In this document: positions 1 to 64,000 of the stretch, piece by piece
Layout of the letters: every line of letters begins with the position of its first letter
How positions within the stretch are numbered: position 1 is the stretch's first letter
Assembly (NCBI GenBank): GCA_051294905.1
Contig: CM119376.1
Span: 1,984,001-2,048,000 of the forward strand
Origin: Botryllus schlosseri
Taxonomy: Eukaryota
Length of the DNA stretch: 64,000 bases
Reading direction: 5' to 3'
Program-made: the position numbers and the translations under genes
The notes under the pieces: generated by a model
What the model saw: only the letters and a program-made list of their open reading frames with translations
Databases searched by the model: none
What the model was told of the DNA's origin: nothing

Positions 1-1473
1 TCAAAAAGTTTCAATTTCTTTTCGCGCCTCGCCCGACTTAGTGCCACTAAATGTCTTGCTAATTGGGGGCACCCGTTCTCAGAAATAGGCTTCGGCGTCA
101 GCCATTACCTCGCCACTACATACTAACACATAATGCAGTGCAGGCTAACATGGGACTCCCAACTGTGTTCCAAAATTTCGGATTTCACTTTGTTGAAAGA
201 AAACCGATAATAAGTCTAACTGTCCATAGGCGCTTAAGTGTGTGGCGCGGATCTCGCTGTCCTGGCAATCTGTACCCACCAAGATAATTGCGATCCCACA
301 GAAAAAAATTATTTGCCAGTGAAGAAATACCAAGTTGGAATCGTGTGCAGCTTTTAGTTTAGTATGCTTGAGCGATTTCAATATCTATTCACTATACAAC
401 AGACAGTAGGTCACGAAATAATGACGTGCAACGAAGTAATTGTAACAGGCCTGCCCGAATATGTTTAATTATTTTATACGTGCCCTAAATTTCCAAGACG
501 ACACTTCACTCAGCTCTACCGGAAAATTTGACACTTCGTCGCAGTGGAATCAAATTGATTTATGTCCAGTTTTCAAATTTTGAAGGTACATTTTTAATAC
601 TTGAAAAAAATCAAGTTTTTGAAAAATATTCATTTTTTTTCGGCCATGTCTTGGCCATGGTTATGTCTGTTTCACTAATTCAAAGTAAATCAGGGCCAAT
701 ATATGGCTGAAAGAAGATGAAAACTTTACGTAAAGACAATTTTCTCTAAATGTGTAAAATGGACATAAGTCACTTTGATTCCACTGCGACGAATCTGAAA
801 GGAAAAGAATATTATAGCAATAGGCCTATATATGCTATCACCGATATTGTTGACCTATTCAGTCATGAATGAAAGAATATTTTCGCTATTGACCAGATTA
901 GGCTACATAAACTTTCTGCTTACACTGAGTAGAATGAATTTGCTCACAAATACTGGCGAAAATATCCATTCAACTGTGGGTTCTGGCGGCGAAGACCCCC
1001 AGAAGTTTGGCTTCTCGCCGTATGAGGCCCAAAACCAACATATTTGGGGTGGCCGACGAAGTGCATTTTCGACCAGGATATTTTGGATGGCTGTTGTCAG
1101 GTGTTTTCGTGCGACCCATTGTATTCGTGGTAGTCAGAGTAGCTACGTAGGTTAGTAATCTATAGCTAAACCCACGGCCTTCGGCGCGAAAAATTGTTTA
1201 CAAACGACTCTCGGCGGTAGAACGTTTATCTGGACAAGGCAATTTTACCTCGACTCGGCAGACTTGCTACCGTAAAATCACATGCATGTCAGCATGAGCA
1301 TAATTAACTAGCATTAAAAGCCTCCAAATGTCATTCTCAGCACCATATACTTGCAAAAGACGGCTACATAATTTACATTTTGGGTTGATTTCAATCTTTG
1401 AAAGGTCACCGGTCCGGCGAATATTTTTAGAAATTTTACAGGTCCGCGAGGTGAAAAAGGTTGAGAACCACTG
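1..1473. mobile_element. Right-hand part of a non-autonomous hAT (Charlie/Buster-like) element; left end not seen in the window
   Basis: Right TIR AAGGTTGAGAACCACTG at 1457-1473 is followed by GTCTACAT (nnnTAnnn-type site). The interior at ~250-500 is similar to ~8070-8300 inside the hAT element at 6481-8690. Confidence 0.55.
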
Positions 1474-2174
1474 GTCTACATCACAATATTTCATCGTACG
1501 CTTCTTGATATAATAACCTTCTCCCACGCAGTCTTGCTTCGGATGGGAAATTGCGGTGCGTTGAGCAGAACACCATGCTAACATAATTGTTTCATTTGAC
1601 CGTTTATTATTCACAATGAGTCTACAACGGTAGCCCTACAAACTAGGCTACAAGCTGAAAATGTCAAATGATAAGTTCATCAATAGCCTATATATAGGAT
1701 ATGGTTCATCGACAGTGCAAACATTTACGATACAAACGAAATGCAGGTGGCTAAAATGTTTTGACTTTGCCAACAATTCTGACAATTTTTTGACCTAACG
1801 CTACAATTTTGAAAAAACGTCGAGTTATTTTGACATGTGATAAAAATTCTACTTGTATTGTAAGGCTGCGTCTCCTACAGTGCATAAGGAGATTCGTGGA
1901 TCGTAGTATAATGAATCTGGTAATCTCTGTACCAAGGCGTGGAATTCAAGTTGCATGGAACGTCAAAGAAACCATTCCTGTCATGCAAATTTTACGGCAG
2001 GCCAAATAGACTTTGAAATCTGCTATTATTCCATAAGATGCTTAATTTGTTTTACGCCTGCCTTGTTTAGAACTTCCCTAATTTTTCGACAGCTTTAATA
2101 GGCCACGTATATAGCCTATACTTCCACCTGCTACCCTGATCATCACGAAGTTTACGAATCACAGTCGAGAGGTC

Positions 2175-2819
2175 ATGACGAGAAAAGGCGAATTCAAGAA
2201 GCATTCGCAATTTCACAGCGATAGCAAAAAACATTCCTGCGAAATATGCGAAAAAGAATTTACTGGCAATGCTGCGGTGAACAGTCACATCAAATTTCAT
2301 GTGGCTACTCCTCCGGAGTGTATATGTGAAATATGCGGAAAAGAATTTACTGCCAAAGCTGGCATGAACAGACACAAGAAAATACATCTGGGTGCTCCTA
2401 AGCATACATGTGAAATATGCGGAAAAGAGTTTCTCTGGAGACAAAATTTAGGACGTCATTTGACAATATTTCATACCGGTTTGAAGAATTTTGTTTGCGA
2501 GATTTGTGACAAAACATTTGCTTACAACAGTAACCTGAAAGAACACATGCATATGAGACATATCGCCGGCCGCAGAGAATATCGATGCGATATATGCGGG
2601 AAGGATTTTCGGACTAACGCCAGCCTTAAAGGATATTTGGAAGTTCACTGTGACGGTAAACATCCGTGCTGGATATGCAATAAGGAATACACCAGAATAA
2701 AATATTTGAGGAGACACCTACAAATACATTACGGAATAAAGATCTTTGTATGCAGTTTCTGCGACATTGCGTTTCCCAATAGTGGGTTGATCAATCAACA
2801 CATGGACATGCCATTCTGA
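2175..2819 (+). CDS. Tandem C2H2 zinc-finger array (about 7 fingers plus a half finger), probably a degenerate exon or pseudogene
   Basis: Repeated CEICGKEF...H..IH motifs. One finger has H>Y (KGYLEVH) and the last lacks its terminal His. A further half finger (GKGYRSTAELRRHIVVH) lies out of frame at ~2830-2882. Confidence 0.8.
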   Translation: MTRKGEFKKHSQFHSDSKKHSCEICEKEFTGNAAVNSHIKFHVATPPECICEICGKEFTAKAGMNRHKKIHLGAPKHTCEICGKEFLWRQNLGRHLTIFHTGLKNFVCEICDKTFAYNSNLKEHMHMRHIAGRREYRCDICGKDFRTNASLKGYLEVHCDGKHPCWICNKEYTRIKYLRRHLQIHYGIKIFVCSFCDIAFPNSGLINQHMDMPF

Positions 2820-2981
2820 TCATCTACCCGGGAAAGGGTATCGTTCAACAGCTGAACTCAGAAGACATATCGTAGTTCACTGCAGGTTGGTTGGTTGAAT
2901 AAGGAAAATTGGTGCACCGACTACGAAGTCATTTCGCACCATGACTCAAGGACCCATAATAAAGTCCACGTTGACAAGCAA

Positions 2982-3815
2982 TCAGATGACTCGCCCGGTG
3001 GCATTTACAAATTCCACTACTTTTATAAACATTCTGGGATCAGATAGTAAATTGTCCAGTACAAAACATATGCCTAATTGGTCGGCGGCTCTTTTAAGTG
3101 AAGTTCGGTGGACGTCGTATCTGCTGCACTGATGGATCAAAAATTGTCCGACCGATTCCTCCGAGTAACAAATTTCACATAGTCCATCATCATGGCACCC
3201 AATACAGTACAGGTGTCCGTTGAGTTTGCAATGGCCTGTCTGGAGTCTAAATAGCGTTGTACTATATTGTTTATCCAGCTTATCCATTTCCTTGGGGCTT
3301 TCTTTGTCTTCGGTGAAGCGTCGATAGTGCAAACCAGTCGCTGCCGCATTGAACTCGGAGGTCCACCACCTTTCGGATTGCTCGTTTATGATAGTCTTGC
3401 ATTCCGATAGTGTTATTTCCAGACATTCTTCGTCGTTGACTCCTGCTTCGCCCACGGCGGCCTCCTTTGCGAGGGTGTCTGCGACGTGATTGAAGCCGAC
3501 GCCTTCGTGACCTGGAATCCATATAAAAGCAATATTAATCTCTCTTTTCAAGAGATCTAAGCATACATCGCATATTTTGGAAATTAAATGATGAGTCGAG
3601 GAACGGTGCTGTATCGCGTCCAAAGCGCTTAGACTATCCGAAAGAATGGCTATACTATTATGACTTGGCGGCTCGCATTGTCCGGAAACCCATTCCAGAG
3701 CTTTGTAGATCGCGAACAACTCTGCTGTAAATATAGATGTTGTTTTGGGGATTCGAAATTTCGAGGAGATGTTCAAAAGATTGACATGAAAACTACTACC
3801 ACATCCGCTGTCCAT
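2982..3815 (-). pseudogene. LINE ORF2 C-terminus: RNase H domain and CCHC-like tail
   Basis: SIFTAELFAI, ILSDSLSAL and FIWIPGHEGVGFNHVAD RNase H motifs; RLQTGHCKLNGHL...CEIC tail. Confidence 0.9.
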
Positions 3816-3818
3816 TTT

Positions 3819-5644
3819 TTAGCCATCAGTATATATTTTTAAATATAAGTCATAGTTGGTTTCTACGTAGTCTTGACACTCACGTCCGAACGGTGAGTTA
3901 GGATGATGATAAGTCAAACTTCGGAGACATGTATCAACTTTTGCCGGTAGGTCAATCCATGGCGGAAGGGAAATTGGGCTGGAAACCGCAATGTCAAGTC
4001 CCCTTATGCTTGATATTTGAGTGTACATATTAAAAGTGGTAAACTTGATCGAATCTGGGAAAATTTCGTGCCAAGAGTTCTCGCATAGTGTTCGACATGG
4101 ATGTGCTGGGTGAGATCGGACGTAGCACTTGTATATTAAGCAAGCTCTGCGGTGGCGAATGTGAATCGGTAATTCATTCGTTGTATGTTGGAGTGTACAA
4201 ATCGGGGTGCTTTTCATTGCCCCGCAACAAATTCTCAAGGCGGCGTTTTGTATCCACTGGATACGGTTTGAATTGTATTTTGGGCTAAACATATATGCCT
4301 CAAAGCCATACTCGATCACTGACCTTATAAGTACTCTATAAATCGTTAATAACATTCCTTGGACGCTCCCCAAAAGGTGCCACCTAGGAATCGCAGCAAA
4401 TTCAATCGCGCAACTCATTTCTCTGCAACTACATTGGTGTGCGCTTTATAGGATAATCGTTTATCGAATACGACCCCAAGATATTTAAATTCATTGCTGA
4501 GAGGCACGGTTATCCCATCTATTTTCAGTCGGATATCTGGTAATTTACGTTTTTTGGTGAATATGATAGAGGAGCATTTATTTGCATTTATTCGAAATCC
4601 CCATTGTTTACACCAATCTGACAATTTCTCCAATGACGCCTGGAGTGAATTGGCAACGTGTTCGATATTGAGACCAGTCTCCCACAAACATATATCATCT
4701 GCGAATATATTGATGCTTGATTCAATTTGATCAGGCAGATCGTTCATCATGAGGTTGTGCATGACCGGGCTTAAAACGCTGCCCTGAGGGAGACCGTTTT
4801 CTAGCGGAAATATGTCTGAGTAAGAAGACCCCACGCGAACCTGAAATTTTCTATCTGATAAGAACGACCTCAACCAGTCTAGTACGTTTCCTCGCAAACA
4901 CTGACAGTGTCGCTTGTGGATTAGTCGATTTATCCATACCATGTCATACGCTTTCTCTAAGTCTATGAACACAGCTATTGCTGATCGCTGGTTCCATATG
5001 GACTTGTAGACATCGCCATGTAGACTCATGATACAATCTTTTGCTGAACGTCTACTTCGAAACCCGCTGGGCGCGGGATGGGAGTATTTTTTTTTGCCAT
5101 CGAGCCACCATTTCAATCTATTATTGATCATTCGTTCGACACTCTTACATAAATTGCTCGTGAGGGAAATGGGCCTGTACGAGGAAACGGATTCTTTCGG
5201 TTTACCAGGCTTGGGAATTGGTACAACGATAGCGTGCTTCCAAGATTGTGAGCATTTGCCGGTTCTCCACGTTTCGTTTATGATGCCGATCAGTACGGAT
5301 AAGCAATCTTCAGGCAGGTTTGCAAGCATTTGCTGACATACTCTGTCGATACCAGGGGCTGTGCTCTTTCGTGTTTTGAGAACATTCTTCAGTTCGACCA
5401 TTGTGAATTCTGAATTGATATCGACCGGTGACAAGCTACTTTGCACTGCAGCCGTTGCTTCGTTGTCGCGGAAGGATTTCTCAATCGAGAGGCATTGGTT
5501 TCGAAATGTCGGATCGTAGTTTTCATCGCTGCTAACAGAGCGAAATTGATTTGCTAGGGTGTTTGCGATATTCATGTCTCCTGTAACTGTAGCTCCGTTG
5601 TGCGACAACACGCTGATATGACTCCAGGTTGTGTAACCATTCAT
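3819..5644 (-). pseudogene. LINE ORF2 reverse transcriptase and connection region (frameshifted)
   Basis: APGID, SYRPISL, QSGF-like PSGFR, FIDLEKAYD, GLPQGSVLSP, FADD, YLGV; then YRVLIRSVIEYG. Confidence 0.93.
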
Positions 5645-5698
5645 AGATTTGGCTATTCTCCATACTTTGGATAGTTTGCAATTTTTATCAGGGGAGAA

Positions 5699-6472
5699 TT
5701 ACCGCCAAAATGTTTTCTTAGTCTCCAATATTGTTTTTCTGGCCTCTGCCCTGCGCCTTTTGAATAAGATTATTGCGTCTTCCCGGAATGTGAGCTTCAT
5801 TTTTTTGAAGGCAGCTTTCTTCAACCTGTTTGCCCGTGAGCAGGCATCGTTCCACCACGGCATCATGGGCTTCTTCCGGGGCTTTGTTGTCGGGATACAG
5901 ATTGCGGCTGTGGAGATGAGTATTCTGGTGAAATCTTCCACCGTCAGCGAGTTCTGGGCTGATCCTTCAATTTCTTGGTTGCACAGAACGGCGAATTTTT
6001 GCCAGTTTGCACGTTTCAGAGCCCACGATTCAACATGACATTCAGGGGTCCGGTCGGTAGTTGTGTCGATTTTATTAATGATGATATAATGATCGCTGCC
6101 CAGCAGGCTGTCAGTGACCGTAGTAGAAATTCGGTGGGCAATGTCGGGAGTGGCCAGCGTCAGGTCAAGTATGCTATGCCGTTGCGTCGCGTTGAGGGAA
6201 AAGTTCACTCGGGTTGGGACGTCTGTGTTCAGCGCAACCAAATCAAAACGATCCATCGCCGGGTTGAGGTGACGACAGTAAGAATTTGTGCGAATGCTCA
6301 TTAACATCGGATGATGAGCGTTGAAATCACCCAGATAAATGCATTTATTACTGTGTTGGGCGAAGATACGATAGAATAAATCTCGTGACATAGTTCTTCC
6401 TGGGGGTACGTAAACGTTGTATATGCGTGTCCCTTCTACCTCTATTGCTAACACTTCAATTGGCGAGAAACT
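5699..6472 (-). pseudogene. LINE ORF2 APE endonuclease, distal part
   Basis: NVYVPP, YLGDFNAHH, SILDLTLAT, GSDHY motifs. Confidence 0.9.
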
Positions 6473-6480
6473 GTTTAGAG

Positions 6481-8690
6481 CAGTGGTTCTTAACCTTGCC
6501 TCCAGCGCCCCCCAAGGGGCGCTGGCGATTTTGAAGGGGGCGGAAACGCTCAGGGGGCGATATGGGGGGCGCTGGGCTCAAGGGGGCGATATGGGGGGCG
6601 CTGAAGAAAAAATGGCTTCGCAGTAGATGATATGGGGTAGTAGGACATACCTTAATGATTATTCAGAGCAAATTACCATTCCACAAAACATGTAAAATTC
6701 CGAAATTTTTGGTCGCGCTGCGCAGTGATGTTTGCTACATATGTTTCCATAAATGTAATGTAGTGGGTTATTATAATAATTCAGGTAAAACGAATTGCAC
6801 GTACTTTTAGATCGCCAATTTCCCGTTAAAACACTGCCGTCACAGTTGCCAGGGTTGTCAGAGCAGATGTAGGCATCTCATTCTCAGTTGACTTACTAAT
6901 TGTTACACAAAGCACTAAGACAAAATACAATACCAATAATTTCCCCGTATTGCCAATCGCAAATGTGAATTTGGGATGGTTCGAACCACAACCTTGATTT
7001 GACCCTGAGTATACCACACACAATTATTATATGGTTTATTATAGTCGAATGGTCCTCGAACGCGATTAAAGCGCGAAATATTTCCAATACCAAAGTCCCG
7101 AAAAGCAGGGTTGTAACTGTAACCAACTCATAAATCTCCGAGTCACAAGTCAATCTCACTTTTATAGTTTTGACTCGAGTCAAGTCGAGTCATTTTCAAT
7201 TCACCACCGAGTCAAGTCCGAGTGCAAGTCATCGAGCAGAGGTTCGAGTCCGAGTCATAGTATAATGACTCGAGTCTGAGTCCACGTCATTGTGTTGACT
7301 GCTCAGTTTCCAGTTGAAGTCTTGTTCAACCCACTTTTATAACTCTGTGTGGTGATATCGAATGATTCGCATATATAAAATAATAATTTTCCTCACTTTT
7401 AACAGTTTCTGGTCGCATTTTCAAGTAACAGTACCAATAGACGAAATCCTAATAGGGTGGTTACTTTACTGTTCCTCGAAATTACAATGAAATATCGGTC
7501 TTGACCGTCTGAATCTCGAATCATATGACTTGGTTCGATTCATGCGCGATGACTCGAGTCCAAGTCGAGTCAATACACATATTGACTCGAGTCGAGTCGA
7601 GTCGAGTCATTTCCGTATTTTGAGAAAATGACTCGAGTCAAGTCGAGTCATCAGAAAATCGTGACTAGAGTCTGACTCGAGTCATTACAACCCTGCCGAA
7701 AATACCGACTGGACTTTGACCTCTTACCAGCACCGAAACTGCTGCAACCCAAACCCCCAATCGGTGAGCTCGAAGGGTGCCCTAAATATTTTCGGTGTAT
7801 GAGCATAACTTACACATCATGTTTTAACGACTCCCCCAGGGAATAATACTCATAATTATAGAAAATAAAAATTGGCATTTTGGCGTCGGCCATTACCACG
7901 CCACGATGCACGAAGACATATGAAGTTCCGGTCAGTATGTGACTCCGAGAAGTGTGTCAGAAAGATCGTCAGCAAGAAAGCCTTAGCCGAAAAGGATTGC
8001 CCTTATATTGACCGTGAACTTCGATGTATAGAAGTCTAATTGTGTATAAGTGCATAAATCGCTCGTGCCCGATTTTCATGTCGTCACAATCTGCACCCCA
8101 CAGGACAAATAACATCCATCAGAGAAAATTATTTGCCAGTGAAGAAATACCAATCTTGAATCGTGTGCTTACTTTAGTTTATCACGTTCATGCGTTTCAA
8201 TATCTTTTGACTATATAGCGGACAAGAGATAACAAATACCAACATGTATCGAATTAATTGTACCACCGGGCACGCCCGAATATGTTCAAATATTAATGAC
8301 GTGGCCTTCATTTCCAATACAACAGCTCACTCAGCGCTACTGGTAAATCTGATTACGCGAGCTGAGAGGATAAAGTTTATAGCGACATATATATGCAATT
8401 ACCACCTATTTATTCATGCATTATAGAAAATTGTGGCGCCTACGCCGACCAGGTCACACAAACTTTGCTGACCATCGAAATCACGCGACGGGGTTCTTGG
8501 GGCAAAGTCCTCAGAAATTTGATTTATCACGCTATGGGTGCGCAAGACAATCGTTTTTTTAGGGGCTGACGAAGTGCTGTTACGGCCCTCCCTCTTACCC
8601 ATTGTCTTTATTACAGTATGAGGTGGGGGGCGCTGGAGCACGATAATTTTTGAAAGGGGGCGCTGGAGAAAAAAAGGTTAAGAACCACTG
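6481..8690. mobile_element. Non-autonomous hAT (Buster/Charlie-type) element inserted in the LINE endonuclease
   Basis: 17-bp perfect TIR CAGTGGTTCTTAACCTT (6481-6497 / 8674-8690). Exact 8-bp TSD GTTTAGAG (6473-6480, 8691-8698). GGGGGCGCT subterminal repeats at both ends. Confidence 0.93.
7106..7695. mobile_element. hAT-type MITE rich in GAGTC/GACTC subterminal repeats, nested in the 6481-8690 element
   Basis: TIR CAGGGTTGTAA (7106-7116 / 7685-7695); TSD CCGAAAAG/CCGAAAAT (7/8); related copy at 62070-62504. Confidence 0.85.
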
Positions 8691-8698
8691 GTTTAGAG

Positions 8699-8903
8699 GA
8701 ATTTCAATTGGCGAGAAACCGTGGAGAGGAGGAATTTCAACGAATTTAATCATATTGCTGATGAAGAAGCACACATCTCCACCATTAACGTCTCTATCTT
8801 TTCTTACGAGGGACGAGTAGCCATGTATAACAGGCACGTATTTGGATAGTAGGTGAGATTCTTGGATGGCTATAATGTCGGGTTTCACAACCGAGTTTGT
8901 CAA
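8699..8903 (-). pseudogene. LINE ORF2 APE endonuclease, N-terminal part
   Basis: KPDIIAIQESHL and GGDVCFFI motifs. It joins in frame with 5699-6472 once the hAT element and one TSD are removed. Confidence 0.85.
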
Positions 8904-8970
8904 AAGTGTTTCAATTCGTGTAGCTTGTGGTATATATCAAGACAGTTCCATTGAAAAATGGATAAAGGTA

Positions 8971-10221
8971 TCATGAAGGCAGCGATTTATTTCCCGGAGA
9001 ATGTTCGTCGACTATATTGTGAGGTGGAAGAGAATCGTGGTGCGTCGCTTTCGTAAGATCCAACGCGCCATCGGGTTGCGATTGTGTGGTGGGAAACCTA
9101 GTCAATTCTGAAGTGGGGAATCCGAAAATCCCTTCTGCTGATTTAGCCACTATTGCCTCTATGTCGAGTTGTTTACCTTGATTGAAATCAAGTAAAGTAT
9201 TCTTCATAACATCCGCGATGAATTTGAAGAAGCTAGTTTTTGATATAGTGATCGTGTCGGATTGTATTGTGGCATGGTCGGTCGCATGCATGTTGAGAGT
9301 GCCGCAGCTGGAAGTATCGTTTGATCCGCATAATCTGGGAGGTTATTGCTAGGCAATGGAGGAAATTCCTGTGGAGAGTGTATGTTTACTGTGGCCGTTC
9401 GCGTCTGTATCATCTTATTCGCCTCCCAATAATTAACCTTTTCGTTCGCCATAATGACATTGACTTGTACCTCATGTCTGTAACGACTGCATCCTGTGTA
9501 GCCCGCCGAGTGTGCTTCCGCAATTTACGCAGCGGGGTGCATTCTGACATGCCGAGTACTGATGTCTACCACCACATTTAGTGCATCGTTGTGTACTTCT
9601 ACAGTGTTTTGCCCGGTGACCGAATCGGCTGCATTTGAAACATCTAACTGGAAGTGGCTTATAGATTCTCGTGCGAAATCGCAAGAATCCTATCTGAACG
9701 ACCGTTGGCAGTATTGTCGATGCAAAGCAAAGTAGAACCGAGTGGCGCGGGTTAAGTCCAGTACTCGAACGATATTTGAAGCGTCTCACAAACGTGATTT
9801 GGTGATCCATCAATGATTGCTTAATTTCTTCGTCTGACAGATCAAGAGGGACATCTGTAATTACACCCCTAGTCTCTTGCTGACGCGTGACAAACAACTC
9901 TGCTCGTACTTCTATTGGCGCTTTAGAGTCCCCTGGATTGTTGCAAGCAAGCAACTTTGCAAACTGACTTTGATTCACGCATTTGACACATAAGTCTCCT
10001 AAAGGGAGCACTCGCACATCTTCATAAGATCCCCCGATTGTCGCTCGTAAGTTGCGGTTTATTGTTATAGGATTATATTGGCGAATTGACTTGTTAATGC
10101 CTTTTATCACTACGGACTGGTTTGGCTGTGGACAATAATCTTCTGGCGGTTTATCCTTAGACGAAGGGCCGACTAGTTCGCTATCCGCGCTGCACTTTGT
10201 TGACGACGCTCCCCCCGACAT
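8971..10221 (-). pseudogene. LINE ORF1 (gag-like, CCHC zinc knuckles), frameshifted
   Basis: PVRCFKCSRFGHRAKHC, RCTKCGGRHQYSAC and RCVNCG knuckles typical of I-group ORF1; continues in 9204-9452 and 8971-9291. Confidence 0.88.
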
Positions 10222-10307
10222 CGGGCGGATGGTATTGCTGCCCCACTACACTATCGAAGGATGATATCTCTATGTAACTTGACAAAGCATTCGGCGACAC
10301 ACTACGA

Positions 10308-10373
10308 CAGTGGTTCTCAATTTTTTCGGCTTACGGCACCTGCAGCTACCAGAATACTTAGCAGCACCCACAG
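10308..10373. mobile_element. Left end of a hAT MITE (CAGTGGTTCTCAA); right end not identified
   Basis: The terminal motif matches the family at 1473 and 6481. It is interrupted by the 10374-11911 element. Confidence 0.5.
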
Positions 10374-11911
10374 CAGTGGCGGCTCGTGACAATATCGGGT
10401 GGTGGGGCAAGGGCTGCGAGCGACTTTTATCAACATGACGTCACAATGGCGTTTTCCAACGTAAAAAAGTAACTTTAATATGATGGTCAGATGAATTTCC
10501 CGACAACAGTGATTTTAACGTAGGTGCCGCGAGAGGTTTGCCGGTGAGCCGTGACTTGAAGTGTGGTAACAAATGTTTTATTCATTTTTTTTTTAATCAA
10601 AGGAATATTTCACATAATGTACGTGAACTAAGAATCGTCCCTATGCCACGAATCAATTATCAGGTCATCCTTAGTAGCATGCGTTATGATTTCATGGTAG
10701 AGTTAGAGATTACGCAAATCGATAGGCCGTCCGAAAGTGTTTCGTACACGATCCTGGTGTGTTACGACCACTGAGCTGGTGGTTACGAGTTACGACCAGG
10801 TGATAGGCAACCAAAGCGGAGGTACCCGGCGTACGATTGGATCAATGGACTGGACAATTTCTATCATCATCATCATTGGTTTATCAGCAATTTTATCAGT
10901 TCAATACACCACAAAAATGCGATACAATGAAAAGACAGGAATATGTCGAAGCGACAAGGAGTAGTCTTCTAGACCTTTAATTTTCGCTCTAAAGGCAACT
11001 GCGTAAACTAGCCTACGTACGGAGCAAAGATTCAATACGATTCATGTTCGCACTTGACTTGACCAGACTAATTCCAATGACTAGAACTCGAGCGATTGCG
11101 TAAGCCTAACTGCAAAGGTCAACGACTTCGGACACATACGCAATTGTTATCTCATAGATTGGGCCTGTCATATTGAATCCAAAACATCAATTTGAATGGT
11201 CTTTGAAGAACTAAGGACAGCAGCCTCGGAACTTCGGTCTCGGAACAACATAGTACATTTTGGCCTTGAAACTGGAGATTGTGACGCAACACATACGGAT
11301 TACTGTCTGCTGCCAAATCGCCGTTGGAAAATATATTAATCAATAAATACATGAATGAAAGCCGTAAACTTAGCATACTGTTACATGAAATCATCGAGAA
11401 GTAGCATTCGCAATCGACATATCGTACCAAGTTTCAAGAATTATCATGGTGCGAAACACCGTCAAAATCGACATATACCAGCAAAGGTCGAGTCAACGCA
11501 TATCACGGTAACCGAGTTCAGATATAGATGCGATTGTTATATCACACCTTAAGGGCGACAGGCATAGTTGCCCCACTTGCTCGGCCATTTTACGAATAGG
11601 AGAGAGTAAATCACCGTTTCTTTATTGTGCGCGGCTTTGAGAGAATAGATAGTGAAAGCTTGTTATGAGCGCTACCGGGGCAAGCCCCGGCTAGGCATTC
11701 ACAAAGCGAAAACACAGAAGAGAATTCGATTTTCGCAGAGACTTCGCTATGTATGTTAGGCATTTGTTAGCGAAAGCACAAGAATAATGCGGGTTTCGCC
11801 GTGATCTCGGTATATACTGATTGCTGTGCGTCTATAAATGGTTAAATTGTTATTGAACAGAATTTTAGGTGGGGCAATGCCCCAGTTGCCCTATAGGACG
11901 AGCCGCCACTG
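10374..11911. mobile_element. Non-autonomous hAT element
   Basis: TIR CAGTGGCGGCTCGT at both ends; exact 8-bp TSD ACCCACAG (10366-10373, 11912-11919). The interior is homologous (inverted) to 54923-55233, 58514-58650 and ~60790-61110. Confidence 0.9.
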
Positions 11912-12908
11912 ACCCACAGTTGTGCCCTTTCGGAGCACTCAAGTAGGCTTTAGTCGGCTTCAAAGAAAAAATTACTGTGTCTTCTATATCTGTGGACATG
12001 TCACAAATACGTTTACGAATGGTATCATTTCTCCCCGAACATTTTTTACAATTCTAGTGCAAGCCAGAAGAATAACTTCCTACGCTTCAGTATGTATGTA
12101 TCTGTGTAGTCTCCATATACTCACGGCGGTGCAGTCCTTTTGACTTACCATACAGTGTTGGAGGCGGCTGCCGTAACACTGCCATTCTCTTCGATCAGCC
12201 AATAACAGGAACGACCTGAAATAAAAAGAACACAGATAGAGAATACAAATAGAACTAAAACAAGCCAAGATATAAAACAGCAGAGCAGAATACAACTGCC
12301 CAGGAAAACCGTAGCGTACTTTGCCTATAAACGACGCTGCAGAAAAACCGGCACATACAGACAACTGTGAGTGTTGGAAACAACGCTACAAATAGATATT
12401 AAACCAAAAGGAACACCAGATAGAGGGCTGTTCAGTGCTGTAGCGAAAAAAGCCGGACTTTTGACACAACAGCCGCCACCGGTCGGTGTGTAAGCAGCGG
12501 AAAGCAGTACCGATACTGCAAATTTGAAACTTTGGATTTTCTTGACATAAAAGGTATTGGTGGATAGATGATTGAATAACTAAGACAGTTTCAAGTAAAT
12601 TAAATACAAAAAGTTCACTATAAGATCATTTATAGCCAAAAATCAGCAAAATTAAACAATTGTCAACAGCGATTGGATATACCATTGTCTGGAGGCGACG
12701 CGACAATTGAGATCCAAGTTTCGATTGTTTTGTCGCAAGTCGGACAATTGACAAGCTTGTGTGTCAGAGCCTCGGTCAAAGGCGAAAAACAGAAGAAATT
12801 CGCTAAACCAAGCGATTAGAACCGGTATTAGACCGGCCAGAATACAACAAAAGAGCTGTGTGCTCGCAATCAAATAGAGCTAAGTGCTCGATATCTAACA
12901 AATAAGCT

Positions 12909-13952
12909 GTGTGCTTAAACAAGAGTAACAGAATAATGAATAACTACATTACCCACGGGAACAGACCGCGTTCATTCGATCTGATTGGAAACGATCAGAT
13001 CAGTGCGGACGAGGTACTGGACCTGATATACTCACAGAAGGACCTAAAACAATGGAAGAATGAGATACAATCGATGTATCAAATCTCGCTGAAAGTCTTT
13101 AGCATTACAATGCAGGAACCAAATCAAAAAAACGAATTGGTCCAAAGCATTCAGGATGTGATTTACCGAGGCAAAAAATATGAGATCAGAAAGCCAAGGG
13201 CTCCGCTTACATATATAAGCATAAGAGCTGTACCAACAGAAACAACTTGCGAATCGGTAGCAAATGTAATACTAACCTGGAACGCAGGATCCTTGCTGAA
13301 AATAACAAGAGGTTACCACAGAGATACTAACTTCGAAAATGGCTTCAGACATCTTGTCTATGAGGATTATGTTGACGGCATCCTTCCACAATTCATCACG
13401 ATAGACGGAGCCAGGTGTAAAATATTCTTGCCATCTGCACCTAAAAACAATACCAGAAAGTGTTACGTGTGTGGCCAGACCGGGCATATTGCAGCAAAAT
13501 GCACGGCGAAAAGCTGCCATTACTGCGAATCAAAAAAGCATAACATGGTCGACTGCCCTGCAAGGAATGAGGAGTTTCCAACAATAACTAAGGAAGTCGA
13601 CTGTAGCGAAATTGCAGAAATTACCGTTACAGAAGAAACAGAAGTAATAGAAGAACAAAAAGATGAACAACAGGCTGGTGACCGAAGTGAGTTAGCAGAG
13701 GACTTGCAGATCTCATCCCAAGGTTCCGAATCTGAGGATGATGGTCCTAAAATAAAGTCAACAGTGTCTTGCGCGCAAACGCTCACTGACGAATCTGAAA
13801 ACTCAGATATTGCAGTCTCCTCAGAAGGAGAGCAAAGTGAAAAGGAGCAAACTCAGGAACGCAGCACGCCAATTCAAAGCAAGCCCAAAAAGAAAGCCAA
13901 AAAAATAAGTCTGGCAGAAAACACCCCAAAACGCAATAATAATGAGCATTAA
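12909..13952 (+). CDS. Tx1-type ORF1 with two zinc knuckles (first ATG at 12936)
   Basis: RPRSFD motif, ISIRAVPTE, CYVCGQTGHIAAKC, CHYCESKKHNMVDC, acidic tail. Confidence 0.85.
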   Translation: MCLNKSNRIMNNYITHGNRPRSFDLIGNDQISADEVLDLIYSQKDLKQWKNEIQSMYQISLKVFSITMQEPNQKNELVQSIQDVIYRGKKYEIRKPRAPLTYISIRAVPTETTCESVANVILTWNAGSLLKITRGYHRDTNFENGFRHLVYEDYVDGILPQFITIDGARCKIFLPSAPKNNTRKCYVCGQTGHIAAKCTAKSCHYCESKKHNMVDCPARNEEFPTITKEVDCSEIAEITVTEETEVIEEQKDEQQAGDRSELAEDLQISSQGSESEDDGPKIKSTVSCAQTLTDESENSDIAVSSEGEQSEKEQTQERSTPIQSKPKKKAKKISLAENTPKRNNNEH

Positions 13953-16900
13953 AATAACATCGCTAAATGCAAATGGAATTGACAGAAACTGGAAAAATCT
14001 TACCAACCTAATAAGAAAACAAAATAGCGATGTTATCTGTATTCAGGAATCTCACAAAATAAACACAGAAAAAATTAGAGATTGGTGCAAAAACAACAAA
14101 TACATACCTTACAAAAACTGCCTGGATAAACAAGATATCTGGGCAAACAGAGAGAAAAACAAACGAATATACTTTTTAGGAACACTAATACTGATTAAGT
14201 CAGAAATGGAAAATAAATACCAAATAATCGGAAACATTTTAGTAGAGCATAGAGTACAATCAATCTTGCTAAAAAGCAAAGAAAGTGTCTTAGAGGTATG
14301 GAATGTGTACGCACCTCCCAATCCTGGGAAATACCAGACAGATCTCTTTAAAAACCTCTCAGAAACGCTATACGATACTGCCAATAGAACGGTTATTTGC
14401 GGGGACTTTAATTTGATTATCAATGATAAAGACTGTAAGGTGAAGACAAAATACAACCTGTCACCGGCAGCGAAGACTTGGAAAAACTTCATTGAAACCC
14501 ACTGTTATCAGGATGTATATAGATGGAGAAATCCTAAAAAATAAATACACACCAAGATAACAGGAAAACAAGAAAGACGTATAGATAACATATACGCCAC
14601 AGACAATATCGCAAAAGACGTGTCTATATGTAAATACACCTACAATCCGATATCTGACCACATCTATATGATGGAGATGACAATATCGGACAAACCACGA
14701 ATTAAATTTGGAAAAGGGTCGTGGAAATGCAATGTCAGCACTCTAGACTCTCCCTTGATCGACGATCATATTAGAACAACAATTGAAATGATGAAGAAAA
14801 ATAAGAGCAAATACGATTCCATCACACAGTGGTGGGACGACCTTAAATCAGTTTTAAAAACTGAAATAAGGAGAGTAACACAATATTACAATCCGCAGAA
14901 AAACAAAGAGGCCGAAATCAGGGCAAAAATAAGAGTCATAAATGAAGAGCAGGATAGCTATGAAAAAACTAGATTACATCAAGAACTGAAAAAAGAGGAA
15001 AGGAAAAAACTAAATTTCCTTTGCCAAACAGCAAAGTTGATCGACAAAGAAAAATACGAAAAGCCTACTAAGTATTTTTTGATAGGCTGAAATCAAGAAA
15101 TCGACAACAACAAATTCACAGTATCCTAGATGATAAGGGACAAACTGTAGAACGCCCAGATGAAGTTAAAAAGATCATTCAAAACTTCTATCAAAAGCTC
15201 TGGGACGCAGAGAAAAACTTAGACCATGATCTTCAAGAAATATACCTAAAAGAATTAAATGAGGTTAATATTTCTGAAGAAGATCAAGATTTCTTAGAAA
15301 TGAGCATTACTCAAGAAGAAATACTACATATTCTAAAAAATATGAGCTCATGCAGAACTCCAGGAAGCGATGGTCTTACAAAAGAGTTCTACATCAAGTA
15401 CTGGTCAGTTCTGAAACAAGAACTCTTAGAGCTATACAACAACGCCTTATTTTTTGGAGCGACGTGTAATTCGTGGCACAAAGGCATTGTAAAATTGTTA
15501 TACAAAAAAGGAAATGCGGAAGACATCAAAAATTGGAGACCTATAACTTTATTAAACGTAGACCATAAAATCCTAACAGCCATCTTAGCCAATCGATTAA
15601 AAAATGTAACCAAATCTATTATACTAAATACGCAAAAGTGTGGCATTGCAGATAGGCAAATATCCGACGCGCTAAGAAATGTCAAAGCCGCGATAGACAC
15701 TGCTCTCCATAAAAATAATGACCTTTTCATCCTAAATCTGGATCTGGAAAAGGCCTTCGACAAGGTTCCTCACTCGTATCTATATCAAGTACTAGAGAAA
15801 TACAGAGTACCAAAAACAATTAGGAAATTAATAGCAAACCTATATGACAATTCGTACAGCAAAGTACCAGTAAATGGCGGAATGACGGAGAGGATTCAAG
15901 TGGACAGGGGACTCCGACAAGGATGTCCTTTAAGCATGTGCCTTTACGCGATGACAATAGATCCACTTGCAAGAAGAATAGTTAGAAATAAGGATATAAA
16001 AGGCGTTAGATTAGGTAGCAGCGAACTCAAGATTCAGCAGTATGCTGACGATGTTACCGCTATAGTCAAAGATATTCATTCCATCGACAAAGTAATAGAA
16101 GAATTCGAGAAATTCGGCAAAGCCACAGGGCAACGCCTCAACAAAGAAAAATCAGAAATTTTAAGTACGAACCCCAATAGAATCGTGAACAGTAAATACA
16201 ACAATATCCTCAAGAAATCCACGGAAATCTTGGGACAAACATTCGGCCAAAATTATATAGAATTAACATGGAAGAAGAGAATAGATCAACTTAGGAAAAT
16301 CACCATCGCGTATAAAGATAGAGATCTAACGTGGTTTGGTAAAGCGATAATTCTCAACAGCCTCGCAACATCCAAACTAATCTATAACGCGAGAATAATC
16401 GATGCTCCAACAAAATATATCAAAGAAATAGAAAGTATATTTTTTAAATTCATTTGGCACCCAGAGAAGGTCGAACCAATCAGGCGAACGCAATTTATTT
16501 CAGAACAAATAATGCACAAACTAAAAATACCTTGCGTAGAAAGTAAGTTTAAAGCCAGTAAAATAGAGAAATACAAGATAATTAAAAATTTAGACTCACC
16601 TAGTGAATTCTGGCATCATGAAGCGTTGTACGTCTTGGGCACAAAAGTCCTTGACATAAATACAAAACTGTACTCCAATTCAATTCCACACAGAGACAGA
16701 ATGAGCGCAGAATGGAGACACATCTTAGAATCTGCAAAAAACATAGATTGGAATGATGATCAATGGAAAATAGCGACACACAAAGACATATATAAGGTAC
16801 TTAAAGAAAAAAAAGCAACCACAACACTAATTAGACTAGAAAACGGAGCAATGATTAATTGGAAAAAAGTGCAAGCGACAAATGAAGATGTAAACAGAAT

Positions 16901-17270
16901 AAACAACAAAGAAAGGATAGTGAACATAAGAACGGCATGCAAAGGCTACTTCTTTGGTGAAGAAAAGAGAAGGTTAAATCTTCTGAGGATAGACTCTCTA
17001 AATAATAATATAACAAACTGCAAGTTTTGTGGCAACAGATACGATAACCTAGAACATATCTTTCTGAAGTGCCCATTTGTGATCGAGGTGATAAATAACT
17101 TAAGACTATTAATCAAATAGACAAAATTGGGATTAGATCAAATATTCTACAATGAAAATTTGGAGAAGAATGATTGGACGATACTAAGTATTTTAAAAAG
17201 ACAAGTCATGTACACGAAATTAGGCCTAGATAAAGAAAACGGAAAATTATCAAATACGAAAATAACAGCG
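13942..17270 (+). pseudogene. Tx1-type ORF2 (APE + RT + C-terminal Cys motif), frameshifted
   Basis: ITSLNANG, CIQESH, NVYAP, GDFN, SDH, GSWKCN, TPGSDG, NWRPITLLNVDHK, DLEKAFDKV, GLRQGCPLS, QYADD, CKFCG...LEHIFLKC. Confidence 0.93.
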
Positions 17271-18246
17271 AAAGGCTGCTGCACACTGGCTTTGCGACAC
17301 GACTAAAACAGGTAATTCCCCGATCATGTCGCGCTCACGATCGCGGTAGTTGCGTTCTGCTGCACACTGGGACACCGAGTCGTAACGTAGGCCCATCTGT
17401 TCTGTACCAACTTAATGATTTCGTAACAGTATAGGTTATTGGTTATTACTATTGAAGAACACATCAAGATACTTCCTACACAACACATTGCTGATGCTCC
17501 GAATTTTGATAAGGAATATACACCATAATGTCACTAATATATTCTCAAATTCGAAAACTCAGTTTACTATTTCAACTCAAGACGCAGATGCACAATATAC
17601 AGTACCCAAGATACAAAGAATATAAACAAGAAGGTGTCTAATCGTTGAAACGCCCTGTCATAGTCCATCAATCAGATGTCTTTATAATATATAGGCCTAC
17701 TCTTCTTGGTCTACCGGTACTTTCGTAATGTCAAGCATGTCACTGGCATTGGCGGGCTAGCGGTCATGTTCTTATTCATCTTGTATTGTGAACATATAGT
17801 AATCTAATTATCAAATATATCTTCATTTCGTTCTTCCATCTTCAAGTTATCAAGTTGAGGTTGAATCATTCTTTTCCTGGGCTTGTTGGATATCATACAG
17901 CGCACTGCGTCAACCCCGCACAGCCTTCACTGTGTAACCCTAGATCAGGGGTCGCCAACTCAAAATGGGTCGCGGGCCACTTTTCCAGATTCCTAGAAGC
18001 CGCGGGCCGCATGACGTCAATATCGAGATAAAAGTAGGCAACGTCGTTCAACAACCACGTCTGATAACTCTACGTTATTACAACGCTGTGCTTTCTAACA
18101 TGGGCGACGGTTTTAGTCACCACAAAAGAAATAATATTTTATTGAACAAACACAAATACAACAAAAAGTATCATGATCATCAATTTCATTATATTTTGAG
18201 CTATGAGCTGTACACGATACCTGACAACACTCTGTAGCCGCTTAAA

Positions 18247-18708
18247 CAGGGGTGGCCAACATTTTTGCTATTCTTGGCCGCATTTCGACTACTCATGTAG
18301 CCTGCGGCCGCATACCGGTGGTTAGTCGTGATAAACTAGCTGGGGCCAAATACCCACGTTAAACTGTCCATGTCCATTGCCGGTACACTCCGAACTAATC
18401 TATATACGCATTTCGGTTTACTATACGCACCGAAATCGTTAGTAGTTATGTTGTACAGAGCCACGGGAAAACCGTTCTGTAGTCGCGCGAAACGCGAAAA
18501 AACATTTTCATGTTCATGAGTGAATTTTGTCAATAAATATTAGTATAGTTTCACATAGTACTATAAAATATTTATCTTTTCTCGGCCAATTCGATCGGAT
18601 TCACCGATACAGCTGATGCAGGGGGTATCTTCGAAAACTTAGGGTAGTTATTAAAAGTGTCGACAGCCGCATAATTTCCCTTCTACTGCCGCAGATTGAC
18701 CACCCTTG
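18247..18708. mobile_element. Probable further hAT MITE
   Basis: Left CAGGGGTGGCCAAC and degenerate right TTGACCACCCTTG; no matching TSD. Confidence 0.45.
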
Positions 18709-18779
18709 GATTGAAGAATCAATATTGGGGTTAGCTAGACACGATAGGCGTACTTGCTAGACAACTATCTCCTCGTAAG

Positions 18780-21324
18780 TAGGGCTGGGCAAAATCGAGT
18801 ACCTAGCTGATTCGATTCTGAATCGAGCATAAACCTTCGAGTCGAGTCGAGTATTCGAGTAGCACTCTAAAAGCGGTCTTATGTTCAAAACAAACAGAAA
18901 TCAGTCCCATTTCCACATTTTCTATTAGTACAAAAGAAAATTTATGACAAACTGATGTCAAAATGACATTGCCACATGTGGTCACTTGAAATATTGTAGT
19001 TACTTGTACACAGGCCATTCAAAATGTAGGATACACCGTAAACATGCAATTAAAAATGGACTTGTCAATTAGTTAGTATAAACCGTTGCATTTCAGAAAG
19101 ACGAGAGCTTCCACGTGTCTCCCTGTGAGGCTAGATCTTAATGCAGATGCTGTATTCCCAGCTGTTGAAAATACTCTTTCTGATGGAGTAGAAGTAGCTG
19201 GCACACTCAGATATTTCAATGCTAGGTTTACAATGTTTGGATACTTGGCTTTATTCTCTTTCCACCAGTTCACAGGATTCTGATCCTGTGTGAGCCTTTT
19301 TTCACAGAAGTATTTCTCAAGCTCATCATGAATTAAATTAACATCAGTGTCGCTAGAGCTGTCACTTGACTCACTGGAATCATAAACTGCGTCAAGCAGC
19401 TTATTCAATAAAGAGCTTTTACTTGGACCACTGTTAGTTGTGGGAGTAGCTTTGGTAATAACAGTAGCATTTTTTTCCTTGCCCACTACATCCTGCAGCA
19501 GTTCACACTCAAGCAAACCGCGAAGTTTAACAGATTGTGTGGAGTCAAGTCCTTTGACTTTATATCTTGGATCAAGTGCGGTCGCTTTCCAAGTAATGTC
19601 ACCGTCTACAGGCATTTCAAGAAATCGTGCAGACATTTGCTCTCCCAGTTTTTTGCAAAACTCTTTCATCGGTCCGCTAGCTTCTGATGCTGCATCCCAG
19701 ACATGTTTCTTCAATGATGTAATGTACGGATTTCTGAGTGATATTGAAACTTGCTTTTCAGCACCCAAGATCTCAGTGGCTTCAGCAAAAGGTTCCAATA
19801 TGTCAGTCAGTTGCTTCATCATAATCCAGTCCGATTGTTTCAGCATGTATTTACTAGTTTGGGATTGTTGCTCGTTCAATACAGCTATTACTGGCCACTG
19901 CATATCAAATAATCTCCGCAACATGTAGTAGGTGCTGTTCCACCTGGTTGCCACTTCCATCACAAGCTTTCGGAACTCCACTTTCATCTCCTTGCATTTC
20001 TGCTTTAGTAATGATGTTGCTACCTCCGATCTTTTGAAATGAGTTACAAGTCTTCTAACGTCAGCTAGGCACTGTTGAATTGAGGAGATTGCCAAAGCAT
20101 GTGTGATACAAAGTTGTATTGAGTGCGCTGAGCAACCTAGACTGCACCAACCATGCTTTTTTTGTAACATGTCTTTTGCTGACTTTATGTTTGAACCATT
20201 GTCACTCACTGTACAAGTAACTGCTGATAGCTTCACATTGAGTTCGGCTAATATCTGTTCAACCCAACTTGAGATGTTCACGGCAGTGTGACGATCATCT
20301 AGCAATTTACAGCTCAGCAACCATGATTGCAGGGAAAACTTTTCATCAATGAAATGTCCTGTAACAGCCAAGAACGACTCCATATTGATACTGGTCCATG
20401 CATCAAATGTCAGTGCAAGATGTGTTACTGTGGCAAGTGAATGTTGCAGGTTACTTTTCGAGGCAACAAATAAATCTTCTATGCGCCGTGCAAACGTACG
20501 TCTTGATGGTATGCTATACTTAGGTTCCAGGCTTGAAATCAAATTTTGGAAATTTTCCCCCTCAATAACAGAGAGTGGCCTTAAATCACCCACAATAAAT
20601 TTGACAATTTTTTGGGTAATATGCTCTTGCCTAGAAGGGGTCATGAAAGAAAAATCCAATTTAAGCTGCTTCGGACTTGATGTGGACGTAGAAGCTCCAG
20701 TGTTGAGATTTTCAGGTTCTCCGTACGATCTTCAGTTCAAATCTATGGTAGGATGCTTGCTTTTTATGTGCCTCAGTAGGTTGGTGGTGCTATCGAGAAA
20801 AGATAGCTTTTCTTTGCAAAGTATACAAGCTACCTTCCGACCATCGCTTCCTTTGTCGACAGGCGAACCAAAGTATTGCCACACCGCTGACTTCCTTCCT
20901 TTCGAGGCTTTGCTCATCGCTGTGCTAAACACGCTTGTGTAATTTCTCAACCGGTATAAATTACAGCCACGGTATACCAGGCTCACGCTCACAAAAAACG
21001 GATTACCACGTTCTCCATTATTGCGTCATAATGGTTACGGAGCAGTCAGAGACCGTGAATTAAGAAATGTTTTAAGGTGTATAACCTCATCTTTACATGG
21101 ATAATAAATTATATTATTAACATACTGGAAGATTTCTGTGCTGACACTTGATATTGCTGCCTGCCCAATGAAAAATTTCGACCGATAGATAATGGAAATA
21201 TTTTCAGTCGCAAGGGGGCGCACTTGCAAGTACTCGAAAAAATCGTCTTTTATTACTCGACTCGAATCATTGAAATAAATACTCGATTCAGATTCGAGTA
21301 CTCGAATCATTATGCCCAGCCCTA
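18780..21324 (-). mobile_element. hAT (Ac/ZBED-type) transposon with complete ends
   Basis: 12-bp TIR TAGGGCTGGGCA; exact 8-bp TSD CTCGTAAG (18772-18779, 21325-21332); TCGAGT subterminal repeats at both ends. Confidence 0.96.
19073..20917 (-). pseudogene. hAT transposase (BED finger + DDE + dimerisation domain), 614 codons with one in-frame TGA at 20732-20734
   Basis: SAVWQYF..C..C..LLRHIKSKH BED finger; LTFDAWTS, VSDNGSN, CSAHSIQL, TRWNSTY, WWKENKAKYP, VPATSTPSERVFS. The ORFs 20732-20992 and 19073-20659 are in the same frame. Confidence 0.93.
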
Positions 21325-22500
21325 CTCGTAAGGCATGGTCTTTGGAGAGCCAGAAGTCGTTTTTCAAGCGTCTCGGTCTTGGCAGTGGTGGGCCATTGCA
21401 CGTCAAGGCAATATGCCCATTCGTACCAGCAAATTCTTCATCCATGGAATGATATTACCATGCCGAAGCCGTATCAACTAGTGAGTATTAGTGATATTGG
21501 GCACATAGAATGGCTTACTTTGAAAAACAACAACATTATGTTTCAACTGAAATCGATTTCAGCGTTTCAACATGATTTACTAAGCGTGTTTCTGAATTTT
21601 TTTTCAAATCAGGTTGCGGGCCGCAAAATATGACCTCGTGGGCCGCAAAATATGACCTCGTGGGCCGCATGCGGCCCGCGGGCCGCGTGTTGGTGACCCC
21701 TGCCCTAGATAAATCACGCATCTGGTACATGAGAATGTTAAATTAGGAAGTTGAACGATTAAAAAAGATTGCAACAGCACCGTCGAAATAAGAGCGCGTG
21801 CTCATGTTCTACTGCGACTGAGCCCGCAACTCGCGACAAAGTTCAAAATTTTCAACTTTGTCGGTGAGTTGCGCAGCCCACTCGCCGACGCTTTGTTGCG
21901 TAGTCTGGCGACGCGGTGTGCATGGTTTTGTCACAGACAGGCGCGATTCTCTCGTTTTGTCGTGTCGTGAGAGCCAGTGTGCAGCAGCCTTAAAACGCTT
22001 ACTAGAAAGATTTTGAGAAAAATAAAAAAAGATTAACCCACTTTAATTCACCAATAGAAGAAATCATCTTCAAAAATGAAATTGCTTTCATCGAAGATGA
22101 AAACAAAGCCTGACAGCACAAGATCGAATGAAGGGAAACAGCAACGGAGAATGAAAGAGTAAGTATCGAAGAAACAAAAAGAATGAACGGAAAAGAAGTA
22201 ACAACGGAAAGCAGGAAAAGCATCAAGAATATTTCATGTGTATTTCATGTGTATTTCATGCAATTCTTCATGTGTATCTGATGCGAAATAAATACAAAAA
22301 CGATTATTTCATGCAATGTGAATAAATGAAGAAATCTTGTGTATTGGATTGAAAGCTCGAAATATATATTGTCTTTTTGTTGCTTCTATTTATACCTTAT
22401 GCTTTATGACTACACTAAGGCTCGCTGCGGCAGCCTACAAAAAAAAAGAGGGGCCGTCAGGGAAATCTCAGAGGAGGAAGAGATGCAAAAAATAACAAAA

Positions 22501-22542
22501 ATGTCTGGACGAGGGAAAGGAGGAAAAGGTTTGGGAAAGTAG
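22501..22542 (+). other. H4: Histone H4 5' coding fragment (MSGRGKGGKGLGK followed by TAG) in the LINE 5' UTR
   Basis: ATGTCTGGACGAGGGAAAGGAGGAAAAGGTTTGGGAAAG encodes the invariant first 13 codons of histone H4 and is preceded by A-rich AACAAAA. Confidence 0.85.
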
Positions 22543-22659
22543 TATCTTTCGAAAAACGCGCGAAAACGAACAGTGGTAGATAGACTCAGAGCAGTCAGAG
22601 CTTGGGCGTCGCCCACCTGTGGATTACTGCTGAACATACCTTGGGATATACAAAACGAT

Positions 22660-23904
22660 ATGGAAAATATGGATACTAATCGCAAGCATGGATATGCATC
22701 AGCATTACGGAGGAATACCCCGAAACCGCCTATCCTGCATCATAGGCCCAGGTCACTCTTCCTCAGAGTTCCGACAGATATTCCATACGACGCAATATGG
22801 GAAGACATATGCAACAACGAGATAGCCAGAAACTTCATTGACCAAATCGAATCCCTCTGGGAGATGAGGAAAGGCGTGTATATCATGACCCTATTCAAAG
22901 ATAAGCAAAACGTTAAAACAAGAGACGCCCTTTACGATCAAATCGAGAAACAAGGCATCAAAGGCCACAGTTTCCGCTACATCAGGCTGGAGCTCCCGCG
23001 ACCTCAAGCCACCCACCTGATCGCAACCGGAATCCCCACCGAATCGGAACCACAAGCAGTCAGACGCGACATAAATAGTCTCGACTTCGGTACGGTAGCC
23101 GCCATGACGAGGGTCTATAGGAAAAATACCCGAATTTATAACGGCAGGGCAAATATATGGATGGAATCATTCCAAAGAGAGAAAATGCCATCCCACGTGT
23201 ACATAGACGGTTACCTCTGCCAAATTCGAACCGCAGAGGACATATATAGAAGGAAATGCTACCTCTGCAACGAAGAGAATCATATCGCCAGAGAATGTAC
23301 AAAACAAATCCAGGAAAATGAAAACGAAGACAATATGGAGCCAGAACCACAACAAAATGCGGGCTCCGCGCCAAATCCAGAGCCAAAACCAGGGCCACAT
23401 CCGGGGCCAAATAGAAACAGACTCCATGCCTCTACTGGGGTAAGACTAAGCCAAACCGGACAAGACCAGAAAGGTGCGGAAGTTATCACTGACTGGTTTA
23501 ACCAGATACACACCGTCAGAAAGCAAGAAGATGAAGCCAAAAAGAGGTCTGACCGACCACCCAAAACCACGGCCAAACCAATGACCGCGCCAAAACCCAG
23601 ACCTAACAAGAAGGTAGAAGCAGCCAAAAACGTTGTTGAAATAGAAGACAGCCTTGCCTCGCCGCCAGCAGAGGAAAGGCAGGGTGAACAAAACAACCTT
23701 GCTCGCCCAGAAACCGATTCCTTCGATGAACACAACGAAACAATTATTGACCCGGACTCAATAATATCTGACAACAATAAAAGAGCCAGAGGTTCATGAA
23801 GCAACACCAGCATAGAAACGGTATCCGAGAAAAAGCTGAAACACGATAGCACAGACGAGGATGATAGCGGCCGAACGCTATCATCAGACAGCTCGAACTC
23901 ATAA
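22660..23904 (+). pseudogene. Tx1-A ORF1 (single CCHC knuckle), premature TGA at 23797-23799
   Basis: RPRSLFL, ATGIPTES, CYLCNEENHIAREC. Confidence 0.8.
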
Positions 23905-23908
23905 AAAA

Positions 23909-36559: not shown

Positions 36560-39500
36560 AACACGTCGTTCAACCACCGGAGTGATCTGGGATCGCTTGC
36601 CTTAACTGTTCGCCTATAACAGAAAGGCTGCCGTGTGCAACTCTGGTCGAGGTCCTACACGTCGGGATTCCTCGCCACCTCGCTGTAAAGCATCTTCAAA
36701 GCAGCGAGACGAACTGCCACGCCGTCCAAAACAACATCATAAGAAGCGGAAGAAGAGCAACATCAATACCGCTTCAAAAGGACGGTGCAAGATCGACGGC
36801 GAATCGTTGGGAATTAACATCTATATCAATAGAGAGCCGTCGATCTGCAAAGGCGAGGAAAACCCGGGTGTTAACGCGCATTCGTAAGGTAAATTTCGTT
36901 TTTACCGTTCGCGTTAACATACGTGTAGGGCGTAGCAGTAGCGCTGCTGACGCGGGGGTAATCAAGTTCGGCGTGTGTACACAATTACGTCTGGCCTGTA
37001 TCCTAACGCGTTCGCTATTCCTCTCTGCACCCTTAGTTAACCTATATATTGTGTTTGTAATTGTCCGTTGTTATTCGTTTGTATTGTCGCCTTTTCTGTC
37101 CCCTCTAATAGCGAACGCCGGTGCAGGCCTCTTAGTCTTTACTTCCTGTTATTGTTCTAATTCTTATTTCATTACATTCAATTGTATTCGATTCTTGATC
37201 TTGACTGTATTAATATTAACCGTAATAGGTCGCGACTCGGTCACCTTTAGGCATTTAGTCCGCGCAATTTCTTCACGATGGCAAGTGGAAAAACTAGTCC
37301 TCTCGTTGTCCCGTATCACGGTCCATGAACGAGCGCTGATGTCTTGTGTCCGAAACCAAATTGCGGTTTGTCGTTCTCTGCATTTGTTCGATTAGCGGAG
37401 CATTTGGCTTTTTCCACCCCTGTGACAGTCTTAAATGTAGTAATTTTTTTTTCTAATTCGGACCATAAAATAAGCTGTCACTATAGGCGGTACAAGGGCA
37501 CGCGACATCATAGTTGGTTTGCCTGTCCGACTTGTGGAAAGTGTTTTAACGCGGTTCCGAAAGCGAAGGACCATTTTAAATCCAGCCACCCCGAGTCTGC
37601 TATCCCCCTGGATTCGGCTTTTGAACAATCTGGAATCCCTTTGGAAAATTTATTGACTGCTTCAATTAAATGTAAAGGCAGTGATACTAGGTATCCTTGC
37701 CCAGTTACCGGTTGCAATAAACAGGGCTTCCCGTACAAACTGTTGGTTTCGCTCCAGAACACATTTTGAGCAAGCACGGCATCACAAAAAACTTTGCGTG
37801 TGCGGCAGGTGTGACCAATCGACAATTCCTGCGCAGCCAGGTATGATCTCTGCCAAGAACCATTGGTCCGCCTGCTGCCTACGGAGGAGCTGTGTCTGCT
37901 TCCGGTAACTTATCCCCAGCCACGTCCACGACTGTTTCGCGAGTCGACTCGATCTCCCCTATTTCTTCGCGTTCTTTAGTCCCCTTTGCCGTTGACGCAG
38001 CGGAAAGTTCTGCTACTTCTTTTCCCGGTACTATACCGGACCCTGCCTTATCCGTGGCCAATCTTTCATTTTTGTCGGATACCACCTCTGTGATAACCGT
38101 ATCATCTCGACCTTGATCACGGATTTCGAATAATTCACGACGCTCTGTCATTTCTTCTAAAAATTCTAAACATAAAGTAAAGTCCATGAGATTCTCTCCT
38201 TCCTCTCATAGTAATAGCTCCGCCTCTTCCACTACCTCCTCTGGGCCGCGCGACTCATCAACAGTCGTGACGTCGCCAAATTCTTCTGCGCCCCGAACCC
38301 CGTCCCCAATTCTTATTAGTCGATTCCCGGTCCGTAGGCCAGTCACTGGGGCCTTACCTGCCGCCCGTGCCTGGCTTCGGACTGCCGGGGATAGTAGACA
38401 GTCCCTAGGCCGTCGTACCACAACAACTCCAAAAATCGTGGTTTCCCCCCAAGGGATTTTACTCCCTCCCCACCCCAAACGTTAGTGAAGAGTCGTTTGG
38501 CCCCTGTCTCTTCACCAGGCCCTATTCCATCGCTTTCGGAATTGTTTAAAACACCTTTGCCCGGCAGCTCGGGCTCTACTCAAGAGCTCCTTGCCGGGTT
38601 GGACCGGGGAAGTCCCTTCCCCACCACACGCGATGATCTGCAACAGATATCGTCGGCGGGAACGAGTCCGAACATTGTAGACTCGCCTCCCGTCGGTCAG
38701 AGCGTGTCTCCCCCGCGCCCACCAGCGGAAGAGACTCGCTCTGTGACGGCTGAATCAGCGGTCGGCCGCTCCGAAGTTACCGGAGCTGTCGATGGCTGTG
38801 AAAGCCCGACGAGACTGTCTCCTTCGGTAAGTCCACGTGACGAATTAAATTTCGACGTGCCTTCTCCCGAACCGAGCGCACCTCGTGCACAAGTAGATCT
38901 GCGCGAGTTCCGCTCGGAGCTTGCGGACTTGGTGTCCGGATGTCCTCACAACACCGAGGCTTTCGGGCACCTTGAACGTGAGTTGGAGCTCTGGACTGAC
39001 CCTGCCTCTGATTGCAGCCGCCCTCCCGGCCGTAAACGCCCTAGGAATAGATACTCGCGCGAAGCAAAACGGCGTGCAAAGGTCAATCAATTGAATGGCC
39101 AGCGCGAGTGTCGACCTGGGGCAGCACAACATCTACGGTCCGCAATCAGAAGGAAATGGTCAGACAGATCATCGAGGATGATTCTGGCAGTAAACGGTGC
39201 GAAATTCCTGCTGACGTCATCGAGCGGAAATTTCGTGCTGACGCTGCCGCTGCGGTTTCTGATAATGACGCTGCTTTTCCTTGGTGGATGACTCAGCAAA
39301 GTTACCAGGGCGACCTTGCTTCTGCTGTTGATGACGAGCCGATTACTTCTTTAGAGGTAGCGGGAGCACTGGCGACCTTAAACACAAGTAGCTTGCCAGG
39401 CTCCGATGGTCTCACCTATGGATTTTGGAAACGCTTAGACCCCAAGGGAGAAATCCTCTCTGAGCTTTTCGAAATTTGTAGGCGTTGCCGACGTATTCCA

Positions 39501-41880
39501 CTTATGTGGCGCTCGTCGCGGGTAATCCTGATTCCAAAGGACCGCGACGGCGACATGCAAGACGTTGGCAACTGGAGACCCATATCGCTATCCAGGACAC
39601 TGTATAAGATCTACGCGTCCGTAATCGCTCGCCGTCTTCAGAGCAGGGCATCCGATGGAGATGTCATCTCCATGGAGCAAAACGGGTTTGTTCCGCGAGA
39701 GGGGGTCTTCGAGCACGTGTTCATGCTTGAGTCCTTGCTTGCGGATGCCAAGTCGTCAAGGCGGGATATTTATCTTGCCTGACTTGACATCCGCAATGCT
39801 TTTGGTACCGTTCGGCATGGATCCGTGATCGAAGTCCTGAAGCACTTTAACGCCCCGGAGTATCTGATGGAGGTGATGACCGATATTTACGCGTCTAACG
39901 TGTTTTCAGTCGCGACCTGTTCTGGTCCGACTGACCTCATTCCAGCGGGGAAGGGTGTCCGTCAAGGATGCCCTTTATCGGCCATCACCTTCAACGTGGT
40001 CATGGAGGTTCTCCTGCGTGTTGTTGCTGGGCTGCTTCGGAGCAGCTGTTATCGGTTTTCCGCGGCGGATGGCGTCACAGTCAGAGTTCAGGGTTACGCA
40101 GATGACACCTGTCGGTATGCTTCGTCTCGCGTCCAGCTTCAAGCACAATTAGACCTGTGCGATGAATTTTCTCGGTGGTCTGGTATGAAGTTCAAACCCG
40201 CCAAGTGTCGTGTTCTTGCCTTGGGGTTCAAGGGAAGCCGATCGATAGTGGACTCGGCCCCGTTCCGCCTTGATGGTGGCGAGGTCCGGGTCCTCGATCG
40301 TGACTCTTTCTGGCGATACCTGGGCAAGAACATGGGGTACCAGGCAACCGAGAAAGGTGGAAAGGCGCTTAAAACTTTCTAGGCCTATTGTGACAGGCTT
40401 TTTCTGACACATCTCACTTCCTTTCAGAAGCTGCTCGCACTGCAGAGGTTCGTTATTCCAAGAATCCTTTTTCAGTTGAGAATCCGCAAGTTTTTCCGCA
40501 GCGATCTGCGTCGCCTGGATGCGCGTAACCGCACGTTGGTGAAGGCGGAATTCCGCCTCCCTAACAGAGCGTGTCAGCTCTTCTTTCATGCTGGGCTGAC
40601 GATTGGCGGTCTGGGGATCCCCAACCTCTGCTGCGAAGCAGACGTGTTGAGGCTTTCCCAGTCCGTCAAAATGGTCAATTCCACTGACCCCTCTGTGCGA
40701 ACGGTTGCGCGTGGAAGGTTGGCGCTGGTCGTCCGGAGAACTTGCCGAGTCCCAGAGGCGTCGGAGACCCTGACAGTCGAGCTTTTAAACTGCGTGAGTC
40801 TAACAGGGCACGACTCCAGGGCGTACGGAGTCGCCTACGGGCTTTGGACCGAGGTCCGACCCGTTGCTATGCGTCTCGGGGCTCGCTGGTTCGTGACCGA
40901 AGACGGGCTCTATCAGTTGGCTCTAGGCGCCGACTGCTGTGAGGATTTGGGGAGGTTAACCAAATTCCTTCACCTGAAGGTGAACCAACGTTGGTGGATG
41001 GAGCTTCCCGATCAGGGCAAAACTGTGGAGTGCCACAGCCGGTACGGGAGCTCCAATCGCTTCTTCCGGTCTTCCAACGTCCTGACGGCAGTCGAGCGTA
41101 GCTGGATGCTTAAAGCTCGACTGAATCTTCTACCGCTCCGGTCGATCCGGGGTCGGTTTAGAAAACGTGGGGAGCCAAGTGTGGTCTGCTGCAAGTGCGG
41201 ACAGCATACTGAGACCCTGCCCCACGTACTGAACCTCTGCCTGCCAGTGATGGATAGCATCACGAACAGGCACAATTCGGTACTTGGGGTGCTCCTGGAC
41301 TGTATACCAAGCTCTTCTTCTTTTTCCAGATGCGATGTGGACCGCGTTTGCGAGGAGCAGGCCACATTGGCCAACACCCGGCTGAGGCCCGACCTCATCC
41401 TGGCGGATCGTTGCCGGGTCTTAGTCATCGATGTGGTGTGCCCCTTCGAGAATGGAGTAGCCAGTATGGACGCTGCCGTTGCACTGAAACACGCAAAGTA
41501 CAAGGACCTCTGTGAGTCTCTCCGCCTTGCCACGGCCAAGGAGGTGGAGATGCATACGTTCGCGGTCGGGTCCCTGGGGAGTTACCACCCCGGGAACCTG
41601 ACCACCTTACGCGCGATGGGTGTTTCGGTCTTCGAGTCCAGACTGGTCTCCGAGTGAGCCGTGGTCGCTTCTCAGCGCGGCTCTCATCGTGTCTGAAAGG
41701 CTTGGTGTAGTGTACGGGACCACGAGAGGACTTGACTCCCCCTTCACGTGTTCCTTATTTGTTATATGACTGTTGTTATCCGGCATTTAGCTTAATCCGC
41801 CAGCCATCACGGGGTTCGACTGCAGGCAACTAGACACCGGCTTGATTCACGGAACTCCTCCCCAAATTAACATAAAAGGA
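36560..41880 (+). mobile_element. Restriction-like-endonuclease non-LTR retrotransposon (NeSL/Utopia/R2-group), inactivated
   Basis: Single-ORF layout of N-terminal zinc fingers, RT, CCHC and PD-(D/E)xK nuclease. The 5' and 3' boundaries are approximate. Confidence 0.88.
37278..41657 (+). pseudogene. RLE-LINE polyprotein: 3-4 zinc fingers, RT, CCHC, RLE; several stops and frameshifts
   Basis: CPKPNC..F..L.EH, CPTCGKCF..DHF..H, CPVTGC; LPGSDG, NWRPISL, EQNGF, LDIRNAFGTV, GVRQGCPLS, GYADD, YLG; CCKCGQHTETLPHVLNLC, RHN, RPDLIL...IDVVCPFE, KHAKY. Confidence 0.92.
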
Positions 41881-42333
41881 CCCTAGTGTGGTTTTAATTT
41901 TTGATTGTAGTTTTCTGAGCGGTTCCAAATGCTAAGGGGAGGAGTTCCCCCACCACATGAACGATAATTTTTATTTTTGAATTTCATCACCACAATTGTT
42001 AAGATAATGCCTGCAGTCGGACCTCGCCAGTTCGCCCGCTTTCTTTTGTGTTGTTTGTCGGCCCTCACCACCATATATTGTGCGTTTTTGGTGAGGGCCT
42101 TGTGTGTTGGTGTCCCCAGTCCCTGGGCGAACTGACCGTGTCTTCTCTTGCCCATGTCTATTTATTATCGCATTTTTTGTATGTGATTTTCGCCATTTAT
42201 TTATTATAATCTGGAACTTTTTTCCCCACCGCCGCAAATGGTGGGTATTGTTCCGTATTTATGTTCTGCATAAATTTCGAGGTGACCGAAGTCGCGATTA
42301 TATTTACTCATTGTGCACATTTCTTATCCAATC

Positions 42334-42381
42334 GGCCTCGTGGCCTAATGGGTAAGACGTCTGACTTCGAATCAGAAGATT
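42334..42381 (+). tRNA. 5' 48 nt of a tRNA-Arg(TCG)-like sequence; no T-arm or 3' acceptor strand, so not functional
   Basis: GGCCTCGTGGCCTAATGGGTAAGACGTCTGACTTCGAATCAGAAGATT has an A-box D arm and anticodon stem TCTGA-CTTCGAA-TCAGA with a TCG anticodon. Confidence 0.85.
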
Positions 42382-42425
42382 CGGCGGTACACATACTAAT
42401 ATTGGAACAATACAGAGAAGACTTG
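42380..42425 (+). ncRNA. U6: U6 snRNA fragment, 5' part, fused to the tRNA half and split by the Gypsy insertion
   Basis: TTCGGCGGTACACATACTAATATTGGAACAATACAGAGAAGACTTG matches the U6 copy at 24997-25089. Confidence 0.88.
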
Positions 42426-42684
42426 TGTAGCGTCCCTTTCCTGGTCTGGTTCAATAGTCCGATTCCTTCATATACTGCTGATTTGCACTTTATGCAGCCA
42501 CAGACTCCAGTCGTATTATCTTAGTAACATTTAATTAAAAAGCAGCAACTTACTACCGTACTCAGTGCTCACTCCAACCCCAGACCAATCCCGTCGACCG
42601 ACTAACAAAGGAAAGCGCGCGGAAAGTTTCACCAAAAATTTTACAACCGGAAAATATCAAGATGTCAAATACTGGGTTTTCACA
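42426..42684 (-). repeat. Gypsy 3' LTR
   Basis: Direct repeat of 45755-46013; PPT (minus GAGGGGGTAG) adjacent at 42685-42694. Confidence 0.95.
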
Positions 42685-42895
42685 CTACCCCCTCGTATTT
42701 TTGATGGAGATTCTCTTAATAGCAATCGAAATCAATATGGTCGAGCGAACGGAGTTTGCAAGAAAGAAGCAACAACATAAACATACTAAACAAGAGCTAA
42801 ATGCTTAGGGCATCAAATAGAAATCGTTCAAGTTAACGGGACGACGTCACTGACAAGATTCGAAGTCTGCATCCCCGCGGGAAGTATCAGGCATC

Positions 42896-43597
42896 TCAAC
42901 ATCTACATTCTAACCTTCGACCTCCGGATCGGATTTCTTCATCAAGGTTGCGCGAGGTCAGCCTCACGCAAGCAATGTCGCAAGTTGACGACACGTAAAA
43001 CCAGGTTCTTTTTTTTTTCACCAACGTTTGGCTGTATTCTCTATTATTACTGGGGTTACTCCGACAACGAAATTTCGTTTCTGCATCTGTAGTTTTCCGT
43101 GATCTCATTTTCTTCGGTTCTTCTCCCACTGCAGTTTCCGTCTTACTTCGTCTTTTCTCACCCACTTTCTGGGGTTCGACGACTGTGGGTTTTGGAGCAA
43201 CACGTTTTTCTACAATCTTACTACCTCGAGTCTTTCGTTTGACTGCCACCTCACTCTGGGTAGGCTGGCCTTCAATTATCTCACCCCCCGAGGTAATGGT
43301 CCCCGAACTCATACCAGAATTGAGCTGATTGGTCGGCCAATCGACAACGGCCACTTTCAATCTCCTGGATTTTGCTCGTTTCCCAATGTACATCGTCACA
43401 GGCGAGTTCACATGATGCGACAAGGATTGCTGCTTCGGAGTCGTTCCAACAAATCTACGATCGCTTTTGGCAGGTTTCTGACGCTGGACATTTACATTAG
43501 CGGGTTTTGTCTTTTTCTTCGCATTCTTCTTGACAACGTCGGACCAGAGCAGGACCCTGCTCTTGCGTCTTTCCAGACTCTCTCTCGGAATGCCCAT
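42896..43597 (-). CDS. Basic Lys/Arg-rich 233-aa ORF of unknown function downstream of the deleted pol
   Basis: Open frame whose ATG overlaps the upstream stop (TAATG); no domain recognised. Confidence 0.4.
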   Translation of the reverse strand: MGIPRESLERRKSRVLLWSDVVKKNAKKKTKPANVNVQRQKPAKSDRRFVGTTPKQQSLSHHVNSPVTMYIGKRAKSRRLKVAVVDWPTNQLNSGMSSGTITSGGEIIEGQPTQSEVAVKRKTRGSKIVEKRVAPKPTVVEPQKVGEKRRSKTETAVGEEPKKMRSRKTTDAETKFRCRSNPSNNREYSQTLVKKKRTWFYVSSTCDIACVRLTSRNLDEEIRSGGRRLECRC

Positions 43598-44397
43598 TAT
43601 CGCAGAATTGGCCCGGATCTACGTCGGGTGCAACACGGGTTCTCTGCCTTTGTATCGCCAGGAGTTTCCTTGCTGTCAAACTTTGCAGCTACAATTTTCA
43701 TTTCTTCGCAGGAGCCGGTTTTCGGTGTCCGTCGCAATGAGCCTCTCCTCCCCAGCACCGGGGACCCTCCTTCAGACGACGCTCTCTTTACTGGCTGTCC
43801 CGTATGCCTACTTTTGTGCTGTGAATCAGAACTTTCTCTTCTTTCTGTTTTAAACGGAGTATTTTTCTCGTGCAGCAGTGGGATTTCAACATCGTCGTCA
43901 ATGATCACCTGGCAGAAAGGTACCCTGTCATGACTGGTGAGTTTCACTTCTTCTCCTGCGACGTCCAGTATTCCGGAAGAGAGATGCATGACACACTCAT
44001 GACTCTTCAAAAAGTCCATTCCAAGAAGTCCGATTGGCACACCCAAATCCGCTACAACCACCGTCTGTCGAGCCGCCACCAAGCCAACGTTGAGCTCCAC
44101 TTTCACGGTACCAGAGATGTCCAGTGGGTATCCTCCCACCGCATCGAACGAACGCGTACACGGATTCAGAACACTACCAATCGATTCTAGAAGTGATTTA
44201 TCTAGTAATGTCGTACCAGCGCCACTATCCACCATAAACCATATCGATTGAGTATTCACCTCAATTTCAGCATACCAGCTATCTTCCCACTGGATAGCTG
44301 AAATCCATGGTCTCAAAAACAGGTCCATTTTCTTTTCATCATCAACAATCGCAGTAGCAGGCGATGAGGACCTCATGCCTGCTGCATCGCGTTTTTT
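43597..44397 (-). CDS. Pol remnant: aspartic protease fused to an unrecognised tail
   Basis: FMVDSGAGTTLL and GLLGMDFL retropepsin motifs; in the -1 frame relative to gag. Confidence 0.88.
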   Translation of the reverse strand, partial: KKRDAAGMRSSSPATAIVDDEKKMDLFLRPWISAIQWEDSWYAEIEVNTQSIWFMVDSGAGTTLLDKSLLESIGSVLNPCTRSFDAVGGYPLDISGTVKVELNVGLVAARQTVVVADLGVPIGLLGMDFLKSHECVMHLSSGILDVAGEEVKLTSHDRVPFCQVIIDDDVEIPLLHEKNTPFKTERRESSDSQHKSRHTGQPVKRASSEGGSPVLGRRGSLRRTPKTGSCEEMKIVAAKFDSKETPGDTKAENPCCTRRRSGPILR

Positions 44398-45678
44398 GAT
44401 ACAGGGTCGTTCGGCATTGTAAAACCGAGTGTTGGGCAGTCCCTCCTCATGTGCCCTTCTTCACGACAGTTGAAGCAACGGCGAGCTCCTGGCGGTACAT
44501 TTGGGCATTGCCTGGCTCAATGACCATGCTGTTTACATAGCGGACAAGGTTTGGTCGGCGTATTCTGTTGTACCAGCTTCAGCAGCAAATCCTTGAGCTC
44601 ACTCAGAGTATCATCCATCTTGGGAATCGGCTCATCCGACGACGAATGACATTCGTTCCCAGTCACAGAAGCGATGCCAGCACGCGGCTTGCCCTCTCTC
44701 TTAACAGTATTGTCCATAGCGTCGAGGTAATAGTATTGAGTGGCGAGTGCTATTGCATCTTCTAATGACTTCGGCTGCTGCATGGCAACAAGCTTGCGCA
44801 TTTCGTTGTCAGCAATTCCCCTGAAAAACTGCGTCTTCAACATCACGTCCCGCCCAGGCAAATCCAGCGATGGAAATGCTTTTGTTGCCAGTAACTTTAA
44901 AGCGGCTCCATACTCCATGGGAGTTTCGGCATTGTTCCGTACCCTATTGTCAAACATTGCCCGGTAGGCCATTTCTCCCCCCGTGGGATTGAAGAAATTC
45001 TGCATATGCGCCACAACTATCGCATAGTTGTTCCGATCTGACGGTGCTAGTTCAGAGAGTAAGTCAAGAGCTTGCCCTAGCATACAAGTTGCTAATTCGT
45101 AGCCCTTTTCATAGTCATCCCATCTGTTATACTCGGCCACCGCTTCAAAATGGCATATATAACTATTCCAAGAGCTAGTTCCGTCAAACGGTTGAGGCCG
45201 TTTAGGTCTATAACGACCAGAATTATTGGTCAAATGTTGCTCCATGACTGGGGCTAAATTTCTCGACATAGAAATACCATCACTTACGGCTGACTTTCCT
45301 GATGACGGACTGACTGGTTCCGGGAATTTTTCAACAACCGGCTCTGACGAGGTCACAATTTCCTGTTCTTGCTCAACCGACTCACGTTCAGTAGTCGCAG
45401 CGGCAGGTTGAGCTGGGCAGTGTAGCGCCGGTTACCGTCCGAATAAAAGTCATAATCTCGGCTAGTCCTTGTTCAAGACCATCAATTCTATTACTCAGTC
45501 GAGCTTCCGTTTTTAACAGCCTTTCTTCCTGTAGTGCAATCTTTCTGTTTAGATATTCCTTCAATTCTCCCACTGCTCTACTGACGAAGGCAGAATATTG
45601 TTCTTCACTTTCCCGATCGTTTGCCTCATGCTTCTCAATAGATTCGCGCTGGGTCTTTCTACTTCTGGTTTTTGTCAT
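44373..45678 (-). pseudogene. Gypsy gag (capsid + two CCHC), one frameshift and one W>stop
   Basis: PQPFDGTSSWNSY..HFEAVAEYNRW, QFFRGI, CPLCKQHGH*ARQC, CFNCREEGHMRRDC. Confidence 0.9.
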
Positions 45679-45732
45679 CCTTTCGGTACCGTAGCGTCGC
45701 CGTTATTCCAATAGCACAAATCAGTACAGTAT

Positions 45733-45750
45733 GTCCTGGCGTGCTCGCCA
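45733..45750 (-). promoter_or_regulatory. Primer-binding site, tRNA-Arg-like
   Basis: Minus strand TGGCGAGCACGCCAGGAC lies 4 nt from the 5' LTR. Its complement ...TCCTGGCGTGCTCGCCA resembles the tRNA-Arg(ACG) 3' end. Confidence 0.75.
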
Positions 45751-45754
45751 AATT

Positions 45755-46013
45755 TGTAGCGTCCCTTTCCTGGTCTGGTTCAATAGTCCGATTCCTTCAT
45801 ATACTGCTGATTTGCACTTTATGCAGCCACAGACTCCAGTCGTATTATCTTAGTAACATTTAATTAAAAAGCAGCAACTTACTACCGTACTCAGTGCTCA
45901 CTCCAACCCCAGACCAATCCCGTCGACCGACTAACAAAGGAAAGCGCGCGGCAAGTTTCACCAAAAATTTTACAACCGGAAAATATCAAGATGTCAAATA
46001 CTGGGTTTTCACA
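45755..46013 (-). repeat. Gypsy 5' LTR
   Basis: Direct repeat of 42426-42684. Confidence 0.95.
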
Positions 46014-46042
46014 CTTGCATGGCCCCTGCGCAAGGATGACAC
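46014..46042 (+). ncRNA. U6: U6 snRNA fragment, continuation after the Gypsy element
   Basis: CTTGCATGGCCCCTGCGCAAGGATGACAC. Confidence 0.88.
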
Positions 46043-46354
46043 ATGTGCACATTTCCTTTGATGGTATGATGCCGAATAAAATATTACAAAAAAATGTTAT
46101 CGGTAAGTTATGTGGTAAGAAATCAAATTAGCGGTACGCCATGGGAAAAGGTATGAGAAACACTGAATTAAATGAAGAGACGCCAGAGGATAAACGTGAC
46201 CTTGCTGCTGCACTTGCACATGTCGATTTGGAGGCGCACAGTTATACCGTACGCCGACTACTCTCTGAATTACACGAGCAAATGCCCGTTCTTTGGTGAT
46301 AGCTTTTTAATCATACGGCGAAATTCAAGAGTGTTTTTGTGTGTGCCTGACAAT

Positions 46355-49300
46355 GGACGATTTTCATTTTTGCTCACGAGCGCCGCCATTATGGTCAAGG
46401 GATGGCGGTCGGTGAATCTTGCTTCGTGCGCGCAGATGGCAGTTTTGGAGTTCGTTTCGCTATTTATCTACGTGGGTTGTAGATATGATGCAGTTAAGGG
46501 TATCGATGCTAAATTAAGGTAAATAGCATGTTCATTATTGGCATGGAATCTTTTTTAGCGAAAAACAGCCGATTTCAGCCGTTTTACGAAGTTTTTCGGT
46601 ACTGGTTTGTGACAACTCACGAGAAGTCGAGAACATCATGGCATATCAGCTTGACTTCTAAGATAATAGTGCATATATATTTGTAAAATGGCTGTTCATA
46701 ACGGATATATTTATGTAATTTAAATTAGTGAATATATTCCTGTAATACAGTTTTATGTTTGATATGGACAGGTTGATTTCTTGCAAAGAACTTTTACGAT
46801 AAACAATCTATATTCTTATACTGTGTTGCCTGTGAGATAACAGACATGAATGCAGATGCGGGATCGTGGACTGTGACAGGAAGATCACACTATGATTGTT
46901 GTGTTCTGAAATGCAACAACGACTCAAGAAAGGCTATGAATCTACCTTTTCACATGAAGAAATGGATATAAAAAATTAGATCTGTAGTCGGGTTGAATTT
47001 TGAAGTGAGTAAATTACCAGAAGTGTTTCATTCCGATCATACTCTCTCCTGTTCTAACGTGATAATGTTGCTATTGATTTTTGTCTAGATAACTGGAAGT
47101 ACACGTGTTTGTGGGGAGCATTTTAATGACGAGGATTATAGAATGAAGTCTTGCGGACGTCACTATTTGAAAATTGGAGCAGTTCCTGGGATATTCAAGT
47201 GGACGAAGTCAACAACACCATCTAGAAGGGTGTTGCACAGGCATCAGAGGTGAGATCAATGTAAACTGACATGATATGAGGCTACAAATTACTTTCAATT
47301 CTTAACAATGACTGGTACATGGTAGATAGGTGAGTGAGAGGATTCCAATATTATTTAAAACTATTTCGCGAACTCGGCACATCAATTGGGTGGAAGGGAA
47401 AGTCCAATAACTACATGATACTGCCTTTCCAACAATATGTAGACTGTAGAGTGCATTGCAGCCAAAAATATAGCTTATACAACTCAGTATCAGGAAATAT
47501 GTCCAAGGTGTGCTTGGCCATTCTATAATCGCGTAAAAGTATTTCTGGTTATTATGATTAGTGCAGCAAAATCCCGAGCTCAAGCCCAAGCTGCTGTATC
47601 ACCTGAACAGCGACAAACATTATGACCGAACATTATTAGTGATATTAGTGTGTGGCAAGCTGACAGACATTTTATCCAATTCGGGTGACTGTTTACTTTA
47701 AATTTTTTTCTGCACTTGGTTATGCCACCAACACTAATTATTTATTGAATAACTGCCATTGTTAGTTGATCGTAAATATACCGTAACTATAAATGTTTTC
47801 ATTTCTGTCGGCATGTTATTAATGCATCTAACTGTATTTGTAGTGGACATCATACTCCAGAAGAAATTCCTGGTCCAAGTAGCACTGATCAGATTCCACA
47901 TCTACAACAGCCATTGTTGGATCATGCGTATTGTGAAGAAAAATCATCTAAAGCAAAGGGAATAATTCAGGATTTAAGTAATGAGCTGGAGAAGCTGATT
48001 TTGTGCACGATTAAAGGCATCTGATGATACATGTTTCCGTATTATTCTGGATTTTCAAGTTATGGATTGGTTTTGAAGTTTTTGATATAGTCTCATCAAC
48101 AGCTGCAACTGTTCCACTTTTATCAGCTGTTAAAAATTATCTCAGAAGTGATAGATTGAAGAATTTCAAGCAAAGGCAAATTCAAAAACTCTGCCATTGC
48201 AAGACGAACCGTTTTCATTTGTTAGTCGGATTCACCAAGGCTTTGGAGTGAAAGACCTTGGTGTTCGATTCAACTTGTCTACCGCATCTGTTAGCGGGTT
48301 ATCGATAACTTAGGCAAATTTTTCATATTTTACTCTTGAGAAATTGACAATTTGGGTGAGTAGAGAGAAAATTAGAGAACATATGCCCCGATCCTTCAGA
48401 TGAGGAAATTATGGTATCACACATGTTAATAATGCTTGATTGGTATCGCGCCATAGTGGCTACATACATACAAGCCTGATTGGTATCGCGCCACATGGCA
48501 ATAGTGGGTACATAAACACAAGTCCAGTCTGCTTTATATCGCTAATCCTTTCATTTTTTATCTGCTCAATAAACAAAACAAGTAACATTCAACAGTTCTG
48601 TTGGGCATTGTATATTGACAAATTTATCGGCCATTTGCTAGGAGCTAGCCAGTTATGCACAAAGCTATCCGGTACACAACTGGGAGTGAGCGGCTTGGTG
48701 TCCACCGCGGAGAACAAAGTCTTAACCCAGGTAAAATGAAAGATCTCCTGGTCGCCATGACCCTTTCATATCCCGCAAATGGGCAAAGGTGTCCTTGACA
48801 GTTCTAGTTTTATCAGATTTCGAAATATCCTTGTCGATCATCGATGGTCCGTGTCGTTGTGGCTGGTCGATGAGGCACATCTGCACCTGGAACATAAAAT
48901 ACTGCAGCAGTATCTGGTGCACTGGACAGTGGACAATCATCGTTCTGGGGCAGTGCAACTGGGAACATTGCAACGACAGCAATTTTTAGTCATATTGTAA
49001 AGCTTCGTATTTGTTTACTACTAAACAATTTGTTGACTAGTTATTTGATTCAACAATTTTTTGTTTTGACGATATGCAATATCAAGCATTGACCCCAACA
49101 ACACTGCTGATACTGACATTCTCAAACTCATCACGATCACAGATGATACTTGCAAAGTCACGAAGTCTAATTCTCAAAGCCAGTTAGGAGCCTATAATTT
49201 GAGTGCTTGAATAAATACCAAGGACCTATGCTAGTATAAATTACAACATGCCTCTAAAATCTCATATGTAAGATTCAGCGAATAATTTATAGCCTTTGCT

Positions 49301-49715
49301 ATTTCCATTACCTCTCGATTCACTGGCAATCCTAACTACGTCGGCAAAACTGAACTCTGGTAGATCCGTCAACAAGTAAGAAAATACAAGCTCCATACAT
49401 TGCTGTGTAAATTGTTACTGTTACTAGAGACATCAGAAGAGAACTCAGCAGCAGTTCAGTTAAAGCAAAAATACTGTCCCACGCTAAGGCTTCTCAAACA
49501 GCTATAATGAAGAAGTAAGGTCTGGATTTCGCTAGCAATGACATGAAATCAGGCATTAGTAGTGTTGCAATAACCAACAACTCACGCATCCGCAGTAACG
49601 AGTCGCCATAAAGGGAAAAGAACTGCAATATTTCTGCACACAATGGTAGCCTTATGGAGGCAAAATTACCACCGCCATCCCTCCATAGGGGGCGCTAGAG
49701 CGGTGAGAATCGTCC
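46355..49715 (+). mobile_element. ISL2EU-type (PHIS group) DNA transposon, decayed
   Basis: Imperfect ~60-bp TIRs starting GGACGATT..., each flanked by AT (46353-46354, 49716-49717); THAP and transposase remnants inside. Confidence 0.8.
46886..48420 (+). pseudogene. THAP domain (two exons, GT-AG intron ~47005-47089) and HTH part of an ISL2EU transposase
   Basis: CCVLKCNN...KKWI / RVCGEHF...GAVPGIF THAP signature; later DLGVRFNLSTASVS...TW...LTIWVSREKIREHMPRSF. Confidence 0.8.
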
Positions 49716-51107
49716 ATTGGAATTCAATCCTGTGTATGATCGTGTATTGCTGTGAGGATGTGCGAACTTAAATAGAGGAACGCATCCCAGAACGCCGTTA
49801 TATTCTGCGAAGTGTGAACAATCTTCGCGACGCGAGCTAGTCAATTTGATGCCCCAACCACATTGCGTTGGATATAATAGAGAGGAAATAGTGATTGAAT
49901 GCGCGCTTTCCCGTATATAATCATCGGTTTTGTGCATTTATTCTTGTCTGCTTGAAACAGTAGTATTCCTGAATTGTCACGCAATGAGCGTGTATAGTTT
50001 AATTCGTTACTGACTCGGTGCACTGCACACCAGATTCTTAGTGGCACTAGTTCTGCACACCGGACGGACTGGTAATGAGCGCATCAATATAGAATTTCAA
50101 CCCGTTGTCCATGAGTAGGCCCTATTTGGTAGAAGGCGGAGTTCTGGTCGCGACATGCGCTCATGTTGTGCTTGCTGCAGTTACACTTGAACAACCTCAC
50201 AATTTAAAGACTATAGTCAGCTGTATGGCTTGATATGATCAAGTACTGCGCCGGTATTAAAACGTCGCATTCGTTTTTTGATGCGGTACGCAGCAATACC
50301 GTGGAGTGAGTTCTCATGCGACTATGACGCTTTCGACAGTCAAAATGGAGTAATTATGACGTCACAGGACTGTGCATACCCATTACCCACATAAAATAAC
50401 GGTTGCGCGCGACGGCCCCCAGCGCAACGGTAGTTATTGACTACATGGCGGAGCCATTCGATAGCTTATGGAGCCCGAGCTGGAGCCGGAGCGGAGGTAT
50501 CAATGAGCTCCGGAGCTCGGAGCTGGAGCGGTTAAAAATTTGTGCCAGCTCTAAAGTACTGGTGCACGGAGTCACGAACGGCAGTAAACAAAGCACGGTT
50601 ACGGTACAACAGACACAAAATCGACTGTTACATTATAGATAACTAACCTACGGATAGATGGGCAACACGTGATTCACGGTCGAGAGACCGGATGCTCGTC
50701 AGATTTGTTGTCGCTTCATAGCATGAAGCGGGCAAAGCGGCAGGTTGTCGGCCAGATCGACTGTTAAAAATGCAGGTATGTTTGGTGTGGATAGGATATA
50801 GGGCAATCAGAACAGGTTATTTAGTGATACAGTACATAGCCACTGGCGCGGCTATCAAAGCATTAATATCAGGAGTATATTTAAGGAGCCAAAGAAGTCA
50901 TGATATTCACTCTTATTATTCAGGTTATCAATTGGTTTCAATATTGAATCCAGCTGCATGAGGTTTCCTTGAAATAGTTTGGTTTGTATAATCATAGATA
51001 GGTTTTGGTATGTATTGATAAATAAAGAGAAAAAGTTAGTCGATGTATCTGCTTTACCTGTGACAGACTTGTTGGATATCAACAGGAATATTTTTTTCAG
51101 TTACAGT

Positions 51108-52408
51108 ATGTCAAAATTAAGGTTTAGTTTGGCTAAATTAAGGTTTAGTTTGGCTGACTAGAGCCGAGCCCGTCTTATGACTCTGTGGCTGACTAGAGCC
51201 GAGCCGTCTTATGACTCTTGTAAGTGCAAAGCTGGATGTACTTAGATAAAAGAAATGATGAAGTTCTATCCAAAGGAAAAATGATGCATGGGAAGATCTT
51301 GCCATTCAATACAATTCCTTCCCGGATGCTCGAAAGGTATCATCCAAGCAGCTTAAAAAATGTTGGACTAACATGAAGACGAGGTAAGCTTTTTGATGGA
51401 ATTCTAGGAATGTGCCAGGCCAGTTCTAATGCGTATGCATTTCATCAGATCGAAAGACGATATTACAGAGGGACGGGCCCACATGGCGGCAACTGGAGGC
51501 CCTCCAACCAAGGCAGTACCATATATGTCACAGATGATACATATCATAATACCAGAACAATTCGAGCCACATCTTCATCAGCATCTTCGGGTACAGTATG
51601 CCATAATAATGGACACTTATGGATAAAAGCACCATATTAAGCACAAGCAGTGATCCCAACAAATTAGTATAGTCAACGGTATTCGCTGTTGATATGTGAG
51701 CATCCCTGACTCTGGTTATGTAGGTTTTGCTGCGTGTTGGGTTACCGCTTAGCTGTAAAACCTCCAAAATCGCTCCATCTAAAAAACTGTAAAACCATAT
51801 TTTCGCAAACCCGAAAGCTAACACTGACCAGAATTAGCAAAGCACAGTGATTGATAGTCGTGAGGACCATAGCCAGTCGATGGTGATCAGGGTCTAGGAC
51901 ATATCCTCGATGTGGTGTGGTCATCGATATTGTTTATTTATTAATGAGCGTTAACTAAAATCTGTGTAAATATATACGGATACATGACTAACATGAGCAT
52001 AGCTTCATAAGCATACCGTATAGAAGTTATTAGAATTTAAACACAATTGCTATGCAATGAGGGCTTTCTATATCATATGTCCCTATTTCAGATGTGATTT
52101 TCACGACTGCAACTCCGGTGGTAAAAGAAACGGAAAAGACAGGGTTGCCAAGAAAGAAACCAAAAAGAGCTGAAGTTAATAACTTCATATCGGATACCAT
52201 GTTCTTGGAGCATGAGCTGAAAGTGGAAAAGATTGAATTAGAAATTGACTGCTTGCAACACCAAAGGCTCTTAGTGGAGGAGCAGCAGTCCCTTGCTGAT
52301 CTGCAGTTGGTACTTGTGACCAAGCACCTGTTGATAGCAGATGCAAGGCAAAAGCTTGAAGGCTCGCCTTCACCAGATCTAGTAGAAACTAGTCTACCTA
52401 CTTTATAA
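51108..52408 (+). pseudogene. Myb/SANT-like DNA-binding protein of Harbinger type (spliced, decayed)
   Basis: KNDAWEDLAIQYNS...KQLKKCWTNMKT at ~51275-51385 followed by GTAAG; coiled-coil C-terminal exon EHELKVEKIELEI at ~52094-52408. Confidence 0.7.
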
Positions 52409-52817
52409 AAGCTCTCAATTTAAGATTCATTTCTTCTGCTTGCAGCACCGTGATGTAAACTCTTTTTGTGGTATTCCCATTATCGATAGTTACTATGCCT
52501 CTAATTGCAGCACCAAGACATGAATACGTTTCTTTTGCTATTCCCATTTAACTGCTTAAGCCTCGACTTGCAACACCGCACCGCGATATTAATGCTTTTT
52601 TTTTGCTATGGCCATGGCCATGTAACTGGGCATTATTGATAGGTTCTGTTCTGTTCCACTTATTTCTTTCTACGCTGTTTCCATTTCGTTCGGTTTTATA
52701 CAAGTTTCACCGCAGTTTCTTTATTTATGATAACAAATTAAATTGTTCCATTTCGTTCGGTTTTATACAAGTTTCACCGCAGTTTCTTTATTTATGATAA
52801 CAAATTAAATTGTATTC

Positions 52818-53929
52818 CTAAAGTGGGTTTCTACGATCCGGCGTCTCTGAGCTAGGTAGGCCTCTCAGGGATCCTCGTACATCTCTTGGTGCCTCTACAA
52901 CTTCTTGCCGGATGACAGGGACATCAGTTTCATTGTTGATAATGCAACTAAATTTGAAGGGAGTTAAGCGCTTGATATTAAAAAAATCATGAAATATATT
53001 ACCTGTGTTTTCTGGCATAGTTGTATAACACTGCTGTTGCAACAATCAAAGCCATTGCTGTGTCGACATTTATCCGTAGACCCAGTGATAAGCAGGGAAA
53101 CACGCTCTTCCACACTCCAAAAAATCCGTTCTATGGTTATTCTGGAGGATATTTGAATCTTGTTATATCGACGTTCAGCAGCTATTTGTCATAAAATCGT
53201 GAGGCCTCATTGGCTGCAACTTCACTTTGTGGGAATTTGATGTATGTTGAGCTTTTGTGAGCTATGGCAATACTGTCCAGGTTCATGTTCCAGCTCCCCA
53301 ACAACAACTTGAAAGCTTCCTGTGGCGTAAGAGTGCAAAACAACAAGGAACTTCAACAACGGGGGCAGGGGTTGACCTTTGTTGGATGGGTTGGTAAGGT
53401 CACACTGTAGGACCTCCATAAATCCACTAACACCGGCTTTCGTTAAGCCTATAGCGATCAGAAAACAGTTCCTCAGTGAGGAATTCCAAGGGATTATCAA
53501 AATCTGTAAGTTACTTCTGTACTTGCTGCAGCCTGTTTCCATCCACTTGCATGTAATATTCTAACATATCTATGTCAATATCCATTTTATCTGAAAGGAA
53601 TGAAACACGTACCGTATGCCTGTCTGCCGATATGGAATCGGTGCCTCGTGCACACCAAAGATCCTACTAATTGTACACGCGGTGTGATACTGCACACCAA
53701 ATATATTACGCTAAACATACCGGGATTCCAACCCTGGAGGGTATCTTGACATTTCATATCGAGCGAACGCACAATAGCGAATAATGCCAGACATGTCGAA
53801 AATGTCTTTGAATATGAAGCCTCTACTCCAATGGAGTTCAACGAAGCCTTTACTCCGTTGCGCAAGACTTGAGTTTGAGGCGTCTCTGATTACTGGCCTA
53901 GTCAGTAATTCGAAATCTAATTTTCCCAT
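52818..53929 (-). pseudogene. HARBI1-like DDE nuclease, decayed and internally deleted
   Basis: N-terminal RPVIRDASN, LPPLLKFLVVLHSYATGSFQVVVG, and ITIER.FGVWKSVFPCL at ~53090-53145. Confidence 0.8.
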
Positions 53930-54399
53930 CTTAATTATGCCTGGTTATGAAAACGTCTTCTCTTCATTTATCAATATATAATAAAACCTATCTATGAATA
54001 TACAAACCAAACTATTTCAAGGAAACCTCAGCTGGATTCAATATTGAAACCAATTGTTAACCTGAATAATAAGAGTGAATATCATGACTTCTTTTGCTCC
54101 TTAAATATACTCCTGATATTAATGCTTTGATAGCCGCGCCAGTGGCTATGTACTGTATCACTAAATAACCTGTTCTGATTGCCCTATATCCTATTCGCAC
54201 CAAACATACCTGCATTTCTAACAGTCAATCTGGCCGACAACCTGCCGCTTTGCCCGCTTTATGCTATGAAGCGACAACAAATCTGACGAGCATCCGGTCT
54301 CTCGACCGTGAATCACGTGTTGCCCATCTATCCGTAGGTTAGTTATCTATAGTTACATAGCCGAGTAACAACACAACACCAATGATATATTCTCACCGT

Positions 54400-54922
54400 A
54401 TAGAGATGTTCCTTCTGGTGGCTTTTGCAGCTTTATAATGATAGATTCGAGAACCTTTAAATGAAAAAGAGAATGACCAGGAGCAACTATGGAAAACTTA
54501 TTGCTAAAATATTTTGCGCACTCGGGTGTTTCAGGAGGTGCTGTCCGATGGCAGAATTACATGCTTTTATTTGATCATAATCACGCATCGTAACTAGAGA
54601 CTGTGATGATGAAGAATATATGTCATCAGCCTGCGAATTCCTAATTTGACGTGGGACGTGTTGACGAATTCTTTGTTGCAAACGCTGAGATATTCGACCC
54701 ACATACCGACTGTCGCATCGGTACGTATATATATTGGTAAATTGTGTTACTCTGATGAATCGCAGGAAACACATCTTTTCGCGTTGCTGGTAGTAAAGAT
54801 TTCGTAGCGAATATTACTCGGGGTTCCACTTGTGGAAAAGAATGACTCCATGAGAACCTAATTTGTTTTTCAAACCTGTTACAAGCTGTAAAAACTTCGC
54901 GAATTTTCAACAGCAGAAATCA
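54400..54922 (-). mobile_element. Penelope-like element remnant (GIY-YIG endonuclease region)
   Basis: KDVFPAIHQSNTIYQY / CDSRYVGRISQRLQQRIRQH / SAIGQHLLKHP, across a frameshift. Confidence 0.8.
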
Positions 54923-55507
54923 CAGTGGCGGCTCGTCCTATAGGGCAACTAGGCATTGCCCCACCTAAAATTCTGTTCAATAACAATTCTTTACCATTTA
55001 TAGACGCACAGCAATCTATATATACCGAAATCACAGCGAAAATCGTATTCTTCTTGTCCTTTCGCTTGTAAATGTCCAATTGCCCATATATAGCGAAGTC
55101 TCTGCGAAAATCGAATTCTCTTCCGTGTTTGCGCTTTGCGAATGCCTAGCCGTGGCATGCCCCGGTAGCGCTCATAACAAGCTTTCACTGTCTATTCTCT
55201 CAAAGCCGCGCACAGTAGAGAAACAGTGATTTAGGGTGCGTTCTAGGTGCGGTTCCGTGCCAAAAGTTTTCAAGTCTAATGCTGAAAACACCTCACTACG
55301 AACGCAAGGCCTGTTTTCACTACCACTACGAACGGCAAGTGTTTTGGCAATTATTTTGTGGAACTGGTCACTTGGAACGGAGAGTGGAGACGTGATTTCG
55401 ACAACCGTGATTGCCAAACCGGCGTCGAAGCTATGTCGTTCGTAGTGCTGGCCGTGTTCCATGGCTGTGCTGGTATAGAGACCGTAGTCAGACAGTATAG
55501 TAACAAT

Positions 55508-56361
55508 TAGCGTTGGGACCCCGGGAAATCCCGATCCCGGGATCCCGGGATTGGTCCCGATGAAATCCCGGGATTTGTGAACAGCATCTACCAAGGCTTA
55601 TGTAGCGCCATATCTCTTATTTTGGTAATAAAGCAGTGCCACAAACTCGGCTGATTGTGTATAACAGTGGCCTCAAACACGCGGCCCGCCAGAACTGTTT
55701 TTGCCGCCCACGTCGGCGTTTTGACTTTTCAAGCATTCGACAATATTAAACTCGAAAATTTCAGATTTCGGATTTGAGAACTTGAAATTTCATTCTGAAA
55801 CCACTCCAAAAACCTGAATCGCATCCACTAGCTGCTAAATTATAATGCGACAGCTTTTACGATGACACGATGCATTTGTCGTCTCGCATGGTTTCTAACT
55901 GTCTATATAACTCCGTATGTCGCCAAATTATGCCAAGCACAACAATATTTTTAAAAAATATTGAAAAATATGACTTTTTCGTGGCAACCGTGAATATTAC
56001 AATGGTGTATTACATTTTCACAATGTGTATGGAATGCCAATCTGCAAGGTCCGACAAAAAAGGCGTACTGGCAAATACATATTATACCCCTATTTGATGC
56101 TGCTGCCCGCCGCGTCATCAAAAACTACGAAATTGGCTCGCGAGCAAATTGGAGTTTGGGACCCCTGATCTAAACGATGATACTCTTGATGCTCTTATGT
56201 TTTGCGTCAATTCAATATCACAAGGACTAAATGTTATTTGTGTAACTTGTAGGTGTATTTTACTACTTTTCTAATCCCGGGGAATCCCGGGATTGAGGAG
56301 CGAAAATCCCGGGAAATCCCGATCCCGGGATTTCAAATTTGATCCCGAAGTCCCAACCCTA
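55508..56361. mobile_element. hAT MITE with ATCCCGGGA subterminal repeats
   Basis: TIR TAG(C/G)GTTGGGAC; exact 8-bp TSD GTAACAAT (55500-55507, 56362-56369). Confidence 0.92.
55665..56167. mobile_element. Charlie-like hAT MITE nested in 55508-56361
   Basis: Ends CAGTGGCCTCAAAC / GTTTGGGACCCCTG; the flanks have central TA but do not match; related inverted copy starts at 61119. Confidence 0.6.
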
Positions 56362-58901
56362 GTAACAATAGTGCATTGGCGTTCTGTAGATGCTAGGTAT
56401 GGTAGGTTTTGATAGTCGGTGATATACAAATGGCTTGCTTGGTTACAGTAACTTTCTCAACTTTTTTACAGTAATTGAGTATTTACCATGTATGTGTGAT
56501 CCGCAATTCAGCAATATTAAGCAAGAAGTACCGGTAGTCAAAATCAATGCACGACAGAATCAGCATCCGTATATGTATGCGACAATTGACATTTTGAGTG
56601 GAAGAACATCACGTCGTAAGAAGATGAATTGTGACACCGAGAATAAATGCCTGGCAGAACAATAAATGTCTGTCTCTTCTAACTAGGTAAGCGAATGTAG
56701 GCTATCAGAGTAGATGGTGCAGTAAAATTCTTGGTAATGTCCCTATCAGAAGAAATTGCTGCCAAGTGCCTTCCTGATAAATTGTCATTGAACAGTAAAA
56801 ATTTAAAATTGACTATAAAGTCACTGATCTGAAATGATTTATATCGTTCTTGCTTTAGAACCGGTATTCAATTTTCAAAAATCCTCCATCTGGCCAGTCT
56901 GTAAAATATTATCTCATTTATTCCAGAAACACAGCTCAGTAAGAATGGTTGTTGAACAAGCTATGTTTCGTCTCAAATCACTCTGGCTATTGATATTTAG
57001 AAGATGTGACGCTAGTCCGACCAACACACGGCTGATAATTGTGGCTTGTGAAACGCTTACATATCGCAAGAGACCTGATTCAAGATCTGGATGCAGTTGA
57101 TGCAGATGGATGCAACCACTTGGAAAAGATGCTGAAACTCATTTGAATTTGGATCCTGATGTAGCTGCAACCATATGTTTACATCATATGCTGCTTTATT
57201 TGCTAATTTTCATATCTCAATTTTCAATTTTTACCAATGAAACCTCAACCCCTGTTTGTATGTGATGTTAAATAGCATCAGTATCTTTAATCCGTGGTGC
57301 GAAATGGTAAAAAGTAGGTTCACTGAAAGATGCTTTAATTGAGCAGTTATTGAGGAAGAATGTTCTCAGTATAGCTTCAAATAGGGTTCCATCATCTTCG
57401 AGGATGGCTGCAACAACGCTGTAAAAAAGATACCACATGAAATTACTCTGCACCTTCCTTGACTCATGCCAGGGATATCTCTGGCGCAGAACGTCCTGAG
57501 GCATCTGCAGTGCTGTAGTGTGCGCCGACTACTTCCTAAAATTATACAAGTGGTCAAGAGTTATTGTCAAATGTATTAAAACTCAGTTTGTCATGGCTAA
57601 TTAAAATGACTGATCGCGCATTGTAATACACGACTATGGTTGTGCTTGCATCAGCATCTCCATCATCTTGGCACTTACTAATGGATTCAAAATTAATTTA
57701 ACATTTCCAATTATCCTAGAAAGAATCTTAATGCATGATGATTTCACATAACCGCTGACTGATATAAGCCTATTCTTTCGTTACTTAGAAAGCCATCCAA
57801 CAATCTGGGCTTCCATATATATTCTACATTGATTTATGAGAAATTGAGCTGCTAGCTTGAAAATGTCACCATTCTTCAGAATTGATGTATTCATACTCTG
57901 TATCTCAGGTTTGGTTGAACCAAGCTATTACCAACCGCATCACTCCCCTTTCGCTCCCAATCGTACCCCTTGAGATCTCCACACTGATATAGCCTATTTT
58001 CAAATGTGTGAAATAAAAACACTCTCTGCAAAACATATCATTACTATATAAACTAGGGTACTCCGGGATATTCAGTAGGCCTATAGGCCTATATATATCC
58101 CTACAAACTACCATATACAATACATAACTTAGATATATGCTCTTTTGCCATGACAAATCCACTCAATAGAACCACTATTCAATAACTGCCACCTCCATGA
58201 CCAATATTACTAATGTCGACCCGCTCCTGCCACCTGAAACAGGTAGTTTCGCGTCAGCAACAAGCACGAAAACACACGTTCGTAGTACCCCGCTAGCACG
58301 AAAATAATATCGCGTTTCGCGCCACTACGAACGCCCTCCGTAGTCGAGCGAGACCCACTACGAACGATCGGGTTTTCGAGACCATCGGTGCGAAAACTAC
58401 AAGTCGGAACGGGGTAAGTGTGAAACCGCTACCGAAATCAGGCTCACTTCGAACGGTCGTGTTTTCGCAACTGGTTTTGAAATCATTTCGAAAACATCAC
58501 CTAGATCGCACCCTTACCTTACCTTATATCTGAACTCGGTTACCGTCCCATGCGTTTAGTCGACCATGGCCGGTATAGGTCGATTTTGATGGTGTTTCAC
58601 ACCATGATAATTCTTGAAACTTGGTATGTCATGTCGTGATGGTGGTATTTAACACTGTCGCAAGTTTCAGGGTTTCTACTTAAAGTTTAGCGTAGTAATT
58701 CCGTTTCCGGAGTTGAGTGTGTGCTGATCCGTCATGTATCGCAAACAGATTTTACTCAAAAGCCGGTATTGGTATCCATTGATTCTGACGATGTTCCCTG
58801 CCGAAATCGGTCATGACATTTGGTACAGTAAGTCTTAATGTTAGTATCGAACGCTGTATCAAGTTTCAAGTTTGTCACTGAACTATGTTAGTGGTAATTT
58901 C

Positions 58902-60208
58902 TAGAGCCCGACCGATTATCGGCTCGCCGATAATATCGAGTCGATATCACGCTTGGAGAGAAATATCGGTATCGGCCGTTGAAGGTAAAAAAAATATCGG
59001 CCATTTTCGTGACGTCACAACATGGTGGCAGGGAGTCAAAGAAGTCGATAGAAGACGTGAGGACGGTAAATTATAAAAAATAAATGGCCATGCTGCACAT
59101 AGTGCATACTCCATACAGGCAGTAGGCGTGCCTATCTGAAAAATATTATGGATTACTAACAACCGTTATGCCTCACTGACTTTGTGGGAATCCCCCTTCA
59201 GTATTCGATCACCAAAGACAGAGAGCAGCTGGGTGGATTGGATAGTTGTCTGCAGAAGATTTCAATCAGTAAGAGAAATGAGAACATCAATCATGCTGGA
59301 CTGACCCTCGTGATGATGGAGAAAAGCGTCTCGTCGAAACATTTCTCGGAAGATAGTGCTATTGGTTCGGTACCAACAGAGCTACCAGTAATGTATGAAG
59401 TCATCTGACTGAGGCCTTCGGGGCCACCATGATGGAAAACATGCGAGCATAGAGGGCAAGAAAATCAAGCAAACGTGGAGTAAAGCCAATAATTGATACG
59501 AAATTTTTTAATTCCATGATGACATAGGCCCATTCTGACAAAAGAGCGTAAAGTATTGATCAATATTCAATTGATTGTTTGAATGCTGGTCATGGTCAAG
59601 GCCCAAGGGGGATGGGTGGAGCAGTTGCAGACGTGAACAATTTCAGTTGTTTTGCACATTCTCTTCATCTATTTGTTAACGATGTGCTGAAGGCTCCAGG
59701 CGTGTGCTGAAGGCTCCAGGTGCACTGCCAGAAGAATATCAATAATAATATCAATATTTGGTGAAACCATTGAAGGAAAGATCCCCTGCAAGGGAGCGGT
59801 GGAACCGAAATTAAGAAAGATTTCCAATTCTTGCTGTGCCGCTAACTATGGTACCAAGTGAAAGACTGCTCACTATGTTTAGTACTTTATACATCATTTA
59901 TGGAAGACCGCAGAAGTTCATTCCCTTGGAGAAAGAGCCGAGAAATTGTGTTTCGTGAACTGTAATCTGCAACTGCTGGATTGGTGCTATTGATATATTT
60001 TTATAGCCCCTAGATCATTTATTTCATGTTCAAGCATATCAATGGCTGTAAAGTTGTTGAAATAAATGCTCTGAGTTGTTAAAATTGGGCATTAAGCTAG
60101 ATTCCATATCTTTTGAATATCGGCTGAATATATCGGGGTTATCGGTGGAGGTACTGGATGTCGGTCTTATCGGTATCGGCTCAGAAATCCAATATCGGTC
60201 GGGCTCTA
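58902..60208 (+). mobile_element. Internally deleted hAT transposon
   Basis: 15-bp TIR TAGAGCCCGACCGAT; TSD GTAATTTC/GAAATTTC (7/8); ATCGG subterminal repeats; remnants CFAHSLHLFV and PSER. Confidence 0.88.
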
Positions 60209-61118
60209 GAAATTTCATTTCCTAAGTCGAGTGAGAGCTGACTCGTCATTTATCGCAAACATATTTTGCGCAAAGCCGGTATTGGTCTCTATTGATTTTA
60301 ACGATGCTCCTTACCTAGATCCGTCATGAGCTTTTGCATGGTAAGTCTTGATTTTAGTATCGAACGCTGTGCCAAGTCTCAAGGTTGGCACTCAATGATT
60401 AGGGAAGCAATTTCGTTATCAAGGTCGAGTATGGTAGAGATGTGCGCTGATCTGACGCTTAGCCTACCTAACGCATTGCGAATTTCACGCAAAAGCCGGT
60501 GTATCTGTGCTAACGTTAACTGTGTTCTATACTGAGATAAGTGATGAGATGATGATATCATGAAACAGTTTACCAACATTCTCGGTTTGCATTCAAATAT
60601 TTACTTTTATTTTATATTCTCCAATGTGAATTTCACCGTGAAATTGTGGCCCCTGTCGACCCCCTGTCAAGCGCCATAACTATTTCGTTTTCGATGGCGG
60701 CTAACAGCTGATCACTTGATCAGCCTATTCCTCAGTAAATTTTACGCAAAATTCGATGTTGGTCTGTTCGTAATAATTTTGACAGTGTACCATACCGAAA
60801 TGCGTCATGAGGCTACTTCTCGATGATGTCATGTAACAGTGTACCAAGTTTACGGCTTTCATCCACGTATTTATTCGGTAATATATTTTCCAACGTCGAT
60901 TTAGCAGCAGACTTCTAGACAGTTAGCCATTTGTGTTATGTCACAGTCTCCGGTTTCAAGGCCAAAATCTCCTATGTTGTTCCGAGACCGAAATTCCGAG
61001 GCTGCTTTCGTCTTACTTCTTCAAATTCAAAATGATGTGTTGGATTCAATATGACAGGCCCAATCTATGAGATAACAATGGCGTATGTATCTGAACTCGT
61101 TGACCTTTTCGGTTGGGC

Positions 61119-61390
61119 CAGAGGTCTCAAACTCAAATGTGGTTGCTGGCCAATTTCCTAATTTTTGATGACGCCGCGGGCCGCAGCTTCAATAATAGGG
61201 ATATTCAATGTATAATTTCCAAGTAGGCCTTAATCGACGGGACCTTGCAGACAGGCATTCCACAAACATCGTGGAAATGTCATTTACTATTGTACTATTC
61301 ACGTTTGACACGGAAAAAATCACATTTTGAAATTTTTTAATAAAGTAGTTTTTGTGCCGGGCATAATCTTTTTTATTAAAGAGTTATAGA
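61119..61390. mobile_element. Partial Charlie-like MITE related to 55665-56167
   Basis: Starts CAGAGGTCTCAAACTC; similar to the reverse complement of ~55870-56167. Confidence 0.6.
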
Positions 61391-62069
61391 TATCATGCGA
61401 GAGGATGCATCATGATCGACATCTTAAAGCTGTCGGGTTATAATATTGCAGCTAGTGGACCTTAGACATGTCATAATTTTGTGTAGAATATTTTAAAATT
61501 TACTGAAGATTGATCTGATATCAGAGCATTTGAGCGGTGTAGCCTAATCCTGGTTTAGATATAGTCGTGATAAGTGTAGGCTATTGTTACTGTGATTGCC
61601 AAAGTAAAATTAAATCAGCGTTAGATTTTGCCTTCGATTATTATTGGAACATATCAATAAACAACTTAAATATTATCATCATTGAGCCATATAGTAATAG
61701 CATTGCTTCTTAACCTTTTTAGCGATCGTACTCCTTGTGCTTCCAATACTATTTCTTGTAGCCCCCGTCCATTTTCAACACAATTTCTGATGGTACCTAC
61801 ATTAAAATCAGAAAGCCCAGCCCGTTCACATAAAATAGCACGTAGCGCGAAGACTATTTTCCAGTTGTGTAAATTGACCAAGAAGATATTCCACAGCATA
61901 TAGGCCTAATTCCACAATGCATCTCGTACTACACCCTGATATGGTGCTTCGTATGGGGTCTACGGACTCATGGTTAAGTAACTCTTTCAATGCACACAAA
62001 TATGGAGGCCTATAAGGAAAGTTTATTTTGAAGAGCTAAATCTACATTGCCTTATTTATAAGATTCATC

Positions 62070-62504
62070 CTGGGTTATGACCAAGTCAGAAGGTTCCGAA
62101 TCACAAGTCAAACACACTTATAGTTTTGATTCGAGTCAAGTTGAGTGATCTCCAATTCACCACCTAACCAAGTCCGAGTCCAAATAATTGTGTTCACTAT
62201 ATTAAGTTTCGAGTTCGAGTCATGTTCAACCCTATTTTGTTATCAGTCAGTTATATTTGATATCAAATGCTTCGCATTCATAATATACTGATTTACCTTA
62301 TCTTTAACACTTTCCGGCTCCATTTTTCAAGTACCAGTAGACCCTACTGATGGACGAAATACCAATAATGTGGTAACTTTACTATTCTTCGAAGTCACAA
62401 TGAAATGCCTGTCTGTCCGTCGGCCTGTCTGTCATATGACTTGGTCGAGTCGTGCGCAATGAGTCAAGCTCGTACACAAATTGACTCCAGTCATTGCAAC
62501 CCAG
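62070..62504. mobile_element. Second copy of the GAGTC-rich hAT MITE family (cf. 7106-7695)
   Basis: Ends CTGGGTT.. / ..CAACCCAG; TSD GATTCATC/GATTTATC (7/8); interior colinear with 7130-7690. Confidence 0.78.
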
Positions 62505-62988
62505 GATTTATCCTTATTTTATCCTATTTTTTGGCGGAGGCTGTGATTAGTACTGGCGAAAGTGATGCATTTTTTTACACATTTTAGCCATCAGTTTATA
62601 AATACAGAAATTTCGCGGTTAGGCTACTCAGAGTCTTTGGCTGACCTAGTTTTTGATCTATGTCGATGGTATCAGTGACGGGAGCGAGTTATTTTATTTG
62701 TAACAACTAAAATATTGCAATATGTCGAACGAAATCCCCAAAACTCAGGTTTATACCTCACAAGGTTCCCTTTATTTTCATTTATTGTCATCGTGGTACA
62801 GTTGGAAGTGACGGCATTTTGGTCATTGGTGCTGAGATTACTGGAAAATATTTGTATATTACAAAAACTGTTCACATGGCGGCCAAAGCCGAATCTGAAA
62901 GGTATATGTTCGAACCACCCCCACTCTGTCTGTTGTTCATTCGAATTGTGTATTTATTCAAGTATTCCGTAACTTAATTTGTATATAG

Positions 62989-63117
62989 GATCAACGAACA
63001 CCGTTGCCCGGACGAGGTCAATTTGGAGTAAGAATCTATAATGACGCAGGTTGTGAGATAAACTTCTTATCGGCAACCGACGGGGTCGACTTTGATGTGA
63101 CTATACCGCCTAAAAAC
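62989..63117 (+). CDS. Possible host-gene exon (43 codons, phase 0-0)
   Basis: T-rich acceptor ...TATAG| and donor |GTAAGT; open frame DQRTPLPGRGQFGVRIYNDAGCEINFLSATDGVDFDVTIPPKN. Confidence 0.35.
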
Positions 63118-64000
63118 GTAAGTCACATTGCATAGGTAAAGTTACTCTCAATCCTATTATTGGCGACAGTGTAAGTATGAAATGTACGAAGTAGAAACTA
63201 TTACTGCATATTCCCCCGCGGTTGTGCTTCGAATCGGCATCTTTTCTATTGATAAAAAGATATTTCCACGTATCTTCTCACTGCACCAAGCTTGACTATG
63301 CTTGTATGCGTGAGTAATGCAGCGGGACATGGTCGTATCTATAGGCCTAATATAAATCTACCGTATGCCCAATTGAAAGTAAGATATGCGAGTTGAAAAT
63401 ATTTCACACACTTTTACCAACGAATAGCGTGTGAAGTGAACATTTCAAGACAATGACAGCAGATATAGAAATTATCAATATATTTTATATGAAGATTGTA
63501 CCTGACATATATTTTCACTCTTACTATACCTGTTCTACTACACCCGGCTCCATATAACTGTTAGGTCCATTGATAGCGCAATATATCGATGGCCTCTGAC
63601 GAAGGAGCACATGTATAATTTACATGACAGCTCTTCGACTCATATATAATAGGGTTACCATATTTTTGTGATGCAAATTCCGGACACTCTTTAGCGCCGA
63701 CTAGCGGATTTCAAAACGAGGTGTAGCACACTGTCCGTCAACATGACGCCACACTAGCGAAGCATTGCCCATCGACTTTATACACTATACAGGAATGGAG
63801 TGGAACATAGGTCATGAATTGGGCTATCTGTAATGTGAGCTCTTAATTGTGATTGCTACTTGCTAGGGTCTGCAATAGATACCTCCACGAGCCGGATGAT
63901 ATCGTCGGGCGGGCCGTGTCTGGCCAGTCAGGATTGTCTTTGACAGCCCTGCTATACTGTTAGGTCGTTGCGACTATCTGGTTATGTGTTTTAATCAGGT

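What the first reader, a model, noticed from the sequence alone, without database searches (positions are those of the whole stretch)
42312..46055. tRNA-Arg 5' half fused to U6 snRNA, bracketed by a 12-bp direct repeat
Seen: removing the Gypsy element leaves TTATCCAATC + 48 nt of tRNA-Arg(TCG) + U6 from about nt 9 to GATGACAC, joined at a 2-nt TT overlap. TGTGCACATTTC flanks the whole (42312-42323, 46044-46055). Known: U6/L1 chimeras arise by RNA ligation or template switching, snRNA-derived SINEs (SINEU) exist, and YURE RLE elements target tRNA-Arg. I do not recall a tRNA-head/U6-body chimera. Inference: this is a LINE-mediated retrocopy of two Pol III RNAs, either a one-off template switch or an undescribed SINE-like family. 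The missing B box argues against autonomous Pol III transcription.
Basis: partly seen in the sequence, partly recalled or inferred. Interest (0 to 1): 0.7.

Follow-up and report, generated by a model that had tools for sequence, protein, structure and literature searches.

The report
One-off tRNA-Arg/U6 chimeric retrocopy
A single dead DNA copy of two small cellular RNAs, the front of a tRNA-Arg joined to the middle of U6, was pasted into an old jumping gene in what earlier notes call a sea-squirt genome and later split by another jumping gene; it is a real but ordinary by-product of reverse transcription, not a new repeat family.

Summary
Without the 3.6-kb LTR element (42426-46013) and one copy of its 4-bp duplication CTTG, the sequence reads: 12-mer, 10 nt, tRNA-Arg(TCG) nt 1-48, U6 nt 9-80 sharing TT at the joint, then the same 12-mer.

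- **True target-site duplication.** The insert lies in the 3' UTR of a decayed LINE. Ten of 11 paralogous copies of that LINE run straight across the site with one copy of the 12-mer.
- **Single copy.** Both joints, tRNA/U6 and U6/flank, occur once in the 495-Mb genome. None of about 44 U6-like loci inspected has a tRNA-Arg partner. The SINE-family branch is therefore rejected.
- **Local context.** The genome holds other U6 retrocopies with 11-19 bp duplications, with or without an A tail.
- **Best reading.** This is a tailless, LINE-type (target-primed) retrocopy. Synthesis began inside U6 at nt 80, left U6 in the loop of its 5' hairpin and continued on tRNA-Arg from its variable loop.
- **Unresolved.** Template switching and prior RNA ligation cannot be told apart.
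- **The 10 nt.** They match no tRNA-Arg leader in the assembly. Their last 7 nt equal U6 nt 96-102, so they may be a third segment.
- **Function.** There is no B box and no sign of expression.

It is a new member of a known kind, of modest interest.

The parts
42312..42323 (+). Left copy of the 12-bp target-site duplication (TGTGCACATTTC); part of the host LINE 3' UTR
   Evidence: present once in 10 of 11 paralogous LINE copies
42324..42333 (+). 10 nt TTATCCAATC at the 5' joint: filler, or a third template. Its last 7 nt equal U6 nt 96-102, just before the U tail
   Evidence: No tRNA-Arg gene in the assembly has this leader within 3 mismatches. The 7-nt match to U6 has P about 0.02. Other U6 retrocopies end at nt 102 (L072, L073, L081)
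42334..42381 (+). tRNA-Arg(TCG) nt 1-48: acceptor 5' strand, D arm with A box, anticodon arm and variable loop; no T arm, so no B box
   Evidence: 2 mismatches to the genomic genes
42380..42425 (+). U6 snRNA nt 9-54; the first two bases (TT) are shared with the tRNA part; the last four (CTTG) were duplicated by the LTR insertion
42426..46013 (-). Later insertion: non-autonomous LTR element. LTRs at 42426-42684 and 45755-46013 differ by 1 base. Minus-strand ORFs with an aspartic-protease domain only. A G-rich polypurine-like run (GAGGGGG, minus strand) lies beside 42685 and a TGG-starting primer-binding-like site lies beside 45754
46014..46017 (+). Second copy of the 4-bp duplication (CTTG) made by the LTR element
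   Evidence: five other family copies also have 4-bp duplications, in unrelated flanks
46018..46043 (+). U6 snRNA nt 55-80; the 3' 27 nt of U6 and its U tail are absent; no A tail
46044..46055 (+). Right copy of the 12-bp target-site duplication
39108..42311 (+). Host: decayed non-LTR retrotransposon (RT fragments at 39108-40382, then the C-terminal region and 3' UTR) into which the chimera inserted
46056..46095 (+). Last ~40 nt of the host LINE 3' UTR, with its AATAAA-like motif and A-rich tail

Best explanation
This is a single, dead, tailless chimeric retropseudogene.

**Proposed sequence of events**
1. A LINE-type endonuclease and reverse transcriptase nicked the 3' UTR of an older LINE copy, between CTCAT and TGTGCA on the top strand.
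2. DNA synthesis started inside a U6 snRNA at about nt 80, without a poly(A) tail.
3. U6 was copied down to the UUCG loop of its 5' hairpin (nt 9-10).
4. Synthesis then continued on a tRNA-Arg(TCG) molecule from its variable loop (nt 48) to nt 1.
5. The switch between RNAs arose either by template switching at a 2-nt UU overlap or because the two RNA fragments had already been ligated.
6. A further 10 nt were added. They are possibly 7 nt copied from the 3' end of a U6 that had lost its U tail, plus 3 filler bases.
7. Second-strand cleavage 12 bp away produced the 12-bp duplication.
8. Much later, a 3.6-kb non-autonomous LTR element landed by chance in the U6 part.

**Shown:** the composition, the joints, the true target-site duplication, single-copy status and the order of the two insertions.

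**Inferred:** the enzyme, the direction of synthesis and how the RNAs were joined.

The copy has no B box, no U6 promoter and no terminator, so it is inert.
For: **Insertion with a true duplication**
- The 12-mer directly abuts both ends and occurs nowhere else in the window.
- Ten of 11 paralogs of the host LINE are continuous across the site with one 12-mer homolog. They carry no tRNA or U6 there.

**Source RNAs and age**
- Both RNA parts match this genome's own genes at about 95%.
- The host LINE copy is about 12% from its paralog consensus. This makes the insert look younger (binomial P about 0.007-0.015).

**Same process elsewhere in this genome**
- U6 copies with 11-19 bp duplications exist. 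L061, L066, L072 and L073 are 3'-truncated with no A tail. L062 has an A tail.
- 5' ends of U6 copies cluster within the 5' hairpin, at nt 4-15.
- L063 and L068 show multi-part chains of small-RNA pieces on element 5' ends.

**Breakpoints**
- Both lie in loops: the U6 UUCG loop and the tRNA variable loop.

**Literature**
- 3'-truncated, tailless, TSD-flanked snRNA and tRNA retropseudogenes are attributed to internal priming by LINE-1 (PMC4476161; PMC5322556).
- tRNA-half/LINE-1 chimeras are described in PMC11838501.
- RtcB ligation of U6 to other RNAs is described in PMC6789731.
Against: - No LINE sequence, A tail or L1-type TT/AAAA nick site accompanies the insert, so the enzyme is not identified.
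- No base complementarity is visible between the nicked target and U6 at the 3' joint, unlike many mammalian tailless copies.
- The 2-nt overlap would arise by chance 1 time in 16, so it barely favours template switching over ligation.
- No orthologous or allelic empty site was available. The empty-site evidence is paralogous.
- The age contrast depends on a consensus of mixed subfamilies and on only 119 nt.
Confidence: 0.82

Rival explanations
1. The insert arose during the host LINE's own reverse transcription. After copying the last ~57 nt of LINE RNA, the enzyme hopped to U6, then to tRNA-Arg, then back to the LINE RNA 12 nt downstream of where it had left. On this reading the 12-mer repeat is a re-alignment product, not a target-site duplication.
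For: The insert has the same orientation as the LINE and lies only about 45 nt from its 3' end. Serial hops between small RNAs are seen on element ends in this genome (L063, L068).
Against: - It needs three hops, with a return to within 12 nt of the departure point and no homology to guide it.
- The 12-bp length fits the 11-19 bp duplications of free-standing U6 retrocopies here.
- The insert appears younger than the LINE copy.
- No other copy of the LINE family carries any such insert.
Confidence: 0.07
2. It is a member of an undescribed SINE-like family with a tRNA-Arg head and a U6 body. It would use the LINE tail lying just downstream.
For: The layout resembles a SINE: a tRNA A-box head, then a body, then a 57-nt LINE 3' tail with an A-rich end.
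Against: - The tRNA/U6 joint, the leader/tRNA joint and the U6/LINE-tail joint are each single-copy in 495 Mb.
- None of about 44 U6-like loci inspected has this partner.
- The B box is absent.
- The LINE tail belongs to the host copy, whose body continues upstream.
Confidence: 0.02
3. It is a DNA-level accident. Pieces of a tRNA gene and a U6 gene (or their cDNAs) were captured as filler during repair of a chromosome break, or were joined by deletion between neighbouring genes.
For: The 10 unexplained nucleotides and the lack of an A tail are also seen in filler DNA at repaired breaks.
Against: - A clean 12-bp duplication of the target, confirmed by paralogous empty sites, is the mark of staggered nicking. 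Blunt break repair does not produce it.
- No gene-flank sequence (promoter, leader or trailer) of any tRNA-Arg or U6 gene is present.
- The paralogs show no tRNA or U6 gene at this site.
Confidence: 0.04

Closest known systems
Tailless (3'-truncated) snRNA and tRNA retropseudogenes (Schmitz 2004 as cited in PMC4476161; Noll 2015, PMC5322556; Doucet 2015, PMC4476161)
   Same: A small Pol III RNA was copied from an internal start point. There is no oligo(A). The copy is flanked by a duplication of about 8-30 bp, is dispersed, and is dead on arrival. Several plain U6 examples of this kind exist in the same genome.
   Different: Here the copy does not end at or near the U6 5' end but continues into a second RNA, tRNA-Arg. 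No complementarity is visible between target and RNA at the 3' joint. The host appears to be a tunicate, not a mammal, and the responsible LINE is unknown.
Bipartite and tripartite chimeric retrogenes made by LINE template switching (Buzdin-type U6/L1, U3/L1 and 5S/L1 chimeras; the Magnaporthe tripartite pseudogene, PMC2104539)
   Same: Copies of unrelated cellular RNAs are fused head to tail in one orientation. They were inserted as one unit inside a single target-site duplication, with short or no overlap at the joint.
   Different: In the classical cases the 3' partner is a LINE, Alu or mRNA 3' end with poly(A), and the 5' partner is usually full-length U6. Here there is no LINE or poly(A) part. 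U6 is the 3' partner and is cut at both ends. The 5' partner is a tRNA fragment.
tRNA-half/LINE-1 chimeric insertions (PMC11838501)
   Same: A 5' tRNA fragment of roughly half length is incorporated into a TSD-flanked chimeric insertion. This suggests that cleaved tRNA fragments serve as templates.
   Different: In those cases the tRNA is joined to LINE-1, mostly in antisense (twin priming), and is typically cut near nt 37. Here it is in sense, joined to U6, and cut at nt 48 in the variable loop.
RtcB-ligated U6/L1 chimeric RNAs (PMC6789731)
   Same: Two RNAs may have been joined before reverse transcription. Both breakpoints here lie in loops, where endonucleases leave the 2',3'-cyclic phosphate and 5'-OH ends that RtcB joins.
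   Different: In the known pathway the natural cyclic-phosphate 3' end of full-length U6 is the donor, so U6 is the 5' partner. Here U6 is downstream and lacks its 3' end. Ligation was not tested.

Membership tests
Tailless retropseudogene (3'-truncated small-RNA retrocopy) | Copy of a small RNA truncated at its 3' end, with no oligo(A) tail | tested here: met
   U6 stops at nt 79/80 of 107 and is followed directly by the 12-mer; no A run
Tailless retropseudogene (3'-truncated small-RNA retrocopy) | Flanked by a target-site duplication, with an empty site showing one copy | tested here: met
   12-bp exact repeat; 10 of 11 paralogous LINE copies have one 12-mer and no insert. These are paralogous, not orthologous, empty sites
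Tailless retropseudogene (3'-truncated small-RNA retrocopy) | Truncation point in a single-stranded segment of the RNA | tested here: inconclusive
   The single-sequence fold of U6 is not better than shuffles (z = -0.72). From general knowledge, nt 80 lies just 3' of the stretch that pairs with U4. The minus-strand U4 hit reflects that complementarity
Tailless retropseudogene (3'-truncated small-RNA retrocopy) | Short complementarity between the nicked target and the RNA at the 3' joint | tested here: not met
   No shared bases between U6 nt 80 onward and the start of the 12-mer (read)
Chimeric retrogene by LINE template switching (Buzdin type) | Two or more unrelated RNA copies fused in the same orientation inside one duplication | tested here: met
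   tRNA-Arg nt 1-48 and U6 nt 9-80, both on the + strand, lie between the two 12-mers
Chimeric retrogene by LINE template switching (Buzdin type) | The 3' partner is a LINE, SINE or mRNA 3' end with poly(A) | tested here: not met
   The 3' partner is an internal U6 fragment. The LINE tail downstream belongs to the host copy
Chimeric retrogene by LINE template switching (Buzdin type) | L1-type nick site (TT/AAAA on the top strand) | tested here: not met
   The top strand reads CTCAT/TGTGCA. The enzyme here need not be L1
SINE | Many dispersed copies sharing the same internal joints | tested here: not met
   All three joints are single-copy in the genome
SINE | Internal Pol III promoter with both an A box and a B box | tested here: not met
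   The A-box region is present in the D arm. The T arm with the B box (present in the genomic genes) is missing
RtcB-type U6/X ligation chimera | Full-length U6 with its U tail as the 5' partner, joined at its 3' end | tested here: not met
   U6 is the 3' partner and lacks nt 81-107. Only a 7-nt match to U6 nt 96-102 lies upstream of the tRNA, without the U tail
Ty3/Gypsy LTR retrotransposon (the interrupting element) | pol with RT, RNase H and integrase in Gypsy order | tested here: not met
   Only an aspartic-protease domain was found in the minus-strand ORFs. The element is a 3.6-kb non-autonomous family. LTRs with TG...CA ends and a 4-bp duplication are confirmed

The most novel reading that the evidence does not exclude
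The insert may be a three-part chain: U6 nt 96-102, then tRNA-Arg nt 1-48, then U6 nt 9-80. It would have been made by serial hops of a tunicate LINE reverse transcriptase among free Pol III RNA fragments, with no LINE RNA involved at any point. Together with the U6/tRNA-like/SL and U6/A-tail/U1/SL chains seen elsewhere in this genome, it would mark a reverse transcriptase unusually prone to end-to-end jumping between small nuclear RNAs. By accident the insert also reproduces a SINE layout (tRNA head, body, LINE tail), so it would be a SINE precursor that never took off.
Probability: 0.3. Interest if true: 0.4.

Novelty: new member of a known kind. Interest (0 to 1): 0.3.

Why it matters
On its own this is one dead pseudogene. 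Its value is as a clean, well-bounded record of how a non-mammalian LINE enzyme treats cellular RNAs.
- Priming was internal, on U6, without poly(A).
- Synthesis left U6 in its 5' hairpin loop.
- It continued on a tRNA fragment.
- Everything lies inside a duplication that can be verified against paralogous empty sites.

Chimeric retrocopies have been studied mainly in mammals and a few fungi. A chimera of two small RNAs with no LINE part is an uncommon form. This genome also holds many other snRNA chimeras and snRNA-targeting elements. It would therefore suit a systematic survey of template switching against RNA ligation.

Tried and rejected
1. **SINE family.** Whole-genome searches with the left half of the insert, the leader+tRNA pattern with up to 3 mismatches and the U6/LINE-tail joint found only the locus itself. 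Rejected.
2. **Pre-tRNA leader.** None of the 27 tRNA-Arg loci inspected has TTATCCAATC upstream, and the pattern search found no other site. Not supported.
3. **U6-targeted LTR element.** Five other copies of the LTR family sit in unrelated flanks with 4-bp duplications. The hit in U6 is chance.
4. **Public reads.**
   - The DNA runs are short Logan contigs.
   - The joints they show are paralogs: other LINE copies for 42323 to 46069, and ordinary U6 copies for 42421 to 46020.
   - No allele without the LTR element or without the insert was seen.
   - One bulk RNA-seq run gave 5 partial reads, all attributable to real U6.
   - This is no evidence either way on polymorphism or expression.
5. 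**Other small-RNA pieces beside U6 copies.** Rfam on 20 U6 loci at E <= 0.5 found only U6, and ARAGORN found no intact tRNA next to 27 U6 loci. The tRNA-like and U1-like pieces in L063 and L068 were seen by eye only.
6. **Priming by complementarity.** I looked for pairing between the nicked target and U6 at the 3' joint and found none.
7. **U6 fold.** It is not better than shuffles, so it supports only the 5' hairpin, which is well known.

A majority consensus of a 664-nt stretch of the host LINE's 3' region was computed inside a script to measure divergence only. It was not printed or kept.


Full report
**What is in the sequence**

Reading 42100-42700 and 45700-46300 shows the following, left to right on the + strand:
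- TGTGCACATTTC at 42312-42323;
- TTATCCAATC at 42324-42333;
- 48 nt of a tRNA at 42334-42381;
- U6-like sequence up to 42425;
- an LTR element;
- more U6-like sequence at 46018-46043;
- TGTGCACATTTC again at 46044-46055.

The 12-mer occurs only at these two places in the window. The chance expectation is 0.03, and no shuffle reached two matches (also D8). Rfam detects both U6 pieces and the partial tRNA below its gathering scores, as fragments should be. ARAGORN finds no intact tRNA in the window.

**Identity of the two RNA parts**

The window is G000:C6:1984001-2048000 of a 495-Mb eukaryotic genome. Earlier notes of this scan call it a sea squirt; I did not test that.

*tRNA part.*
- The genome's tRNA-Arg(TCG) genes are 73 nt (ARAGORN).
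- The fragment equals their nt 1-48 with two changes, at positions 19 and 24.
- It includes the D arm with the A box, the anticodon arm and the variable loop.
- It lacks the T arm and therefore the B box.

*U6 part.*
- The genome's U6 is 107 nt, with identical copies at L056, L057 and L058.
- Once the LTR element and one CTTG are removed, the U6 part equals nt 9-80 with five changes: A29T, G38A, T51C, A53T and G80A.
- Two of these, G38A and G80A, are G-to-A changes at CpG.
- The tRNA ends in TT (nt 47-48) and the U6 part begins with TT (nt 9-10), so the joint has a 2-nt overlap.
- U6 nt 9-12 form the UUCG loop of the 5' hairpin.

Both breakpoints therefore lie in loops.

**The interrupting element**

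- Direct repeats at 42426 and 45755 differ at one position.
- Comparison with five other copies fixes the LTR ends as TG...CA, 259 nt. Every copy has a 4-bp duplication, here CTTG, and the flanks of the other copies are unrelated to U6.
- The ORFs lie on the minus strand, and only an aspartic-protease domain is detectable.
- Most of the roughly ten genomic copies have the same 3.3-kb LTR spacing, so this is a short non-autonomous family.
- 'Gypsy' is not established, and the hit inside U6 is coincidental.
- One difference in 261 aligned LTR positions marks it as the youngest event at this locus.

**Is the 12-mer a real target-site duplication?**

- The left flank is the 3' part of a repeat with at least 40 matches in the genome at 76-89% identity.
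- Upstream ORFs carry reverse-transcriptase fragments, so the host is a decayed LINE on the + strand.
- I joined the window's flanks, keeping one 12-mer, and aligned them to 11 paralogs.
- Ten of the 11 are continuous across the site, with a single homolog of the 12-mer (mostly TGTGCATATTTC). They then run about 45 nt further to an AATAAA-like motif and an A-rich tail.
- The eleventh, L034, departs at that point into another element.
- No paralog has tRNA or U6 sequence there.

This is the empty-site test, done with paralogs. The 142-bp block is an insertion that duplicated 12 bp of its target.

**Single copy or family?**

- A genome search with 42312-42425 returned hits covering either the tRNA part or the U6 part. 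None spanned the joint except the locus itself.
- The leader+tRNA pattern, allowing three mismatches, is unique.
- The U6/LINE-tail joint is unique.
- I inspected 30 U6 loci with flanks and 14 more. None has a tRNA-Arg partner.

The SINE-family branch is rejected.

**Context in this genome**

U6-derived sequence is abundant. Apart from the intact genes, the copies fall into these groups:
- Copies with 11-19 bp duplications. L061, L066, L072 and L073 are 3'-truncated without an A tail. L062 has an A tail.
- L065 and L068 have A tails, but no flanking duplication was detected for them.
- Copies whose 5' ends fall within the 5' hairpin, at nt 4-15.
- Copies ending at nt 100-102, that is, lacking only the U tail: L069, L072, L073, L074 and L081.
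- Chains of small-RNA pieces on the 5' end of an element that begins with a spliced-leader-like sequence:
  - L063 reads U6 nt 15-105, then a tRNA-like piece, then the element.
  - L068 reads U6 nt 7-95, then A18, then the first ~25 nt of U1, then the element.

Retrocopying of U6 with 11-19 bp duplications, internal priming and hopping between small RNAs all recur here. The finding fits that background.

**Relative ages**

- The host LINE copy differs from the consensus of its 11 paralogs at 81 of 656 positions, or 12.3%.
- The insert differs from its source genes at 6 of 119 positions, or 7 of 120 counting G80A.
- If the insert were as old as the LINE copy, so few changes would be unlikely (binomial P = 0.007-0.015).
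- The test weakens if the LINE figure is inflated by subfamily structure (P = 0.04-0.08 at 10%).

This modestly favours a later, separate insertion over co-formation with the LINE.

**The 10 nucleotides at the 5' joint**

- No tRNA-Arg gene in the assembly has this leader, so a pre-tRNA leader is not supported.
- Similar unexplained bases lie between duplication and U6 in L066 and L072.
- The last 7 nt, TCCAATC, equal U6 nt 96-102, the last bases before the U tail.
- A match of 7 nt or more to U6 arises in about 2% of random 10-mers.
- Several U6 retrocopies in this genome end at nt 102 (L072, L073, L081).
- A hop from the tRNA 5' end onto the 3' end of a tail-less U6, followed by early termination, is therefore plausible.

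I put this three-part reading at about 0.3.

**Mechanism**

*Shown:* one block of two or three RNA-derived pieces in one orientation; a true 12-bp duplication; no A tail; loop-located breakpoints; a later LTR insertion.

*Inferred from the known biology of target-primed reverse transcription:*
1. The bottom strand was nicked at the left edge of the duplication.
2. Synthesis ran from U6 nt 80 towards its 5' end.
3. The enzyme then moved on to the tRNA, and perhaps afterwards to a second U6.
4. The top strand was cut 12 bp downstream.

This matches the published class of tailless or 3'-truncated small-RNA retropseudogenes. Those are TSD-flanked, truncated in single-stranded segments and attributed to direct priming on the RNA (PMC4476161 section 8; PMC5322556). 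Here a switch to a second template is added.

Two ways of joining the RNAs remain open:
- **Template switching.** It is favoured slightly by the 2-nt overlap and by the clustering of U6 5' ends in the hairpin.
- **Ligation of two endonuclease fragments before copying.** RtcB is known to join U6 to other RNAs (PMC6789731), and tRNA halves occur in LINE-1 chimeras (PMC11838501).

The responsible LINE is not identified. The nick site CTCAT/TGTGCA is not the L1 consensus.

**Function**

None is expected. There is no B box, no U6 upstream promoter and no terminator. The block is now split by 3.6 kb. One bulk RNA-seq run gave only five partial reads attributable to real U6. That is not evidence of silence for a small RNA.

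**Reads**

Public DNA runs are kept as short contigs. They showed only paralog joints, so they give no information on polymorphism.

**Comparison and verdict**

- The closest known kinds are tailless snRNA/tRNA retropseudogenes and Buzdin-type chimeric retrogenes.
- It differs from the first in being chimeric.
- It differs from the second in having no LINE or poly(A) partner, and in having U6, cut at both ends, as the 3' partner.
- It is not a SINE and not a canonical U6/L1 chimera.
- I file it as a new member of a known kind. It is real, well documented and of modest interest (0.3).

Earlier notes of this scan already flagged other snRNA chimeras and snRNA-targeting elements in this genome.

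Noticed in passing
window 24997-25101 (+) (= L071 1501-1605): A second U6 retrocopy in the window: U6 nt 4-95 followed by a short A-rich run (AAATAATA). It is flanked by a 6-bp repeat, CCAGAC, and sits inside a LINE ORF2-like region.
   Followed up: partly
L075 (G000:C1:25891415-25891524), L076, L077, L078, L083, L084, L099: U6 nt 1-74 (nt 1-64 in L083) is joined to the same foreign end, ACCTGCGG..TTCTCTGTTGG. L075 has the same upstream flank as the intact U6 genes L057 and L058 in the same cluster. An element therefore inserts site-specifically into real U6 genes. Its end contains the complement of the U6 ACAGAGA box.
   Followed up: partly
L063 rc 1507-1720; L068 1503-1665: Multi-part chains sit on the 5' end of an abundant element that begins with a spliced-leader-like sequence (GAGTATTTGGTTGTATTAAG|GT). 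L063 reads U6 nt 15-105, then an ~85-nt tRNA-like piece, then the element. L068 reads U6 nt 7-95, then A18, then the U1 5' end (ATACTTACCTG...), then the element.
   Followed up: partly
L061 and L066: Two U6 copies (nt 4-~97 and nt 2-90) have 12-14 bp duplications. They sit at the homologous position of the same repeat family; both are followed by CTATAGACAACC. Either the same site was hit twice, or one old insertion was amplified with its carrier.
   Followed up: no
L082, L098, L102; L085, L101, L105, L106, L108; L103, L104, L109: Three separate repeat families each carry a decayed U6-like segment. The second has ACTGAGA in place of ACAGAGA.
   Followed up: no
G000:C1:29.25-29.33 Mb (L007-L026): A large tandem cluster of tRNA-Arg genes, with TCG and ACG anticodons interleaved about 0.7-1.2 kb apart. 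It is the likely source pool of the tRNA part.
   Followed up: no
window 46088-46355: Directly after the host LINE's tail, a different repeat family begins, with more than 40 copies at 73-87% identity. The region is a stack of nested and abutting elements.
   Followed up: no
L034 and L035 (paralogs of the host LINE): The spliced-leader-like element abuts the host LINE family twice: in L035 after the LINE tail, and in L034 exactly at the point where the window's insert sits. The coincidence of site in L034 is unexplained.
   Followed up: no

What the first reader, a model, noticed from the sequence alone, without database searches (positions are those of the whole stretch)
50627..54358. Harbinger-type gene pair inside ~400-bp TIRs with a 7-bp TSD (MuDR-like layout)
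Seen: ~400-bp high-identity inverted repeats starting TATAGATAACTAACC, flanked exactly by GTTACAT on both sides. A Myb/SANT gene (+) starts ~75 bp inside the left TIR and a HARBI1-like nuclease (-) starts ~28 bp inside the right TIR. The genes converge and I found no separate short Harbinger TIR or TWA TSD inside. Known: PIF/Harbinger makes 3-bp TWA TSDs (as at 55234-58513 in this window), and long TIRs acting as twin promoters for convergent genes is the maize MuDR arrangement. Inference: this may be an unusual PHIS lineage with altered target-site spacing, or a Harbinger gene pair captured by a P-like (CATAG-type terminus) element.
Basis: partly seen in the sequence, partly recalled or inferred. 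Interest (0 to 1): 0.75.

Follow-up and report, generated by a model that had tools for sequence, protein, structure and literature searches.

The report
P-type transposon carrying dead Harbinger genes
This is a real 3.7-kb jumping gene in what earlier notes call a sea-squirt genome, but its two Harbinger-type genes are broken passengers, and its ends, 7-base footprint and excision scars point to a P-element-type enzyme made elsewhere, so it is a curious hybrid and not a new kind of Harbinger.

Summary
Window 50634-54351 is a 3,718-bp element with 404-bp inverted ends (95.5% identical) that start TATAGATAAC. It is flanked by a perfect 7-bp duplication, GTTACAT. Inside are a Myb/SANT gene (+) and a HARBI1-like nuclease gene (-).

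Both genes are dead in this copy. The nuclease lacks about 104 codons holding two catalytic aspartates, and it also has a stop and frameshifts. The Myb exon has three in-frame stops. Contigs from three runs, one under another organism label, cross the deletion junction without a break, so the crippled form itself spread and was moved in trans.

The closest intact relatives of the nuclease (70-80% identical) sit in ordinary Harbingers. These have the same convergent gene pair, short GGCCCGTAT-type ends and 3-bp flanks. No such ends survive here.

Public contigs hold about 36-nt remnants of this family's termini (18+18 palindromes). That matches the scar left by the long staggered cut of P-type transposases. 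Galileo and 1360 (P superfamily) make 7-bp duplications, and Galileo has long inverted ends.

Best reading (0.65): a Galileo-like, non-autonomous P-type element with a captured Harbinger gene pair. A Harbinger lineage with 7-bp duplications is unlikely (about 0.15). Earlier notes of this scan reported TATAG-ended, 7-bp P-type families and such scars elsewhere in this genome.

The parts
50627..50633 (.). left copy of the 7-bp target-site duplication GTTACAT
50634..51037 (+). Left long terminal inverted repeat (404 bp), terminus TATAGATAAC. The first 18 nt are what the scars keep. The first 35-51 nt are shared with far more abundant relatives. GGGCAA occurs at 50660, 50730 and 50801.
51114..51218 (+). 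Two small tandem duplications (21 bp x2, 35 bp x2) in the 5' part of the Myb gene. Most other copies lack 66 bp here.
   Evidence: joint 51134->51201
51108..52408 (+). Myb/SANT-like (Harbinger second gene) pseudogene, approximate limits. Myb_DNA-bind_5 exon at 51196-51384 with three in-frame stops, middle exon at about 51449-51591, last exon ending at stop 52406-52408.
52679..52813 (.). 67-bp x2 perfect tandem repeat in the spacer between the two genes
52999..53585 (-). HARBI1-like (DDE_Tnp_4) nuclease pseudogene, intronless like its relatives. In-frame TAA at 53511-53513, frame shifts near 53443, about 53280 and about 53120, stop at 52999-53001.
53185..53190 (-). Junction of the internal deletion that removes about 104 codons (first and second catalytic Asp, LLGD motif). 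Contigs of three runs cross it without a gap.
   Evidence: alignment A1, columns 190-293 absent; table 8 (records 6, 14, 29)
53586..53951 (-). Region upstream of the nuclease gene with no recognisable homology.
53952..54351 (-). right long terminal inverted repeat
54352..54358 (.). right copy of the 7-bp target-site duplication GTTACAT

Best explanation
The element is a non-autonomous member of a P-superfamily-type (Galileo/1360-like) cut-and-paste transposon group. A P-type (THAP9-like) transposase encoded elsewhere in the genome recognises the terminal roughly 35-50 nt of the long inverted ends. It cuts with a stagger of about 18 nt inside each end and inserts with a 7-bp stagger in the target, which gives GTTACAT on both sides. 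The interior is a captured Harbinger two-gene module (Myb-like gene and HARBI1-like nuclease) that has lost its own Harbinger ends and is now cargo.

Shown:
- The structure, the 7-bp duplication and the decay of both genes.
- The spread of the deleted form.
- The ordinary-Harbinger nature of the nearest relatives.
- The 18+18-nt remnants of these termini in public contigs.

Inferred:
- That the acting enzyme is P-type.
- How the capture happened. Candidates are template switching during gap repair, or inward growth of the inverted ends around a nested Harbinger.
For: 1. Perfect 7-bp duplication at exact TIR ends. 1360 and Galileo of the P superfamily make 7-bp duplications (PMC3698922, PMC4168063). 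Galileo has 0.5-1.2-kb TIRs, conserved between species only in the terminal ~40 bp (PMC3688188).
2. In one search, joints link the first 12-24 nt of the left end to the last 16-27 nt of the right end. Six of nine rebuild to 36-37 nt, and one is a perfect 18+18 palindrome (50650->54333). They occur in runs X1, X5 and X12. Drosophila P transposase cuts 17 nt inside each end (PMC7776569), which predicts such scars.
3. Depth over the first ~50 nt of each end is 10-40 times that of the rest. Other contigs diverge at 50668/50684 and 54301. Only the tips are shared with abundant relatives, as with P and its MITE BuT5 (PMC3698922).
4. The nuclease lacks its catalytic core. Contigs of X12 (another organism label), X6 and X1 cross the junction without a break (table 8). 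The family was therefore moved in trans.
5. The nearest relatives, P0013 (L003) and P0015 (L002), lie in ordinary Harbingers with the same convergent gene pair. They have GG(C/T)CCGTAT termini and 3-bp flanks: ATT/ATT, and TAA at the one end seen.
6. Known PHIS groups make 0-, 2- or 3-bp (possibly 5-bp) duplications (PMC4482050, PMC12730594).
7. Other copies' right flanks mostly start GT(T), and the left-flank consensus has GT at -7/-6 (table 7). This fits a 7-bp duplication across the family.
8. Earlier notes of this scan report P-type families with TATAG ends, 7-bp duplications and such scars in this genome. I did not check these notes themselves.
Against: - I never saw a P-type transposase gene bounded by these termini. 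None is in the window (sampled only part of it).
- The long ends and the gene pair have similar depth in the DNA runs. The chimera is therefore a coherent multi-copy family, as a true two-gene element would also be.
- No individual second copy with its own flanks could be read, so the 7-bp duplication is directly seen once.
- The scars were read from contig alignments with only 21-30 nt on the shorter side, and their own flanks were not seen.
- The focal duplication GTTACAT fits Galileo's GTANTAC only at three of its six specified positions.
Confidence: 0.65

Rival explanations
1. A new PHIS (PIF/Harbinger-related) lineage whose own nuclease plus Myb partner recognise long TATAG-type ends and make 7-bp duplications. 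This copy would be a deletion derivative moved by intact masters with the same ends.
For: - The gene pair and the long ends form one multi-copy family (depths).
- No Harbinger-type ends remain inside.
- Bacterial IS5-family relatives vary widely in duplication length (my own knowledge, not tested here).
- Parts of other copies keep open frames where this one is broken (table 4).
Against: - The nearest relatives at 70-80% identity are ordinary 3-bp Harbingers with unrelated short ends.
- No PHIS group with more than 3 (perhaps 5) bp is described (PMC4482050, PMC12730594).
- The 18+18-nt scars are not expected from this enzyme family.
- The core-deleted form is the one seen in three runs.
- By earlier notes, the same end type and duplication length belong to P-type families in this genome.
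Confidence: 0.15
2. A non-autonomous element of another long-TIR superfamily (Mutator/foldback-like or hAT-like) that carries the Harbinger pair as cargo.
For: Long TIRs are common in Mutator and foldback elements. Earlier notes list several such families in this genome.
Against: By those notes, such families here make 8- or 9-bp duplications, and 7 bp is at or beyond the edge for both superfamilies. Their excision does not leave about 18 nt of each end. TATAG ends with 7 bp match the P-type families noted in this genome.
Confidence: 0.08
3. GTTACAT is a pre-existing local repeat or a chance match, and the true duplication is short (for example TAC with ends AT.../...GT).
For: The flanks can formally be re-parsed as a 3-bp TAC duplication if each end is extended by two imperfectly matching bases.
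Against: - That parse needs four extra chance matches (1/256) and an end mismatch.
- The 7/7 match has a chance of about 6e-5, and the in-window controls gave 0-3 of 7.
- The flank consensus of other copies shows GT at -7/-6 and at +1/+2.
Confidence: 0.02

Closest known systems
Galileo (and 1360) of the Drosophila P superfamily
   Same: 7-bp target duplication. Very long inverted ends conserved only at the tips. Mostly defective copies moved in trans. TIRs that grow by taking in other sequence (PMC4168063, PMC3688188, PMC3698922).
   Different: Host is a tunicate, not a fly. Terminus is TATAG... No P-transposase remnant inside. The interior derives from another transposon superfamily. The duplication here matches the GTANTAC consensus only partly.
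BuT5, the MITE of the Drosophila repleta-group P element
   Same: Non-autonomous partner that shares only the end segments with its presumed master and has an unrelated interior (PMC3698922).
   Different: BuT5 is about 1 kb, non-coding, has 3-bp TIRs and makes 8-9-bp duplications.
Canonical PIF/Harbinger two-gene transposons (relatives in L002 and L003; neighbour at window 55234-58513)
   Same: Homologous Myb-like and HARBI1-like genes in the same convergent order.
   Different: Those have short TIRs and 3-bp duplications. The focal element has 404-bp TATAG ends, a 7-bp duplication and dead genes.
Gene-capturing transposons such as Pack-MULEs (my own knowledge)
   Same: A non-autonomous DNA transposon whose interior is foreign sequence amplified along with the ends.
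   Different: The cargo here is the complete gene module of another transposon superfamily, not host gene fragments, and the carrier is P-type.

Membership tests
P superfamily (as a non-autonomous member) | 7- or 8-bp target-site duplication | tested here: met
   Perfect 7 bp, GTTACAT. Literature: PMC3698922, PMC4168063.
P superfamily (as a non-autonomous member) | Excision with a long (about 17-nt) stagger inside each end, leaving scars that keep about 17 nt of both ends | tested here: met
   joints: 6 of 9 rebuild to 36-37 nt, one a perfect 18+18 palindrome, in runs X1, X5 and X12. The scars' own flanks were not seen. Reference: PMC7776569.
P superfamily (as a non-autonomous member) | Termini shared with an autonomous element that encodes a THAP / P-type transposase | not testable with these tools
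   No P-type gene in the element or among the ten largest ORFs of the window. The genome outside the window is not readable here. Only unchecked earlier notes report such elements with TATAG ends.
P superfamily (as a non-autonomous member) | Palindromic target motif (GTANTAC for Galileo) | tested here: inconclusive
   GTTACAT matches three of the six specified positions. Other copies' flanks start GT(T) and show GT at -7/-6 (table 7).
PIF/Harbinger (PHIS) | DDE_Tnp_4 transposase with an intact catalytic triad | tested here: not met
   About 104 codons with both Asp residues are absent. There is also a stop and frameshifts.
PIF/Harbinger (PHIS) | Second gene with a Myb/SANT domain | tested here: met
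   Myb_DNA-bind_5, E 2e-7. It is homologous to the partner genes in L002 and L003 but has three in-frame stops.
PIF/Harbinger (PHIS) | 0-3-bp duplication (TWA, ANT, CWG, AT or none) | tested here: not met
   7 bp. Known range from PMC4482050 and PMC12730594.
PIF/Harbinger (PHIS) | Short TIRs like those of its relatives (GG(C/T)CCGTAT...) | tested here: not met
   None in 50634-54351. Relatives.
Mutator / MuDR-like | 8-11-bp duplication and a MURA-type transposase | tested here: not met
   7 bp. No such ORF among the ten reading-frame pieces of the element scanned against Pfam.

The most novel reading that the evidence does not exclude
The HARBI1-like nuclease and its Myb partner, in intact master copies with these same ends, are themselves the transposition machinery. 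That would define a PHIS lineage with long TIRs, 7-bp duplications and P-like deep staggered end cleavage.
Probability: 0.12. Interest if true: 0.75.

Novelty: new variant of a known kind. Interest (0 to 1): 0.36.

Why it matters
If the reading holds, one transposon superfamily (P-type) has picked up and amplified the whole two-gene module of another (Harbinger), in at least two organism labels. This is a clear natural case of transposon-by-transposon capture.

It is also a warning for annotation. Classifying by the encoded protein would file this family as Harbinger, while its ends, footprint and scars say P-type.

The 18+18-nt remnants add evidence that the deep staggered cut known from the Drosophila P element also operates in a chordate relative.

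It does not change what is known about Harbinger target-site chemistry.

Tried and rejected
- **Other copies in the window:** none. There is only one related right terminus, at 1145-1164, with no partner.
- **Collection scans:** exact-match scans for the 20-nt terminus found nothing in metagenome or viral contigs.
- **Word search:** the 112-aa nuclease piece found nothing.
- **Empty site:** no empty-site allele or uninterrupted paralogue of the host repeat was found. The flanks are themselves repeats. Only 54923-55233 has a paralogue in the window (11607-11911), and it does not span the site.
TGGAGYGACGACTC is absent from the window. Relatives that share the first 35 nt continue with a sequence holding only its GYGACGAC core, in reverse orientation, which is weak.
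- **Link to the neighbouring Harbinger:** no similarity between it and the focal genes.
- **RNA families:** no Rfam family in 49500-55300.
- **GGGCAA motif:** it occurs three times per arm at 70-71-bp spacing and holds the GGCA core of the THAP1 site (PMC2879526). It lacks the T of that consensus and is only marginally unusual (97 of 2000 shuffles), so it stays speculation.
- **Composite of two complete P-type MITEs:** rejected, because the inner edges of the arms carry no terminus.
- **PHIS phylogeny:** Placement rests on the nearest relatives' structure.
- **More distant relatives:** the ends of L004 and L005 could not be defined.
Full report
**What is there**

The element spans window 50634-54351 (3,718 bp).
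- Its arms, 50634-51037 and 53952-54351, are inverted repeats of 404 bp at 95.5% identity with one 4-bp indel.
- Both arms begin TATAGATAACTAACC. The first 24 nt occur nowhere else in the 64-kb window.
- GTTACAT lies directly outside both ends, at 50627-50633 and 54352-54358.
- A 7/7 match has a chance of about 6e-5.
- As an in-window control, the 16 other TATAG...CTATA pairs with 10 or more of 12 complementary end bases had 0-3 of 7 flank matches.
- A re-parse as a 3-bp TAC duplication with 2-nt longer, mismatched ends is possible on paper but needs four more chance matches.

**The two genes are dead in this copy**

I searched the reading-frame pieces one by one, by reference. I did not build or search a joined or repaired model of either gene.

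Myb gene (+ strand):
- The exon at 51262-51384 matches Myb_DNA-bind_5 (E 2e-7).
- The longer stretch 51196-51384 aligns with the Myb partner genes of two related Harbingers but carries three in-frame stops.
- Some other copies of the family have an extra G at 51243, 51244 and 51259 (table 4), and there the frame reads through.
- Most other copies lack 66 bp of small tandem duplications at 51114-51218.

Nuclease gene (- strand):
- Its pieces are 70-80% identical to full-length HARBI1-like proteins P0013, P0001 and P0012.
- Alignment A1 places the start at 53585.
- An in-frame TAA at 53511-53513 sits where the closest relatives have Tyr.
- There are frame changes near 53443, about 53280 and about 53120. 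Most other copies lack one base at 53443.
- The stop is at 52999-53001, the same end point as in P0013, P0015 and P0017.
- About 104 codons are missing between 'RFYDK' and 'AAERRYN' (junction about 53188). These are the stretch that holds the first and second catalytic aspartates and the LLGD motif.

**The crippled form itself spread**

When public contigs were laid on 50300-54700, the family proved to be multi-copy in organism A and also present under a second organism label (run X12). Contigs of X12, X6 and X1 (records 14, 29 and 6) run across the deletion junction without a gap. A nuclease without its catalytic core cannot have moved these copies, so the family is mobilised in trans.

**Where the genes come from**

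The nearest full-length relatives lie in ordinary Harbingers.
- In L003 (P0013) and L002 (P0015) the nuclease is followed by a convergent Myb_DNA-bind_5 gene. This is the same layout as here, so the convergent order is native to this lineage and needs no MuDR-like explanation.
- Their ends are short and read GG(C/T)CCGTAT...
- In L002 both flanks read ATT. In L003 the one end present is followed by TAA.
- Nothing like these ends or their ACTTGA-type subterminal repeats is left inside the focal element.
- DNA similarity to L001-L003 is limited to the coding parts.
- The published PHIS groups make 0-, 2- or 3-bp (perhaps 5-bp) duplications (PMC4482050; PMC12730594).

**What moves it**

Three observations bear on this.
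1. Depth over the first 50 nt or so of each end is 10-40 times that of the rest. Many contigs follow the terminus for 35 or 51 nt and then diverge (loose ends at 50668, 50684 and 54301). Only the tips are shared with much more abundant relatives. This is the relation between a P element and its MITE BuT5 (PMC3698922), and it is the pattern of Galileo, whose long TIRs are conserved only in the terminal ~40 bp (PMC3688188).
2. Contigs in X1, X5 and X12 join the first 12-24 nt of the left end to the last 16-27 nt of the right end.
   - Rebuilt from tables 5 and 5c, six of nine total 36-37 nt.
   - One (50650->54333) is a perfect 18+18 palindrome of the terminus.
   - Drosophila P transposase cuts 17 nt inside each end and leaves long 3' extensions on the donor (PMC7776569). 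Joining two such extensions gives exactly this kind of scar.
   - As far as I know (my own knowledge), hAT, Tc1/mariner and Harbinger excision do not leave 18 nt of both ends.
3. Other copies' right flanks mostly begin GT or GTT (loose ends at 54353 and 54354). The consensus of left flanks has GT at positions -7 and -6. This fits a 7-bp duplication with a GT... preference across the family.

1360 and Galileo of the P superfamily make 7-bp duplications (PMC3698922). For Galileo the consensus is GTANTAC (PMC4168063). P-like elements are known from Ciona (cited in PMC3698922).

**Earlier notes of this scan**

These are unchecked leads. They report, on other pieces of the same genome:
- a P-type family with TATAGAG ends and 7-bp duplications;
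- Galileo-like foldback P elements with 7-bp duplications;
- hundreds of 17+17-nt palindromic scars.

They changed my reading from 'possibly a new PHIS lineage' to 'P-type carrier'. My own partial test of them is the set of joints. I could not read those other loci.

**Verdict**

- Most likely (0.65): a Galileo-like, non-autonomous P-type element whose interior is a captured Harbinger two-gene module, now decayed.
- Unresolved: how the capture happened. Candidates are template switching during gap repair after excision, or inward growth of the inverted ends around a nested Harbinger. Galileo TIRs are known to take in other sequence (PMC4168063).
- Main weakness: I have not seen a P-type transposase gene between these termini, and the 7-bp duplication is directly read at one copy only.
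- A PHIS lineage with 7-bp duplications remains possible (about 0.15).
- Another long-TIR superfamily: about 0.08.
- Chance or a pre-existing repeat: about 0.02.

**Context**

The element lies in a nest of transposons. Its flanks are themselves repeats (depths). A canonical Harbinger with a TTA duplication lies 880 bp downstream. The window also holds LINE, LTR and hAT coding remnants.

Noticed in passing
window 1145-1164: A right terminus (ACGTAGGTTAGTAATCTATA) closely related to the focal element's last 20 nt, with unrelated sequence inside it and no partner end in the window. It is probably the end of another family of the same end type.
   Followed up: partly
P0001 and P0012 (locus L001 for P0001; alignment A1): Two of the closest full-length relatives of the nuclease are intact ORFs on short intron-free Logan contigs. 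Both have lost catalytic residues: P0001 has Gly for the first Asp and Gln for the Glu, and P0012 has Arg for the Glu. This could be a domesticated, catalytically dead HARBI1-like gene or a decaying transposase.
   Followed up: no
window 55234-58513: Canonical Harbinger with TIR GGGTGCGTTCTAGGTG, TTA duplication and CACTACGAAC subterminal repeats. Between about 55510 and 56365 it carries a segment bounded by GGGATCCCGGGATT-rich inverted repeats that looks like a nested MITE.
   Followed up: no
window 53534-53830: This stretch is 3-15 times deeper than its surroundings in the runs laid, with loose ends at 53678 and 53692. A short, much more abundant repeat overlaps the region upstream of the nuclease gene.
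   Followed up: no
L002 15191-15258: Two related Harbinger ends lie head to head, separated only by ATT. A second element or MITE of the same family abuts the first.
   Followed up: no
window 2985-5644, 12909-17117, 19076-20659, 22573-26100, 43600-44376: Coding remnants of retrotransposons (RVT_1, RNase_H, zf-CCHC, gag aspartyl protease) and a hAT transposase (Dimer_Tnp_hAT). The window is largely transposon-derived.
   Followed up: partly
window 54923-55233 and 11607-11911: An 89%-identical inverted pair of about 310 bp, an unclassified dispersed repeat that forms part of the focal element's right flank.
   Followed up: no
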